DNA of 61,701 bases from Methanomicrobiales archaeon (GCA_035517575.1 DATIYO010000012.1:1-61701), one strand, 5' to 3'; positions 1 to 61,701 are shown, counted from the first letter of the stretch. Notes: generated from the letters alone by a model not told the origin. Made by a program: numbers and translations.

Positions 1-371
1 TCGATGTTCTTCGCCGTGAGCTCGCGGCACATCCGGCGGAACTCCTCGCGGGAGACGTCGTTCTTCGTGATCCCGTGGATCTCCTCGACCTTCACCTCGG
101 TGGGGAGGCCGTGGCAGTCCCACCCCTGGGGGAACATGACATTGTAGCCCTGCATCCGCTTGTACCGGGCGATGAAGTCGATGTAGCACCAGTTGAGCGC
201 GTTCCCGATGTGGAAGTTCCCCGTCGGGTACGGCGGCGGGGTGTCGATGATGTACCTGGGCTTCCCCGAGGACCGGTCAAAGTAGTTCTCCTCGTCCCGC
301 CAGGTCCGCTGCCACCGCGCCTCGACCTCGGCGAAGTCATAGTGTTTCGGGATGTCGCCTGAAGGGGCCAC
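1..371 (-). CDS. valS: Valyl-tRNA synthetase, N-terminal fragment (gene continues beyond the left edge)
   Basis: This minus-strand frame is open from GTG 371 to the window edge. It is absent from the ORF track because it has no stop in the window. My translation is [24 protein letters not shown]...[57 protein letters not shown], which matches the archaeal-type ValRS N-terminus and HIGH region. Confidence 0.8.
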
Positions 372-540
372 AACGCGCCGTCCGTTCCCTTGTTTCTTCT
401 CTATTCTTGATCGCGGGGGAGAAAAATACCTTTCATCCGGCACCCGCCCGTGCGGATCCGGGGACCGTTGCCGTCCGGAAAAAACGGTCCACGGGGCCCG
501 GTTTCACGAAGAAGGCGGGCCCGGGATATTTTCGTCATAT

Positions 541-547
541 TTTTATA
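541..547 (+). promoter_or_regulatory. Putative archaeal TATA box (TTTTATA)
   Basis: The AT-rich motif catatTTTTATAgg lies in an otherwise GC-rich intergenic region. It is centred ~30 nt upstream of ATG 576, which would give a short or absent leader. Confidence 0.35.
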
Positions 548-575
548 GGATCGTTGTGGTCTCCTTGTGATAGCT

Positions 576-1235
576 ATGGTGGATTTCGCTACGTACCTCG
601 CGACACAGACCGAGTCGACCTTTGCCGTCCTCCCGTACCTGGTGGCGGCGATCATCGTCCTCCTCATCGGGTGGGTCGTCGGCAGGCTCCTCGGAAAGCT
701 CGTCAGGCTCATCTTCGAGAAGAGCGGGATCGATGCCTACCTCCTCAAGTCCTCGATCGGGCCGAGTTTCCAGAAGACCGGGGTCTCCCTCGGGTATCTC
801 GGGGACATCATCATCCGGATCTTCGTGTACCTCCTCGCGATCATGGTCGCGGCCGACATCCTGAAGATCGACGCCCTCACCCGGTTCGTCGAGCGGGCGG
901 TGAACTACATCCCGAACATCATCGTCTTCGGGATCATCCTCCTCGTCGGCTTCGTCTTCATCGACTACCTCGCGACCCTCCTCGAGAAGCTCTACGGGGG
1001 CATCTCCTTCTTCGGGATCGTGAACACCGGCCTCCGGCTCTTCCTCTACCTCGTGGTGATCATCCTCGCCCTCTCCCAGCTCGAGCTCGACCTCACCATC
1101 GTGTACACCTTCGTCACGCCCATCGCGTGGGGGATCGGGATCGGGATCGGCGCCGGCATCGCCATCCTCCTCGGCTTCGGGCTGAAGGACAAGGCCCCCC
1201 TGATGATCGACGAGTGCCTCAAGGGGCTCAAGTAA
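576..1235 (+). CDS. Multi-pass membrane protein (conserved TM-helix-repeat type)
   Basis: This is track ORF 567..1235. I prefer ATG 576 over GTG 567 because of the TATA spacing. The sequence is hydrophobic throughout (IIVLLIGWVVGRLLG, IIVFGIILLVGFVFI, WGIGIGIGAGIAILLGFG). The long antisense ORF 543..1595 is Arg/Pro/Glu-rich and looks like an artefact. Confidence 0.75.
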   Translation: MVDFATYLATQTESTFAVLPYLVAAIIVLLIGWVVGRLLGKLVRLIFEKSGIDAYLLKSSIGPSFQKTGVSLGYLGDIIIRIFVYLLAIMVAADILKIDALTRFVERAVNYIPNIIVFGIILLVGFVFIDYLATLLEKLYGGISFFGIVNTGLRLFLYLVVIILALSQLELDLTIVYTFVTPIAWGIGIGIGAGIAILLGFGLKDKAPLMIDECLKGLK

Positions 1236-1244
1236 AACCCACTC

Positions 1245-1249
1245 TTTTT
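1245..1249 (+). terminator. Oligo-T tract after the stop codon (archaeal-type terminator candidate)
   Basis: ctcTTTTTcg lies 10 nt downstream of the TAA at 1233-1235. Confidence 0.3.
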
Positions 1250-1356
1250 CGTCCCACGCTCCGTCCAGGCCCTGTACAGGCTCGTTTCCGGGCGGGGGCC
1301 GCACGGACCGCGACCCAAAAAGGATTATTCGCTTGCCGTCAGATCTTAAGAGAGGG

Positions 1357-2658
1357 ATGACGACGCCCGCGGAGGAGACCGGCCCAGGGGCAGGCGAGGT
1401 ACCGGTGAGCGTGCTCGTTCGCGAGGAGATCGGGCGGTTCGTCGCGATGGTGGTCGCCCTCGTCCTCGCGGCCGGCTGCATCCTCGCCTCGCCCTTCCTC
1501 CAGCCGCCGTACCTCCTCTCCATCATCGTCATCCTCTTCTCGTCCATCATGTACCTGATCCGGGGGACCCGCGGCCTCTCGGTCTCGATCATCATCCTCG
1601 CCGTCCTCTACGGCATCGGCTGGCTCCCCCTCCCCATCTTCTCCCTGACCCTCGCGATCGTCGCCGCGGGGGAGATCGCCTACCGTGCCGCGGCCGGCGG
1701 GCACCACCGGTACCTCACCTACCTCGCGGCCTCCTCGGCGGGCGGCGGGATCGCGGCGCTCTACTTCGCGGCCATCGGGTACCTGGAGCTCCGCCCGCTC
1801 GTCCTCCTCCTCCTCCTCCTCGGCGTCCTCGTCGCGGTCCTCCTCAAGGCGGCCCTCCAGGGGAGGAGCGACATCCTCATGGTCGAGGGCCTCGGCGTGG
1901 CCATGACCATGTACCTCTTCTCCGACCTCTCGATGCCCGTCGAGAACCTGGGGCTCCTCACCGCGGCCGCCGGTATCGCCCTCTCCTTCGGGTACATCGC
2001 GTACCGGCTCAGGGTCGCGGACGTGAGCGGCCTCTTCTCGGGCGCGATCGTCGGGATCATCATCATCGTCTTCTCCGACGTGCGGTGGTTCCTCGTCATG
2101 CTCGCCTTCCTCGTGATCGGCTCGGGGTCGACCAGGTACCGGTACGAGGCGAAGGCCGCCGCGGGGATCGCGGAGTCCCACGGCGGGGTGCGGGGGTACC
2201 TCAACGTCTTTGCGAACGGCCTCGTCGGCGTGGCGGCCGCGGTCCTCTACGGGATCTCGGGCGGGAACCCCCTCTGCATCGCCCTCTACCTCGGGAGCAT
2301 CGCGACCGCCGCGGCCGACACCATGGGCGGGGAGATCGGGATGACCTCGCGGGACCCGGTCCTCATCACGACCCTCGCCCCCGTCGCGAAGGGGACGAAC
2401 GGGGGGATCACCCTCGTCGGCGAGGCGGCCTCGCTCGTCGCATCGGCGGCGATCGCCCTCTCGGCATTCCTCCTCGGCATCGGCGACGTGCGGATGCTCC
2501 TCGCCGTCGCGGCCGCGGGCTTCGCGGGCGCGAACGTCGACAGCCTGGTGGGGGCGCTCGCGGAGAACCGGGGTTTCATCGGGAACGCGGGGACGAACCT
2601 CCTCGCGACCCTCTCGGGCGGGCTCGTCGCCCTCCTCATCCTGCTCGCCATCGGCTGA
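1357..2658 (+). CDS. Integral membrane protein with a C-terminal DUF92/TMEM19 (VTE6-like) domain
   Basis: This is track ORF 1333..2658, which starts at TTG. ATG 1357 is preceded by agagaggg, a Shine-Dalgarno (SD)-like ribosome-binding motif. C-terminal motifs GGVRGYLNVFANG, SIATAAADTMGGEIG and KGTNGGITLVGE are typical of the TIGR00297/DUF92 family. About six extra TM helices lie N-terminal to that domain. Confidence 0.7.
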   Translation: MTTPAEETGPGAGEVPVSVLVREEIGRFVAMVVALVLAAGCILASPFLQPPYLLSIIVILFSSIMYLIRGTRGLSVSIIILAVLYGIGWLPLPIFSLTLAIVAAGEIAYRAAAGGHHRYLTYLAASSAGGGIAALYFAAIGYLELRPLVLLLLLLGVLVAVLLKAALQGRSDILMVEGLGVAMTMYLFSDLSMPVENLGLLTAAAGIALSFGYIAYRLRVADVSGLFSGAIVGIIIIVFSDVRWFLVMLAFLVIGSGSTRYRYEAKAAAGIAESHGGVRGYLNVFANGLVGVAAAVLYGISGGNPLCIALYLGSIATAAADTMGGEIGMTSRDPVLITTLAPVAKGTNGGITLVGEAASLVASAAIALSAFLLGIGDVRMLLAVAAAGFAGANVDSLVGALAENRGFIGNAGTNLLATLSGGLVALLILLAIG

Positions 2659-2701
2659 GGGAGGCGGGCCCCGGTTAGAGGAGAGTATCCCTGGTACCGG
2701 T

Positions 2702-3544
2702 CTAGTACCGGTACCATCTGCCTTTCTCGTCGAACTCGCCCTGCGGGGCAGGGGCCGCCGCGCCGGCCGCGGCCCGCCGGAAGAAGCAGGCCTTGAAGGC
2801 GGCGAGGAGGGTCCCGCCGATAGCCACCGCGACGAACCCGATACCCACCCCCGCCCAGAGCCCGTTCACCCCGATGAGGGAGACCACCTGGGCGGGGGTC
2901 ATGTTCAGGTACAGGGACGGGTCCGCGTCCGCGAGGGGCTGGAGTTTCTCGGCGACCGCGAAGGACCAGAGCCCCGCGCCGGCGAGGAAGATGAGGAAGC
3001 CGATGGCGAGGCTCGCGAGGTAGAAGAGGACGACCCGGCCCGGCCTCCCCGTGACGAACTCCACCGACCTCCGGATGGAGTCGAAGACCTTCCGGTCCTC
3101 GAAGACCGCGGCGGTGTCGAAGAAGAAGGTGAAGAAGGCGAAGGGGATGCCGACCCAGACGAGCGAGAGGGGGGTGGCGGCGGCCGGCCCCAGGATGAGG
3201 GAGACCGGGACCATGACGAGGAAGCCGGTGACGAGGGCGGCGCTCACGACGACCGCCCCGGGGAGGAGGATGCGGAAGAAGTACCTCACGCCGTCGGCGG
3301 CGAACCGGCGAAGGCCGGCCTTCTCCCCCGCCCCCGCGGCGCGGATGGCGCCGTAGGACCCGCCCGCGAAGAAGGGGATGCCGCAGAGCCCGAGGAACCC
3401 CACGTGGGCACCGACGACCGTGTTCCCCGAGGCCTCGAGGAGGATGTCCAGGGCGAAGAGGGCCGCGAGGTAGAGGCCGGTGGCCCAGAGCACGGGGGTG
3501 TCCCTGATCCGGGCGGCGGCCTCCCGCAGGGATTCGCGGATCAT
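2702..3544 (-). CDS. Hypothetical polytopic membrane protein
   Basis: This is track ORF 2702..3718. I trimmed it to ATG 3544 (MIRESLREAAARI...), because the upstream gene on the same strand ends at 3547. The protein has several TM segments. Confidence 0.7.
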   Translation of the reverse strand: MIRESLREAAARIRDTPVLWATGLYLAALFALDILLEASGNTVVGAHVGFLGLCGIPFFAGGSYGAIRAAGAGEKAGLRRFAADGVRYFFRILLPGAVVVSAALVTGFLVMVPVSLILGPAAATPLSLVWVGIPFAFFTFFFDTAAVFEDRKVFDSIRRSVEFVTGRPGRVVLFYLASLAIGFLIFLAGAGLWSFAVAEKLQPLADADPSLYLNMTPAQVVSLIGVNGLWAGVGIGFVAVAIGGTLLAAFKACFFRRAAAGAAAPAPQGEFDEKGRWYRY

Positions 3545-3546
3545 GC

Positions 3547-4137
3547 CTACCGGTTCCTCGGCATGGCCACGATCTCCCGGACCTGGAGGTCGAAGAAGGA
3601 GGCGGTGTGGGACGGGCGGATGACGCAGACGGTGTCGGCGCCGTTCGCGGTCCCGCCCGCCGCGACGACCTCCTCGCCGACGGGGATGGCACCCTGGTCG
3701 GCGGCGATCAGGCAGCACTCCACGGCCACCTTCAGGCCGACCGCGACGGTCCGCCTGAGCGCCTCGGCGATCGCCTCGGTCCGCGACCCGCCGCCGACCC
3801 GCTGGGACCGGGAGAGGGCGCGCTCGAGGCCGGAGAGGGCATGGGTGCCGGTCACGATCTTCACCCCCGAGGCGCGGAGGGCCTTCGCCGTCTCTTCGGA
3901 GAACTCCCAGACCCCGGGCTTCTCGAAGCCGACCACGTGGGTCACGACGACGAGCTCGATCCCCGCCCCCTTCGCCGCCTCGTGGAAGGCGAGGGCCGTG
4001 GACCCGCCCGTGCTCGCGACGACGATCCGCTTTATGCCGAGGGCCCTTGCCCGTTCCACGGCCATCCGGGCGGCGTCCTTCGTGTTCTCCCCGCCGGGCC
4101 GATCAAAATAATAAATATCCCGTCTCGTGTAACTCAT
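3547..4137 (-). CDS. Pyruvate kinase alpha/beta (PK_C-like) domain-containing protein
   Basis: 196 aa. YYFDRPGGENTKDAARMAVERARALGIKRIVVASTGGSTA...VVVTHVVGF...GTHALSG...GGTANGADTVCVIRP matches the conserved archaeal stand-alone PK C-terminal-like family. Confidence 0.7.
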   Translation of the reverse strand: MSYTRRDIYYFDRPGGENTKDAARMAVERARALGIKRIVVASTGGSTALAFHEAAKGAGIELVVVTHVVGFEKPGVWEFSEETAKALRASGVKIVTGTHALSGLERALSRSQRVGGGSRTEAIAEALRRTVAVGLKVAVECCLIAADQGAIPVGEEVVAAGGTANGADTVCVIRPSHTASFFDLQVREIVAMPRNR

Positions 4138-4216
4138 GGTACCTAGGTACGGGCCCCTGCACCATTAAAAAGGATGGCTCGGATCGCTCACCAGGATTTG
4201 AGGAGGAAGCACCGTC

Positions 4217-5386
4217 ATGATCACCCTCGCCCTCGCCGGAAAGCCCAACTGCGGCAAATCCACATTCTTCAAGGCCGCGACGCTCGCGAACGTCGAGATC
4301 GCGAACTACCCCTTCACCACCATCGACGCGAACCATGGCGTGGCCTATGTCCGTTCGCCCTGCGTCTGCAGGGAGCTCGGCACGAGCTGCGGGGTGTGCA
4401 AAGACGGGGTCCGGTTCGTCCCCATCGGGCTCATCGACGTGGCGGGCCTCGTCCCCGAGGCCCACAAGGGCCGCGGCCTCGGGAACCAGTTCCTCGACCA
4501 TCTCCGGCAGGCCGACGCCATCATCCACCTCCTCGACGCGAGCGGGTCGACGGACGCCGAGGGGAACCCCGTCGGGGCGGGGTCCCACGACCCGTCGGAG
4601 GATATCGAGTTCCTGGAGTTCGAGATGTCGATGTGGCTCTACGGGATCCTCGAGAAGCACTGGAGCAAGATCCAGCGGCAGTCCCAGGCAAAGTCCTCCT
4701 CGATGGTCATCGCCATCGCCGAGCTCATCGCCGGCCTCGGGATCACCGTCGACCAGGTCCATGCCGTGGAGCTCGAGTCGGGGATCGACCTCCCGAAGGC
4801 CCAGGAGAAGGACCTCGTGCGGTTCTGCCGCATGCTCCTCGGCCGGGCAAAGCCGATGATGCTCGTCGGGAACCGGGTGGACGAGGCCGCCGGGACCATC
4901 GTCGAGAAACTTCGGGGGAGGGGGATCCGGTTCGCGACGGGCGCCGGCGAGCTCGCCCTCCGGAACGCGGCCACGGCGGGGGTCGTGAAGTACCTCCCCG
5001 GCGACCCCGCGTTCTCGGTCCTGAAGCCCGAGGGGCTGAACCCGGCGCAGAAGGCGGGCCTCGAGCGGATCGCGGGGGTCATGAAGAAGTTCGGCGGGAC
5101 GGGGGTCCAGGAGGCCCTGAACCAGGCGGTCTTCTCCCTCCTCGACCTGATCGTGGTCTACCCCGTCGAGGACGAGCACAAGTACGCGGACAGCCAGGGG
5201 AGGGTGCTCCCGGACGCCTTCCTGATGAAGAAGGGCTCGACGCCCCGGGACCTCGCCTTCCGGGTCCACACCGATATCGGCGAGGGTTTCCTGTACGCGG
5301 TGGACGCCCGCACGAAGATGCGGGTGAAGGACACCCACCCGCTGAAGGACCGGGACGTGATCAAGATCGTCTCGACGCGCCGGTGA
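4217..5386 (+). CDS. YchF/OLA1-type P-loop GTPase/ATPase with a C-terminal TGS domain
   Basis: MITLALAGKPNCGKSTFFKAAT (G1 motif), YPFTTIDAN (G2), DVAGLVPEAHKGRGLGNQFL (G3). The TGS-like C-terminus is DVIKIVSTR. The SD motif gaggagg lies upstream. Confidence 0.85.
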   Translation: MITLALAGKPNCGKSTFFKAATLANVEIANYPFTTIDANHGVAYVRSPCVCRELGTSCGVCKDGVRFVPIGLIDVAGLVPEAHKGRGLGNQFLDHLRQADAIIHLLDASGSTDAEGNPVGAGSHDPSEDIEFLEFEMSMWLYGILEKHWSKIQRQSQAKSSSMVIAIAELIAGLGITVDQVHAVELESGIDLPKAQEKDLVRFCRMLLGRAKPMMLVGNRVDEAAGTIVEKLRGRGIRFATGAGELALRNAATAGVVKYLPGDPAFSVLKPEGLNPAQKAGLERIAGVMKKFGGTGVQEALNQAVFSLLDLIVVYPVEDEHKYADSQGRVLPDAFLMKKGSTPRDLAFRVHTDIGEGFLYAVDARTKMRVKDTHPLKDRDVIKIVSTRR

Positions 5387-5422
5387 GCCCCGGGCCCGAT
5401 CCGCGCCCGGAATACCAGCAAC

Positions 5423-5429
5423 TATTTAA
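5423..5429 (+). promoter_or_regulatory. Putative TATA box (TATTTAA)
   Basis: aacTATTTAAcg lies ~30 nt upstream of ATG 5458. Confidence 0.3.
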
Positions 5430-5457
5430 CGCGGACATTCGAACCCTCCGGTTACCT

Positions 5458-5778
5458 ATGGGAGCGGAGATCTACCAGGCCCAGGTGATCCGGAACTTCT
5501 TCGATACGATCACGGGCCCCGATCGCAACCTGACCCGGATCTACATGTGCGTGATCAGCCTGGCGAAGCTCCGCATGGAGCCCCCCGAGAAACTCGCGGA
5601 GCTCGTGGACCAGGTCCGCAAGTCCCGGGAGAAGAAGGAGCTCTCGGTGGACCTCCTGGACTACGTCTGCAACGTGGCCATCGAGCTCGAGATCTCCTCG
5701 GTCCAGACCGCCTTCGGGGTCACGGAGATCGCGAGGGCCGCCCAGGACTTCGAGAAGATCAGCCTGGACTCGCTCTGA
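5458..5778 (+). CDS. Small hypothetical protein (106 aa)
   Basis: Only the C-terminal tail of artefactual track ORF 4174..5778 has a normal amino-acid composition (MGAEIYQAQVIRNFFDTITG...). The ATG is at 5458, after the YchF-type gene ends. Confidence 0.55.
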   Translation: MGAEIYQAQVIRNFFDTITGPDRNLTRIYMCVISLAKLRMEPPEKLAELVDQVRKSREKKELSVDLLDYVCNVAIELEISSVQTAFGVTEIARAAQDFEKISLDSL

Positions 5779-5822
5779 AATCCTTCTCCTTTTCCGACCG
5801 CCCGGCCGGCAGCACCGAAAAT

Positions 5823-6293
5823 TCACTTGTCCAGCGACTTCCGGTACGTGGCGAGGAGCTGCAGGACGTACTTCTCCTGCTCCTCCAGGGCCTGCTCGTC
5901 GTCGGGCGAGGCCGCCATGCCCGCGGCGTAGAGGATGACGAGGGCGTTCGTCAGCTGGAAGAGGTCGGCGTCCACCACCGGCTGGGAGGGGTCGATGATC
6001 CCGAAGGGGAGGTCCGCCTTCGAGAAGAGGAACGGCAGCCTCGCGTCGAACTGCGCCTCGGAGAGGGAGATCGCCCGCTCCCGGACGATCCTGAGGGATA
6101 CGGCGAGCGCACCCGCGACCGGGCGCCCCTCGATGAGCTTCAGGGCCTGGTCGCACCGGGTCACCGCGTCATGGTAGATCCCGAGCTTGAAGGAGAGGAA
6201 CGCGAAGGCGACCTGGTGGCCCGCGTCCCGCGGGGCGGCCGAGAACGCCGGCCTGACCCGCTCGATGTACTCCGAGAGGAACCGGTCCATCAC
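5823..6293 (-). CDS. Hypothetical protein (156 aa)
   Basis: The composition is normal (MMDRFLSEYIERVRPAF...). Its start overlaps the stop of the upstream gene 6290..6640 by 4 nt. Confidence 0.6.
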   Translation of the reverse strand: MMDRFLSEYIERVRPAFSAAPRDAGHQVAFAFLSFKLGIYHDAVTRCDQALKLIEGRPVAGALAVSLRIVRERAISLSEAQFDARLPFLFSKADLPFGIIDPSQPVVDADLFQLTNALVILYAAGMAASPDDEQALEEQEKYVLQLLATYRKSLDK

Positions 6294-6640
6294 GCCACGC
6301 TCCTATCGGCGGGAACCGCGGGAAACTTCCTCTCGAGCCGGACGGCCACGGCGGTCAGGGACACCGCGTACAGGACCTGGATGGCGAGTCCCGGCGGGGT
6401 CTCCAGCGGGGCGACGAAGATCATGAACGCGAAGATCGGGATGCAGAGGGAGACGATGTCCTTCTTCTCCCGCGTGAGGGCGAGCGCCGCGATCGCGAGG
6501 GAGCCGAGGACGCACCCGAGGTTCCCGGGCGGGAGGGACGGGGAGGGAAGCAGGAGGCCCGCGAGGACCCCTCCCCACGCGAGGGCCGGGACGAGGAGCC
6601 AGAGATACCGCCGCTCACCGGGGGTTGGCGCTTCCGACAT
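6290..6640 (-). CDS. Small membrane protein (116 aa, ~3 TM)
   Basis: Hydrophobic segments include YLWLLVPALAWGGVLAGLLL, LGSLAIAALAL and CIPIFAFMIFVAP. It is translationally coupled to 5823..6293. Confidence 0.6.
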   Translation of the reverse strand: MSEAPTPGERRYLWLLVPALAWGGVLAGLLLPSPSLPPGNLGCVLGSLAIAALALTREKKDIVSLCIPIFAFMIFVAPLETPPGLAIQVLYAVSLTAVAVRLERKFPAVPADRSVA

Positions 6641-6743
6641 CCTCTTAGCATGCGCAGTCCCCCGTGAACAAGATTGTGGTTCCGGCTCCGGTGGCTGACC
6701 GGCTGGATCCGACGCCGCCGGGCACCGCCCGGGTGCGGCATGC

Positions 6744-6749
6744 TAATAA
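6744..6749 (+). promoter_or_regulatory. Putative TATA box (TAATAA)
   Basis: gcTAATAAgg is centred ~27 nt upstream of ATG 6773, which is consistent with a leaderless transcript. Confidence 0.3.
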
Positions 6750-6772
6750 GGCGCGAGGTGGAAAATCCTTTC

Positions 6773-7606
6773 ATGGGTACCGGCGGCGGGATCTCCGACA
6801 CCGTCACGGGCGCGGGGGAGGGGGACAGCATCGACGAGCTCTCCGCCTACCTCGACATCCTCTCGAGCGGAACCCGGCTCCGGATCCTCAAGCTCCTCGA
6901 GAAGAGGCCGATGGACGTCACCTCCATCTCCCGGGAGACCGGGACGAGCTACGAGAACACGAAGAAGCACCTGGACCGGCTCCTCTCCATCGGGGTCATC
7001 CGGAAGGAGGCGGGGATCGGGCGGGAGACCTCGAAGGGGGTGCACCCCGTCTGGGAGTACTCCGTCGTCCCGGGCAGCCTGGAGCGGATCGTCCGGACCC
7101 TCGGGATATTCTCGAACCTCCGGATCACGGGCGTTGACCGGACCCTGGGCGAGCGGCTGAACCAGGTCAAGGGAGGGGTGAGCGGAGCCCTTCTCGGCGG
7201 CTCGCCGATGGCCGTGCTGATGGGGGGGAAGGAGGACGGACGGGCCTTCACCATCGGGGCGGGCGAGACGAAGGTGGGGCGGGCGGACCGGGACCAGCCC
7301 GGCGCCGGAGATCCCGGGCGCGACATCGTCCTCGATGACTCGTACCAGGGGGTGACCCGGGTCTCGCGCCCGCACGGCAGGATCCGGGTCGGGAAGGGAG
7401 TGACCTTCGAGGACTGCGGGAGCACCGGAGGGTCTTCGGTCAACGGGAAGCGGGTCGGGAGGAACGAGGCGGTCACCCTGCGGAACGGGGACATCCTCGA
7501 ACTCGGCCAGGGGACCACGGGGGCGAGGCTCGTCCTCGCCATACCGCCGGAGCTCGATGCTCCTGCCTCCGGAAAGGGGGGAGTCCGGCCTGACGCCGGG
7601 GGGTGA
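6773..7606 (+). CDS. Winged-helix (ArsR-like) transcription regulator fused to a C-terminal FHA domain
   Basis: This is track ORF 6674..7606. In-frame ATGs lie at 6740 and 6773. The wHTH region is TRLRILKLLEKRPMDVTSISRETGTSYENTKKHLDRLLSIGVIRKE. The FHA-like C-terminus is ETKVGRAD...DIVLDDSYQGVTRVSRPHGRIRV...VTFEDCGSTGGSSVNGKRV...TLRNGDILELG. Confidence 0.75.
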   Translation: MGTGGGISDTVTGAGEGDSIDELSAYLDILSSGTRLRILKLLEKRPMDVTSISRETGTSYENTKKHLDRLLSIGVIRKEAGIGRETSKGVHPVWEYSVVPGSLERIVRTLGIFSNLRITGVDRTLGERLNQVKGGVSGALLGGSPMAVLMGGKEDGRAFTIGAGETKVGRADRDQPGAGDPGRDIVLDDSYQGVTRVSRPHGRIRVGKGVTFEDCGSTGGSSVNGKRVGRNEAVTLRNGDILELGQGTTGARLVLAIPPELDAPASGKGGVRPDAGG

Positions 7607-9050
7607 CGCGAGGCCGGCCGCGGCCGCTCCCCTCGCGGCCCACCCCGTCCTCGCGGCGATCCTCAGGCTCCTCCCGCTCCTCGACCTCGCCATCGTCGGG
7701 ATGGGCGCCCTCGCGTTCTGCCTCGTCTACTGGATCGACCGCGGGCGATCGGTCCCCGTCGGCCTTTTCGGCCCCTTCGGTTCCCGGGCGGGGAGTGCCG
7801 TGCTCGCGGGCATCCACGCGGTCCTCGGGGCCGCGATGGTCTGGTCCGCGGTGCTCCTCGAGAACGGCCTCGCCGTCCGGCTCACCGCGAAGGGCGAGGG
7901 GCTCGCCCCCCTCTCCCTCTGCGTCCTCCTCGCCTACCTGGGCTTCTCCTCCCTCGGCCTCGGGGTCTCGGCCGCGCGGCAGAGGTCCGCGCCCCTCCTC
8001 GGGCGGGTCCACCCGTTCCTCGCCGCGGCGGGGATCGCCGGCCTCCTCGTCCTCGTCCCCCTCGCCCAGGCAGAGCCTCGTCGCGCGTTCCTTGTCGGCG
8101 CCGCCCTCGTTGCGGCCGTCTCGGCCGTGCTCGCCTGGCTCCAGGACCGGAGGGTACGCAGGGAGAGGAAGAGCGGGGGCACGGAGGCGGGCCGGGCGGG
8201 GGCGAACACCGTTCACCCCGCGGGAGCGGCCCCAAGGGATCCGGATCCCCCCACCAGCTTCCCCCGCGACCTCCTCACCCGGTTCGCCGAGCCGGCGATG
8301 ATCGGGAGCGGGGGCGTGTCCCGGGTCTTCCGGGCCAGGCGGAAGGACACGGGGAGGGTCGTGGCCGTGAAGGTCCCCCTGTCCATGGACGAGGTGACGG
8401 GGATGTCTTTCCTCAAGGAGATGCGGACCTGGGAGGGCCTGAACCACGAGAACATCGCCCGGATCCTCGGGGCGAACATCCTCCCCACCCCGTACGTCGA
8501 GATGGAGTACTTCCCCCGCTCCCTCGAGGACCTGGAGAAGCCGGTCGACGTCGCGACGGCCGCCCGCATCGTCGCGGGCATCGCCCGGGGGCTCGCCTTC
8601 GCCCATGCCCGGGGGATCATCCACCGCGACCTGAAACCGGCGAACGTCCTCCTCGCCGACGACGGCGAACCGAAGATCGGGGACTGGGGGCTCTCGAAGT
8701 TCCTCGGCGGGCCGACCGCGACCGACCTCACGGGGTTCTCGCCACGGTACGCCGCCCCCGAGCAGATCGACCCGAACCGTTACGGCGGGACGGACGCCCG
8801 CACCGATATCTACGGCGCGGGGTGCATCCTCTACGAGCTGATCACGGGCCGGCCGCCCTTCACCGGCGAGGGCATCACCGAGATCACGGCGAGGATCCTC
8901 CACTCCGAGCCCGTCCCCCCCTCGGAGCTCAACCCCGCCGCGAAGCCCCTCGAGGCGATCGTCCTGAGGTGCCTCGCGAAGGAGAAGGAGAGGCGCTACC
9001 AGTCTGCCGCGGAGCTGGAGAAGGCCCTCGCGGGCTTCGCCGGCGGATAG
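7557..9050 (+). CDS. Membrane-anchored Hanks-type Ser/Thr protein kinase
   Basis: The N-terminal ~200 aa hold 5-6 TM helices. The kinase domain shows IGSGGVSRVFRA (Gly-rich loop), VAVKV (the invariant kinase lysine), HRDLKPANVLL (nt 8622-8645), DWGLSKF and YAAPE. The start overlaps the FHA gene by 50 nt. Confidence 0.85.
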   Translation: MLLPPERGESGLTPGGDARPAAAAPLAAHPVLAAILRLLPLLDLAIVGMGALAFCLVYWIDRGRSVPVGLFGPFGSRAGSAVLAGIHAVLGAAMVWSAVLLENGLAVRLTAKGEGLAPLSLCVLLAYLGFSSLGLGVSAARQRSAPLLGRVHPFLAAAGIAGLLVLVPLAQAEPRRAFLVGAALVAAVSAVLAWLQDRRVRRERKSGGTEAGRAGANTVHPAGAAPRDPDPPTSFPRDLLTRFAEPAMIGSGGVSRVFRARRKDTGRVVAVKVPLSMDEVTGMSFLKEMRTWEGLNHENIARILGANILPTPYVEMEYFPRSLEDLEKPVDVATAARIVAGIARGLAFAHARGIIHRDLKPANVLLADDGEPKIGDWGLSKFLGGPTATDLTGFSPRYAAPEQIDPNRYGGTDARTDIYGAGCILYELITGRPPFTGEGITEITARILHSEPVPPSELNPAAKPLEAIVLRCLAKEKERRYQSAAELEKALAGFAGG

Positions 9051-9057
9051 CCGGGAC

Positions 9058-10365
9058 TTACCTCTTATCCGACTTTTCCGCCCCGCCCGTCCCGCCGACC
9101 TGGACGGTATTCCCCGAAAGGGCGCCGATCTTCTGGCGGAGATCTTCGAGGGATGCCCCGATCCGGGCATCGAGCCCTGCGGCCTCCTCCCTCGCCTGGC
9201 CGAGCCTCTCGACCGTGCCCGCGACCTGCTTCTCCAGCTCCCCGATCTCCTTCTTCAGGGCCCGGCTTTTGAGGAGGGCTGGCCGCGACCCGGCGGCCTC
9301 CCGCGCCGAGGAGATACCGGCCGCGAGCTCACGGTACCTCCGTGAATTCTCCCGGATCTCCCTCGCGAAGAGGCCCGGGACCTCGAGGAGGTCGGTCTCG
9401 GCCCTGCTCTTCAGGGCAAGGTCGCCCGAAGAAGCGAGGGAGGCGAGGACCCCCCGGGCGGAGGCGAGTGCCGCCGCGGCCTCGTCTTCGTCGTCGGTGG
9501 CGGGGGGCAGTTCCCGCTCGAGGAGGGCGACCGCCGCCTGGAGGACCCGGACCGCCTCGCGGTCCCTGTTCCTCGACGCGACTTTCTCCCCCTTCCTGAG
9601 AAGGTGCACCGCCGTGGCGGCCGCGGCATGGTAACCCCGCAGGGCCCCGTCCCGGTCCTCCTCGAGCCTCGCGATCCGGGAGAGCTCCCGTTCGCCGGCC
9701 TGGTACTCCTCGCTCCCCTCGAGATCGGCGAGGGAATGCCTCGCCCCCTCCAGGGACGACCTGTCTCCCGTCTCCCTGGTCTCGAGGGACCGGATCTCCT
9801 GCTCCAGTTCCACCCTCCGCCGCATCGCGGCGAGGTAGGCTGCGTGGGACTCCCGGAGCCCGCCGAGACCCCCGAGACGTTCGCGCGAGCGGGAGATGGC
9901 CGGGGTCAGGGCGTTCAGCTCCCTCCCCACCGTGTCCACCCCGTCCCGCAGGAGCCGCATCTCTTCGGGGAACCGCGTGGCGAGGTACCTCCCCTGGCCC
10001 CGGAAGGCGAGGAGGCACCCCTTCAGGATCTCGCCGGCCGCGGCATAGAACCCCTCGGGGTCCTCGGGCAGCGGGCGGGAGATGCTCGTCCGCATGGCCT
10101 TCACGAAGAGGGGGAGCGAGTGCTCCGTCACCCCCGCGAGCTTCCGGTAGGGGACCTCCCCGTCGGGACCGGTCCCGAACCCGGCGAGGACCCTCTCGAT
10201 CTCCTCCAGGGCGGCGAGCACGGTCGAGCGGGGGCCGGCGACCTTGTCCGAGAGCTCGCTCCTCACCTCCTCCTCCCGGGCCGCGATCCACGGGGGAATA
10301 TCGTCTATCCCGAGGACCTGCGGAGTCTTACCGGTCTTCCCGAGACCCTTCAGGAATCTGAACAA
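9058..10365 (-). CDS. Hypothetical coiled-coil protein (~435 aa)
   Basis: This is track ORF 9058..10548, trimmed because nadM ends at 10386. The only plausible start is TTG 10365 (MFRFLKGLGKTGK...). The sequence is Ala/Glu/Arg/Leu-rich with a heptad-like pattern. I recognised no family. Confidence 0.5.
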   Translation of the reverse strand: MFRFLKGLGKTGKTPQVLGIDDIPPWIAAREEEVRSELSDKVAGPRSTVLAALEEIERVLAGFGTGPDGEVPYRKLAGVTEHSLPLFVKAMRTSISRPLPEDPEGFYAAAGEILKGCLLAFRGQGRYLATRFPEEMRLLRDGVDTVGRELNALTPAISRSRERLGGLGGLRESHAAYLAAMRRRVELEQEIRSLETRETGDRSSLEGARHSLADLEGSEEYQAGERELSRIARLEEDRDGALRGYHAAAATAVHLLRKGEKVASRNRDREAVRVLQAAVALLERELPPATDDEDEAAAALASARGVLASLASSGDLALKSRAETDLLEVPGLFAREIRENSRRYRELAAGISSAREAAGSRPALLKSRALKKEIGELEKQVAGTVERLGQAREEAAGLDARIGASLEDLRQKIGALSGNTVQVGGTGGAEKSDKR

Positions 10366-10385
10366 AAGAGTCCCCCGTGCGCCGG

Positions 10386-11696
<1,311 letters not shown>

Positions 11697-11712
11697 CTAA
11701 TTAGCGTTTGCC

Positions 11713-12033
11713 ATGAGTTACCTCGTCTTCGTCGCCGGGTTCGGCGCCCTCGCCGCCTACCTCCTCTGGTTCCGGGACATGCGGATCTTCCGGCGGACCG
11801 GTCTCCCCGGCTACCGCACGGCCTCCCTCCACGGGATCGCCTACGTCACCCTCGCCCTCATCGGCCTCGACGTCTCCCTCGTCCTGAACGAGTCCCTCGG
11901 CATCGGCCTCATCCTGATCGCCCTCTTCCTCCAGGGGAGGGAGAAGCGGGAGAAGGTCTTCACCCCGCGGGACCCGGCCCTCGACCGGTTCCTCGGGAAG
12001 GCGCCCCGAAGGGAAGATAAGGGGAGAGAATAG
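11713..12033 (+). CDS. Small membrane protein (106 aa)
   Basis: It has three hydrophobic segments (LVFVAGFGALAAYLLWF, IAYVTLALIGL, LGIGLILIALFL) and a basic C-terminal tail. Confidence 0.5.
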   Translation: MSYLVFVAGFGALAAYLLWFRDMRIFRRTGLPGYRTASLHGIAYVTLALIGLDVSLVLNESLGIGLILIALFLQGREKREKVFTPRDPALDRFLGKAPRREDKGRE

Positions 12034-12106
12034 AAGTACCGGTGAGAAGTACCGTGAGAAGTGGCATTTCGCGAGAGATGACACCCGGTCGCCGAGGGTG
12101 ACAGGG

Positions 12107-13339
12107 ATGCTCCAGAGACCGAGGGGAACGAGGGACTTCCTCCCCGACGAGATGGAGAGGAGGCGGGGGGTGGAGGCGGCCCTCCGGGACCGGGTGGCCC
12201 GCTGGGGGTACCGCGAGGTCTGCACGCCGGAGTTCGAGGAGCTCGAGCTCTTCACCCTCCGGTCGGGCGCGGGGATCGTCGGGGAGATCTATGCCTTCGA
12301 GGACAAGGGCGGGAGGCAGATGGCGCTGCGCCCCGAGATCACGGCCCCCGTCCTCCGGATGTTTGTCAACGAGGCGAAGGTCCAGCCGAGGCCCCTCAGG
12401 TGGTTCTACTTTGCCGACTGCTTCCGGTACGAGCGGCCCCAGAAGGGCCGGTACCGGCAGTTCTGGCAGTTCGGGGTCGAGCTCATCGGGGCCGACACCC
12501 CGAGGGCCGACGCCGAGACGATCCTCCTCGCCGATGACCTGCTCCGGGCCGCGGGGGTCCCGTCTGACATCCACGTCGGCCACCTCGCGCCGATGAAGCA
12601 CCTGCTCCGGGACCTCGACCCCGGGGCCCGGGCGAAGGCGATGGCGTTCCTGGACAAGCGGGACTTCGACGGCCTCGGCGGGTTCCTCGGCGGGATCGGG
12701 AAACCGGACCTGGAGGGCCGGCTGAGAGACCTCGCCCATGCCCGGACCCTCGACGAGCTCTTCGCGGTCACCGGCGACATCCCCGAGAAGGAGCGGATCG
12801 AAAAGACGGTCGAGATACTCGATAAGAACGGGCTCGCCTGTACCCTGGACTTCGGGATCGCGAGGGGGCTCGACTACTACACGGGGACGGTCTTCGAGGG
12901 CTTCGCGCCGAACCTGGGCGCCGAGAACCAGGTGCTCGGCGGCGGGGCGTACCGGCTCGCCCACCTCTTCGGGGGCGACGACGTGCCCTCCTGCGGGTTT
13001 GCGCTCGGCTTCGACCGGATCATGGTCTCCCTCGGTGAGAAGCCGCTCACCCGCCCGGTCCGGGTCGCCGTCTGCTCGACCGAGGAGGGCCGGATGAGGG
13101 CCTTCGAGGTCGCGAGGGCCTTCCGCGAGCAGGGGGTCTGCGCCGAGATCGACCTCCTGGACCGGAACCTGGGGGCGCAGATGGCCCACGCGGCGAAGTC
13201 GGCGGACTATGCCGCGATAATCGGGAAGCGGGAGGTCGAGACCGGGACCGTCACCCTGAAAGACCTCAGGAGCGGCGACCAGAAGGCCGTCCCGCTCCCC
13301 GACGCCGTGGCCGAGGTGGCGGCCCGTGTCCCTCGCTGA
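12107..13339 (+). CDS. hisS: Histidyl-tRNA synthetase
   Basis: This is track ORF 12098..13339, which starts at GTG. ATG 12107 gives MLQRPRGTRDFLPDE. Class II motifs are MALRPEITAP, FRYERPQKGRYRQFWQ and GGGAYRL. An anticodon-binding C-terminal domain is present. Confidence 0.9.
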   Translation: MLQRPRGTRDFLPDEMERRRGVEAALRDRVARWGYREVCTPEFEELELFTLRSGAGIVGEIYAFEDKGGRQMALRPEITAPVLRMFVNEAKVQPRPLRWFYFADCFRYERPQKGRYRQFWQFGVELIGADTPRADAETILLADDLLRAAGVPSDIHVGHLAPMKHLLRDLDPGARAKAMAFLDKRDFDGLGGFLGGIGKPDLEGRLRDLAHARTLDELFAVTGDIPEKERIEKTVEILDKNGLACTLDFGIARGLDYYTGTVFEGFAPNLGAENQVLGGGAYRLAHLFGGDDVPSCGFALGFDRIMVSLGEKPLTRPVRVAVCSTEEGRMRAFEVARAFREQGVCAEIDLLDRNLGAQMAHAAKSADYAAIIGKREVETGTVTLKDLRSGDQKAVPLPDAVAEVAARVPR

Positions 13340-15128
13340 GGAGCTCGCCCGGAAGCAGCGGGCGATCTCCATCGCCGAGTTTTTCGAGAAGAACAAGCAC
13401 CTCCTCGGCTTCGACTCCCCGACGAGGGGGATCATCACCACGGTGAAGGAGGCGGTGGACAACGCGCTCGACGCCTGCGAGGAGGCCCAGGTCCTCCCCG
13501 ACATCCTGGTCGTGGTGAAGCGGGTCTCGGAGGAGGTCTTCCGGGTGACGGTCGAGGACAACGGCCCGGGCATCGTCCCCGAGCAGGTCCCCTTCGTCTT
13601 CGGGAAGCTCCTCTATGGCTCGCGGTTCCACCAGATCAAGCAGAGCCGCGGGCAGCAGGGGATCGGGATCTCGGCCGCCGTCCTCTATGCCCAGCTCACG
13701 ACGGGTGTCCCGTCCCTCGTCATCTCCCGGACCGATGCGAAGAAGCCCGCGAACCGGTTCGAGCTCGCGATCAAAATCGAGTCGAACGAGCCGGAGATCG
13801 TGTCGCAGGGGGAGGTCGACTGGGACCGGACCCACGGGACGAGGGTCGAGATCGAGCTCCGCGCCACCCTCGCGGCAAAGAAGCGGCTCGTCGACTACCT
13901 GAAGTACACCTCCGTCGTGAACCCCCATGCGAGGATCCGGGCCGAGATCGACGGGGAGGTCTCGACCTTCGACCGGGTGAGCCACGACCCCATCCCGCTC
14001 CCCTGCCCCATCCAGCCCCACCCCCATGGCATCGAGATAGGGCTCCTCAAGCGGATGGCCGGCGAGAGCCCCCTCACCCTGGACCGGTTCCTCGTCGAGT
14101 CCTTCAGCCGGGTCGGGAAGAAGGCGGCGGACGAGATCGCGAAGCAGGCGGGGCTCGCGGGCGGGAAGAAGGCGAAGTCCCTCACGAACGACGAGCTGAA
14201 GGCCCTCCTCGCCGCCATGCAGGCGGTCCCGATCCCCGCGCCCCCGACCACCCAGTGCCTCTCGCCCATCGGCGAGGAGCTCATCAGGAAGAGCCTGGAC
14301 AAGGAGTTCCAGCTCGACTTCGTGAAGGCGAAGACCCGGCCCCCGTCGGTGTACAGCGGCCACCCCTTCGTCGTCGAGGCGGCCATCGGGTACGGCGGGA
14401 GGCTCGCCTCCGAGGAGAAATCCGTGATCCTCCGGTTCGCGAACCGGGTCCCGCTCATGTACCAGCAGGGGGCCTGCGCCATCACCTCGGCGATAGCCGG
14501 CGTGAACTGGCGGAACTACGGCATCTCCCAGGACGGCCTCCCCGTCGGGCCGGCCCTCATCCTCGTCCATGTCGCGAGCACGAACGTCCCCTTCACGAGC
14601 GAGTCGAAGGACGCCGTCGCGGCCATCCCCGAGATCGAGAAGGAGATCGACCTCGCGCTCAAGGACCTGGGCCGGGAGCTGAAGACCTTCCTCTCGAGGA
14701 GGGACCGGCACCGGCTCCAGGAGGACCGGGCCCGGGCGCTCTGCGCCATCATCCCCGAGATCGCGGCGAAGGTCGCCGAGGTCATCGAGAAACCGGTCCC
14801 CGACACCACCCCCATCGAGGGGCAGATCATGCACCGGCTCGTGGCGAAGAAGTGGACCACCGGCGGCATGGTGCGGATCGCGGTGCGGAACTACACCGAT
14901 AAGGAAGTGTCGCCGACCATCTACGACACCTCACCCGATCCGGCGCCCGACGCCGATCCGAAGCCCGGCTACACCCACGCCGTCGGGGAGGACCACACCC
15001 GGGTCTGGAAGGTCACCCTCGCGCCGGGCGAGGGCTTCGAGGCGAAGTACACGGGCTCGGGCGGCGGGACGCTCGACCTGCAGGGGGTCGAGGAGAAGGT
15101 GAAGCTGGTGGTGGACCTCGATGTCTAA
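13326..15128 (+). CDS. top6B: DNA topoisomerase VI subunit B
   Basis: The GTG start overlaps hisS by 14 nt. The GHKL (Bergerat-fold) ATPase motifs are [11 protein letters not shown] and VEDNGPGI...[20 protein letters not shown]. The protein is 600 aa. Confidence 0.9.
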
Positions 15129-16209
15129 GGAGGAGTTCGACAGGCTCGCGAGGACGAAGCTCCTCGCGATCGCCCTCGAGTGGTACAACGAGATGCAGGG
15201 CGGGGAGATCCCCTACATCCGGCTCCCGACGAGGACGAAGGCGAACATCGAGTACGACAGCGGGAGCGAGGTCTGGAAGTACGGCGACCGGGAGAGCCTC
15301 AGGGCGGCGACCTCGGAGAAGGGCGCCCTCCACCTCCTGAAGATGGCCTACGTCATCGGGTTCATCAAGCAGCAGCTCGCCGAGAACCGGTCCTCGACCC
15401 TGAGAGAGCTCTACTACATCTCCGAGGGCTGGAAGCGGGCGAAGTTCGGGGCCCAGGACGAGAGCAACCTCCTCATCGAGGACCTGGAGATCGTCACCGA
15501 CCTCCAGCGCGAGGCCTTCCACCTCCGGCCCGAGGAGGACGGCGCGACGGTCTTCGGCCCCCTCCGGATCCGGGAGAAGACCCGGCGCGGGGTCCGGGAG
15601 ATCCACTGCCGCGACGACGTCGGCGAGGCGGGGTACCAGATCCCGAACGACGTGGAGACCGTCGAGTTCCTGGAGCATGACGCGAAGTTCGTGATAGCCC
15701 TCGAGACGGGCGGCATGTACGCCCGGCTCATCGAGAACGGCTTCGACGAGGAGCACCGGGCGATCGTCGTCCACCTGAAGGGGCAGCCGGCCCGCTCGAC
15801 GAGGCGCGTCCTCCACCGGCTGAACGAGCAGTTCGGCCTCCCCGTCACCGTCTTCACCGATGGCGACCCCTGGTCGTACCGGATCTTCGCCTCGGTCGCC
15901 TACGGGGCCATCAAGAGCGCCCACATCTCCGAGCTCCTCGCGACCCCGAGGGCCCAGTTCATCGGCGTCCAGCCCTCGGACATCCGGGACTATAACCTCC
16001 CCTCGGACAGTCTCTCGGACAAGGACGTGGACGCCCTCAAGGCGGAACTCTCCGACCCGCGGTTCGACAGCGAATACTGGAAGAGACAGATCAACCTCCA
16101 GCTCGAGATGAAGCTCAAGTCCGAACAGCAGGCCTTCGCGGCCCGCGGGCTCGGGTTCGTGACAAAGGAGTACCTCCCCGCCCGCCTCTCGGAGATGGGC
16201 GTCATCTGA
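15121..16209 (+). CDS. top6A: DNA topoisomerase VI subunit A (Spo11 family)
   Basis: It overlaps top6B by 8 nt. [11 protein letters not shown] is present, and the Toprim region reads [10 protein letters not shown]...[12 protein letters not shown]. Confidence 0.9.
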
Positions 16210-16216
16210 GGGCCAC

Positions 16217-17629
16217 ATGATCGGCGTGGAGTACCCCGACACGTATGCCGTGGAGGAGACCTTCCAGCTCCTCAAGGTGCCCTGGGAGTGGTACGACAGC
16301 GGGAAGCAGTACGAGGCCGTCATCAGGCTTTCGAAAGGCCAGGGTGACGCCGCTGCCGCGGGCACCGACCTCGATATCTCCGGTGAAGACCCGTTCAGGA
16401 AGGTCGCGGATACCCTGGACGAGGGACTCCCGCGGAACCGCGAACCGGTGGTCGAGCAGGTCATCGACCGGCTGAGATCCCGGCTGGTGCAGCGGGCCGT
16501 CCTCCCCGAGATCCCGCCGGTCCCCTGGGGGCACCCGTACATCCTGGCCCTCACCCACGACGTGGACGTCCTCTCGGTCAGGGAGAGGCGCTGGCTCTCG
16601 GTGCTCGCCGCGATCTACGACTGCGTCTCGCGGGGTGCCATCGGGGACGCGGCGAGGATCTTCGGCGCGAAGCTGGGCATCGGCAAGGATCCCTGGAACC
16701 TTATCGAAGAATGGATGCGGTTCGAGGAGGAACTGGGGGTCCGGTCCACCTTCTTCTTCCTCCCCTTCAGGGATTCGCCCGGATCAGACGCCCCGCCCAT
16801 CCGTGCGGGGCACTACTCGCCCGATCCACGCACGCTGAGATCCCTCGCCGACGGGGGCTGGGAGGTCGGGGTCCACGGTATCGACAACTGGAAGGATGCC
16901 GGCCGGGGTGCGGTGGAGAGAAAGGCCATCTCGGACCTCGGCATCGACGTGGCCGGCACCCGGGTCCACTGGCTCCTCTTCGGCCGCGAAAGCTGGGCAG
17001 CCCTCGATGAGGCGGGGTACGGCTATGACACGACCTTCGGGTACAACGAGGACATCGGCTTCCGGGCAGGCACTCTCCAGGCGTTCCGGCCCCGCGGCGC
17101 CGGACATCTCCTCGAGCTCCCGCTCCACATCCAGGACCTCGCCCTCTTCGGCAGGTCCTGCTGGGCACCGGGTGCCGGCGGGAGATGGTCGAGGGTCCCC
17201 TGCCTCGGGCTGGGGGAGGAGGGGGCCCTCGCCGCCTGCGACGGGATCCTCGCGGCGGCCAGGCGGTACGGCGGGGCCGTGACCCTCCTCTGGCACCACG
17301 AGAGCCTCGGGCCGCCGCGGAGATGGGCCGCCCCGTACGCAACTCTCGTGCAGAGGGCGAAGGCCGACGGCGCGTGGATCGCGCGGGCGGCGGACGCGGT
17401 CGGTTGGTTCCGGATGAGGAGGGAGGTGCGAATAGAGGTCGGGCGAACCGGCAGGACCATCAGGATCAGGCTCGAGGGGCTCGGGGCGGGGCAGGGAATC
17501 CCTCCCCTGCGGCTGCGCCTCCACCTGGGGAAGGAGCAGGTCCGCTCCGTGAACGAGGAGTGGGTGGCCGGCGACGGGTTCGCGGACATCCGGTGCGGCA
17601 GGGAGGACGTACAGGTGGAGCTCGCATGA
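16217..17629 (+). CDS. Polysaccharide-deacetylase-like (CE4-type) protein with an N-terminal extension
   Basis: 470 aa. Motifs are ILALTHDVDVL, STFFFLP, GWEVGVHGIDNW and RVHWLLF. It starts 7 nt after top6A and its stop overlaps the ATP-grasp start. Confidence 0.5.
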   Translation: MIGVEYPDTYAVEETFQLLKVPWEWYDSGKQYEAVIRLSKGQGDAAAAGTDLDISGEDPFRKVADTLDEGLPRNREPVVEQVIDRLRSRLVQRAVLPEIPPVPWGHPYILALTHDVDVLSVRERRWLSVLAAIYDCVSRGAIGDAARIFGAKLGIGKDPWNLIEEWMRFEEELGVRSTFFFLPFRDSPGSDAPPIRAGHYSPDPRTLRSLADGGWEVGVHGIDNWKDAGRGAVERKAISDLGIDVAGTRVHWLLFGRESWAALDEAGYGYDTTFGYNEDIGFRAGTLQAFRPRGAGHLLELPLHIQDLALFGRSCWAPGAGGRWSRVPCLGLGEEGALAACDGILAAARRYGGAVTLLWHHESLGPPRRWAAPYATLVQRAKADGAWIARAADAVGWFRMRREVRIEVGRTGRTIRIRLEGLGAGQGIPPLRLRLHLGKEQVRSVNEEWVAGDGFADIRCGREDVQVELA

Positions 17630-18777
17630 AGGTCCTGCTCACCGACGGAAACTTCAAGCACACCCTCGCCGCCGTGCGGTCCCTCGGGCGGGAGGGGGCG
17701 GAGGTCTCGGTCCTCTCCCACCTGAGGTCGAGCGTGAGCTTCTTCTCCCGGTATTGCGGGGAGCGGATCATCGCGCCCGATCCCGAGCGCGATCCCGGTT
17801 TCGCGGCCTTCGTCAGGGAGCTGACGGCGAGGTCGCACTACGACGTCCTCGTCCCCGTGAGCCTGGCATCCGTCCTGCAGCTCTCCCGCACGAGGGCGGA
17901 TCTCGAAGGCCGGGTCAGGATCCCCTTCGCTCCCCAGCCGTCGATCGAGATCGCCGCGAGCAAGGACCGGACCATCCGGTTCGCCGAATCCCTCGGTGTC
18001 CCGGTCCCGCAGACCTTTTACCCGAAGGACGAAGACGAGGCCAGGGAGGCCGGAAAGGCTATCGGCTACCCGGCCGTGGTGAAGGGGTCATCCTCATCGG
18101 CCTTCGTCCGGTACGTGAACACCCCCGACGAGCTCGTGGAGTACTACCGCCGGTTCAGGGAGGACTCCCCCGTGATCCAGGAGTACATCCGCGGCCAGGG
18201 GTACGGGTTCTTCGCCCTCTATAACCGGGGCGAGGCGAGGGCGGTGTTCATGCACCGCCGGCTCCGCGAGTACCCGGTCACCGGCGGCCCGAGCAGCCTC
18301 GCCGAGAGCGTCGCCGACGACGGGCTCCGCTCCGCCGGGACGAGGCTCCTCGACGCCCTCGGCTGGCACGGCCTCGCCATGGCTGAGTTCAAGAGGGACG
18401 AGCGGACGGGGAAGTTCGTCCTCATGGAGCTGAACCCGAAGCTCTGGGGCTCCCTGGAGCTCGCCATCGCCGCCGGCGTCGACTTCCCCTGCCTGGCCTG
18501 CCGGATGGCGGTGGACGGGGACGTTCCCCCGGTCTTCTCCTACCGGACGGGGGTGAGGTTCCGCTGGCCCCTCCCCCTCGACCTCTTCCATGCCGTCACG
18601 AACCCGCGGGCGATCCCGCGGTTCATCGCCGATTCCGCCGACCGGTCCATCGGGTCAGACCTCGATTACCGCGACCCGCTCCCGAACCTCGTGCAGCTCG
18701 GCATGACGGTCGCCGAGGCGGGCATCCGGATCAAAGAGGGCCGGTTCTGGCGACCCCACGGGGTCCCCCGCTCCTGA
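17626..18777 (+). CDS. ATP-grasp domain protein
   Basis: This is the tail of track ORF 17185..18777, starting at ATG 17626 (ATGA overlap). The sequence reads MKVLLTDGNFKHTLAAVRSLG...GYPAVVKGSSSS...VIQEYIRGQGYGFFALY...LAMAEFKRD...FVLMELNPKLWGSLELA. Confidence 0.75.
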   Translation: MKVLLTDGNFKHTLAAVRSLGREGAEVSVLSHLRSSVSFFSRYCGERIIAPDPERDPGFAAFVRELTARSHYDVLVPVSLASVLQLSRTRADLEGRVRIPFAPQPSIEIAASKDRTIRFAESLGVPVPQTFYPKDEDEAREAGKAIGYPAVVKGSSSSAFVRYVNTPDELVEYYRRFREDSPVIQEYIRGQGYGFFALYNRGEARAVFMHRRLREYPVTGGPSSLAESVADDGLRSAGTRLLDALGWHGLAMAEFKRDERTGKFVLMELNPKLWGSLELAIAAGVDFPCLACRMAVDGDVPPVFSYRTGVRFRWPLPLDLFHAVTNPRAIPRFIADSADRSIGSDLDYRDPLPNLVQLGMTVAEAGIRIKEGRFWRPHGVPRS

Positions 18778-18793
18778 CCAGCCGGGCCCCCGC

Positions 18794-18818
18794 AGACCGA
18801 TGCCCGGTCTCCTTTTTT
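18794..18818 (+). terminator. Hairpin plus T6 tract downstream of the ATP-grasp gene
   Basis: AGACCG-atgcc-CGGTCT (18794-18810) is followed by ccTTTTTT (18813-18818). Confidence 0.4.
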
Positions 18819-18842
18819 AGCCTTCGGCGTCAATGATTGGTA

Positions 18843-19877
18843 ATGGATCCCTACACCCTCGGGGTCTTCTCGAACGCCTACCCGGCGAGCGGGAAGGACT
18901 CGAGCGGCGTCCACATAAGGAGGATGGTGGACCGGCTCAGGGAGAAGGGCGTGGAGGTCAGGCTCGCGGTGAAGACCTCTCGGTCCGTCCTCGGGTACCT
19001 CCCCTTCTTTTCCGCGAGCGTCCGCCTCGCCCGGGACCCCTCGGTTGAGATCCTCCAGGCCCATTACATCCCCCACTCGGGCCTCGTCCCCTTGCTCCTC
19101 AAGGGGAAGAGGCCCCTCGTCATCAAGTTCCACGGCGACGACGGGCGGATCTTCCCCTTCAAAAACCCCCTCAACCGGGCCGTCACCCGGTCGATGATCC
19201 GGCGAGCCGACTTCGTCCTCACCGTGAGCGAGGAGATCCGGCGCCTGATCGTCTCCCTCGGTGCGGACGAGGGGCGGACCGCGGCCATCAGCAGCGGGGT
19301 GCACACGGGGAAATACGTACCCATGGACCGCGACGCCTGCCGGGCGAAGTGGGGCCTTCCCGCCGACCGGCCGGTCGCCCTCTTCATCGGGAGGCTCCAT
19401 CCCTGGAAGGGGGTGAGCGAGATCCTGCGGGCCGCCGCCGACCATCCCGGCTGCACCTTTGTCCTCGCCGGGCCGGGGCAGGTGCCGGATCACCCGCCGA
19501 ACTGCCGGTTCACCGGGATGATAGAGCCCGATTCCGTGGTCTCGCTCATCAATGCCGCCGACGTCGGGATCCTGCCCTCCTACACCGAGGGGATCTCCAA
19601 CTTCCTCATGGAGTGCCTCTCCTGCGCCGTCCCCGTCATCGCGACCGGCGTGGGCGGCACCCCGGAGCTCGTGGAGGACGGGAAGACCGGGATCCTGATC
19701 CGCCCCCGTGACGCGGGAGCTCTCTCGGCGGCGCTCGGGAGGCTGCTGGACAGCCCCGCGGAACGTGCCCGAATGGGGAGGGACGGGAGGGAGGACATGA
19801 TCCGGCGGTATGACGAGGGAATGCTCGTCGACCGCATGATCGGCATCCACCGGAGCCTGCTGGAGGGGGGGCGGTAG
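18843..19877 (+). CDS. Glycosyltransferase, GT4 family (GT-B)
   Basis: This is track ORF 18837..19877, which starts at TTG. ATG 18843 gives MDPYTLGVFSN. The C-terminal region reads GRLHPWKG...ILPSYTEGISNFLMECLSCAVPVIATGVGGTPELVEDGKTGIL. Confidence 0.8.
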   Translation: MDPYTLGVFSNAYPASGKDSSGVHIRRMVDRLREKGVEVRLAVKTSRSVLGYLPFFSASVRLARDPSVEILQAHYIPHSGLVPLLLKGKRPLVIKFHGDDGRIFPFKNPLNRAVTRSMIRRADFVLTVSEEIRRLIVSLGADEGRTAAISSGVHTGKYVPMDRDACRAKWGLPADRPVALFIGRLHPWKGVSEILRAAADHPGCTFVLAGPGQVPDHPPNCRFTGMIEPDSVVSLINAADVGILPSYTEGISNFLMECLSCAVPVIATGVGGTPELVEDGKTGILIRPRDAGALSAALGRLLDSPAERARMGRDGREDMIRRYDEGMLVDRMIGIHRSLLEGGR

Positions 19878-19878
19878 G

Positions 19879-21738
19879 ATGTGCGGCATCTGCGGGTTCG
19901 CCGGCTTCTCCGACGAGGGCCTCCTCAGTTCGATGGTGGACCTGCTCCGCCACCGCGGCCCCGACGACCGCGGGACCTGGTCCGACGGCACGGTCTCCCT
20001 CGGCCACTCCCGGCTCTCCATCGTGGACCTCTCCCCGCGGGGGCACCAGCCGCTCCCGAACGAGAACGGGGACGTCTGGATCACCTACAACGGCGAGATC
20101 TACAACCACCGGGCGCTCAGGCAGGCCCTCGCCGGCCACACCTTCTCCTCGCAGACCGACACCGAGGTGATCGTCCATGCCTACGAGGAGTACGGGCTCG
20201 CCTCCCTCGACCGGCTGCGGGGGATGTTCGCCTTCGCCCTCTGGGACGCCCGGAACCGGCGGCTCGTCCTCGCCCGCGACCCCCTCGGGAAGAAGCCTCT
20301 CTACTACTACCATGACGGCACCACCCTCGTCTTTGCCTCGGAGATGAAGGCGGTGGCGGCCGCCCTCGCGCCGCTCGGCATCGAAAAGACCATCGACCGG
20401 CTGGCGCTCTGCGGGTACCTGCGCAACCAGTACCTCCCCGGCGACCGGACCCTCATTTCGGGGATCCTCCGGCTCCCCCCTGCCTCGGTCATGACCTTCT
20501 CGACGGATTCGGGGGAGCTCTCCCTGTCCCGGTACTGGACCCTCCGGCCGGGAAGAGAGGAGGGGGACGAGGCGGCCATCGCGGCCCGGCTGCGGGCGGT
20601 CCTCGAGGAGGCGACCCGCCTCCGCATGATCGCCGACGTCCCCATCGGGGCCTTCCTCTCTGGAGGGATCGACTCGGGCGCCGTCACGGCGATCGCGAAG
20701 CGGGAGGTCGACTACGACTTCCACACCTTCACCGCCGGCTTCCGGGGTGCAGCGTCGGAGTACGCCCCCGCGGCAGAGGCATCCCGGTACCTGGGGACCA
20801 TCCACCACGAGGTGGACATCGACCCCGCGGAGGTGCTCGCGGAGTTCCCGGCCATCACCTGGCACTTCGACGAGCCGGTCGGCGACGCCGCGGTGATCGC
20901 GAACTACTTCCTCGCCCGTGAGGCGCGGAAGCAGGTGAAGGTGGTCCTCGCGGGCGAGGGCTCGGACGAGCTCTTCGGGGGCTACCCGAGCTACCGGCAG
21001 GGGGTGCGGTGGAGCCCCTGGTTCTCCCTTCCCCGGTTTCTCAGGCGCGGGCTGGACCGGGCCCTCTCGATTGCCCCGGGGAGCGGCGATCCCTTCCACA
21101 ACCGGGTCCTCGTGTATGGCCACTACCTGGGCCAGGACACTCTTGAGGCGGCCCAGGCCTGGGCCTGGCGGATCACCGGCATCACCGACGACGAGCTCCG
21201 GTGGCTGGGGAACCGGGATTGCGCCGCGGCCCGCGACCCCGTCCGCATGCCCGGGGGCTTCCGCGAGCCCCTGGACCGGGTGCTCGCCCTCGACTGCCTG
21301 AACCACCTCCCCGACCTCTACCTGATGAAGGGCGACAAGGCGACCATGGCCCACGCCGTGGAGGAGCGGCTCCCGATCCTGGACCGGGAACTCGTCGAGC
21401 TCGCCTTCCGCATCCCGCCGTCGCTGAAGATCCGGGGAGGGGTGGAGAAGTACATCTGGCGGCGGGTGGTTGCCGACCTGCTCCCGCGATCGCTCCTCAA
21501 CCGGCCCAAGCAGGGCTTCGGCGTCCCCTACCTCGCCTGGGTCAGGGGAGAGCTGAGGGAGGCGGTCGCACAAACGCTCGCCGGGAGCACCCTCGCGAGG
21601 AGGATCTTCCCGTCCGACCACCTCGGTAAGATCGAGCAGGGCTTCGCCCGGGCGGACTCCTCGCGCCCGGCCCTCATCGCCTGGAACCTCTTTGCCCTGG
21701 AGGCCTGGGGGAAGGCCTTCGGGCTCGGCCTCCCCTAG
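19879..21738 (+). CDS. Asparagine synthase (glutamine-hydrolysing) family amidotransferase
   Basis: MCGICGF provides the N-terminal nucleophile Cys. Other motifs are RGPDD and HQPL...WITYNGEIYN, and the PP-loop SGGIDSG. The protein is 619 aa, starts 1 nt after the GT4 gene and lies in a glycan context. Confidence 0.85.
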   Translation: MCGICGFAGFSDEGLLSSMVDLLRHRGPDDRGTWSDGTVSLGHSRLSIVDLSPRGHQPLPNENGDVWITYNGEIYNHRALRQALAGHTFSSQTDTEVIVHAYEEYGLASLDRLRGMFAFALWDARNRRLVLARDPLGKKPLYYYHDGTTLVFASEMKAVAAALAPLGIEKTIDRLALCGYLRNQYLPGDRTLISGILRLPPASVMTFSTDSGELSLSRYWTLRPGREEGDEAAIAARLRAVLEEATRLRMIADVPIGAFLSGGIDSGAVTAIAKREVDYDFHTFTAGFRGAASEYAPAAEASRYLGTIHHEVDIDPAEVLAEFPAITWHFDEPVGDAAVIANYFLAREARKQVKVVLAGEGSDELFGGYPSYRQGVRWSPWFSLPRFLRRGLDRALSIAPGSGDPFHNRVLVYGHYLGQDTLEAAQAWAWRITGITDDELRWLGNRDCAAARDPVRMPGGFREPLDRVLALDCLNHLPDLYLMKGDKATMAHAVEERLPILDRELVELAFRIPPSLKIRGGVEKYIWRRVVADLLPRSLLNRPKQGFGVPYLAWVRGELREAVAQTLAGSTLARRIFPSDHLGKIEQGFARADSSRPALIAWNLFALEAWGKAFGLGLP

Positions 21739-21754
21739 GCCCGGCCGACTCCTT

Positions 21755-23032
21755 TCAGAGACGCTGGTAGCCGGTGCCGAGGGAGCGGGCCGCCTCCCCG
21801 TCCACCATGCCCCTCACGTCGACGAGGACCGGCCGGCCCGAGAAAAGCCCCCGGATCTCCGAAAGGGTCATCCTCCGGAACTCGTCGTGGGCGACGGTGA
21901 TGATGATCGCGTCGAAGAACCCCTTCCTCCCGTCCCAGCGCCTGACCCCGAACCGGTCGAGGACGGACTCCGGGACGAGCGGGTCGTGCCCGTAGACCTC
22001 GACCCCGAACTCCCCGAGCTCCTTCACGATCCCCTCGACGGGGGATTCCCGGATGTCCGGGACGTTCTCCTTGTAGGTGAGCCCCATGACGAGCACCCGC
22101 GACCCCCTGATCACCTTGCCCGCGTCGTTCAGCCCACGCACGGCCATCCGGGCGACGTACGCGGGCATGGAGTCGTTGATGGCCCGGCCGGCGAGGATCA
22201 CCTGCGGGTGGTAGCCCCGCTCCTGGGCGCAGGCGACCAGGTAGTAGGGGTCGACGGGGATGCAGTGCCCGCCGACGAGCCCGGGGGTGAAGGGGATGAA
22301 GTTCCACTTCGTGCCCGCGGCCGCGAGCACCTCGCGGGTGTCGAGATCGAGGAGGTGGAAGATGATCGCGAGCTCGTTCATGAGCGCGATGTTTAAGTCC
22401 CGCTGGATGTTCTCGATGACCTTCGCCGCCTCGGCGATCCGGATGTTCCGCACGGGGAACACCTTCGCGATGCGGCCGTAGACCCGGGCGAGGTCGCCCG
22501 TGGTCTTCTCGTCCATGCCGGCCACGACCTTCACGACGGTGGCAAGGTCGTGGGTGGGGTCGCCGGGGTTGATCCGCTCCGGCGAGTAGCCGATCCGGAA
22601 CCCGTCGCCGCAGGCGAGCCCGGACTCGCGCTCCAGGACTTCCCGCAGGATCCCCTCGGTGACCCCCGGGTAGACCGTGGACTCGAGCACCACCGTCGCG
22701 CCGCGCTTCAGGTGCCGGCCCACGATCGCCGCCGCCGAACAGACCGGCCCGAGATCCGGCTGCTTCGCCGCCGTGACCGGCGTGGGGACGCAGATGAAGA
22801 GGTAATCGGCCTCGCCGAGCCGGGCGGGGTCGGTGGTGGCCTCAATCTGCGGGTGGGTCCGGGCGACCTCCCGGATCCTCGCTGCGTCGATGTCGAACCC
22901 GAGGGTCGGGAATTCGCGGGCAAAGGCGGCGGCGAGGGGGAGGCCGACGTACCCGAGGCCGACGACGGCGAGGACCGGTCCCGGCCCCGCACCCTCCCCC
23001 TTCGCGCCCTTCTTCACTTTTTCATGTACCAT
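21755..23032 (-). CDS. Nucleotide-sugar (UDP-GlcNAc/ManNAc-type) 6-dehydrogenase, TviB/WbpO-like
   Basis: This is track ORF 21755..23227, trimmed to ATG 23032 (MVHEKVKKG...). Motifs are LAVVGLGYVGLPLAAAF and the catalytic GGHCIPVDPYYL. The protein has the UDPG_MGDP_dh three-domain length. Confidence 0.8.
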   Translation of the reverse strand: MVHEKVKKGAKGEGAGPGPVLAVVGLGYVGLPLAAAFAREFPTLGFDIDAARIREVARTHPQIEATTDPARLGEADYLFICVPTPVTAAKQPDLGPVCSAAAIVGRHLKRGATVVLESTVYPGVTEGILREVLERESGLACGDGFRIGYSPERINPGDPTHDLATVVKVVAGMDEKTTGDLARVYGRIAKVFPVRNIRIAEAAKVIENIQRDLNIALMNELAIIFHLLDLDTREVLAAAGTKWNFIPFTPGLVGGHCIPVDPYYLVACAQERGYHPQVILAGRAINDSMPAYVARMAVRGLNDAGKVIRGSRVLVMGLTYKENVPDIRESPVEGIVKELGEFGVEVYGHDPLVPESVLDRFGVRRWDGRKGFFDAIIITVAHDEFRRMTLSEIRGLFSGRPVLVDVRGMVDGEAARSLGTGYQRL

Positions 23033-23940
23033 GGGACAGTCTCCCGAAGCCCGGTTCTCAGGGTGTACCCGGGCGCATACTTCAGCCTCTCCCGCGCCGC
23101 CGAGATGTCGGCGAGGGAGTCCCGGATGTCCCCCGGGCGGGGCGGTTCGTGGCGGATCGGGACCTCCCTCCCCGCGATCTCCATGACGGCCTTCGCGAGG
23201 GCGAGGACGGAGTTCCGCTCGCCGCACGCGAGGTTGAAGGTCCCCCGGGCCCCCGACCCCATGGCCTTCAGGTTCCCCTGGACCACGTCCTTCACGTAGG
23301 TGAAGTCCCGCGTCTGCCCGCCATCGCCGTGGATCACGATGGGCTCGCCGCGGAGGACCCGGGTGATGAAGAGGGGGATGACGGCCGCGTACGGGGAGTC
23401 GGGGTCCTGGCGGGGGCCGAAGACGTTGAAGTACCGGAGCGAGACCGTCCGGAGGCCGTACAGCTCCGAGAAGACCCGCAGGTAGTGCTCCCCCGCGAGC
23501 TTGGAGACGGCGTAGGGGGACTTCGGCACGGGGGGCATGTCCTCGCGCTTGGGGAGGACGGGGGACTCCCCGTAGACCGACGACGACGAGGCGAACACCA
23601 CGGCCTTCACGCCGGCGTCACGAGCCGCGACGAGCACCCGCAGGGTCCCTGCCACGTTCGCCTCGTTCGTGGCATCGGGATCCTTCACCGAGCGGAGCAC
23701 CGAGACGAGGGCCGCCTGGTGGAAGACCCCGTCGACCCCCTCCATGCAGGCCTTCAGGAGAGCGGGATCGGTGACCGACCCCCTGACGAGTTCCGCCCTG
23801 CCCTGCCCGACGAGGTGCCTTATGTTCCCTTCCTTTCCCGTGGCGAGGTTGTCGAGGATGACCAGCTCGTGGGCCCCCGCGAGAGAGTCGGCGAGGTGGG
23901 AACCGATGAACCCCGCCCCGCCGGTGATCAGGTACTTCAT
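23014..23940 (-). CDS. NAD-dependent nucleotide-sugar 4-epimerase (WbpP/TviC-like extended SDR)
   Basis: Motifs are MKYLITGGAGFIGSH, SSSSVYG, YAVSKLAGE and RYFNVFGPRQDP. Its 3' end overlaps the dehydrogenase start by 19 nt. Confidence 0.8.
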   Translation of the reverse strand: MKYLITGGAGFIGSHLADSLAGAHELVILDNLATGKEGNIRHLVGQGRAELVRGSVTDPALLKACMEGVDGVFHQAALVSVLRSVKDPDATNEANVAGTLRVLVAARDAGVKAVVFASSSSVYGESPVLPKREDMPPVPKSPYAVSKLAGEHYLRVFSELYGLRTVSLRYFNVFGPRQDPDSPYAAVIPLFITRVLRGEPIVIHGDGGQTRDFTYVKDVVQGNLKAMGSGARGTFNLACGERNSVLALAKAVMEIAGREVPIRHEPPRPGDIRDSLADISAARERLKYAPGYTLRTGLRETVPWYMKK

Positions 23941-24060
23941 AGATGCGAGCGGCTCACCTCACGCGCCCCCGGGAACGATTCCCCTGCATTCTATTTGGAA
24001 CGGAGGCTATATATGCGATTCCCCTCCGGACCGGCCCGCCCGGCACGTCGGAGATCCCGG

Positions 24061-24771
24061 TCATCGGGCCGGCTCCCCTCGCGTCCCCTCCCGTTCCGCG
24101 ATGGCCGTGACAGGTACCCCGTCGAGCCGTTCGAGGATCCACGGGTACACCCGGAGCGACCAGCCTCCCCCGTTCAGGCGTGGATCCGAAAGGTCGACGT
24201 CCTCCATGAGGAGGACCGGCGGCGAGGCGCAGAGGAAGGCACGGTGGCACGACCTCCCCTCCTCGCGGTGCAAGGGGGAGGAGACCGAGACCGTGTCCAC
24301 ACCGAAAAGCCCGAGGGAGGGGGCGTGTTCCCTGAGCACGTCCGGGACCGACGGGTGGATCCAGGGATGCACACCGGCGTAGCCCTCCGGATCACGGCTT
24401 CTCCGCAGGCAGTCCCCCGTGCGGATGATGACCGCCTGAGCCTCGTGGAGGTCCCTGAGGAAGGGTTCGAGCCCGCCTCCCGTGACGCAGCCGTCGCCCT
24501 CGACGGGGATCGGGAGGATGACCGTGGGGGCGAACACGTTCTCGGCCCCGAGGAGGTCGGATATCCCCGCCCCGCCCGGGCAGAAGTGGAGGGGGGCGTC
24601 GAGGTGGGTCCCCGAGTGGGTGTGGAGGCTCACGATCTCCGACGAAGATGAATCTCCTCTCTCGATGGACCGGTACGGCGCCCTCGTCGCGGCCGGCGTG
24701 CCGGGGTACAGGGGAGATCCCGCTTCGAGGGGATGGGAGATCCGGATCAGCACGGTGACCCCTCCAGCCAC
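24061..24771 (-). CDS. Cyclase family protein (kynurenine-formamidase-like metal hydrolase)
   Basis: The HTHSGTHLDAPLHF motif is present. The start is uncertain: GTG 24771 overlaps the HAD gene by 25 nt and GTG 24753 overlaps it by 7 nt. Confidence 0.65.
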   Translation of the reverse strand: MAGGVTVLIRISHPLEAGSPLYPGTPAATRAPYRSIERGDSSSSEIVSLHTHSGTHLDAPLHFCPGGAGISDLLGAENVFAPTVILPIPVEGDGCVTGGGLEPFLRDLHEAQAVIIRTGDCLRRSRDPEGYAGVHPWIHPSVPDVLREHAPSLGLFGVDTVSVSSPLHREEGRSCHRAFLCASPPVLLMEDVDLSDPRLNGGGWSLRVYPWILERLDGVPVTAIAEREGTRGEPAR

Positions 24772-25412
24772 TTCGCGAGACCGGCGAGGTCCCTCACCAC
24801 GGCCTCGACCCCTTCCTCCCCCTCGAACCGCCCGGGGTCATCCGGCGGCTGCCTGCCCACGAACCTGACCCCGCTCGCCCTCGCGGCGTTCAGGTCGTTC
24901 ACCGCGTCGCCGACAAAGAGGGTCTCCCTGCCGCTCGCGCCGGTCTTTCCCCTGATGTCCCCGATGGCGTCGGTCTTCTTCGTGGGCGCCCCGTAGACCC
25001 CCCTGAAATGTGCCTCGAGCCCCCGCCGCCGGATGATGGACCGCAGCTCCTCTTCGGGCGTCGCCGAGACCACGAAGATCGGGAGCCGGCGTGAGAAGGC
25101 CGCGAGGAACTCCTCTGCACCGGGGACGAACGCTGAGGCGATCACGCCGTCCACCACGAGTCCCGCGTACCGGTCCGAGAGGAAAGTGAATTGCTCGTCG
25201 GAGAGGGGCTCCTTCAGGATCTCGCGGTAGATGTACCGGAACTTGTCGAACCGGGAGACGCCGGTGTTCCGCCGGTGGTACTCCACGATCTCGTCGACGT
25301 GTTCCGGCACGAAGGAGAAGAGGGTCCGGAAGGCCGCGGTCTTCACCCCGACCGACTCGAGGACGACGCCGTCGAAGTCGAGGACGAGGACCGAGACCGA
25401 TCTCAACGGCAT
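24747..25412 (-). CDS. HAD-superfamily hydrolase/phosphatase
   Basis: This is track ORF 24747..25496, trimmed to ATG 25412 (MPLRSVSVLVLDFDGVV). Motif I is DFDG, motif II is VVSATP and motif IV is GDAVNDL. Confidence 0.75.
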   Translation of the reverse strand: MPLRSVSVLVLDFDGVVLESVGVKTAAFRTLFSFVPEHVDEIVEYHRRNTGVSRFDKFRYIYREILKEPLSDEQFTFLSDRYAGLVVDGVIASAFVPGAEEFLAAFSRRLPIFVVSATPEEELRSIIRRRGLEAHFRGVYGAPTKKTDAIGDIRGKTGASGRETLFVGDAVNDLNAARASGVRFVGRQPPDDPGRFEGEEGVEAVVRDLAGLAKWLEGSPC

Positions 25413-26203
25413 GGGGCGACCAGCCTGCCCTTCCCGGGATCTCCCGGGTCCGGTTCCTTCCTGACGAGGTGGCAGAGGTAGAACCGGCGGAAGCACCCGC
25501 AGAACATGTCCGGCTCGCGGAAGACCGACCAGAGAGAGATGACGAGCCGGTCGAGCGCCCCCCCGCCGCCGCCGAGCACCGTGGCGACCCGGTCCCGCTC
25601 GATCTCGAAGGGCGTGTGGGTCACGATCTCCCGGAAATCGGGCACGGAGAACTCGAAGATGTGGTGCTGCGCGGCCGGCCGGCCGGGATCGTACCGTTCG
25701 CCGTGGATGGCGGTCCTCCCGACGAGGGGGATGGAGAGGACGAGCGATCGCTTCGTGACCCGGCCGATCTCCCGCAGCACCCGGATCGGGTCAGGGACAT
25801 GCTCCAGGGTCTCGAAGAGGAGCACCACGTCGACGGAGTCGTCGCGGAAGGGGAGAGACCCGATGTCCGCCTGAAGGGTCTCCAGGCCGCGGGCCCGGAG
25901 GGACCTGACCGCGGGGCCGCTCAGGTTCACCCCGATCCCCTTCTTTCCCAGGGACCTGAGGAAGATCCCGTTCGTGTCCCCCAGGTCGACGACCGTGCCG
26001 CTCACCCCTCCGGGGAAGACCTCGCGGATGAACCTGATCCGGTCAAGGGTGAAGCTCCTGGCCACGTTCTGGAGCCCGGGATCGTCCAGGTCCAGGTCCC
26101 CGTAATGTCGGCGCTCGTCCTCGCCGGTGACGAGGGCCCGGGTCTCAGCATCGGCAGCGGCGAGCTTGGCCTCGAGGATCCGGCTCGCATTCCGCTCCCG
26201 CAC
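25403..26203 (-). CDS. Class I SAM-dependent methyltransferase
   Basis: VVDLGDTNG is motif I-like, and VDVVLLFETLEHVPDP is the Methyltransf_11 post-I region. The protein is 266 aa. Confidence 0.6.
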   Translation of the reverse strand: MRERNASRILEAKLAAADAETRALVTGEDERRHYGDLDLDDPGLQNVARSFTLDRIRFIREVFPGGVSGTVVDLGDTNGIFLRSLGKKGIGVNLSGPAVRSLRARGLETLQADIGSLPFRDDSVDVVLLFETLEHVPDPIRVLREIGRVTKRSLVLSIPLVGRTAIHGERYDPGRPAAQHHIFEFSVPDFREIVTHTPFEIERDRVATVLGGGGGALDRLVISLWSVFREPDMFCGCFRRFYLCHLVRKEPDPGDPGKGRLVAPCR

Positions 26204-26318
26204 CCTCGAGAGGAACCGCCGGGCAAACCCTGGCGAGCTTCCGGAAGACGACAGGCCGGGCGGGAGATCCCCTGTCCGTCCCCCTGAAGGTTCCCCGCCC
26301 GGAACGGACGCGGTTATC

Positions 26319-27068
26319 TCAATCTCCCCCGGTGACCCCGTAGACCTGGCCCGTGATGTAGTCCCCGCACTCGGACGCGAGGAAGAGGCAGAGCCGTGCC
26401 ACGTCGAGGGGCGTCCCGGCCCGGCCGAGGGGGATGGACTTCACCCGGCCCTCGAGCGACGTCCGGCCGATCTTCCGGTGGAAGTCGGTGTCGATGACGC
26501 CCGGCTGGATGGCGTTCGCGAGGATCCCGTGCTTCGCCCCGGCCCGGGCGAGGGTCTTTGTCATCGCCTCGACGCCCGCCTTCGCGGCGCCGTAGTGGAG
26601 GGTCTCCTCCGAGCCCCCGTACTTCGCGGCGATGGAGCTCAGGCTGATGATCCTGCCCCCGCCGTGGTCCTTCATGTGCCGGAAGGCGGCCTGGGCGAGG
26701 AAGAAGGGGGCCGCGAGGTCGAGGGCCAGGGTCTCGTCCCACGAGGCCCGGTCCAGCTCCAGGAAGTGGGGATGGCGCAGGACGGCCCCTGCGTTGTTCA
26801 CCAGGACCTCGATCCCGCCCGCCTCGTCGATGAAATGCGGGACGAGGGCCGAGCACGCGTCAGGGTCCGTCAGGTCTGCCTGAAGGAGGATCGCCTCCCC
26901 GCCGTTCTTCCGGATCCTCGCCCGGACCTCTTGTGCGCCCTCAACGCTCGCGTGGTGGTGGATCCCGACGACCGCGCCGTGTTCCCCGAAGAGCTCCGCG
27001 ATGCAGGCCCCGATCCCCGACCCCGCGCCCGAGACGAGCACCCGCTTTCCCCTGATTGCCTCGAACAT
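26319..27068 (-). CDS. Classical short-chain dehydrogenase/reductase (PtmA/FabG-like)
   Basis: The tail of track ORF 26319..27494 starts at ATG 27068. Motifs are KRVLVSGAGSGIG, NNAG and SS...YGAAK. The protein is 249 aa. Confidence 0.8.
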   Translation of the reverse strand: MFEAIRGKRVLVSGAGSGIGACIAELFGEHGAVVGIHHHASVEGAQEVRARIRKNGGEAILLQADLTDPDACSALVPHFIDEAGGIEVLVNNAGAVLRHPHFLELDRASWDETLALDLAAPFFLAQAAFRHMKDHGGGRIISLSSIAAKYGGSEETLHYGAAKAGVEAMTKTLARAGAKHGILANAIQPGVIDTDFHRKIGRTSLEGRVKSIPLGRAGTPLDVARLCLFLASECGDYITGQVYGVTGGD

Positions 27069-27070
27069 GC

Positions 27071-27814
27071 CTATTCCGCCTCCCGGTACCCGTGGCTCCC
27101 GAGCCAGAACCCGGCCTGGGGGATCTGCCACTCGTAGTCGATGTCGAGCCCGCCCCACTGCTTCAGGGGGTAGATCCGGCGGCCCATCCATTTCTGGGGG
27201 AGGAGCCCCTCCTCGAGGTGCTCGAGGTTCGCGGGCCGGACGATGGAGACCCCCATGTCGGCGAACCAGACGTCCCCCTGCGAGTCCCGGTCGCAGTTCA
27301 GGGTGCGGGGGTCGCCGAAGGCCTCGAAGGGGACGAAGGGGTGGAGGAGGCCGTCCTCCCCGATCCGCCTCGCCCGGAGCGGGCTGTACATGTTGTACCG
27401 CGAGACGCTCACCGCAGAGTCGTACTCCGGGTGCGCCCGGAGCACCCCGATCCCCTCGTCGATGAGGTCCGCGGTGATGGTCGGGGCGTTGCACATGAGG
27501 AGGACGAGCAGCTCGACGGAGTCGCCCTTCCCGAGCCCTGCCCGGATCTCCCTGTAGCCGTGGACGAAGACGTCCTCGCCGAGGGAGGCCGGGGTGCAGA
27601 GCCCGGCGGGCCGGTCGATGATCCGGGCGCCGTGGGACCGGCTGATCTCCTTGATCCGGGGGGAGTCGGTGGAGACGTAGATCGCGTCGACCCCGCGGGC
27701 ACCCTTTGCCGCGAGCAGGGGGTACTCCATCAGGGGCCTCCCGAGCACGGGGTAGACGTTCTTCCCCGGGAACCCCACGCTCCCCTCCCTCCCGATGAGG
27801 AGCGCCGCTATCAT
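27071..27814 (-). CDS. Acylneuraminate (CMP-nonulosonate/ulosonate) cytidylyltransferase family protein, NeuA/PtmB-like
   Basis: The tail of track ORF 27071..27985 starts at ATG 27814 (ATGA overlap). The sequence reads MIAALLIGREGSVGFPGKNVYPVLGRPLMEYPL...IYVSTDSPRIKEISRSHGARIIDRP. Confidence 0.7.
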   Translation of the reverse strand: MIAALLIGREGSVGFPGKNVYPVLGRPLMEYPLLAAKGARGVDAIYVSTDSPRIKEISRSHGARIIDRPAGLCTPASLGEDVFVHGYREIRAGLGKGDSVELLVLLMCNAPTITADLIDEGIGVLRAHPEYDSAVSVSRYNMYSPLRARRIGEDGLLHPFVPFEAFGDPRTLNCDRDSQGDVWFADMGVSIVRPANLEHLEEGLLPQKWMGRRIYPLKQWGGLDIDYEWQIPQAGFWLGSHGYREAE

Positions 27815-28788
27815 GCCCCGCCCCGCGCGAGCTTGCTGACCTCGTTCTCCCTGAGCGGGCACCGGTCGCAGGCGGGGATCTCGTGGGCCTTCCCCGTGCG
27901 GTGCAGGCACCGGAAGTCCTCCTCGCGGGCGCTCCGCCAGGCGTCCTCTATCGTCATGTCGAGGACGTTCCCGAAACTCATCCACTCGTAGATGTCATGG
28001 ACGCAGGGGAGGATCTTCCCGTCCCAGGTGATGGTCATCCGCTGCCAGAGCTGGGGGCAGGCCCAGTCCGAGACGATCCCGCGGTGGTCGGGGTTCCCCT
28101 CCTCGTCCTTCATGTCCAGGTACGCGACCTCGTCGGCGCGGGGGGCCCAGAAGGCGGCGTACTCCTTCTCGCGCCCCGCGAGCTCGGGGACGAGCACCGT
28201 CTGGATCCTGACGAGGGGCTTCGCCGACCCGAGCTCCTCCTTCACCCGCTTCAGGGTCTCGATGTTCCCGACGACCTGCTCGAACCGTGCCCCGACCCGG
28301 TAGCTCTCGTACACCGGCTTCTCGAACCCCTCGAAGGAGATGGAGATCCGGTCCAGGCCTGCATCGACGAGGGCCCGGATCACGGGCTCGGTGAGCCGCA
28401 CGGCGTTCGTGTTGAAGTACACGTCCAGGACCCCCGCGTCCTTCGCGTACCTCACCATCCTGGGGAGATCGGGGTGGAGGAGCGGCTCGCCCCGGAAGGT
28501 GAACTTGAGCGAGGGGAGGGCGTTCCTGCCCGCCTCGTCGAGGACCTTCTTCCAGACCTGCTCCTCCATGAACCCCGCCCGGTACCGGTTGTGGGTCGTC
28601 GCGCAGAAGGGGCAGCGGAGGTTGCAGGTGGAGTTCGTCTCGATGTCCAGGTGGAGCGGGAACTCCCCGACGTGGAAGGTCCCGGGCCACTCCTTCCACT
28701 TCCGGCGGTACTCGCGGTAGCGGGCGTCCTCCCGGTCCACCACGCTCTTCCCGCCGATGGTGTGGAAGTTCGCGTCCACCTCGATCAT
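27811..28788 (-). CDS. Radical SAM protein with a SPASM/twitch-like C-terminal domain
   Basis: This is the C-terminal 325 aa of track ORF 27811..29712, starting at ATG 28788. The radical-SAM CX3CX2C motif CNLRCPFC lies at nt 28603-28626. The auxiliary-cluster motif CPQLWQRMTITWDGKILPC (Cx12Gx4C) and a terminal CDRC follow. Confidence 0.85.
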   Translation of the reverse strand: MIEVDANFHTIGGKSVVDREDARYREYRRKWKEWPGTFHVGEFPLHLDIETNSTCNLRCPFCATTHNRYRAGFMEEQVWKKVLDEAGRNALPSLKFTFRGEPLLHPDLPRMVRYAKDAGVLDVYFNTNAVRLTEPVIRALVDAGLDRISISFEGFEKPVYESYRVGARFEQVVGNIETLKRVKEELGSAKPLVRIQTVLVPELAGREKEYAAFWAPRADEVAYLDMKDEEGNPDHRGIVSDWACPQLWQRMTITWDGKILPCVHDIYEWMSFGNVLDMTIEDAWRSAREEDFRCLHRTGKAHEIPACDRCPLRENEVSKLARGGA

Positions 28789-29705
28789 CAGGACTCCCGG
28801 TCCCTCGCGCCCTTCTCCCGGTCGAGCTCCTTCTGCACCTCGCGGAGGCAGTCGAGGATACCCTCGCTGATGTCGACATACGTCGAGAGGTTCACCCGGA
28901 GCGGGATCTCGGTCTCGAAGGCGTACGGGGTGATGACATAGTGCTGCTGGTGCTCGGGCGGGGCGTAGGTCACCTCGATGGGCCGGCCCAGGATCTCCCT
29001 GACCATGTCGAAGAACTCCCCCATCTTCATCCGCTGGTGGCCGGTGATGAGCACCGACCGGTTCGCGAAGGCCGGGTCGAGGGCGATCCGGACCGTCTCC
29101 CTCGCCGCGTCGTTGATGTGGATGTACTCCCTGACCGCCTCGGGAGAGCTCGTGTACGCGAATTTGCCGTTTTCCAGCAGCTCGCGGCAGACCCGGTAGA
29201 TGAAGTTCCAGTGGTTCGGCTCCCTGCCATAGAGGCTCCCGTACTTGAGGATCGTGGTCGGGAGGCCGAACTCGTCGGCGTAGACCCTGCAGAGGGACTC
29301 GCCGGCCTGCTTCGAGACCCGGTAGAAGGAGCCCCGGGTCCCGCCGGTGTACACCGAGCTCGCGAAGAGGAAGCGCTTCACCTTCGCCTTCCTCGCGGCC
29401 TCGAGGCAGGCGGTCGTCCCGACGACGTTCACCTCCATCGTCTTCACGGGGATCTTCCTGGCCGCGTCGATGTCGGCGATGGCCGCGGTGTGGAAGACGA
29501 GGCTGCACCCCTTCATCGCCTTCCCGAGGGCGGCGGCATCGAGGACGTCGCCCTGCACCGGCCTGCAGCTCGCCCCGCCCCGGACCTTCTTCACCGCGGG
29601 CCCCGCGGTCCGGTCGTAGGCGACGGTGTCGATCCCCTGCTTCAGGAGCTCCCGGATGATGTGGTGCCCGAGGAACCCCGACCCGCCGGTGACGAGGGCC
29701 TTCAC
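28788..29705 (-). CDS. NAD-dependent epimerase/dehydratase (extended SDR)
   Basis: This is track ORF 28788..29966, trimmed to GTG 29705 (GTGA overlap with the upstream stop). Motifs are (M)KALVTGGSGFLGHH, ASSVYTGG and YRVSKQAGE. Confidence 0.75.
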   Translation of the reverse strand: MKALVTGGSGFLGHHIIRELLKQGIDTVAYDRTAGPAVKKVRGGASCRPVQGDVLDAAALGKAMKGCSLVFHTAAIADIDAARKIPVKTMEVNVVGTTACLEAARKAKVKRFLFASSVYTGGTRGSFYRVSKQAGESLCRVYADEFGLPTTILKYGSLYGREPNHWNFIYRVCRELLENGKFAYTSSPEAVREYIHINDAARETVRIALDPAFANRSVLITGHQRMKMGEFFDMVREILGRPIEVTYAPPEHQQHYVITPYAFETEIPLRVNLSTYVDISEGILDCLREVQKELDREKGARDRES

Positions 29706-30634
29706 GACGCACCTCCCGAAAACCCCGCGATCAGGTTCTCCACGGCCTCCATCTCCATCTCCCGCCTGGTCTCCCTGGTGTTCGAGGCGACATGGGGGGT
29801 CGCGACGAGCTGGGGAAAGCGCAGGAGCTCCCCCGTGTACGGCTCCGACGGGAAGACGTCGAGGCCGGCCCCCGCCACGGTGCCGTCCTCGAGGGCCCTG
29901 ACAAGGGCCTTCTCGTCGATGAGGGACCCGCGGGCCGTGTTGACGAGGACGACTCCCTTCCTGCACAGGGAGAAGATCCGCCCGTCGAGGATCGGCCGGT
30001 TCCCCGGCTGGGCGGGGGCGTGGAGGGTGAGGATATCGGCCCCTGCCACGAGGTCCTCGAGAGACCCGCGGATCTCCACCCCGGCCGGGTCCGTGCCCTG
30101 CCTGAAGGGGTCGTAGGCGATGACCCTGCAGCCGAGGGCCCGGAGCATCGCCGCGACCCTCCTCCCGATCCGGCCAAGCCCGACGATCCCGACGGTCTTC
30201 CCCGCGAGGATGCTCCCTGGCTGCGCATCCGCCTTCCCCTCCCGCACGAGCTCGTTGCGCTCGGGGATGCGCTTCAGGATGGCGAGGAGGAGGGCGAGGG
30301 TGTGCTCGGCCACGGCCTGGACGGGCGCGTCGGGGGTGGTGAGGACCCGGATCCCCCGCCGTTCGGCCGCCTCCCGGTCGATGGAGTCCGTCCCCGTCCC
30401 GACCCGGGAGATGACCCGGAGGTCCGGGCAGGCGTCGATGACCCGCCGGCTGAAGGGCTCGGTCCCCGCGATGACCCCGTCCGCCCCGCCGAGGGCCCTG
30501 CAGAGGTCCCCCTCACCCAGCCGCTTCCCCGACCGGTTCACGTACCCGATCCTGCAGGCCTCGCGGAGCCTCGCCATCGCCGGCCCGTCGTGGTCAAAGG
30601 AGCGGATCGTGAGAGCTACCGTGCAATCTCTCAT
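29702..30634 (-). CDS. D-isomer-specific 2-hydroxyacid dehydrogenase (phosphoglycerate/glycerate dehydrogenase-like)
   Basis: The NAD-binding motif is GKTVGIVGLGRIGRRVA. Other motifs are LVNTARGSLID, AGLDVF and TPHVAS. Confidence 0.8.
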   Translation of the reverse strand: MRDCTVALTIRSFDHDGPAMARLREACRIGYVNRSGKRLGEGDLCRALGGADGVIAGTEPFSRRVIDACPDLRVISRVGTGTDSIDREAAERRGIRVLTTPDAPVQAVAEHTLALLLAILKRIPERNELVREGKADAQPGSILAGKTVGIVGLGRIGRRVAAMLRALGCRVIAYDPFRQGTDPAGVEIRGSLEDLVAGADILTLHAPAQPGNRPILDGRIFSLCRKGVVLVNTARGSLIDEKALVRALEDGTVAGAGLDVFPSEPYTGELLRFPQLVATPHVASNTRETRREMEMEAVENLIAGFSGGAS

Positions 30635-30670
30635 CGCTACCCCCTTTACAGAAGGATGGGGAGGCGGCGG

Positions 30671-30681
30671 TATTAAAAGGG
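30671..30681 (-). promoter_or_regulatory. Putative TATA box (minus-strand CTTTTAATACC)
   Basis: This is the only AT-rich patch in the 81-nt gap. It lies ~40 nt upstream of ATG 30634. Confidence 0.3.
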
Positions 30682-30715
30682 TACGTGGCGGGAAAGGCGG
30701 GCGGGAGGGTTCCCT

Positions 30716-31930
30716 TCACCCCGCCCTGCCCGTCCTCTCGTAGAGATAGAGGAAGATGTCGCTCTGGTAGTCGATGAACCCGTGGTACAGGAGATGGCCG
30801 GCGTCGAGATACCGGAAGAGGAGCCGGAACCGATCCGCCGGCACGGGGTACTCGGAGGCGAGCATCCCGGGCTTCTCCCCGCTCACCTCGGGGGAATGGA
30901 TGTCGTGGTTCATGTGGAAGAAGTACCGCGTGGTCCGGGCGATGTGCCCGACGTAGTTCGTCACCGCCTCCCTGTCCATCTCGCCGAGGCTGTTGATGTT
31001 CGTGAACAGGTCGACGGAGTCATCGCCCGCCTTCCCGATCTCGAAGCTCGGCATGAAGATCAGGTCGTACCTTCCGTGGGCCGCCGGCCCGTAGTCGTCC
31101 TCCCCGTAGAGGAGCGCCTTCTTCTCCGGCCAGTTCGTCATCAGGAAGTACGCGCAGAGGCAGAGGGTCTCGGGGAGGTCGAAGTCCAGGAAGCAGAACC
31201 GGCCGAGGGAGCGGAGGGTGAAGTACGCCAGCTTCCCGTAGCCCGCCCCGAGGTCGGCGAAGACGGGCCGGTCCCTGCCCCCGAGGAGCCCCGCGAGGAT
31301 CGAGCCGTAGATCTCGTTGAAGAAGGACCCGACCCCGACGAAGTGCCCGCCGAGGAAGGCGCCTGCCTGGTTCCCGACCGTGGGGTAGGAGAGGGCCCCG
31401 ACGGGCTTCCTCCGGTTGTAGAACCACTGCCACCGCCTGAGCTGCTGGGAGAAGACGACGCTCTCCAGGTACGCCCTCGTCATCGGCGTGCGCATGTTCT
31501 TCCGCAGGAACCCGGTGTTCTCGATCCCGAGGTCCGCCTCCCATGCGCCGAAGTTCGCGAGGAAGAAGTGGAACTTCCCGGGGTCGTCCGAGCGCAGGCC
31601 CTCGGAGAGGGAGGAGTAGCCGCCGGCGAGTTTCTCTTCCCAGATCCCCGCGGGCTGGTAGATCCGGGGGGCGTCCCGCTGGGCCTTCTTCATCGCCCGG
31701 TAGGAGGCGAAGATCCGCTCGACGACCTCGAGCTCCCGCTTCTCCTGCGACGGCCGCACGTAACCCGGGACATGGAGCCTGACGGGGAGGCCCTCCTCGC
31801 GGGCGGTCCGGTCAGGGAAGAGGAGGTACTTCGTCCCGAGGAGGTAGGGCACGAGCTCCAGGCGCACGGCATAGCCGAGGAGCCCCTGCCGGTGGAGCTG
31901 CATGGCCCGTTTCACGCGTGAATCCGTCAT
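30716..31930 (-). CDS. SAM-dependent methyltransferase-like protein (putative sugar O-methyltransferase type)
   Basis: 404 aa. VFADLGAGYGKLAY is motif I-like and the N-terminal region is long. I could not pin down the family precisely from sequence alone. Confidence 0.45.
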   Translation of the reverse strand: MTDSRVKRAMQLHRQGLLGYAVRLELVPYLLGTKYLLFPDRTAREEGLPVRLHVPGYVRPSQEKRELEVVERIFASYRAMKKAQRDAPRIYQPAGIWEEKLAGGYSSLSEGLRSDDPGKFHFFLANFGAWEADLGIENTGFLRKNMRTPMTRAYLESVVFSQQLRRWQWFYNRRKPVGALSYPTVGNQAGAFLGGHFVGVGSFFNEIYGSILAGLLGGRDRPVFADLGAGYGKLAYFTLRSLGRFCFLDFDLPETLCLCAYFLMTNWPEKKALLYGEDDYGPAAHGRYDLIFMPSFEIGKAGDDSVDLFTNINSLGEMDREAVTNYVGHIARTTRYFFHMNHDIHSPEVSGEKPGMLASEYPVPADRFRLLFRYLDAGHLLYHGFIDYQSDIFLYLYERTGRAG

Positions 31931-31973
31931 GGCGACAAGGAGTATGGGACCCTTCCCATGTTAGCGTTTCTCG

Positions 31974-33431
31974 TCAGCGTTTCCCGTCTCCCTCTCCCCA
32001 CCAGCGGATGTGGAGGGTCCGGCGGGCGTCCCCGCGGAGCCCCGGGTCGGCGGCGAGGAGGATCCCGAAGTACACGCCGGCCCCGACGACCACGAGGAGG
32101 AGGGGCTTCACGAAGGAGTGGATCGGCACGGCCGCCTGGCCGGCGAGGACGACCACGGACATCACCGCCGCCGACCCGAGGAAGCGCATGAGTGCGCGGA
32201 GGTCGAGCCGGACCGGCGTGAGCCTGCGGAGCCTCCCCGCGGCGAGGACCAGGCAGACCACGACCGCGGCGAGGGAGCCCGCCGCCGCCCCCGGGAGGCC
32301 GAGGACCGGGATGAGCGCGAGGGAGAGGACGAGGTTCGTCGCGCTCCCCGCGAGCACCACCGTGAAGCCGTCCCGGGCCGCGTCGAGGGCCATGAGGAAG
32401 GTGTAGAAGAGCTGGGAGATGGACTGCATCGTTCGGGCGAGGAGGAGGATGACGAGCACGCCGAAGCCCGCGGCGAAGCTCGCCGAGTAGAGGTAGTAGA
32501 GGAGGTCGCGGCCGAGGATGACCCCGCCGGCGAGGATGGGGATGGCGAAGAGGAGGGCGTAGGAGCAGGAGCGGGAGAGCGAGAGGGCGATGGCGTCCCT
32601 GTCCCCCGTGGCGCCCCACCGGCTGACCTTTACCCAGAGGGTGTTCGAGAGCGCGGTCGAGACGAAGAGCGCGAAGAAGGAGAAGGTCCAGCAGATGCCG
32701 AAGATCCCGACGTCGGAGGACTCCATGAAGTACCCGATGAGGATGACGTTTGCGTTGTCCATGACCGCGACCCCCGAGGCGGCGAGGAAGGCCCAGACCG
32801 AGTAGTTCACCATGCTCCTGAGCTGCTCGAGCCTGACCCGCACGATTCGGAAGTCGATGTAACGGAGGGCGATCACGATCTCGACGAGGAGCCCCGCGGC
32901 GACCCCGCCCACGAGTCCGAAGACCCGGAAGCCGAGGAGGACCAGCGCGAACTGCACGGCGATCCGGGTGACGTTGTCCAGGATGCTCATGGACGCCGAG
33001 AGGCCGAGCCGGTTCGCCCCCCCGATGGCGGTGGAGAGGCACGAGGAGAGGGTGCCGATCCCGAAGACCACGATGAGGGGCCAGAAGAGGCCGGCGTTGT
33101 TCAGGTCCACGAACCGGTACCGGAAGGCCACCATGAGGAGGCTCACGACCCCGAAGAGCAGCACGAACCTGATGACGAGGGAGAGGGTGAAGAAGGCGTC
33201 GGGCCGGACCCCTTCGCTGATCCGCTTCAGCGCCGCGGCATTGAACCCGAGGTCAGAGAGGAGGGCGAGGAGGTTGTAGGTCGAGAGGAAGAGGAAGTAG
33301 GCCCCGAGGACCTCGGCCCCGAGCCAGTGGGCATAGAACATCGTCGCGAGGACCCCGATGAAGGTCATCCCCGCGGACGAGCCGAGCATCAGGAGGCTGT
33401 GCCGGTGCACCTCGGTCTCCACAGTGCCCAT
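31974..33431 (-). CDS. Wzx-like oligosaccharide/polysaccharide flippase (MOP superfamily)
   Basis: 485 aa with ~12-14 TM helices. The N-terminus is LMLGSSAGMTFIGVLATMFYAHWLG...AALKRISEG. Confidence 0.75.
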   Translation of the reverse strand: MGTVETEVHRHSLLMLGSSAGMTFIGVLATMFYAHWLGAEVLGAYFLFLSTYNLLALLSDLGFNAAALKRISEGVRPDAFFTLSLVIRFVLLFGVVSLLMVAFRYRFVDLNNAGLFWPLIVVFGIGTLSSCLSTAIGGANRLGLSASMSILDNVTRIAVQFALVLLGFRVFGLVGGVAAGLLVEIVIALRYIDFRIVRVRLEQLRSMVNYSVWAFLAASGVAVMDNANVILIGYFMESSDVGIFGICWTFSFFALFVSTALSNTLWVKVSRWGATGDRDAIALSLSRSCSYALLFAIPILAGGVILGRDLLYYLYSASFAAGFGVLVILLLARTMQSISQLFYTFLMALDAARDGFTVVLAGSATNLVLSLALIPVLGLPGAAAGSLAAVVVCLVLAAGRLRRLTPVRLDLRALMRFLGSAAVMSVVVLAGQAAVPIHSFVKPLLLVVVGAGVYFGILLAADPGLRGDARRTLHIRWWGEGDGKR

Positions 33432-33559
33432 TGGAGATCAGGGTTTGCTATGGTCGGGAATAAAGGTGCTGATGCCTTCCTGACGCCTTTGGGGGGATAA
33501 TTCGGGGTCTCCCGGGCCTGAGGGGACGTCCTCCCGGTTCACCGGATCGGGGGAGGGGG

Positions 33560-35449
33560 TCAGCTTCGGCGGGCCCCGTCCTTTCGCACGGCGAAGGCGT
33601 CGTACGTCGCATCGGTGACCGGCGCGAAGAACCCCGCCATGATCCCGCGGAGCCGGTCGCGCTCTTCGGGAGAGAACCGCCTCCCGATGAGGCCGCGGAC
33701 CCCGGAGGCGATCTCGTCGGCGGTCCGCGCCGCCCGGATGTACGGGGTCTGGCCGCGGTATGCCGCGACGGGGTCGATGTCGAGCCTCCGGCCGGAGACG
33801 ATCTTGAGGACCGGCACCCCGACGGCGAGGGCGTCCATGCAGCTCGAGGAGGTCGAGTACACGAGGACGGCCGTCGCGGGAAGGAGGGCGCCGAGCGGAT
33901 CGGTCGTGACCCGGATCCGGCCGAGGACCTCCGGCCCCACCAGCCGCTCCAGCCGTTCGATTGGGAGGAACGGGTGGAGCTTGCAGGCGAGGGTTAAGGA
34001 CGGATCCTTGGCGAGGGCCTCGTGCGCCATCTCGAGGAGCTCGGCCGCCTCGTCGGGATCGATGGGGAGGGCGACGAGGACTGTCCCCTTTTCTCCCCCG
34101 TTGGACCGGGCCGGCCCTGCCCCGACCTTCGCGAGTGAGGCGTACCGCAGGGCGCCCGCCGTGACCAGCCGCTCCTTCGGGTAATTCCAGCCCGCCAGGA
34201 GCTGCGAGGCCACCGGCCCGTTCGTGTTGACGATATCGGGGAGGTACGCGAGGTCGGGGGAGGATGCGGGGAGCTGGTGCATGAGGAAGAACTCCGAGAC
34301 GCTCGTGTGGAGGTAGCCGATGACGGTCGTCGCGGGGTGCCAGGTCCGCAGGGCATGGAGAAAGGCCTTCTCCCAGCTGTAGTTCTCGTGGAGGAGGACG
34401 AGGATATCGGGGGAGACCCCGTGCTCCTTCAGCGCTCTCGCGAGGGACCGGACCACGAGGGGGTAGAAGATCGAGAGGCCGGTCCAGTCCTCCAGGTCCT
34501 GCCGGTACACGCAGCCGCCGAAGGAGATGCCCTGGATCCGGTGCACCTCGGGGGCGGGCCGGTTCAGGATGCTCCGCCACCATGCGGAGAGGATCGCCCC
34601 GAACCCCAGGAAGTATTCCTCGGCGAGGAACGGTCTCCCCGATCGCTTCAGGGCGGCGAGGCAGCCGAGATATGCCAGGGGGGAGAGATGCCTCCCGAGC
34701 GGGAGATGGGGGAGGAGGGTGCACGGGTGCCCCTTTTCGACCAGCCGTTCCTGGAGGTCCGCGTAGTAGAGCTCGCGGTATCCCTCCGCCGAACAGGTGG
34801 ACCCCGACGCCCAGGTGTGGACCAGGATACCCCCGAGATCACGGCGGGGAATGCCGTTGCGCCACAGGAACCAGCGTGCGGCGGCGTGGCGGAGCCCGAG
34901 GGTGAGGGCATGGAAGGTCGCCCGGGGGATGACCCGGTGAGCCGCTATCCCCCAGAGGCGCCACCGCCCGAGGGGAAGGGGATCCGATCCCTCGTTGCGG
35001 GCCCTGATCGCGTGGGCTGGATTCACCCCGAGGGTGGCGGCGAGGTCCCGCGCCACGGCCCCGTCCTGGCAGACGACGAGGAGAGAGCCCGCGGTGCTCT
35101 CCCCGATGACCTTCCCCGCGGCCGCGAGGTAGCACAGGTCCTGGAAGACGCGGGACTGGAACGGGACCCGTTCGTAAAAACCGGAGCAGAGGCGGGAGCC
35201 GCGGTGATCCCCCCCGTACGAGGAGACGTATTCGACGAAGGGGGCCCTGAGTTCCCTCGCCGCGGCATGGAACTCCCCGCTGATGTCCCGCTCCCTGAGC
35301 CGGTCCCGGAAACGGCCGCGGAGCTCCTTCAGCTTCCCGTAGTCATCCCCCAGGAACATCCATTCGCCGTCGGCAACCCCACCGTCGGCCGGGGAACGGG
35401 TGCGATCCGCGACCGCCGCGGCGTAATCGAGGATCTCGAGCCTTGCCAT
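33560..35449 (-). CDS. Large uncharacterised protein with a C-terminal GT-B-like KLHP motif (putative cytidine-nucleotide-sugar transferase)
   Basis: This is track ORF 33560..35515, trimmed to ATG 35449 (MARLEILDY...). The C-terminus reads TVLVALP...ACKLHPFLP (nt 33971-33982)...AVLVYSTSSSCMDALAVGVPVLKI. It is colinear with the C-terminus of 49814..52408. Confidence 0.45.
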   Translation of the reverse strand: MARLEILDYAAAVADRTRSPADGGVADGEWMFLGDDYGKLKELRGRFRDRLRERDISGEFHAAARELRAPFVEYVSSYGGDHRGSRLCSGFYERVPFQSRVFQDLCYLAAAGKVIGESTAGSLLVVCQDGAVARDLAATLGVNPAHAIRARNEGSDPLPLGRWRLWGIAAHRVIPRATFHALTLGLRHAAARWFLWRNGIPRRDLGGILVHTWASGSTCSAEGYRELYYADLQERLVEKGHPCTLLPHLPLGRHLSPLAYLGCLAALKRSGRPFLAEEYFLGFGAILSAWWRSILNRPAPEVHRIQGISFGGCVYRQDLEDWTGLSIFYPLVVRSLARALKEHGVSPDILVLLHENYSWEKAFLHALRTWHPATTVIGYLHTSVSEFFLMHQLPASSPDLAYLPDIVNTNGPVASQLLAGWNYPKERLVTAGALRYASLAKVGAGPARSNGGEKGTVLVALPIDPDEAAELLEMAHEALAKDPSLTLACKLHPFLPIERLERLVGPEVLGRIRVTTDPLGALLPATAVLVYSTSSSCMDALAVGVPVLKIVSGRRLDIDPVAAYRGQTPYIRAARTADEIASGVRGLIGRRFSPEERDRLRGIMAGFFAPVTDATYDAFAVRKDGARRS

Positions 35450-35453
35450 CGGG

Positions 35454-36323
35454 TCAGGCTCCCTTGCCCGGGGTTGCCTCGGCGGCGACGTAGAGGTAGC
35501 GGCCGATCTCGGCATAGTCGCCGGCGAGCTGGATTTCGAGGCTCCTGAGGGCCTCGCGCCCCTCCGGATCGAGGGACGACGGGACGCAGACCGCCGCGAA
35601 CGGGTCGCCAGGGATGCCCGAGAGGATCCCTATGCCCCGGTGCCTGAGAGATCGCAGGCCCAGTCGGGCGAGCATGGCGTCCGTGCTCGCCCCCGTGTGC
35701 CAGTGGAGGAGCATGCCGTCCAGTCTCCCCGAGAGTTCCCGCGCCACCAGGGAGGCCGTGTGCCAGTCTCCCCGCTGAACGGCCGCGAGCAGGTAATAGG
35801 CGCGGGTCCTCAGTGACAGGATCAGGAGGCCGCCCTCCCGTAACCATCCCTTGAGTTCCCTGACGAACCCGTCCGGATCCTCGACCATGTAGAGGACTTC
35901 GGTGCAGAGAATACAGTCGAAGAGCTCATCCGGCAGGGCTGCCTTCAGCGCAGGGAGATCGCCGGTCACCCACCGGATTTCGGCCCCCTCGGCCGCGGCA
36001 TAGGCACGGGCCTTCCCGATGGCATCGCCGGAGATGTCCAGCCCGGTGACGGTGTGCCCGTCCCTGGCGAGGGGGATGGAGAGGCGCCCCTGGCCGCAAC
36101 CGACGTCAAGGACCTTCACCTTCCGGCCGCCGAACCTGGCGCCCAGGTCCTCGCGGATGAAGTGGAGGTAGATGCCGGCGTAGTAGTCCTCGGAGGGCTC
36201 GCTGCGCATGTCGTACCGTGACGCCGTCCTCTTCAGGGAATACCGCTGGTACCGGTTCGGGGCCAGGGCCCGCAGGATCCTCCCGTACGCCCCCTCCATG
36301 AGATCCCGGACGCCTTGTTTCAA
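35454..36323 (-). CDS. Class I SAM-dependent methyltransferase
   Basis: The start is TTG 36323, preceded by GGAGGA 7 nt upstream. Motifs are VKVLDVGCGQGRLSIPLARDGHTVTGLDIS and ILCTEVLYMVEDP. Confidence 0.75.
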   Translation of the reverse strand: MKQGVRDLMEGAYGRILRALAPNRYQRYSLKRTASRYDMRSEPSEDYYAGIYLHFIREDLGARFGGRKVKVLDVGCGQGRLSIPLARDGHTVTGLDISGDAIGKARAYAAAEGAEIRWVTGDLPALKAALPDELFDCILCTEVLYMVEDPDGFVRELKGWLREGGLLILSLRTRAYYLLAAVQRGDWHTASLVARELSGRLDGMLLHWHTGASTDAMLARLGLRSLRHRGIGILSGIPGDPFAAVCVPSSLDPEGREALRSLEIQLAGDYAEIGRYLYVAAEATPGKGA

Positions 36324-36374
36324 CGCGTCTTCCTCCGGTGCGGTTCGCCCTTATTCCTTGATCCGTCAGCATGG

Positions 36375-36390
36375 TATAAATCAGTATAAG
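36375..36390. promoter_or_regulatory. AT-rich TATA-like pair (TATAAA / TATAAG) in the divergent hub of the glycan island
   Basis: ggTATAAAtcagTATAAGta sits between TTG 36323 (minus operon) and ATG 36511 (plus operon). A weaker ttcatatc lies at 36481-36488, ~27 nt before ATG 36511. Confidence 0.35.
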
Positions 36391-36510
36391 TAGCCGGGCC
36401 CGGGAAGGGCGGGAGTTCGAAACCCGTGGTCCCGTTGCCGGTCGATCCGGGCCCGATCCGATGGATCCCCGTTGAGACAATTCATATCTCCCGCGGGCCA
36501 ACATCGATAT

Positions 36511-37635
36511 ATGGAACCGATCCCGGTATCCCGCCCCTCTCTCGGGGAGGAAGAACTCGCGGCGGTGCGGAAGGTCTTCCTCTCCGGCTGGCTCGGCCTC
36601 GGGGCGGACGTGCTGGAGTTCGAGAAGGCGCTCGCCGGGTTCCTCGGCGCCCCCCAGGTCGTCTGCACGAACACCGGGACGACCGCCCTCCACCTCGCCC
36701 TGGACGCCCTCGGGATCGGGCCCGGGGACGAGGTGATCCTCCCCTCCCTCACCTTCGTCGCCTCTGCCCAGGCGGTAGCGGCGACGGGGGCGCGCCCGGT
36801 CTTCTGCGACATCGGGACGGAGGACTTAAACATCGACGTGGAGGACGCCAGGTCGAGGGTCACCCCGAGGACGAAGGCCATCCTCCCCGTCCACTACCGG
36901 GGCATCCCCTGCGACATGGACGCCCTCGCCGACCTCGCCGCCGACCGCGGCCTCCACCTGGTCGAGGACGCGGCCCATGCCTTCGGGTCCTCGTACCGGG
37001 GGAAGCGGATCGGGTCCTTCGGGGAGATGGCCTGCTTCAGCTTCGACCCCATCAAGAACATCACCTGCGGGGAAGGGGGCGCCGTGGTCTTCAGGGACGG
37101 AGGGCTCCTCGAGCGCATCCAGCAGAAGCGGATCCTCGGGATCGACAAGGACACCTGGAGCCGGTACCGGAACGAGCGGAGCTGGTTCTACGACGTGGTG
37201 ACCCGGGGGTACCGGTACCACATGAGTAACATCAACGCCGCGATCGGGCTCGTCCAGATCCGGAAGTTCGAGGCGATGAACCGGCGGAAGGTCGAGGTGG
37301 CGCGCCGGTACGACGAGGCCTTCGGGGACCTCGACGGGATCGAGCTCCTGGAGAACCGCGGCTACGACGGGATTGGCCTCTTCGCCTACATGGTGAAGGT
37401 GCGGTCCCGCCGGAACGAGCTGATGGACCACCTCGCGGCGAGGGGCGTGGGGTCGGGCGTCCACTACATCCCGAGCCACCTGTTCTCCTACTTCCACGAG
37501 GAGGGGCTCGTCCTCCCCGCGACCGAGCAGGTCTATAAGGAGATCCTCTCCCTGCCGCTGTTCCCCGACATCACCGACGAGCAGGTCGATCGGGTGATCC
37601 GCGAGGTCGGGCAGGGGCTGAAGGAACCCGGATGA
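36511..37635 (+). CDS. DegT/DnrJ/EryC1/StrS-family PLP sugar aminotransferase (copy 1)
   Basis: This is track ORF 36472..37635, which starts at TTG. ATG 36511 gives MEPIPVSRPSLGEEE. Motifs are TALHLAL, VEDAAHAFGS and FSFDPIKNITCGEGG, which carries the PLP lysine. Confidence 0.85.
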   Translation: MEPIPVSRPSLGEEELAAVRKVFLSGWLGLGADVLEFEKALAGFLGAPQVVCTNTGTTALHLALDALGIGPGDEVILPSLTFVASAQAVAATGARPVFCDIGTEDLNIDVEDARSRVTPRTKAILPVHYRGIPCDMDALADLAADRGLHLVEDAAHAFGSSYRGKRIGSFGEMACFSFDPIKNITCGEGGAVVFRDGGLLERIQQKRILGIDKDTWSRYRNERSWFYDVVTRGYRYHMSNINAAIGLVQIRKFEAMNRRKVEVARRYDEAFGDLDGIELLENRGYDGIGLFAYMVKVRSRRNELMDHLAARGVGSGVHYIPSHLFSYFHEEGLVLPATEQVYKEILSLPLFPDITDEQVDRVIREVGQGLKEPG

Positions 37636-38450
37636 CCCCCGAAGCGCCCCCGCCCGACGCCGGCCGGCCGCTCGTGAGCGCGGTCCTCCCCGTCTACAAC
37701 GGCGAGAGGTACCTCGCGCAGACCCTGGAGAGCCTCCTCGGGCAGACCTACCCGGCCCTCGAGGTGGTCGCGGTCGACGACGGTTCGACGGACGGGAGCG
37801 CCGCCATCCTGGACGGGTGGCGGGAGCGGTTCGGCGGAAGGCTCCTCGTCCTCCATGTCCCGAACGGGGGCGTCAGCAGGGCGAGGAACCTGGGGGTGGA
37901 GCGGGCGAAGGGGGCCTGGGTCGCCTTCATCGACCAGGACGATCTCTGGCTCCCCGACAAGGTCTCCCGCCAGGTGGAGGCCCTCACCGGCTCGGGTTCG
38001 CGCATCAGCTTCACGAACACGGCCCTCATCGACGGCGAGGGACGGGTCCGCTCCCCCCGGGTGAGGCGGTTCCCGAAGGGGGACGGGGTCGACTGGTTCG
38101 AGAAGGTCCTCTTCGACCCGCTCGTCGCGATCTCCTCGGTGATGGTAGAGCGGGCCCTCTTCCTCGAGATCGGGGGGTTCTCCCCGGACCTGCGCATCTC
38201 CGAGGACTATGACCTGCTCCTCCGGATCCTCTGGAAGGAGAAACCGGCGGTGGTGGACGAGCCCCTCCTCCAGTACCGGGTCCACAAGGGGAGCAACACC
38301 TTCCTCACCCCCGACTCGCTCCTCAGGGAGGGGGTCATGATCATCGGGCGGTGGAAGGCCGCCCACCCGGAGATCTTCCGGCGGAACCGGCTGAAGTACT
38401 CGGTCTTCCGGTGCAGGGTCGCGTTCATGCGGATCAAGTCCATCTTTTAG
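37632..38450 (+). CDS. Glycosyltransferase family 2
   Basis: Motifs are VSAVLPVYNGERYL, VVAVDDGSTDGS and AFIDQDDLW. The ATGA overlaps the aminotransferase stop. Confidence 0.85.
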   Translation: MTPEAPPPDAGRPLVSAVLPVYNGERYLAQTLESLLGQTYPALEVVAVDDGSTDGSAAILDGWRERFGGRLLVLHVPNGGVSRARNLGVERAKGAWVAFIDQDDLWLPDKVSRQVEALTGSGSRISFTNTALIDGEGRVRSPRVRRFPKGDGVDWFEKVLFDPLVAISSVMVERALFLEIGGFSPDLRISEDYDLLLRILWKEKPAVVDEPLLQYRVHKGSNTFLTPDSLLREGVMIIGRWKAAHPEIFRRNRLKYSVFRCRVAFMRIKSIF

Positions 38451-38511
38451 CCGTCTTCCCGCTGGCGCCCGTGGGAACTATTTAAGGAGGGCGCGAAAGA
38501 GATCATACTGG

Positions 38512-39573
38512 ATGAAGGGCCTGATCCTCTCGGGGGGGCACGGGACACGCCTGCGTCCCCTCACCTATTCCCAGCAGAAGCAGCTCATCCCGGTCGCGAA
38601 CAAGCCCATCCTCTTCTACGGGATAGAGGACCTCATCGGCGCGGGGATCCGCGAGATCGGCATCATCGTCGGCCCGAACCGCGAGCAGGTGAAGGAGGCG
38701 GTGAACGCCGTCCCCTGGGACGCCCGGATCGAGTTCATCGAGCAGGACGCCCCGAGGGGGCTCGCCCATGCCGTGAAGATCGCGAAGCCCTTCCTCGGCG
38801 ATGACCCGTTCATCATGTACCTCGGGGACAACCTCCTCAGGGACGGGAGCGCCGACTTCATCCGCGACTTCGCCCGCTCGGGCGCGGACGCGAGCCTCCT
38901 CCTCACCGAGGTGAAGGACCCCACCCAGTACGGGGTCGCCCTCGTGGACGAGCAGAAGAAGGTCATCATCCGGCTCGTGGAGAAGCCGAAGGTGCCGCCG
39001 AGTAACCTCTCCATCGTCGGGATCTACGGCCTGACCCCCGCCATCTTCGAGGCCATCGACCACATCGAGCCGTCCTGGCGGGGCGAGCTCGAGATCACGG
39101 ACGCCCTCCACTGGCTCATCCAGAACGGGTACGAGGTGCGGTACCGCATGGTGAGCGGCTGGTGGAAGGACACGGGGAAGACCGAGGACATCCTGGAGGC
39201 GAACCGGCTCATCCTCGACATGGTGGAGCCGGCGGTCTCGGGCACCGTCGAGGGCTCCACCATCGAGGGGAGGGTCTCCGTCGGCAGGAACACGGCGGTG
39301 AAGGAGGGCTCGGTCATCCGGGGCCCGGTCATCATCGGGGACGACTGCACCATCTCGGGGAGCACCATCGGCCCGTACACGAGCATCGGCAACCGGGCGA
39401 CCGTCGTGAACACCGGCATCGAGGACTCCATCGTCATGGAGGGGACGCAGATCGTGAACGGGGAGCGGATCGCGAGGAGCCTGATCGGGAGGGACGTGAG
39501 GATCGGGAGGGACGGCGAGGCCTCCCCCGCCCGCCAGTACGTGCTCGGCGACAGCTCGGAGGTGAGACTGTGA
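38512..39573 (+). CDS. rmlA: Glucose-1-phosphate thymidylyltransferase (long archaeal form with a left-handed beta-helix C-terminal domain)
   Basis: MKGLILSGGHGTRLRPLTYSQQKQLIPVANKPIL is present. The C-terminal hexapeptide repeats read VSGTVEGSTIEGRVSVGRNTAVKEGSVIRGPVIIGDDC. Confidence 0.8.
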   Translation: MKGLILSGGHGTRLRPLTYSQQKQLIPVANKPILFYGIEDLIGAGIREIGIIVGPNREQVKEAVNAVPWDARIEFIEQDAPRGLAHAVKIAKPFLGDDPFIMYLGDNLLRDGSADFIRDFARSGADASLLLTEVKDPTQYGVALVDEQKKVIIRLVEKPKVPPSNLSIVGIYGLTPAIFEAIDHIEPSWRGELEITDALHWLIQNGYEVRYRMVSGWWKDTGKTEDILEANRLILDMVEPAVSGTVEGSTIEGRVSVGRNTAVKEGSVIRGPVIIGDDCTISGSTIGPYTSIGNRATVVNTGIEDSIVMEGTQIVNGERIARSLIGRDVRIGRDGEASPARQYVLGDSSEVRL

Positions 39574-40037
39574 TCGCGGGGGTCGCGACGAAGGCCCTGA
39601 AGGCCATCTGCGACGAGCGCGGGAGGCTCATGGAGATCCTCAGGGCAGACGACCCGATGTTCGCGGGGTTCGGGCAGGTCTACCTCACCACGACGTACCC
39701 CGGGGTGGTGAAGGCCTGGCACCTCCACCGGCGCCAGACGGACGTGGTCTGCTGCATAAAGGGCGAGATCCAGCTCGTCCTCCACGACCCCCGCGACGGC
39801 TCGCCGACCCGGGGCGAGGTGGACGAGTACCGCCTCGGGGAGGGCAACCCCCTCCTCGTCTCCATCCCGCCGGGCGTGCACCATGGCTGGAAGTGCGTCT
39901 CGCCCGGGGAGGCCTTCGTGATCAACATCCCCGACAAGCCCTACCGGCGCGAACAGCCCGACGAATACCGGCTCCCCCCCGACTCGGGGGAGGTCCCGTA
40001 CCGGTGGGTCCTCACCCCCGGCCTCAGGCACGGGTGA
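39570..40037 (+). CDS. rmlC: dTDP-4-dehydrorhamnose 3,5-epimerase-like cupin
   Basis: The tail of track ORF 39162..40037 starts at GTG 39570 (GTGA overlap with the rmlA stop). The sequence reads DERGRLMEIL...GQVYLTTTYPGVVKAWHLHRRQTD...IPPGVHHGW. Confidence 0.7.
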   Translation: MIAGVATKALKAICDERGRLMEILRADDPMFAGFGQVYLTTTYPGVVKAWHLHRRQTDVVCCIKGEIQLVLHDPRDGSPTRGEVDEYRLGEGNPLLVSIPPGVHHGWKCVSPGEAFVINIPDKPYRREQPDEYRLPPDSGEVPYRWVLTPGLRHG

Positions 40038-40040
40038 CCC

Positions 40041-40985
40041 ATGCGCATCCTCGTCACCGGCGGGGCCGGTTTCATCGGGAGCAACTTCGTCCGCTACCTG
40101 CTCGCGCACCACCCCCGCGACGAGGTGGTGGTCCTCGACAAGCTCACCTACGCGGGCCGGCTCGAGAACCTCGAGGGCACGATGGACCGTATCACCTTCC
40201 TCGCGGGGGACATCACCGAGCCCCGCCATGTCGAGCGGGTCGGGTCCTGCGACGCCATCGTGAACTTCGCGGCCGAGACCCATGTCGACCGGTCCATCGC
40301 CGACGCGGGCGTCTTTGTCAAGACCGACGTGATCGGGACCTTCGTCCTCCTCGAGTACGCGAGGAGGGAGGGGGTCGGGTCCTACCTCCAGGTGAGCACC
40401 GATGAAGTGTACGGGAGCCGGAAGACCGGATCCTTCACCGAGGCCGATCCCGCCGACCCCTCCTCGCCCTACTCGGCGAGCAAGGCGGGCGCCGACCACC
40501 TCGCCCTCGCCTACTTCAAGACCTACGGCCTCCCGGTCCGGATAACCCGCTCGTCCAACAACTACGGCCCGTACCAGTACCCCGAGAAGCTCATCCCCGT
40601 CATCGTCATCAGGGCCCTCCGGGGCGAACCCCTCCCCATCTACGGGAAGGGTGAGAATATCCGGGACTGGCTCTACGTCGAGGACAACTGCTCCGGCATC
40701 GACACCGTGCTGCGGAAGGGGCGGGCCGGCCAGGTGTACAACATCGCGTCGGGTGAGGAGCACCGGAACATCGACGTTGCACGCCTGGTCCTCTCCCTGA
40801 CGGGGAGGCCCGAGAGCCTCATCAGCTTCGTCGCGGACCGGCCGGGGCACGACCTCCGGTACTCCATCACCACGGCGAAGGTCCGGAAGCTCGGCTGGCG
40901 GCCTGCCCGCTCCTTCGAAAAAGGCATGGAGGACACCGTGGCCTGGTACCGCGCGAACGAGGCCTGGTGGGGGCCGCTCGTGTGA
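40041..40985 (+). CDS. rmlB: dTDP-glucose 4,6-dehydratase
   Basis: Motifs are MRILVTGGAGFIGSNFVRY, FAAETHVDRS, STDEVYG, YSASKAGADHL and SNNYGPYQYPEKLIP. Confidence 0.9.
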   Translation: MRILVTGGAGFIGSNFVRYLLAHHPRDEVVVLDKLTYAGRLENLEGTMDRITFLAGDITEPRHVERVGSCDAIVNFAAETHVDRSIADAGVFVKTDVIGTFVLLEYARREGVGSYLQVSTDEVYGSRKTGSFTEADPADPSSPYSASKAGADHLALAYFKTYGLPVRITRSSNNYGPYQYPEKLIPVIVIRALRGEPLPIYGKGENIRDWLYVEDNCSGIDTVLRKGRAGQVYNIASGEEHRNIDVARLVLSLTGRPESLISFVADRPGHDLRYSITTAKVRKLGWRPARSFEKGMEDTVAWYRANEAWWGPLV

Positions 40986-41052
40986 GGCGCGGGAGCCTTC
41001 CCGGCTGAAAACGATATAACGTCCACGGGCGAACACTGGTACAAGGTTCCAC

Positions 41053-42171
41053 ATGAATATCCCCGCGGCGAAGATCTACTTTCCACCGGAGGACCGGCGG
41101 GATCTTGCACAGCAGATCGAGGGAATCCTCGCGAGCGGCCAGCTCACCCTCGGGAAGTACGGGAAGGAGTTCGAGGAGCGCTTCGCGGAGTTCACCGGCA
41201 CGGCCCATGCCGTCTGCGTGAACAGCGGGACCTCGGCCCTCGAGATCATCCTCCGCTCCCTCGGGGTGAAGGACGCGACGGTCATCGTCCCGACGAACAC
41301 CTTCTTTGCCACTCCCGCCTCGGTCATCCACGCGGGCGGACGGGTCAGGTTCGTGGACGCGAGCCCGAACCTCGACATGGACCCCGCGGCCGTGGACCGG
41401 GCCATCGACCGGACCACGAAGGGGGTCATCCTGGTCCACATCGGCGGGGCCGTCGCCCCCCAGGTGCGGGAGATCCGCGAGATCTGCGGGGACCGCGGCC
41501 TCTTCCTCGTCGAGGACGCCGCCCACGCCCACGGGAGCACCCTCGGGGGGAGGAAGGCGGGGTCCTTCGGCGTCGCGGGGGCCTTCTCCTTCTACCCCAC
41601 GAAGGTGATGACGAGCGGCGAGGGGGGCATGATCACGACCGACGATAAGAAGCTCTATGACCAGGCGCTCGTCCTGAGGGACCAGGGGAAGGCGGGCTTC
41701 CTCGGCAACATCCACACCGGCATGGGCTACAACTGGCGGATGAGCGAGATCCATGCCGCCATCGGCCTCTCCCAGTTCAGGAGGCTCGGGGAGTTCATCG
41801 CGGCACGGCGGCGGATCGCCGCCATTTACGACAGGGAGCTCGCGGGCATCCCGGACATCACCCCCATCCCCGTCGACCCCTCGGGGGAGTCCAACTACTA
41901 CAAGTACTGTGCGCTCCTCGCGGACGGGAAGGACCGGGCGGCGGTGAAGAAGGAGCTCAGGGAGAAGCACGGCGTGAGCCTGTCGGGGGAGGTGTACGAA
42001 CTCCCCTGCCACCTCCAGCCCGTCTTCAAGGAGGGCGGGGGCCCGGGCGAGGGGCAGTTCCCCGTGGCAGAGGACCTCTGCCGGAGGCATGTCTGCCTCC
42101 CCGTGTACGCGACCATGAAGGATGAGGAGGCAAGGTACGTGACAGACGCGTTGAGGAAGGTGCTCGCATGA
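41053..42171 (+). CDS. DegT/DnrJ/EryC1/StrS-family PLP sugar aminotransferase (copy 2)
   Basis: Motifs are GTSALEI, VEDAAHAHGS and FSFYPTKVMTSGEGG. It is clearly paralogous to copy 3 (46881..47987), and both share CHLQP near the C-terminus. Confidence 0.85.
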   Translation: MNIPAAKIYFPPEDRRDLAQQIEGILASGQLTLGKYGKEFEERFAEFTGTAHAVCVNSGTSALEIILRSLGVKDATVIVPTNTFFATPASVIHAGGRVRFVDASPNLDMDPAAVDRAIDRTTKGVILVHIGGAVAPQVREIREICGDRGLFLVEDAAHAHGSTLGGRKAGSFGVAGAFSFYPTKVMTSGEGGMITTDDKKLYDQALVLRDQGKAGFLGNIHTGMGYNWRMSEIHAAIGLSQFRRLGEFIAARRRIAAIYDRELAGIPDITPIPVDPSGESNYYKYCALLADGKDRAAVKKELREKHGVSLSGEVYELPCHLQPVFKEGGGPGEGQFPVAEDLCRRHVCLPVYATMKDEEARYVTDALRKVLA

Positions 42172-43070
42172 CGATCCTCGTCACCGGCGGCTCGGGGTTC
42201 ATCGGGTCCCACATCATCGACCAGCTCCTCGCGAAGGGCGAGGACGTGGTCATCTTCGACTTCGTGCAGCCCAGGTACTGGAAGTCGGTCAAGCACTTCT
42301 ACGGGAGCATCCTGAACCTGGACGAGCTCGAGCGGGCGATGCAGGGCGTGGACGTCGTCTACCACCTCGCGGCCATCGCCGACGTGAAGGACGTCTTCGA
42401 GCACCCGCACTACTCCGAGCGGGTGAACACCTCGGGCACCCTGAACGTCCTCGAGGCGGCGAGGAAGATGGGGGTCGGGCGGGTCATCTACGGGAGCACG
42501 GACTGGGTCTACCAGACCACCGACTCCGAGTCCGTGGACGAGACGACGCCGATCAGGACGCCCGCCCACCTCTACTCGTCGACCAAGCTCGCCTCGGAGT
42601 TCTACTGCCAGAACTACGGGGACCTCTACGGCGTGAAGTACACCATCCTCCGGTACGGCATCCCCTACGGCCCGAGGGCGAGGCCGGGGGCCATCGTCCC
42701 GATCTTCGTCGATAAGGCCCTGAAGGGCGAGGAACTCACCATCGCGGGCGACGGCGGCCAGTTCCGGCAGTTCATCTACGTCGAGGACCTCGCCGCGGGG
42801 AACGTGGCCGCCCTCCAGAAGGTCGCCGAGAACAAGATCTACAACCTCGACGGCCAGCGGCCCGTCACGGTGAAGGAGGTGGCCGAGGCGGTGATGAAGA
42901 TCATCGGGAAGGTCGGCATCAGGTACGTCCCCTCGAGGCCGGGGGACTTCCGGGGCAGGAAGGTCTCCTCCGAGAAGGCGAAGAAGGAGCTCGGCTGGGA
43001 GGCCACGACGCCCCTCGAGGAAGGGATCAGGAAGTACCTGGCATGGCTGAAGGCGACCGGCCAGGCCTGA
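42168..43070 (+). CDS. NAD-dependent epimerase/dehydratase (UDP-hexose 4-epimerase-like)
   Basis: Motifs are MTILVTGGSGFIGSH, YSSTKLASE and RYGIPYGPR. The ATGA overlaps the upstream stop. Confidence 0.8.
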   Translation: MTILVTGGSGFIGSHIIDQLLAKGEDVVIFDFVQPRYWKSVKHFYGSILNLDELERAMQGVDVVYHLAAIADVKDVFEHPHYSERVNTSGTLNVLEAARKMGVGRVIYGSTDWVYQTTDSESVDETTPIRTPAHLYSSTKLASEFYCQNYGDLYGVKYTILRYGIPYGPRARPGAIVPIFVDKALKGEELTIAGDGGQFRQFIYVEDLAAGNVAALQKVAENKIYNLDGQRPVTVKEVAEAVMKIIGKVGIRYVPSRPGDFRGRKVSSEKAKKELGWEATTPLEEGIRKYLAWLKATGQA

Positions 43071-43169
43071 TGAGCCGGATGCAGGACCGGGCACGGCCAC
43101 GCACGGCGGCGGGGGCCACGGGGAACGGCCCCGCTCCCCGCGGGCTCCCGGCAGGGGGATGAACCGGGG

Positions 43170-44261
43170 ATGAACACCCTTTTTCCGTCGATATCCTCGA
43201 ACCGCGAGCGGGACTATAACCGGGTCACCGGCCGGCTCGGGGCCATGGCGTACGAGCTGAAGCGGGGGAACCTGGTCCCCCACCTCGTGGACCGGATCAA
43301 GTGGAACCTCGCGCCGCGGCTCCACCACGTCGTCGGGTTTCCCACCCACGCCGACATCGAGACCGCGGTGAGCTGCCAGATGAGCTGCCCGATGTGCAGG
43401 CGCCGGCAGATGCCCGCGGACCTCCTCCAGGGGCTCATGGACTTCGGCCTCTTCAGGAAGATCATCGACGAGTGCGCGGAGAGGGGCCTCTACTCGGTGA
43501 AGCTCTCCTGGAGGGGGGAACCCCTCCTCAACCCCGACATCGCCGCCATGGTCCGGTACGCGAAGGAGAAGGGCATCCGGGACGTGGCGTTCCTCACGAA
43601 CGGCGAGCGGCTCACCAGGGAGATCTCCGCGGCGCTCGTCGACGCGGGCCTGGACTGGATCAGCATCTCCGTTGACGGCACGGGGGCGACCTACGAACGG
43701 ATCCGGTCCCCGTCGACCTACAAGGGGATCGTGGAGAAGGTCACGGCCCTGAAGGAGATCCGGGACGAGCGGGGCCGGACAAAACCCCTCATCCGGGTCC
43801 AGACCATCTACGGCGCTATCCGGGACAACCCGTCCGAGTACTTCGGCTTCTGGGAGAAGGTCGCGGACAAGGTGTACATCATCGCCGACCAGGGGCGGGC
43901 GACCGCGGCGAAGTTCCCCCGGGACCGGAACTACGCCTGCCTGGAGCCGTGGCGGAGGATCGTCATCGGCTGGAACGGCCTCGTGCCGCAGTGCATCTGC
44001 GACTACGACGACAGGAACCCGCTCGGCGACGTGAACCGCGAGAGCATCCATGCCATCTGGCATGGGAAGAGATTCAACGAGCTGCGTGCATCCCTCCTCA
44101 GGGGCGATCTCTTCATGAACCAGGTCTGCTGCGACTGCCACGATACGGGAGTCATGTACGAGAAGAAGATACACATCGGGGATCGGGAGATGACCATCGG
44201 GCTGTACCAGGGGCAGGAGCTCGACCTCGCCACCCTCGGGAAGCAGGAGCCCTCGCCATGA
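43170..44261 (+). CDS. Radical SAM protein with a SPASM/twitch-like C-terminal domain (paralogue of 27811..28788)
   Basis: The CX3CX2C motif CQMSCPMC lies at nt 43374-43397. WRGEPLLNPDIAAMVRYAKEKG follows, then the auxiliary motif CLEPWRRIVIGWNGLVPQC (Cx12Gx4C) and CCDC. Confidence 0.85.
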   Translation: MNTLFPSISSNRERDYNRVTGRLGAMAYELKRGNLVPHLVDRIKWNLAPRLHHVVGFPTHADIETAVSCQMSCPMCRRRQMPADLLQGLMDFGLFRKIIDECAERGLYSVKLSWRGEPLLNPDIAAMVRYAKEKGIRDVAFLTNGERLTREISAALVDAGLDWISISVDGTGATYERIRSPSTYKGIVEKVTALKEIRDERGRTKPLIRVQTIYGAIRDNPSEYFGFWEKVADKVYIIADQGRATAAKFPRDRNYACLEPWRRIVIGWNGLVPQCICDYDDRNPLGDVNRESIHAIWHGKRFNELRASLLRGDLFMNQVCCDCHDTGVMYEKKIHIGDREMTIGLYQGQELDLATLGKQEPSP

Positions 44262-44923
44262 AGGTGCTCGTCATCGCCCCCCACATGGACGACGAGGTGC
44301 TCGGGGCCGGGGGCACGATTGCCCGCCACGTGGCTGACGGCGACGACGTCACCGTCTGCATCGTCGCGCACCGGGTCTACGGGCACCGGTTCGACGAGAA
44401 GAAGAACCGGGTCGAGGTCGCGTGCGCGAACTCGGCGAGGAAGGTGCTCGGCTACCGGAAGACGACGTTCCTCGACCTTCCCGATGAACGGCTCGACGGG
44501 TGCCTCCAGGAGGTCCTGATCGGGCTCGAGAAGCAGCTGGAGAAAACCGGCCCGGAGGTCGTCTATGTCCCCCACCGGGGCGACATCAACCAGGACCACC
44601 GCGCCGTCTTCCAGGCGGCGATGATCGCCCTCCGGCCCCACGCGAGCCCGGGGGTCCGCCGGGTCCTCTCGTACGAGGTCCCCTCCTCGACCGACCAGGC
44701 ACCCCCGTTCCCCGAGTATGCCTTCCTCCCGAACTGCTACGTGAACATCGCGGACTTCCTGGAGAAGAAGCTCGAGGCCTTCCGCTGCTACCGGACCGAG
44801 GCGCGCCCCTTCCCCCATCCCAGGTCCGACGAGGGGCTCGCCACCGTGGCGAGGAAGCGGGGCACGGAGTCGGGGTTCCCCGCCGCCGAGGCCTTCGTCA
44901 TCGTGAGGGACCACCGGGCCTGA
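44258..44923 (+). CDS. PIG-L/LmbE-family N-deacetylase
   Basis: The tail of track ORF 43949..44923 starts at ATG 44258 (ATGA overlap). Motifs are MKVLVIAPHMDDEVLGAGGTI and HRGDINQDH. Confidence 0.8.
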   Translation: MKVLVIAPHMDDEVLGAGGTIARHVADGDDVTVCIVAHRVYGHRFDEKKNRVEVACANSARKVLGYRKTTFLDLPDERLDGCLQEVLIGLEKQLEKTGPEVVYVPHRGDINQDHRAVFQAAMIALRPHASPGVRRVLSYEVPSSTDQAPPFPEYAFLPNCYVNIADFLEKKLEAFRCYRTEARPFPHPRSDEGLATVARKRGTESGFPAAEAFVIVRDHRA

Positions 44924-44927
44924 TCCC

Positions 44928-45989
44928 ATGATCACCACCTGCTTCCGGGCCGATGCCTCCGTCGGGGTCGGGACCGGGCACCTCATGGAGTGCCTGACCC
45001 TCGCGGAGTCCTTCGGCCGGACCCTCTCCTCGGGCTCCCTCTTCCTCGTGAACGGGTTCGGGCCGGCCACGAGAGCCATCGGGGAGAAGGGGTACCCGTG
45101 CCGGATCGTGCCCGCGGGGATGTCCCAGGGAGAGGAAGCGGCGTGGGTCACGGAGACCGCGGGGGAGGCGGGGGCGAGGCTCATCGTCTGCAGCCTGCTC
45201 GGGCGGGACGATTCCTTCTACCGTGCCCTCAGGAGAAAAGGGGCCACCGTCCTCGCCATCCTCGACGATGCCGGCCCCACGCCGGTCCCCGCTGACCTCA
45301 TGGTGAACTTCAGCGTCCTCCAGGACGAGTCCCTCTACCGCCGGTACGGGGGCTCGGGCACCCGGTTCCTCCTCGGGCCGCGGTTCATGCCCATGGGGGA
45401 GGAGTTCCACGGCTACTGGTCCCGCCGCCGGCCGGTCCCCGAGGTCGCGGGGACGATCTTCGTGAACCAGGGCGGGAGCGACCCCTTTGGCCTCACCGCG
45501 AAGATCCTCCGCGCCCTCGAGCTCCTCGACCTCCCCCAGGAGATCGTGGTCGTCGTCGGGAGCGCCGTCACGGACGCCCACCGGCGGGAACTGAAGGCCA
45601 TCGGGAAGGAGTCGGGGAACACGTACTCGTTCGCCTGGGGGGTCACCCCGCGGGAGATGGGGGAGATCATGGACCGGTCAGACCTCGCCGTCACGGCCGC
45701 GGGGAACACCCTCTACGAGCTCGCCATCTTCGGGGTCCCCTCGATCATCGTCTCCCACCACGAGCGCCACCTCGCGGTCGCGGAGCGGTTCGCGGCGCTG
45801 GGGGCCGGCGTGAACCTGGGCATCGGCCCCACCCTGCCCGGGGCGGAGATCGCCCGGGCGGTCGGGAGGCTGCTCGGGTCGAGGGAGGAGCGGCAGGCCC
45901 TCTCGGACCGGATGAAGGGGATCGGGGACGGGCTCGGCTGCCAGAGGATCGCGGAGGCGGTGAAGTCGCTATGGCAAGGATCTTCCTGA
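44928..45989 (+). CDS. pseG: PseG-like UDP-sugar hydrolase (GT28-like fold; SpsG/PseG family)
   Basis: CFRADASVGVGTGHLMECLTLAE is the PseG N-terminal signature. NQGGSDPFGLT and a C-terminal GT-B half are also present. Confidence 0.65.
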   Translation: MITTCFRADASVGVGTGHLMECLTLAESFGRTLSSGSLFLVNGFGPATRAIGEKGYPCRIVPAGMSQGEEAAWVTETAGEAGARLIVCSLLGRDDSFYRALRRKGATVLAILDDAGPTPVPADLMVNFSVLQDESLYRRYGGSGTRFLLGPRFMPMGEEFHGYWSRRRPVPEVAGTIFVNQGGSDPFGLTAKILRALELLDLPQEIVVVVGSAVTDAHRRELKAIGKESGNTYSFAWGVTPREMGEIMDRSDLAVTAAGNTLYELAIFGVPSIIVSHHERHLAVAERFAALGAGVNLGIGPTLPGAEIARAVGRLLGSREERQALSDRMKGIGDGLGCQRIAEAVKSLWQGSS

Positions 45990-46897
45990 CCGGCGGGAGC
46001 GGGTACCTCGGGGGCGCCCTCCTCGGCGCGCTCCCCCGCGGCTGGGAGGTGGTCGCCCTCGGGAGGCGGCCGCCCGCGGGGAAGCTCCCTCCGTCGGTCC
46101 GGTTCGTGGCGGGCGACCTCGTCTCCCCCGACTGGGACCCGTCGGCGGTCGGGGGATGCGACGCGATCCTCCACCTCGCCGCCGTGAAGGGGGCGGACTC
46201 CTGCGCGGACAGTCCCTCCGAGGCCGTCGAGGTGAACGTCCTCGGGACCCACCGGCTCATCCGCGCCGCGCTCGCATACCGCGTCCCGCGGTTCGTCCTC
46301 GCCTCCACGTACTGGGTGTACGGCGGGCGGGCCGAGCCCCCCTTCGGCGAGGAGATGCCGGTCGCCCCCGAGGAGCTGTACGGGCTCACCAAGGCCGTCT
46401 CGGAGCTGGAGCTCGCCGGTTCGGGTCTCGACTACACGATCCTCCGGTTCGCGAACATCTTCGGGCAGGGGGCGGGGACCGGCCGCGAGGAGGTGGTCTT
46501 CCACTTCGTGACGAACGCCCTCAGGGGCGACCCCGTCAGGATCGACGGGGACGGGAGCCAGGAACTGGACTTCATCGATGTCGCGGACGTGGCAGGGGTC
46601 CTCGCGGCCGTGACCATGGACCCGAGGGCGTCCCGCCAGGTCTTCAACATCGGGTCCGGCCGGCCCGTGAGCATCCTCGACCTCGCGAACCGGATCCGGG
46701 CCATCGTCGGGGAGATGCGGGGCGCGGAGGTGCCGGTCGAGCGGCGGGGCCCGCCCGCTCCCCGCAGGGTCCGGCGGTTCGTCTCGATGGAGAAGTTCGG
46801 GAGGGCCTTTCCCGAGGTCCGCCTGACCCCGCTCGACGAATCCCTCAGGAGATACACCGCGATCCGGGAGGCTGAACTGCATGGTACAGGTCGCTAG
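45971..46897 (+). CDS. NAD(P)-dependent SDR epimerase/reductase (RmlD-like features)
   Basis: Motifs are MARIFLTGGSGYLGGAL, ASTYWVYGG and YGLTKAVSE. It overlaps pseG by 19 nt. Confidence 0.7.
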   Translation: MARIFLTGGSGYLGGALLGALPRGWEVVALGRRPPAGKLPPSVRFVAGDLVSPDWDPSAVGGCDAILHLAAVKGADSCADSPSEAVEVNVLGTHRLIRAALAYRVPRFVLASTYWVYGGRAEPPFGEEMPVAPEELYGLTKAVSELELAGSGLDYTILRFANIFGQGAGTGREEVVFHFVTNALRGDPVRIDGDGSQELDFIDVADVAGVLAAVTMDPRASRQVFNIGSGRPVSILDLANRIRAIVGEMRGAEVPVERRGPPAPRRVRRFVSMEKFGRAFPEVRLTPLDESLRRYTAIREAELHGTGR

Positions 46898-47987
46898 GCC
46901 TTATTTCAGGGACAGGGAGAAGATCCTCGGGAGGATCGCGAAGATCCTCGAGTCGGGCAGGCTGATGAACGGCGAGAACACCGCGGCCTTCGAGGCGGCC
47001 TTTGCCCGCACCTGCGGCGCGCGGCACGCCGTCTCCGTGAACTCCTGCACGACGGCCCTCGAGATCACCCTCCGCTCCCTCGACCTCCGCGGGGGCGAGG
47101 TGATCGTACCCGTGAACACCTTCATCGCGACCCCGAACTCGGTCATCTTCGCCGGCGGGAAACCCGTCCTTGCCGAGGTGAAGGAGGGGTCGTACAACCT
47201 CGGCATCGACGAGGTCCAGGAGAAGATCGGGCCCGCGACCCGCGCGGTCATCGCGGTCCACATCGCGGGGGTCGTCTGCGAGGACATCCTCGCGATCCGG
47301 AAACTCTGCGACGAATCGGGGGTCGCGCTCATCGAGGACTGCGCCCACGCGGTGGGGGCGACCCTCGGCGGGAGGATGGCGGGGACCTTCGGGCTCGCCG
47401 GCTGCTTCTCCTTCTACCCGACGAAGGTCATGACGACGGGGACCGGCGGGATGATCCTCACGGGGTCAGACGAGCTGGACGCCTTTGCGCGGAGCGCCCG
47501 GCTCCATGGCGCGAGCGGGAAGGGCACGAGCGAGATCGTGAACGTCGGGAACGACTGGTTCATGGACGAGATCCGGGCGGCGCTCGGCATCGGCCAGCTG
47601 GAGGACCTGGACTTCCAGCTCCGGCGGAGGAGGGAGGTGGCGAAGGCCTACCGGGCCCTGGTCGGCGAGCTCGACGGGTTCTCCTGCTTCCCGCTCCCGA
47701 AGGGATCGGTCCCCGCCTGGTACAAGTTCCCGGTCCAGGCAGGGGAGACCGTCCACCTGCCCCGCCTGAAGCAGCGGGCCTCTGAGAAGTTCCAGCTGGA
47801 GCTCGAGGCGGTTTACTGGCCGACCTGCCACCTCCAGCCGTATTACCGGCGGCTGTTCGGGTTCCGCGAGGGGGATTTCCCGACGAGCGAGGCGATCCTC
47901 TCGCGGCAGGTCTGCCTCCCGATCCACGGGCTCGTGACCGACGAGGACATCCACCAGGTGGCGGCGGCCGTGCGGGGCTCCCTATGA
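46881..47987 (+). CDS. DegT/DnrJ/EryC1/StrS-family PLP sugar aminotransferase (copy 3)
   Basis: Motifs are CTTALEI, IEDCAHAVGA and FSFYPTKVMTTGTGG. It overlaps the upstream SDR by 17 nt. Confidence 0.85.
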   Translation: MVQVARPYFRDREKILGRIAKILESGRLMNGENTAAFEAAFARTCGARHAVSVNSCTTALEITLRSLDLRGGEVIVPVNTFIATPNSVIFAGGKPVLAEVKEGSYNLGIDEVQEKIGPATRAVIAVHIAGVVCEDILAIRKLCDESGVALIEDCAHAVGATLGGRMAGTFGLAGCFSFYPTKVMTTGTGGMILTGSDELDAFARSARLHGASGKGTSEIVNVGNDWFMDEIRAALGIGQLEDLDFQLRRRREVAKAYRALVGELDGFSCFPLPKGSVPAWYKFPVQAGETVHLPRLKQRASEKFQLELEAVYWPTCHLQPYYRRLFGFREGDFPTSEAILSRQVCLPIHGLVTDEDIHQVAAAVRGSL

Positions 47988-48706
47988 TGGTCGGGATCCA
48001 CCAGCCCATGTACCTTCCCTGGCTCGGGTACTTCGACAAGATCCACCGGTGCGACACCTTCGTGATCCTCGACGACGCCGCTTACTCCCGGAATTACTTC
48101 GTCAACCGGAACCGGATCAGGACCAGGGAGGGCTGGATGTGGCTCACGGTCCCCGTACGTTCCAGCGGCCGGTTCGGGCAGCCCATCAACCAGGTCGAGG
48201 TGGACCAGGGCAGGCGCTGGCAGGCCAGGCACTGGCGGAGCATCGGCTACTCGTACGGGAACGCCCCCTTCTTCGGGGAGTACTCGGCGTTCTTCGAGGA
48301 GTTCTACGCGGGGGACCATGCCCGCCTCCAGGCGGTGCTCATGGATCCCCTCAGGTTCCTCCTGGAGTCCCTCGGCATCGGGACGAGGATCCTCCTCTCC
48401 TCCGAGCTCGGGGTGAAGGGCACGAAGGACGAGCGCCTCCTCGCCATCTGCCGCGAGCTCGGGGCCGACTCCTACCTCTCTGGCCCGTCGGGGAAGGACT
48501 ACCTGGACCCCGTCCCCTGGGAGGCCGAGGGCATCGCGGTGCACTTCCACGACTACCGCCACCCCGTGTACCCCCAGGTCCAGGGCGGCGACTTCGTCCC
48601 CGAGATGTCGGTGATCGACCTCCTCTTCAACTGCGGCGGGGACAGCCTCCGGGTCCTCACCGAATCCCAGCCGGACTACGGGGCGAAGGCCGCGGGGGGT
48701 GCCTGA
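47984..48706 (+). CDS. WbqC-family protein
   Basis: MMVGIHQPMYLPWLGYFDKIHRCDTFVILDDAAYSRNYFVNRNRI is the characteristic WbqC N-terminus. The ATGA overlaps the upstream stop. Confidence 0.7.
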   Translation: MMVGIHQPMYLPWLGYFDKIHRCDTFVILDDAAYSRNYFVNRNRIRTREGWMWLTVPVRSSGRFGQPINQVEVDQGRRWQARHWRSIGYSYGNAPFFGEYSAFFEEFYAGDHARLQAVLMDPLRFLLESLGIGTRILLSSELGVKGTKDERLLAICRELGADSYLSGPSGKDYLDPVPWEAEGIAVHFHDYRHPVYPQVQGGDFVPEMSVIDLLFNCGGDSLRVLTESQPDYGAKAAGGA

Positions 48707-49770
48707 TGACGTCCGCCGACGAGCGGATCAGGGCGCTCTTCGCGGGGGAAGACCACGTCTTCCTCATCGCCGAGGCAGGCTGCAACTACGAGGGGGACTT
48801 CGCCCGGGCGGAGGAGATGGTCAGGGCCGCGGCAGGGGCGGGCGCCGATGCCATCAAGTTCCAGACCTTCGTCCCCGAGCGGCTCGTGACGAGGGACGCG
48901 CCCAAGTTCTGGGACATCGAGGGGTGCCCGGGGGCCACCCAGTTCGAGGAGTTTGCACAGACCCCCCAGCTCGTCGAGGCCCAGTACCGCGCCCTGAAGC
49001 GGATCGCAGACGAGGAGGGGATAGTCCTCTTCTCGACGCCCTCGGACGAGAGCTCGGCCGACATGCTCGACGCGCTCGGCCTCCCCCTCGAGAAGATCAG
49101 CTCCATGGACATCACCCACCTCCCCCTGATCCGGCACATCGCGCGGATGGCGAAGCCCGTCATCCTCTCCACGGGGGCCTCGACCATGGACGAGATCCGC
49201 GAGGCGGTGACCGCCATCGAGGGGGAGGGGAACGACCGGATCGCCCTCCTCCACTGCATCACGAGCTACCCCACGCGGCCGGAGGACGTGAACCTGAACA
49301 TGATGAAGGCCATCATGGAGGAGTTCCCCGGATATCCGGTGGGCTACTCGGACCACACGACGATGCCCGAAAGCACGGGGGTGATCACGGCGGCGGTTGC
49401 CCTCGGGGCCCGGGTCATCGAGAAGCACTTCACCTTCGACCGCACCCGGCCGGGGTACGACCACGCGATATCGGCCGATTACCATGATCTCGCCGAGATG
49501 GTGAGGCAGATCTCCTTCACCCGCGGGCTCCTGGGGAGCGGCGTGAAGGCCCCCGTCGGCGCCGAGGAGCGGGCCCGGGCCTGGGCGCGGAGGAGCGTCG
49601 TCGCCCGGGTCCCCATCCCCCGCGGGACGCGGATCACCGGGGAGATGCTCGTCGTCAAGCGGCCGGGCACGGGGATACCCCCGAAGCATCTCGAAGGCCT
49701 CGTCGGCAGGGTGGCGGCCGTGGACATCGCCGGGGACCAGGTGATCACCTGGGAGATGATCGGCCGGTGA
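48706..49770 (+). CDS. NeuB-family nonulosonic acid synthase (NeuB/PseI/LegI/SpsE-like) with a SAF domain
   Basis: The tail of track ORF 48049..49770 starts at ATG 48706, overlapping the WbqC stop by 1 nt. Motifs are FLIAEAGCNYEGDFARAEEMVRAAAGAGADAIKFQTF, ILSTGAS, LLHCITSYPT and GYSDHT. The SAF C-terminus reads RSVVARVPIPRGTRIT...KRPGTGIPP. Confidence 0.85.
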   Translation: MTSADERIRALFAGEDHVFLIAEAGCNYEGDFARAEEMVRAAAGAGADAIKFQTFVPERLVTRDAPKFWDIEGCPGATQFEEFAQTPQLVEAQYRALKRIADEEGIVLFSTPSDESSADMLDALGLPLEKISSMDITHLPLIRHIARMAKPVILSTGASTMDEIREAVTAIEGEGNDRIALLHCITSYPTRPEDVNLNMMKAIMEEFPGYPVGYSDHTTMPESTGVITAAVALGARVIEKHFTFDRTRPGYDHAISADYHDLAEMVRQISFTRGLLGSGVKAPVGAEERARAWARRSVVARVPIPRGTRITGEMLVVKRPGTGIPPKHLEGLVGRVAAVDIAGDQVITWEMIGR

Positions 49771-49813
49771 CCCGCCGGGGCAGGGGGCGGAGAGGGGGAG
49801 CGAGGTTCCCGTC

Positions 49814-52408
49814 GTGAAGGTCGTCGCCGTCATCCAGGCGCGCATGGGCTCGCGGCGGCTGCCCGGGAAGTCCCTGATGGAGATCGGGGGCATCCCCCTC
49901 CTCCGGTACGTCATCGAGCGGGTGAAACAGGCAAAGACCGTCGGGAGGGTCGTCCTCGCGACGAGCACGGCGCCCGAAAACGACCCGCTCTGCACCCTCG
50001 CGGAATCCCTCGGCATCGGCGTGTACCGCGGTTCGGAGGAGGACGTCCTCTCGCGGTTCAGGGAGGTCGCGCGGGAGACCGGCGCGGACCTCGTCGTCAG
50101 GATCTGCGCCGACAACCCGCTCGTGGACGGGGGGGAGATCGACCGGGTCGTCGATCACCACATCCGGACCGGATCGCAGTACTCCTTCAACCATGTCCCG
50201 ACCTGCAGGAACCGGTACCCCGACGGGCTCGGCGCCGAGGTGATCAACGCCGACCTCCTCGCGGCTCTCGATCCGGCCTCCCTCACGCCCGAGGACCGGG
50301 AGCATGTCACCGTCAGGTTCAGGAAGCCTGCGGCCGGGATCTCCGTCGGCGAACCCGGGGCACCCGCGGAGATCCTCGGGCCGGACATCAGGCTCGACAT
50401 CGACACTTCCGACGACTTCGGGCGGATGAAGGGCTTCATCGAGTCCCTGCCGGGAGAACGGAGCCCGTCCTGGACCGCGGAGGAGATCGTCCGGTCGTAC
50501 CGTGCATACTTCGGGAGCAGGGTGATCGTCCTCCTCGGCAGCGGGGAAGATGCGCGGGCCTACTGCTCCCGCTACCAGGGAAAGATCGCGGGCGGGATCC
50601 CCCTCGTCGCATCGCCAGGGGCCTGGTGGGAGCTCGAGAAGCGGGGGATCCCCTGCCTCCTCATCCAGGACTGCTTCGACCGGATGGAGATCTACCGGCT
50701 CGGCATGGAGAATTACCGCAAGGCCGAACAGGTCTGCAGGGCCGTGGATGGGGCGCTCGGAAGGTCGCCCGGGAAAAAGGACGGCGCGGTCGGGCTCCAC
50801 CACCTCGAACCGGCGATGGCCGACTTCTGCCAGGTGAAGTTCCTCCTCGACAATCTCAGCATCAGGGCGAACCTCCTCGGTAAAATCGCGCAGCGGGAGC
50901 GGCCCGACCTCGTCGTCGTCGTGGTCAACCCCGAAGACCAGGAACCTCTCAACCAGAACCCCGACGCGTACCTGGGGGACGAGTGCAACTGGTTCCCCGC
51001 TCTCCTTGAACTCGGGGCAGGCGGGTGCCGGTTCACGACCCTCGAGTATCATGAGGGCGGGAAACAGGGCACCGGGACGGCGCCCCTCACCTCGGGGCAG
51101 GGACGGCTGCGCGATGTCCTCACCCGCTCGGCCATCCTCCATCCCGTCCTCTATACCCTCAGGTTCCACGGATTCTGGAGAGCTCTTCGGGTCCTGCCCT
51201 CGTCCATCATGAACCGGCTCCGGCGCGGGAGGACCCTCCTCCTCCTCGGTTTCGGGTACGACTGGAACCGGATGCTTCCGGAGCTCTCGCTCAGGGGCTA
51301 TTCCGTCCACCCTCTTCTCCCGGAAGAACCTGCAGACGGAGAAAGGGTACCCGTCGATACCTCGTGGGAAGAGGAGGCGAGGCCGCTTCTCCTCTCGGGC
51401 GGGGTCGACCTCTCGCCCCCGATCTTCTCCTACCTTGCCCTCAGGCTGGAGAAGACCCTGGGGGGCATTCCCGGGTGGGTCGAACAGGTGAGGCAGGCCG
51501 TCGGGTCGGCCGGGCCGCTCGCGCTCCTCTCGGGGCCGCGGCAGATGGCGAGGGAGCAGCTCGTCGCGGGGATCGCCCGCTCGCACGGGGTGCCGGTGGT
51601 CACCTGGCAGCACGGGGCCTACGGCGCCCACCGCGCGCCCGTCATGCTCTACACCGAGTTCATGAACTCCGACGTCGTCCTCCTCTGGGGGAGCGGGGTG
51701 AAGGAGACGATGGGGAAGGACGAGCTCAACCGCTTTCCCTGCCGCATGGAAGCCGTCGGGTCCTGCGAACTCCAGGAACTCTACCGCAACCGAAAGGTGA
51801 AGCCTCGCGGGGGGCCGGTCCTCTACGCGACCACCGGATACTACGGGAACGAGCTCTACGTGAGCTACGAGTATCCCGTCCATGACAACGAACTCTGGGC
51901 GACCCAGAAGGCGATCATCGATGCGCTGGGGAACCGGCAGCCTGCCGTCGTCAAGCTCCACCCGTCGGCGAAGGACCAGGAGCAGTTCGAGGGGTTCATC
52001 CGGATGCGCGGGTACCGGAACCTCGCCGTGGCTCACGGGGCGGAGGTGACTTTCACCGGGTACCTGGAGAGGGCCGGAGCGGTGATCATCGACCTGCCCA
52101 CGGGGACGACGCTCCTCCAGGCGATCGCGTCGGGAAAGCCCGTTTTTGTCCTGACGAAATACCTGTCCTTCCTCCCCGAGGCGCTGGAGCTCCTGAAGAA
52201 GCGGGCCTTCTGCAGCCCCGATATCGGGGAGTTCACCGGCCTCGTGGCGGCGTACCTCGAGGGGAAGCCGCTGGACCAGAGCCCGGATCCGGAAAACACC
52301 GCGTTCCTCGAGAGGTACGGGATCGGGAAACCCGACGGCGGGGTATCGGAGCGGGTGCTCGGGGTCCTCGCGGAACCGGGCAGAAAGGCCGGGCCCCGTT
52401 CACCGTGA
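49814..52408 (+). CDS. Fusion protein: an N-terminal SpsF/COG1861-type cytidylyltransferase plus a ~620-aa uncharacterised KLHP-motif (GT-B-like) domain
   Basis: The GTG start gives MKVVAVIQARMGSRRLPGKSL...RICADNPLVD...RLDIDTSDDF (about aa 1-235). An uninterrupted frame then runs to aa 864. It carries VVKLHPS (nt 51953-51964) and AVIIDLPTGTTLLQAIASGKPVFVL. Confidence 0.7.
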   Translation: MKVVAVIQARMGSRRLPGKSLMEIGGIPLLRYVIERVKQAKTVGRVVLATSTAPENDPLCTLAESLGIGVYRGSEEDVLSRFREVARETGADLVVRICADNPLVDGGEIDRVVDHHIRTGSQYSFNHVPTCRNRYPDGLGAEVINADLLAALDPASLTPEDREHVTVRFRKPAAGISVGEPGAPAEILGPDIRLDIDTSDDFGRMKGFIESLPGERSPSWTAEEIVRSYRAYFGSRVIVLLGSGEDARAYCSRYQGKIAGGIPLVASPGAWWELEKRGIPCLLIQDCFDRMEIYRLGMENYRKAEQVCRAVDGALGRSPGKKDGAVGLHHLEPAMADFCQVKFLLDNLSIRANLLGKIAQRERPDLVVVVVNPEDQEPLNQNPDAYLGDECNWFPALLELGAGGCRFTTLEYHEGGKQGTGTAPLTSGQGRLRDVLTRSAILHPVLYTLRFHGFWRALRVLPSSIMNRLRRGRTLLLLGFGYDWNRMLPELSLRGYSVHPLLPEEPADGERVPVDTSWEEEARPLLLSGGVDLSPPIFSYLALRLEKTLGGIPGWVEQVRQAVGSAGPLALLSGPRQMAREQLVAGIARSHGVPVVTWQHGAYGAHRAPVMLYTEFMNSDVVLLWGSGVKETMGKDELNRFPCRMEAVGSCELQELYRNRKVKPRGGPVLYATTGYYGNELYVSYEYPVHDNELWATQKAIIDALGNRQPAVVKLHPSAKDQEQFEGFIRMRGYRNLAVAHGAEVTFTGYLERAGAVIIDLPTGTTLLQAIASGKPVFVLTKYLSFLPEALELLKKRAFCSPDIGEFTGLVAAYLEGKPLDQSPDPENTAFLERYGIGKPDGGVSERVLGVLAEPGRKAGPRSP

Positions 52409-53563
52409 CTTCCCGAGGAGGAGGGGGAGGAAATCCCCCGCCGCGAGGGTCCCGAACCCCCCCTTCGCCGCCTCGCGCTCGGTGAGGCGGGCGGTCCCGT
52501 CCTTTTCGAGGCCAAGCACGGCAAAGGGCACCGGGTCGGGGGTGTGGGTCTTCACCCGGATCGGGGTCGGGTGGTCGGGGAGGACCGCGACGATCCCCGC
52601 GAAGGTCTCCAGGATCGTGCCGAGCATCCCGTCCACCCGCTCGATGGCCTTCACCTTCTCCCCGACGGACCCCAGGTGGCCGGCCTCGTCGGGCGCCTCG
52701 ACGTGGAGGTAGAGGAAGTCGAACCGCTTCAGAGCCTCCACCGCGTACCGGGCCTTCGCCCCGTAGTCGGTGTCGAGGTACCCCGTCGCGCCAGGCACCC
52801 GGATCACCTCCATGCCGGCGAGCCGGGCGATGCCGTTCAGGAGGTCCACCGCCGATATCATCGCACCGGACACGCCGTGGAGGCGGCGGAAGGAGGGCAG
52901 GTCCGGCTTCCTGCCCCCGCTCCAGGGCCAGATCATCGTCGCGGGGCGCTCGCCACGGGCGACCCGTTCGCGGTTCACGGGCTGGTCCCGAAGGATTGCC
53001 CGCGAACGTTCCATCGCCTCCCGGAGCGCCGGTGCATCCCCGCCGGTCGGGAGGTGCGGTTCGATCGGCTGCCCGACGATGTCGTGGGGCGGGGTTGTCA
53101 CGGCTCCTTCCCCGCCCGGTACCACCAGCAGGTTCCGGTACGAGACGCCGGGATAGTAGGCGATACCTCCTGCGGAGCCCGCGGCCATGGACCTGATGAG
53201 CTCGCCGCCCTCGCGGCTCGGGATGTGGCCCGCCGAGAAGTCCACCATCACCCCGTCCGTCACGGTGACCAGGTTGCACCGGTAGGCGACGTCCCGGTCC
53301 CCGAGGGGGACGCCCATGCTCGCCGCCTCGATGGGCCCGCGGCCCGTGTAATAGGTCCCGGGGTCGTACCCGAGGATGGAGAGGTTCGCGATGTCGCTCC
53401 CCGGCTCGAAACCGGGCGGGATGGTCCTGAGCAGCCCGCAGGCGCCCTCCGTCGCGACCCGGTCGAAGTTCGGGGTGCGGGCGTACTCGAGGGGGGTCTT
53501 CCCGCCGAGCTCGGCGAGGGGCTCGTCGGCCATCCCGTCGCCGAGGACGACGAGGACCTTCAC
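52400..53563 (-). CDS. apgM: Cofactor-independent phosphoglycerate mutase, archaeal type
   Basis: The N-terminus reads MKVLVVLGDGMADEPLAELGGKTPLEYARTPNFDRVA...GSDIANLSILGYDP...YYTGRGPIEA. The protein is 387 aa. Its 3' end overlaps the convergent gene 49814..52408 by 9 nt. Confidence 0.85.
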   Translation of the reverse strand: MKVLVVLGDGMADEPLAELGGKTPLEYARTPNFDRVATEGACGLLRTIPPGFEPGSDIANLSILGYDPGTYYTGRGPIEAASMGVPLGDRDVAYRCNLVTVTDGVMVDFSAGHIPSREGGELIRSMAAGSAGGIAYYPGVSYRNLLVVPGGEGAVTTPPHDIVGQPIEPHLPTGGDAPALREAMERSRAILRDQPVNRERVARGERPATMIWPWSGGRKPDLPSFRRLHGVSGAMISAVDLLNGIARLAGMEVIRVPGATGYLDTDYGAKARYAVEALKRFDFLYLHVEAPDEAGHLGSVGEKVKAIERVDGMLGTILETFAGIVAVLPDHPTPIRVKTHTPDPVPFAVLGLEKDGTARLTEREAAKGGFGTLAAGDFLPLLLGKSR

Positions 53564-54498
53564 CGGCGTTCCCCCGCGAGGGCGGCGGCCGCGGCCCGGA
53601 CGCTCTCCCGCGAGCCCATCGAGGGGGTCCAGCCGAGGGCCCTGAGCTTCTCCACCGAGAGGAGCATCCTCGGGACGTCGCCCACCCAGCCGCGGTCCCC
53701 GCCGGTGAACCGGTACTCCACCCCCGAAAGGCCGAGGGCCCCGACCACGAGGTCCGCTATCTCTTTCACGTCGATCCAGTCCTCAGACCCGATGTTGAAG
53801 ACGTTGCAGGTCCCGCGTGCCGATTCGGCGGCGTGGAGCATCGCCCGCACGCACTCGCGGACCTCCAGGTAGGACTTCGCCTGCCGCCCGTCCCCGAGGA
53901 TCTCGAGGGAACGGGGGTCTGCGCGGAGCTTCCCGATGAAGTCCCGGATGACCCCGTGGTTCGACCGTTCGCCGATGATGTTCGCGAACCGGAAGACCCA
54001 GGCCTTCATGCCATAGGAGTGGCAGTAGGCCGAGATGAGCGCCTCGCAGGCGAGCTTGCTCGCGGCATAGACCGAGATGGGCTCGAGGGGGGTGTAGTCC
54101 TCGGGGGTCGGGATGACCGAGGCCTCCCCGTACACGGTCGAGGTCGAGGTGAAGACGAGGCGGGGGACGTCCCTCCGGCGCATCGCCTCGAGCACCCGCG
54201 CCGTCGCGAGGATGTTGTTCCGGATCACCGGCTCGGGCCGGATCCCGCTCATGCGCACGTCGGGGTCGGCGGCCAGGTGGTAGACCGTCCCCGCCCCCTC
54301 GAGGACCTGCTCCCAGCCCTCCCCGTTCAGGTCCATCCGGTGGAAGGTGCACCGGCCGGTCGGGAGGGAGGCCGCGAGGTTCGCGAGGCTCCCGGTCGCG
54401 AGGCTGTCGATGACCGCGACCCGTTCGCCCCTCCCGACGAGGGCGTCCACGAGGTGCGAGCCGATGAACCCGCACCCGCCGGTGACCACCGCGTCCAT
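53560..54498 (-). CDS. NAD-dependent epimerase/dehydratase (UDP-glucose 4-epimerase-like)
   Basis: Motifs are MDAVVTGGCGFIGSH, STSTVYG and YAASKLACE. Its stop overlaps the apgM start (4 nt). Confidence 0.8.
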   Translation of the reverse strand: MDAVVTGGCGFIGSHLVDALVGRGERVAVIDSLATGSLANLAASLPTGRCTFHRMDLNGEGWEQVLEGAGTVYHLAADPDVRMSGIRPEPVIRNNILATARVLEAMRRRDVPRLVFTSTSTVYGEASVIPTPEDYTPLEPISVYAASKLACEALISAYCHSYGMKAWVFRFANIIGERSNHGVIRDFIGKLRADPRSLEILGDGRQAKSYLEVRECVRAMLHAAESARGTCNVFNIGSEDWIDVKEIADLVVGALGLSGVEYRFTGGDRGWVGDVPRMLLSVEKLRALGWTPSMGSRESVRAAAAALAGERR

Positions 54499-54522
54499 GG
54501 GAGCTTATTTGCCCTCCCCATG

Positions 54523-54529
54523 TAAAATA
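54523..54529. promoter_or_regulatory. Putative shared or bidirectional TATA element (TAAAATA)
   Basis: This is the only AT-rich element in the 59-68 nt divergent gap. It is centred ~28 nt from ATG 54498 (minus) and ~32-41 nt from GTG 54558 / ATG 54567 (plus). Confidence 0.3.
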
Positions 54530-54566
54530 CCGGTGTCCCCATGAACCGGCCGCGGCGGTGTCCCTG

Positions 54567-55442
54567 ATGGCAGACCCACTCACCCGGGTGGAGTTCACGC
54601 ACCTCGACAAGGTCCTCTACCCCGCGGCGGGGATCAGGAAGCTCGAGGTGGTCAGGTACTTCATCCGGATGGCCCCGCGGATGCTCCCCTTCCTCAAGGG
54701 CCGGCCCATCGTCCTCACGCGATACCCCGACGGGGCGGGGGCGAAGGGCTTCTACGAGAAGGACGCGCCGATGGGGACCCCCGACTGGGTCGAGACCTTC
54801 GCCCACTGGTCCGAGACGGCGGAGCGGACGGTCCACTTCATCGTCTGCAACAACCTGGACACGCTCCTCTGGATCGCGAACCTCGACGCCCTGGAGATCC
54901 ACATGATCCTCGCCCCGACCCGCACCCCCGGGAACCCGGACCTCCTCTTCATTGATCTGGACCCCGAGCCGCCGGCGACCACCGCCGACGCGGCCAGGAT
55001 CGCCCTCCTGGTCCGGGACCGGCTCGCCTCCCAGGGCGTGCGGATCTCCGTGAAGACGTCGGGGAAGCGGGGCTTCCACATGGTCGTCCCCCTCGTCCCG
55101 GGCCTCACCTATGCCGAGGTCCGGGGCTTCGTCCACGCGATGGGGCGCGAGCTCGCCCGGGAGGACGCCCTCGTCGCATCCGAGGCGCCCGGCCCCTCGA
55201 ACCCGGGGAAGGTCTTCGTCGACTACGGCCAGAACAGCCACGGCCGGACCATGGTCGCCCCCTACAGCCCCCGCGCCACCCCCGCGGCGACGGTCTCCGC
55301 GCCGGTCTCCTGGGAGGAGGTGGGCAAAGGGATAAACCCCGGTGACTTCCATATCAGGAGTGTCCCCGAGCGGCAGGAGGACCCCTGGGAGGGCATCCTC
55401 CGGCACCGGCAGGGACTGCCCGGAGGAGGGAGGCCCGGTTGA
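54567..55442 (+). CDS. NHEJ polymerase/primase (LigD Pol domain, archaeo-eukaryotic primase superfamily)
   Basis: This is track ORF 54558..55442, which starts at GTG. The alternative ATG is at 54567. The sequence reads LTRVEFTHLDKVLYP...RYPDG...FYEKD...DLDP...KTSGKRGFHMVVPL...VDYGQN. Confidence 0.8.
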   Translation: MADPLTRVEFTHLDKVLYPAAGIRKLEVVRYFIRMAPRMLPFLKGRPIVLTRYPDGAGAKGFYEKDAPMGTPDWVETFAHWSETAERTVHFIVCNNLDTLLWIANLDALEIHMILAPTRTPGNPDLLFIDLDPEPPATTADAARIALLVRDRLASQGVRISVKTSGKRGFHMVVPLVPGLTYAEVRGFVHAMGRELAREDALVASEAPGPSNPGKVFVDYGQNSHGRTMVAPYSPRATPAATVSAPVSWEEVGKGINPGDFHIRSVPERQEDPWEGILRHRQGLPGGGRPG

Positions 55443-56293
55443 AGAAGGAGAAGAAGGGCGTCGCGGCCGGGACCGCGACCGCGGAACCGAAGGTCGAGGA
55501 GGCGAGGCCGGCTGAGAGGAAGACCCCGCGGCCCATCTGGAGCGGCGCGGTGAGCATCGGCCTCGTGAACGTGCCGGTCAAGGCCTACCCGATGACCCGG
55601 GACCTCGCGGTGCACTTCCACCTCCTCCACCGGAAGGACGGCCAGCCCCTCAGGTACGAGCGGGTCTGCACCCGCGACGGCGTGGTGGTCCCCTGGGAGG
55701 AGACCGTGAAGGGGTACGAGGTGCGGAAGAACGAGTTCATCGTCCTCGAGAAGGAGGAGCTCCGGGCCGCCCTCCCCGAGTCCGACAGCCGGATCCGGAT
55801 CGACAAGTTCGTCCACTACCTCTCCCTCGACCCCGTGTACTTCGAGAACTCCTTCGTCCTCGTCCCCGACGGGGTGCCCGATGCCTACGCCCTCCTCTTC
55901 ACCGTCTGCCAGGAGCTCGGCGAGGCGGGGGTCGGCCGCTTCACCATGCGGACGAAGGAGTACCCCGCGGTCGTCCACGCGTACCACGGCGCCCTCATCC
56001 TCACCACCCTTCGGTACGCGAACGAGGTCATCGATCCCGCGAGTTTCGGGGAGCTCGCGGGCCTCGCGGCCCCGGCAGGGAAGCAGCTCGATCTCGCGAA
56101 GAAGATCATCACGGACCTCACGGGCGAGCTCGACATCTCCGAGTACCACGACACCTACCGCGAGCGGGTCCTCGCCATCATCGAGAAGAAGCGGTCGGGG
56201 GAGACCATCCGGGTGGAGAAGCCCAGGGCGGCCGAGGTGAAGGAGCTCATGGCCGCCCTCGAGGAGACCGTCGCGAAGCTCGGGAAGCAATGA
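55439..56293 (+). CDS. ku: Ku DNA-end-binding protein
   Basis: The start is TTG 55439, which overlaps the Pol stop and is preceded by ggaggagggagg. Motifs are RPIWSGAVSIGLVNVPVKAY, VVPWEETVKGYE, FVLVPD and AVVHAYHGALILTTLRYANEV. Confidence 0.85.
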   Translation: MKKEKKGVAAGTATAEPKVEEARPAERKTPRPIWSGAVSIGLVNVPVKAYPMTRDLAVHFHLLHRKDGQPLRYERVCTRDGVVVPWEETVKGYEVRKNEFIVLEKEELRAALPESDSRIRIDKFVHYLSLDPVYFENSFVLVPDGVPDAYALLFTVCQELGEAGVGRFTMRTKEYPAVVHAYHGALILTTLRYANEVIDPASFGELAGLAAPAGKQLDLAKKIITDLTGELDISEYHDTYRERVLAIIEKKRSGETIRVEKPRAAEVKELMAALEETVAKLGKQ

Positions 56294-57690
56294 CCCCCCG
56301 CTACCGCCCGATGCTCGCCCGCACCGCCGAGGCCCCCTTCTCGTCGCCCGACTGGATCTTCGAGGTGAAGTGGGACGGGATCCGGGCCATCGCGTACGCG
56401 GGGGAGGCCCTCTCTCTCCTCTCGCGGAACGGGACCGAGATGGCCGGCCGGTTCCCCGAGCTCCGCGAGATCCTGGAACTCGCGCCCGGCTGCGTCCTCG
56501 ACGGCGAGATCGTCCTCCTCCACGAGGGGACGAACGACATGCAGGCCCTCCTGGGCCGGTTCCAGGAGACCGACCCGCGCGAGATCGAGGCAGACTCCCT
56601 CGCCCTCCCCGTGACCTACGTCGCCTTCGACATCCTGGAGAAGGACGGGAAGCCCCTGGTCCGCCTCCCCCTCGAGGAGCGGCTGGGGATCCTCGGGGAG
56701 AGCGTGGAGGAGGGGAAGTACCTGGTCCGTTCCATCGCCGTGCGGGGTGAGGGGGAGCGGTACTTCGCCGAGGTGGTGAAGCGGGGCCTCGAGGGGGTGA
56801 TGGCGAAGCGCCTGGGGACCCCGTACGAACCCGGGGCGAGGAGCGACTCCTGGCTGAAGGTGAAGGCCGTGAAGACCCTCGACGGGGTGGTCTTCGGGTA
56901 CACGAGGGGCGCAGGGGCGCGGGCGGGGAGCTTCGGCGCCCTCGTCCTCGGGCTCTGCGACGGGGGCGAGGGGGTGTACATCGGCAGGGCGGGGACCGGC
57001 TTCGACCAGGCCGACCTCGGGAGCATCCTCGCCGCCCTCGCGCCCTTCCGGTCGGAAACCCCGACCCTCCAGGGAGCGGAACCCGGCGAGATCACCTGGG
57101 TCCTCCCGCGCATGGTCGTCGAGGTCGCCTACCACTCGGTGACCCGGGAGGGGCGGCTCCGCATGCCCCGGTTCATCAGGGTCCGGACCGACAAGGCACC
57201 TGCGGACTGCACCCCCGACCAGCTCGGCACCGCCCGAAACCTTCTTCCGTACCAGGGGAAGAGAGACTTCACCATGACGCCCGAACCGCGGGGGAAGAAG
57301 GCGGAGGCACCTGCGGGGAACTCCTTCGTCGTCCACGAGCACCATGCGAGGCACCTCCACTTCGACCTCCGGCTGGAGCGGGACGGGGTGCTCAAGTCCT
57401 GGGCGGTCCCGAAGGGCATCCCCGAAGCGACGGGGGAGAAGCACCTCGCCGTGCATGTCGAGGACCATCCCCTCGAGTACGGGACCTTCCAGGGGACCAT
57501 CCCCGAGGGGGAATACGGGGCGGGGACCGTCTCGATCTGGGACTCGGGGACGTACGACACCCTCGTCTGGAAGGAGGACAAGGTGGAGGTGGTCTTCCAC
57601 GGGAACCGGCTCCATGGACGGTATGCCCTCGTGAAGTTCAGGCGGGCCGGGGACAAGGACTGGCTTTTATTGAAGGCCGGCGACGACTGA
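56290..57690 (+). CDS. ATP-dependent DNA ligase (LigD ligase domain) fused to a C-terminal 3'-phosphoesterase (PE) domain
   Basis: The ATGA overlaps the ku stop. Ligase motif I is EVKWDGIRA (adenylation Lys codon 56368-56370). Other ligase motifs are VAFDIL, EGVMAKR, WLKVK and RMPRFIRVRTDK. The PE domain reads YQGKRDFTMTPEP...FVVHEHHARHLHFDLRLE...SWAVPKG...HPLEY. Confidence 0.85.
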   Translation: MTPRYRPMLARTAEAPFSSPDWIFEVKWDGIRAIAYAGEALSLLSRNGTEMAGRFPELREILELAPGCVLDGEIVLLHEGTNDMQALLGRFQETDPREIEADSLALPVTYVAFDILEKDGKPLVRLPLEERLGILGESVEEGKYLVRSIAVRGEGERYFAEVVKRGLEGVMAKRLGTPYEPGARSDSWLKVKAVKTLDGVVFGYTRGAGARAGSFGALVLGLCDGGEGVYIGRAGTGFDQADLGSILAALAPFRSETPTLQGAEPGEITWVLPRMVVEVAYHSVTREGRLRMPRFIRVRTDKAPADCTPDQLGTARNLLPYQGKRDFTMTPEPRGKKAEAPAGNSFVVHEHHARHLHFDLRLERDGVLKSWAVPKGIPEATGEKHLAVHVEDHPLEYGTFQGTIPEGEYGAGTVSIWDSGTYDTLVWKEDKVEVVFHGNRLHGRYALVKFRRAGDKDWLLLKAGDD

Positions 57691-57749
57691 TCGGGGGCAA
57701 GCTTCATCACCCGGGACGGGTCATCATCCCGTGCCGGGAGGTGTTCCCG

Positions 57750-57902
57750 ATGGCCTGTTCTGCAGGCGGACCGATGGAGATCACCATCCTCGACGCGGAA
57801 GAGGATGACACGAAGTGCAATGACTGCGGGAAGCAGTTCAGGCGCCCGAAGAAGAAGGCGGCCTGCCCCGACTGCGGCTCGGTGAACCTGAGCCCGCTCT
57901 AG
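57750..57902 (+). CDS. Small zinc-ribbon protein (50 aa; below the ORF-track length cut-off)
   Basis: My translation is MACSAGGPMEITILDAEEDDTKCNDCGKQFRRPKKKAACPDCGSVNLSPL, with two CxxC pairs. It is followed by a T7 tract. Confidence 0.45.
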   Translation: MACSAGGPMEITILDAEEDDTKCNDCGKQFRRPKKKAACPDCGSVNLSPL

Positions 57903-57917
57903 GGGCCGAACTCCCCC

Positions 57918-57924
57918 TTTTTTT
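57918..57924 (+). terminator. Oligo-T tract (T7) after the NHEJ/zinc-ribbon unit
   Basis: cccccTTTTTTTctctcttcc lies 16 nt after the TAG at 57900-57902. Confidence 0.35.
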
Positions 57925-58025
57925 CTCTCTTCCAAAGCAGCTCACGTGGCGGCCGGAACGGAGGCTATAACTCTCGGGAAGGGCTAGGATCTTGCAGGAC
58001 GCCCGTTCGCGGCGGGAGGCCATCC

Positions 58026-58898
58026 ATGTTCATCGGCATCGACCACGGGACCACGGCCATCCGGTTCTCCTCGGGTGACCGCGAGTTCAAGATCAGCCGG
58101 CGGGACGCGCGGGACTTCGCCGTGGAGGACCTGGGTCGCCTCGGTCCCCTCGGGGAGATCGGGGGGATCGCCCTCTGCTACTCGATGGGGGACAACTTCG
58201 CGGAGATCACCCCCGTCGGGCTTCTCTCGAACCGCGGGGTGGTGAGCCGGGAGGGCGCGGGCGAGCACATCGGCGGGGGCACCCGGATCTTCGACGCGAT
58301 CCGGGAGAGCGGCCTCCCCGCCGTCGCCGTGCCCGGCCTCCACCGCGGCTCCCCGACCGACCCCCGGTTCAAGGCCTACTCCCACCAGGCGAGCCCCGAG
58401 AAGATCGGGATCGCGTACGAGGTCTCCCATGCCCTCGGCGGCGACTTCGTCGTCTCCGATGTCTCCTCGAACACGGTGAGCATCCTCGTTACCGGCGGGA
58501 AGATCCGGGGGGCCCTCGATGCCTGCATCTTCGCGCCCGGGACCACCCAGGGGGCGCTCGACGTGGACGCCATCCGGAGGATCGACGAGGGGAAGAGCTC
58601 GGCGAACCGCGCCTTCATGGAGGCGGGCGTGAGCTTCACCCTCCCCGAGGGCGAGCGGGTCCGCACCCTCGCCCTCTTCGCCGCGATGGAGTGCGCCTCC
58701 CTCCGGGTCCTCTCTCCTGGCGCCCCCGTCGCCCTCGCGGGCACCTGCGCCCCCGCCATCGCCGGCGAGGTGGAGGCCCTCCTCTGCGAGAAACCGGCGG
58801 TCTTCGACGAGTGGTGCGCCTCGCGGGGGCTCGCCCGCATCGCACGCGACGTGTTCTCGGGAAAGAAGGATATCCTCGGGATCGGCGTGAGGCGGTGA
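58026..58898 (+). CDS. Methanogenesis marker protein 12 (UPF0285 family)
   Basis: MFIGIDHGTTAIRFS is an ASKHA-like N-terminus. The length (290 aa) and overall pattern match what I recall of the marker-12 family. Confidence 0.65.
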   Translation: MFIGIDHGTTAIRFSSGDREFKISRRDARDFAVEDLGRLGPLGEIGGIALCYSMGDNFAEITPVGLLSNRGVVSREGAGEHIGGGTRIFDAIRESGLPAVAVPGLHRGSPTDPRFKAYSHQASPEKIGIAYEVSHALGGDFVVSDVSSNTVSILVTGGKIRGALDACIFAPGTTQGALDVDAIRRIDEGKSSANRAFMEAGVSFTLPEGERVRTLALFAAMECASLRVLSPGAPVALAGTCAPAIAGEVEALLCEKPAVFDEWCASRGLARIARDVFSGKKDILGIGVRR

Positions 58899-58969
58899 GC
58901 GGGGCCCTTGTCCAGAGGGGCCCCTGCCCCCCCTGGACGATCCCGGCTCCTGCAGGACCCGGGATCTCT

Positions 58970-59281
58970 TCAACAGCCGGTGGGCGTCCTGATCTTCCCG
59001 TCGAGGGCCGCCAGGATCTCCTGCATCTTACCGGTCTCCCTCCCGTTGCTGAAGTGGTAGAGGAACAGGTGGAACAGGTCGGGGGCGAGCTCGTAGACGC
59101 CGGCGGCATACCGCACCTCCACGGTTTCCTCGCCGAGGACCCCCTTCACCGAGAGGAACCGCGGCCGCTCGAAGGAGAGGAACTGCTTCCCGTGGAGCGC
59201 CAGGATCTCGACCGTGCCGAAGTTCCCGAGGTAACCGGCGAGTTCGGGGGAGACGGGCTCCGAGAGGACGAACTCCTTCAT
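58970..59281 (-). CDS. Small hypothetical protein (103 aa)
   Basis: This is track ORF 58970..59428, trimmed to ATG 59281 (MKEFVLSEPVSPELAGYLGNFG...) because the upstream gene ends at 59322. Confidence 0.45.
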   Translation of the reverse strand: MKEFVLSEPVSPELAGYLGNFGTVEILALHGKQFLSFERPRFLSVKGVLGEETVEVRYAAGVYELAPDLFHLFLYHFSNGRETGKMQEILAALDGKIRTPTGC

Positions 59282-59321
59282 CAGGGTGCCGTCGACGCAG
59301 ACCTTCCGCTGGAGCGACCGC

Positions 59322-60551
59322 TCAACCCGCACGTCGCACCAACTCCTGCTCCCTCCGGGAGCAGTCGTCATCGCTCCAGGTCGGGTTCTGATGAACCCTC
59401 CCTCCTCGCACCACCTCCGCGAGGGCACCGGCGGCGAAGTCGCACTCCTCCGGCGTGTTCAGGCAGGAGAGGGAGAGCCGGACCGACCCCCTGCCCCCGT
59501 TGATCCTCCGGTGGACGAGCGGGGCGCAGTGCAGGCCGGTCCTGCAGACGATCCCGTAGATCCGGGCGAGGATGAACCCGAGCTTCCCGGGCTCCATCCC
59601 ATTCACGTTGAGGGAGACGATGGGCAGGTCGGGTCTCCGGTTGTCGATGGAGATGGAGTCCTCTGCTTCGAGCTTTTCGATGAGGCTCCTCGTCATCTCC
59701 ATCGTCTCCCGCTCCACCCGCCCGAGTCCGCGCTCCTGCAGGAACCGGATGCCGGCGTTGAGGGAGGCGATGCCCGGGTAATTGTGGGTGCCGGCCTCGA
59801 ACCGCTGGGGCATCCCGTTCTCCTGGTAGGGGTTGCTGGAATCCACGCCGGTCCCTCCCTGCCGGACCGGGTCCACGAGTTCCGGATTCCCGATGGAGAA
59901 CCCCCCGATCCCCGGGAGGCCGAAGAGCGCCTTGTGGCAGGTGAAGGCGAAGACATCGAGCGGGATGGAGCCGAGGTCGATCGGGACCTGGCCGGCCGTC
60001 TGCGCACCGTCCACGACGAAGAAGATCTCCTCTTCCCTGAGCAGGGTCCCGATCTCGCGGATATCCTGCACCGTGCCGAGGACATTGGAGCCGTGGGTCA
60101 CCACCGCGAGGCGGGTATCGTCGCGGATGGCGTCCTCCACGGTCCCCCGGGAGATGTATCCGGCGCCGTCGAAGGGGACGACCGTGAGGGAGATCCGCCC
60201 CTCCCGCTCCAGGGTGCGGAGCGGGCGGAGGACGGAGTTGTGCTCGAGCTCCGTGGTGATCACGTGGCACGGCCTCCCGAGGTGGTGGAGGAAGCCGTGG
60301 ATGGCCATGTTCAGGGCATCGGTCGCGTTCTGGGTGAAGATGAAGTGCTCCGGCGGGCCGGCCCGGAAGAACCCCGCGAGGAGTTCCCTCGTCTCCCCGG
60401 GGTAATCGCGCTGCCCGCCGAGGGTCGACCTCCCCTCCTCGAAGAAGGGGAGGGAGAGGGACCGGGCGACCTCCTCCATCACCCCCGGGGGCTTGGGCCA
60501 GGTCGTGGCCGCGTTGTTCAGGTAGACGATCCGACGGTTGCTTTCGGCCAT
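59322..60551 (-). CDS. Class V aminotransferase-fold PLP enzyme (cysteine desulfurase/selenocysteine-lyase-like)
   Basis: This is track ORF 59322..60629, trimmed to ATG 60551 (MAESNRRIVYLNNAATTWP). Motifs are THGSNVLG, FTCHKALFG (which carries the PLP lysine) and RTGLHCAP. Confidence 0.8.
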   Translation of the reverse strand: MAESNRRIVYLNNAATTWPKPPGVMEEVARSLSLPFFEEGRSTLGGQRDYPGETRELLAGFFRAGPPEHFIFTQNATDALNMAIHGFLHHLGRPCHVITTELEHNSVLRPLRTLEREGRISLTVVPFDGAGYISRGTVEDAIRDDTRLAVVTHGSNVLGTVQDIREIGTLLREEEIFFVVDGAQTAGQVPIDLGSIPLDVFAFTCHKALFGLPGIGGFSIGNPELVDPVRQGGTGVDSSNPYQENGMPQRFEAGTHNYPGIASLNAGIRFLQERGLGRVERETMEMTRSLIEKLEAEDSISIDNRRPDLPIVSLNVNGMEPGKLGFILARIYGIVCRTGLHCAPLVHRRINGGRGSVRLSLSCLNTPEECDFAAGALAEVVRGGRVHQNPTWSDDDCSRREQELVRRAG

Positions 60552-60636
60552 GGCGCTTCCTGGTGAGCTGTCTCGCGGAAGAAAAGAAGATGGTTTCGAT
60601 GGCACAGGATTTGCCGGTCCCCGGACCACCCCGTCT

Positions 60637-61419
60637 TCACGGGCACTGCTTCCGGTCGGTTATCTCCTTCCCGCCGAAGACGAAGAGCCGCGGGCCCCCC
60701 GCCTCCAGCCTGACATAGGTATTGGTGATGGCCTCGCCCTTCAGCCAGCTGCCGGTATTGACGACGGTGCCCGCCTTGTTGATGAAGGGGGCATGGGTGT
60801 GGCCGAACACGAGGATTTCGCCCGGCTTCGCGCTCGCGCAGGCCTTCCGCTCGAAGGCGTCCAGGGAATCGCCGAGGCGCACATCCGGCCCCTGCTTGAG
60901 GGCTTCCGCGTCCGCGCGGTCCTTGTCGGTCCAGTCGACGAGCTGCGAGATCAGGTTGGGCCCGATGCGGGGCAGGGTCGCCCAGATGCCCGATTCGAAG
61001 ATGCCCGCCGCGTCGGACATGGTCCTGCAGAGGGCCTCCATCAGGAGCGGGCTCTGCTTCTCGTCGAACTGGAACCCGTGGAGGAACCGGTAGTTCCGGC
61101 CGCTCTCGGCGAGGGTGAGGGTGTCCGTGAACTCGAAGGGGTACCCGTGGCCCTTCAGCTCCCGCAGGTGGAAGTCATGGTTCCCGTAGACGTAATGCAC
61201 CGGGATCCGCTTCTGGATCGCGGCGATCCGGTCGAAGGTGTCCCGGTTCTCGAGGAAGACCCCGCTCGCGTCCCTCCTCCACATGTCCACCACGTCGCCG
61301 AGCAGGACGAGATGAGTGACGCTCGCGTCGGCCTGGAGCTGGTCCAGGAACGCGTTGAAAGAGGCTTTATCCGAGTTCTCGTACCCGAGGTGCTGGTCGG
61401 AGGCGACAACGATGACCAT
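60637..61419 (-). CDS. Calcineurin-like metallophosphoesterase
   Basis: This is track ORF 60637..61662, trimmed to ATG 61419 (MVIVVASDQHLG). Motifs are LLGDVVD, GNHDFH and GHTH. Confidence 0.8.
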   Translation of the reverse strand: MVIVVASDQHLGYENSDKASFNAFLDQLQADASVTHLVLLGDVVDMWRRDASGVFLENRDTFDRIAAIQKRIPVHYVYGNHDFHLRELKGHGYPFEFTDTLTLAESGRNYRFLHGFQFDEKQSPLLMEALCRTMSDAAGIFESGIWATLPRIGPNLISQLVDWTDKDRADAEALKQGPDVRLGDSLDAFERKACASAKPGEILVFGHTHAPFINKAGTVVNTGSWLKGEAITNTYVRLEAGGPRLFVFGGKEITDRKQCP

Positions 61420-61701
61420 GGAGGGTGGTCTCCGTCGGTGGAGATGAAGGTTCCGGTTCCCTTCAGGGCCCGGTCTCGACTCAGGGTTCGGGCAGGGAAA
61501 GTGGCCTGGCAGGCCGTGAGCGGACCGCGGCCCGGGAAGGGGGGCCGGGAGCTCTCTCTCCCTTATAGGATCCGATCCTGTTCCGCGCCTGCTTCTTCGG
61601 ATACGGACGATTTTAAGCCCATTTCGATGGAATCGGAGGTCAAAACAGATACATTTATGCATGTTTAATCATGTAAAATGTACCGGGATTTTCGTGAAGG
61701 A

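Follow-up and report, generated by a model that had tools for sequence, protein, structure and literature searches.

The gene at 49814..52408 on the plus strand of the window (the whole 61,701-nt stretch of Methanomicrobiales archaeon DNA analyzed here) is a natural fusion, and its product probably serves as CMP-nonulosonate synthetase and transferase in one, the best reading of entirely computational evidence. That one polypeptide may both activate and transfer a nonulosonic acid had been proposed in a sequence-only reading of the same DNA, and the predicted fold, the conserved motifs, remote profile matches and the gene neighborhood all lend the idea computational support. In every domain of life, surface glycans are found capped with nonulosonic acids such as sialic, pseudaminic and legionaminic acid; to our knowledge, few transferases are known for the bacterial-type members. 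In a 2018 paper, the archaeal legionaminic-acid transferase was described as unidentified (PMC6137143). The fusion is a concrete candidate for the archaeal transferases of sialic-acid-like sugars.

An intact frame encoding two domains

The fusion gene and its parts are as follows.

49787..49806, plus strand: purine-rich stretch GGCGGAGAGGGGGAGCGAGG, 8-27 nt 5' of the GTG, read from the sequence; possible ribosome-binding region
49814..52408, plus strand: whole fusion gene, GTG start, 864 aa plus stop, from a mechanical ORF listing, translation and codon-position GC
49814..50449, plus strand: cytidylyltransferase domain of the SpsF/KdsB type, aa 1-212, from the PF02348 and PDB 6oew matches
50450..50518, plus strand: junction or linker, aa 213-235, PGERSPSWTAEEIVRSYRAYFGS, from comparison with the separate adjacent genes of loci L004 and L006
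50519..52405, plus strand: C-terminal 629-aa domain, LIC12162-like with a predicted GT-B fold, from AlphaFold2, Foldseek and family models

The single uninterrupted 864-codon frame claimed earlier from GTG 49814 is borne out by the ORF listing, the translation and an unbroken third-position GC signal. The motif strings quoted for it all occur in the translation where they had been placed, with KLHP at nt 51953-51964 (aa 714-717); AVIIDLPTGTTLLQAIASGKPVFVL corresponds to aa 756-780. Codon-position GC across the frame is 0.67/0.46/0.89 for positions 1/2/3, and GC3 stays at 0.79-0.95 in each 300-nt segment, those across the junction (50450-50650) among them, so that a frameshift is not indicated. 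The product is identical to a database protein annotated as [quoted passage not shown] (P0001). No transmembrane segment is predicted in it.

The window DNA is 69% GC, a composition at which long chance ORFs are expected. One such frame, of 763 aa, overlaps the fusion gene on the minus strand (49745..52036). It has no Pfam match and the wrong codon-position GC, and was rejected as a gene; the plus frame, by contrast, has domain matches and homologues.

The fusion gene closes a NeuB operon

Domain searches identified a run of co-directional pathway genes upstream (41053..48706, plus strand), followed by a NeuB-family synthase. Starts are given gene by gene.

Start 41053, plus strand: PseC/LegC-like aminotransferase
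Start 42168, plus strand: SDR dehydratase/epimerase
Start 43170, plus strand: radical SAM/SPASM protein
Start ~44258, plus strand: PIG-L deacetylase
Start 44928, plus strand: PseG-like hydrolase, with a weak Epimerase_2 match
Start 45971, plus strand: SDR protein
Start 46881, plus strand: second aminotransferase
Start 47984, plus strand: WbqC-like protein
48799..49770, plus strand: NeuB-family nonulosonate synthase with SAF domain (PF03102, E=6.7e-77, plus SAF); start approximate

Between the end of the synthase gene at 49770 and the fusion gene lie 43 nt, in agreement with the earlier statement that the two are immediate neighbors. Its product scores 310 bits against TIGR03569 and 233 bits against PseI, both under the respective cut-offs. 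No canonical NeuC/LegG gene was recognized in the operon. The same glycan island holds a second cytidylyltransferase gene, PseF-like but divergent in sequence, 22 kb away at 27071-27985.

The arrangement recurs elsewhere. The fused orthologues P0002 and P0005 are preceded by the upstream gene order listed above, and at 16 of 27 related loci in reference genomes a NeuB and/or cytidylyltransferase homologue lies within 8 kb. L004 and L006 have a cytidylyltransferase gene and a LIC12162-like gene side by side and in the same direction, but unfused. The stand-alone relative P0004 is encoded near a different ulosonic-acid-type pathway (NeuB, SIS, a KdsC-like phosphatase and transketolase), and therefore the identity of the donor appears to vary within the family.

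The N-terminal cytidylyltransferase domain

The SpsF/COG1861-like cytidylyltransferase recognized earlier at the N terminus is well supported: PF02348 (CTP_transf_3) matches at 84.5 bits against a gathering cut-off of 22.6 (E=1.2e-23), and the Leptospira cytidylyltransferase 6oew aligns with aa 1-210 (E=1.5e-24). The features by which we recognized CTP_transf_3, namely the nucleotide-binding motif A-R-x-x-S-x-R-L-P-x-K, D-x-P, D-x-D and full-length coverage of the fold, are all present, and QARMGSRRLPGK (aa 8-19), CADNPLVD and RLDIDTSDD align with the equivalent motifs of 6oew. We place the domain in the SpsF-like branch. Scores against the NCBIfam equivalogs are low, at 27.9 bits for PseF (TIGR03584, cut-off 205.7) and 31.4 bits for KdsB (TIGR00466, cut-off 155.2), and likewise far under the NeuA threshold, so the substrate is inferred from context. 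Genetic evidence from B. subtilis links an SpsF-type cytidylyltransferase with legionaminic acid use (PMC7439481).

The fusion is recurrent

A survey of related genomes for the fusion, suggested in the sequence-only reading, found it to be natural and recurrent in independent assemblies, including one from Methanoregula. Fused orthologues occur on independent contigs (P0002 on 2, P0003 on 1 and P0019 on 13); P0005 lies within a 263-kb contig, and its fused cluster-mate from Methanoregula (P0153, WP_321352006.1, RefSeq) is on a contig of 3.17 Mb. The fused genes of Methanoregula (L029), like those of other assemblies, follow a matching NeuB operon. A neighbor-joining tree puts the fusion protein P0051 into a separate clade and so points to a second fusion; the two genes probably became joined at least twice.

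An artifact, in which a sequencing or assembly error removed the stop codon between two genes, would be in keeping with the separate genes at L004 and L006, but we consider it highly improbable. The fused architecture is found across independent assemblies and lineages, as the 3.17-Mb Methanoregula contig and the 13 contigs of P0019 illustrate, and GC3 is continuous through the junction. The linker PGERSPSWTAEEIVRSYRAYFGS keeps the SP-W-T-EEI tail of the stand-alone cytidylyltransferases and connects directly to the opening strand of the C-terminal domain, whereas about 12 residues of cytidylyltransferase tail and about 35 of transferase leader, present in the separate L004 and L006 genes, are cleanly absent. 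So clean a loss is not a single-base event.

The C-terminal domain has a predicted GT-B fold

Structure prediction for the C-terminal domain depended on the alignment: a run with 4 sequences gave an unusable model (pLDDT 41), and the run with 83 sequences, which was taken instead, gave pLDDT 93.4 and pTM 0.93. Foldseek searches with this model returned 56 PDB matches at E<=1e-3, and among the matches listed almost all are GT-B proteins with a probability of 1.0. The best is the UDP-GlcNAc 2-epimerase 4zht (E=5e-7); BshA and MurG are also included, as is the CDP-bound polysialyltransferase 5wcn (E=5.8e-6), and there is no TagF structure among the best 50 matches. Modeling and structure searches of this region had been proposed earlier, and their outcome is a GT-B fold, predicted confidently. 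At the N-terminal end of the modeled domain, about 330 residues form a large additional region.

For the C-terminal domain, sequence and profile searches of the PDB gave no match to TagF, to a sialyltransferase or to a Kdo-transferase, and only weak matches to UDP-GlcNAc 2-epimerases, of which 6vlb (E=0.0099) is the sole profile match at E<0.1.

A distinct LIC12162-like subfamily

Word-indexed protein searches, whether with the C-terminal domain alone or with the 83-sequence alignment, returned the same 4 proteins only. It was an exhaustive search of representative sequences that revealed the family, with 1272 representative homologues (clusters) at E<=1e-3. For the ~620 aa that the earlier reading could not place in a named family, "unassigned" is too strong: close homologues (P0002, P0003, P0004 and P0005, and weakly P0019) carry precomputed matches to Pfam PF27859 (LIC12162), and the window protein itself weakly matches TIGR04331 (E=5e-4, 18.8-19.6 bits, under the cut-off of 225). 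For P0001, no precomputed PF27859 match is on record.

Across the 51 family members tested, 38 match TIGR04331 ("LIC12162 family transferase") and 34 match NF046086 ("BFO_1060 family glycosyltransferase"), the latter over the C-terminal 140-160 model positions. Relatives examined individually score 17-35 bits against TIGR04331 (cut-off 225) and at most 52.9 bits against NF046086 (cut-off 200); the window protein has no NF046086 match at E<=1e-3. The TagF-like Pfam family Glyphos_transf (PF04464) passes its gathering score of 22.1 in 6/51 members, with 32.2 bits for P0051 and 26.3 for P0096, in a region running from just after WQHG up to the PSTT motif, and it does not match the window protein. 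The polysialyltransferase family PF07388 and Capsule_synth (KpsC/S-type) each match 1/51, and Epimerase_2 matches 0/51 at E<=0.01. Since the scores against named transferase families lie far below curated cut-offs, the domain is, on profile comparison, a distinct, mostly archaeal LIC12162-like subfamily. A literature search for TIGR04331 found nothing relevant.

Conserved motifs and a candidate active site

Residue counts were taken from the 83-sequence alignment (A2). The family motifs WQHG, GS, KLHP and D-x-P-S/T-T are all retained in the window protein, as are, save for two conservative changes, all 35 positions conserved at >=85% in the family.

51605..51616, plus strand: WQHG, aa 598-601 (W 79/83, Q 80/83, H 81/83, G 81/83), after model strand E360-363
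51758..51763, plus strand: G649-S650 (G 83/83, S 81/83), the only invariant or near-invariant pair of the family
51953..51964, plus strand: KLHP, aa 714-717, the "HP motif" (K 82/83, H 69/83, P 73/83)
52091..52111, plus strand: D760-L-P-T-G-T-T766 (D 81/83, T765 81/83); family consensus D-F-P-S-T-T

The most conserved histidine of the family is H600 in WQHG, not that of KLHP. TagF has two conserved histidines, one per half, and by analogy with it H600 is a candidate catalytic base. KLHP comes after model strand E476-479, the second one in the C-terminal Rossmann half, and aligns in profiles with the "lHlnP" nucleotide-binding stretch of the UDP-GlcNAc 2-epimerases. The D760-T766 motif, which has a one-residue insertion relative to the family consensus, is predicted to form a Ser/Thr-rich helix N-cap that would contact the CMP phosphate. 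Both the HP motif and the downstream Ser/Thr turn, to which the sequence-only reading had pointed, are family-conserved features in the 83-sequence alignment. As summarized in PMC5420450, which cites Freiberger et al. 2007, the bacterial sialyltransferase motif set comprises HP and D/E-D/E-G. The former corresponds here to K714-L-H-P717; the latter is absent, the nearest stretch being W-G-S-G-V in the window protein and F-G-[ED]-G-V in the family consensus. The QxxxKD motif was not found in the C-terminal domain either. H600, D691, H716 and T765 are the obvious candidates for mutagenesis.

Proposed function and its alternatives

We propose that the protein would act as a soluble bifunctional enzyme for the final two cytoplasmic steps of Pse/Leg-like nonulosonic-acid glycosylation. 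The N-terminal domain, judging by its family and by operon logic, would condense the nine-carbon acid from the NeuB-family synthase with CTP, giving CMP-sugar and pyrophosphate. The GT-B domain would then bind the CMP-sugar in its C-terminal Rossmann half, as fold, motifs, remote homology and neighborhood suggest, with the histidine of KLHP and the helix cap formed by D-x-P-S/T-T placed at the CMP phosphate. Transfer would be onto a hydroxyl of the acceptor, and the base or nucleophile would be either H600 (in WQHG) or a conserved acid, for example D691. As acceptor, a glycan intermediate carried on a lipid (dolichyl phosphate) is probable, or else some other surface glycoconjugate. Derived from two adjacent genes, the fusion would tie the making of a labile CMP-sugar to its transfer.

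Several observations run against this reading. The top structural match and the sole PDB profile match at E<0.1 are UDP-GlcNAc 2-epimerases, not transferases; the HP histidine is kept in just 69/83 sequences, and D/E-D/E-G is missing; scores against named transferase families are far below cut-offs; and the glycan island also contains the PseF-like cytidylyltransferase.

Three other functions for the C-terminal domain must be weighed. It could be a TagF-like phosphotransferase, or another CDP- or CMP-dependent transferase, whose cargo is not the NeuB product (a polyol phosphate, for example, or another acidic sugar), the fused cytidylyltransferase then making that different cytidine-activated donor. 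Such an enzyme would explain the six members passing the Glyphos_transf gathering score, the two-histidine layout of WQHG and KLHP, which may resemble that of TagF, and the pathway near P0004. It is nevertheless rather unlikely: the N-terminal domain is CTP_transf_3 (KdsB/NeuA/SpsF) and not of the TagD or IspD type, the fusion gene is the last of a NeuB operon in an arrangement conserved among orthologues, and nonulosonate-associated families are matched by more members than is TagF. A polymerase of a nonulosonic-acid-rich homo- or heteropolymer, akin to polysialyltransferases or TagF-like capsule enzymes, would fit the ~330-residue extra region, the polysialyltransferase links (5wcn by Foldseek, PF07388 in one member) and the TagF-type polymerase profiles. 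The alternative to it would be a single-addition capping enzyme. We regard the polymerase as unlikely; the closest genetically studied relatives, those of Tannerella, add a single terminal residue (PMC5420450).

Quite improbable, finally, is a GT-B enzyme that transfers nothing, such as a hydrolyzing 2-epimerase (NeuC/LegG-like) or a nucleotide-sugar hydrolase acting at an earlier step, in which case the fusion would join two biosynthetic steps. The 4zht and 6vlb matches speak for it, as does the lack of a recognized NeuC/LegG gene in the operon. However, the similarity is restricted to a generic nucleotide-binding strand and loop, the domain is ~250 residues longer than the epimerases, Epimerase_2 finds none of the 51 members at E<=0.01 while most match transferase-named families, and a PseG-like hydrolase, itself weakly matched by Epimerase_2, is already encoded in the operon.

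We hold a broader proposal tentatively, at somewhat under even confidence: the mostly archaeal LIC12162-like subfamily would comprise the missing archaeal nonulosonic-acid transferases and, by CAZy criteria, a new family of glycosyltransferases, and the repeated fusion would reflect direct hand-over of the labile CMP-sugar between active sites.

Relation to known systems

Relatives of BFO_1060 in Tannerella are required for adding a Pse/Leg derivative to the O-glycan, and knock-outs lose the terminal derivative (PMC5420450). The Tannerella forsythia proteins Tanf_01245 and TFUB4_00887 (NF046086) share with the window protein a GT-B/TagB-like fold prediction, a location beside a CMP-Pse/Leg pathway and, in the C-terminal half, an HP motif. 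They differ in being bacterial, ~445 aa long and unfused, and in the D/E-D/E-G motif that has been reported for them, which the window protein lacks. The LIC12162 family (TIGR04331/PF27859), from Leptospira O-antigen regions, is of similar size (model of 585 positions) and is associated with sialic-acid-type biosynthesis genes (PMC6679464). It is itself uncharacterized, and with members scoring 17-35 bits where its cut-off is 225, the present family is a separate, mainly archaeal branch; in the window protein the domain is fused to a cytidylyltransferase. The "Rosetta-stone" fusion, together with a neighborhood conserved in many methanogens and other archaea, offers a testable function for the large uncharacterized family of 1272 representative clusters.

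More distant parallels lie among enzymes with cytidine-nucleotide donors. TagF and TagB (PF04464), like the proposed C-terminal domain, combine a modified GT-B fold with such a donor and two conserved histidines, but TagF moves a phospho-alcohol and not a glycosyl group. The bacterial sialyl- and polysialyltransferases of families GT38, GT52 and GT80, and the beta-Kdo or Pse transferases of GT99, GT107 and GT118, share an HP motif and take an ulosonic acid from a CMP-activated donor, and 5wcn among them is a significant match to the model of the C-terminal domain; the window domain, however, lacks D/E-D/E-G and QxxxKD and is ~250 residues longer, so that the similarity is at the level of fold only.

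Synthetase-transferase fusions exist as engineered proteins, in which CMP-Neu5Ac synthetase and sialyltransferase of Neisseria (NeuA and GT52 parts) were joined by design. For a natural fusion of this type, our literature search found no paper. In the engineered proteins, as proposed for the window protein, activation and transfer reside on one polypeptide with the synthetase N-terminal; the window fusion, in contrast, occurs naturally in archaea, combines an SpsF-type with a LIC12162-like part, and has recurred in evolution. In practical terms, such proteins could supply one-polypeptide catalysts for the chemo-enzymatic synthesis of nonulosonosides.

Reading frame and N-terminal domain

The sequence-only reading described one uninterrupted 864-codon frame joining a cytidylyltransferase to a C-terminal region that it could not place in a named family. 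Indeed, translation confirms a single frame with a GTG start and contains every peptide that had been quoted, including KLHP (aa 714 to 717, nt 51953 to 51964) and AVIIDLPTGTTLLQAIASGKPVFVL (aa 756 to 780).

49814-52408, +: fusion gene, 864 aa

The source contig is a Methanomicrobiales MAG. Because the window DNA is ~69% G+C, long ORFs alone are no evidence, and a 763-aa antisense ORF overlaps the gene. The plus frame is singled out by its G+C content by codon position (0.67/0.46/0.89), by a GC3 that holds at 0.79 to 0.95 in each 300-nt window, the proposed junction included, and by the lack of any family match to the antisense ORF. A purine-rich stretch lies upstream of the GTG, and aa 1 to 10 align with the N-terminal end of 6oew (PDB), which supports this start. 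The gene calls for the fused homologues P0002 and P0003 begin 10 residues further in, and these annotated starts probably cut into the N-terminal motif.

The N-terminal domain is a cytidylyltransferase, as had been proposed (Pfam CTP_transf_3, 84.5 bits against a threshold of 22.6). Its nearest solved structure is 6oew (E=1.5e-24, aa 1 to 210), a Leptospira cytidylyltransferase without assigned specificity, and the nucleotide-binding and acidic motifs are kept in the alignment. Since the PseF and KdsB equivalog models match weakly, we assign the domain to the SpsF-like group of these enzymes. The B. subtilis gene spsF is required for the use of legionaminic acid, not for its synthesis (PMC7439481).

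Operon context

The fusion gene is the last of a co-directional operon and directly follows the NeuB-family synthase gene, where the sequence-only reading had put it. Farther upstream lie genes for an aminotransferase, a GT2, a sugar-1-phosphate nucleotidyltransferase and RmlB.

Operon genes preceding the fusion gene, in order
1, +: PseC/LegC-like aminotransferase
2, +: SDR
3, 43170-44261, +: radical SAM/SPASM
4, +: PIG-L deacetylase
5, +: PseG-like hydrolase
6, +: SDR
7, +: second aminotransferase
8, +: WbqC
9, +: NeuB+SAF

The operon's sugar is predicted to be a diamino nonulosonate like pseudaminic (Pse) or legionaminic (Leg) acid. The radical SAM/SPASM gene is kept in orthologous operons, with 59% identity to the homologue at a Hadarchaeum locus (L005).

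Family and fold of the C-terminal domain

A word-indexed search with the C-terminal domain found only three relatives (two fused, one stand-alone of 616 aa), all with a precomputed match to Pfam PF27859 (LIC12162). The exhaustive profile search returned 1272 representative clusters at E≤1e-3, of which 251 reached E≤1e-30; the majority are stand-alone proteins of 600 to 660 aa. Fifty-one family members were scanned against family models.

Members matching each model (of 51)
TIGR04331 (LIC12162 family transferase): 38
NF046086 (BFO_1060 family glycosyltransferase): 34
TIGR04396: 13
Pfam Glyphos_transf (TagF-like): 6
Polysialyltransferase: 1
Capsule_synth: 1
Epimerase_2: 0

All NCBIfam scores fell far under the curated cut-offs, so we treat the domain as a separate subfamily in a superfamily of cytidine-nucleotide-donor GT-B enzymes, and as a member of none of the matched families. 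The earlier label "unassigned" goes too far, since the domain has relatives in PF27859 and TIGR04331. BFO_1060 refers to Tannerella proteins; when they are deleted, the O-glycan loses its terminal Pse or Leg derivative (PMC5420450).

AlphaFold2 modeled the domain with a pLDDT of 93.4 and a pTM of 0.93 from an 83-sequence alignment of relatives, versus a pLDDT of 41 from a 4-sequence alignment. Foldseek against the PDB gave 56 matches at E≤1e-3; those listed include UDP-GlcNAc 2-epimerase 4zht, BshA, MurG, many UGTs and, at rank 7, the CDP-bound polysialyltransferase 5wcn. Because the listed matches are nearly all GT-B enzymes, the transferase proposal does not founder on a confident non-transferase fold.

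Conserved residues (full-length numbering; counts from the 83-sequence alignment)
W598-Q-H600-G: H in 81/83
G649-S650: conserved pair
Y671, N679, D691, Q698: conserved
K714-L-H716-P717: K 82/83, H 69/83, P 73/83
D760, T765, R797: conserved

The window protein keeps every one of these. The D/E-D/E-G motif is absent from its C-terminal domain, and no transmembrane helix was predicted in the fusion protein.

Recurrence and origin of the fusion

Conservation of the fusion in relatives, which the sequence-only reading had marked for checking, is borne out by other assemblies carrying the same operon with a fused last gene. An assembly artefact is essentially excluded.

Fused homologues
P0002, 2 contigs: orthologue, same operon
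P0005, 263-kb contig: orthologue, same operon
WP_321352006.1, 3.17-Mb Methanoregula contig: RefSeq cluster-mate of P0005, "glycosyltransferase family protein"
P0019, 13 contigs: orthologue, operon rearranged

A reference-genome scan found 27 loci of the C-terminal-domain family, mostly in Methanomicrobiales, Methanoregula, Methanospirillum, Methanosarcinales, Methanoperedens, Hadarchaeum and Bathyarchaeia, with a few in bacteria. A NeuB and/or cytidylyltransferase homologue lies within 8 kb at 16 of the 27, many contigs being short. At two loci (L004 and L006) a separate cytidylyltransferase ORF sits directly upstream of a LIC12162-like gene; compared with separate genes, the fusion lacks ~12 cytidylyltransferase-tail and ~35 transferase-leader residues at the junction. 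In a quick neighbor-joining tree without support values, most fused proteins group together; the position of fused P0051 in a distant clade suggests that fusion happened at least twice.

Three family members of 870 to 877 aa (P0081, P0091 and P0110) have N-terminal extensions of ~240 to 260 aa that match nothing in Pfam and are not cytidylyltransferases; these may be another fusion partner. At L001 (6520-14179, -) the stand-alone relative P0004 adjoins a different ulosonic-acid-type pathway. Its genes encode a NeuB that lacks SAF, a KdsC-like phosphatase, an SIS isomerase, transaldolase, transketolase and a class IV aminotransferase, and the cytidylyltransferase is a separate gene. Donor sugars probably vary within the family.

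Proposed function

From the domain families, fold, motif conservation, gene neighborhood and fusion recurrence observed here, we modestly favor a bifunctional protein that makes CMP-nonulosonate and then transfers its sugar. The N-terminal domain would make CMP-nonulosonate, its presumed product, and the C-terminal domain would move the nonulosonate from this donor to a putative acceptor, with H600, H716, D691 and T765 as candidate functional residues of the transferase site; any channelling between the two sites would be conjectural.

A polymerase variant of this synthetase-transferase is one rival. Another has the C-terminal domain using a different, TagF-like cytidine-activated donor, as the six Glyphos_transf matches would suggest. 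We also keep alive a non-transferase GT-B enzyme, an epimerase or hydrolase: the Foldseek match to 4zht sustains the epimerase, whereas the absence of Epimerase_2 from all scanned members argues against it.

Both domain families are already known, and databases give the protein loose labels ("NTP transferase domain-containing," "glycosyltransferase family protein," "SpsF"). What is new is that the synthetase-transferase fusion is recognized as natural and recurrent, that the subfamily is seen to be mainly archaeal, and that an uncharacterised family gains a functional inference, archaeal nonulosonate transferases being still missing (PMC6137143). A literature search, incomplete in coverage, found no paper on a natural fusion of this kind.

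Surrounding glycan island

The surrounding 30 kb form one large surface-glycan island, with genes for UDP-glucose dehydrogenase, SDRs, methyltransferases, GT2, a sugar-1-phosphate nucleotidyltransferase and RmlB.

21755-36323, -, and 36472-40985, +: glycan island
27071-27985, -: second, divergent cytidylyltransferase
30716-31930: NanM-like sugar O-methyltransferase
31974-33431: Wzx-like flippase
33560-35515, -: second large protein, 651 aa
54558-57690, +: end-joining genes, just downstream of the island

The divergent cytidylyltransferase (PF02348, E=5.7e-9; PseF-like, E=4e-15) is clustered on the minus strand with genes for a HAD hydrolase, a methyltransferase, SDRs and a 2-hydroxyacid dehydrogenase. 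Two other loci with the fused gene (L029, from Methanoregula, and L030) have comparable clusters. The island may have activating enzymes for two distinct acidic sugars.

The 651-aa protein has no Pfam match. It has a KLHP motif of its own with a Ser-rich turn after it (CKLHPFLP ... VYSTSSSCMDALAVGVPV), matches TIGR04326 ("LIC13510 family surface carbohydrate biosynthesis protein," E=2.8e-25, 88.7 versus 250 bits) and aligns weakly by hhalign with the family of the fusion around its HP motif (E=0.014); it may be a second HP-motif GT-B transferase within the island.

A 496-aa ORF rich in Asp, Glu, Gly, Arg and Pro (32010-33500, +) is not a gene; its antisense shadowing of the flippase gene accounts for the local peak in GC and AT skew at 32-34 kb. 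The end-joining genes form the full set for non-homologous end joining: they encode a LigD primase-polymerase, Ku and an ATP-dependent ligase that carries a fused LigD phosphoesterase domain.
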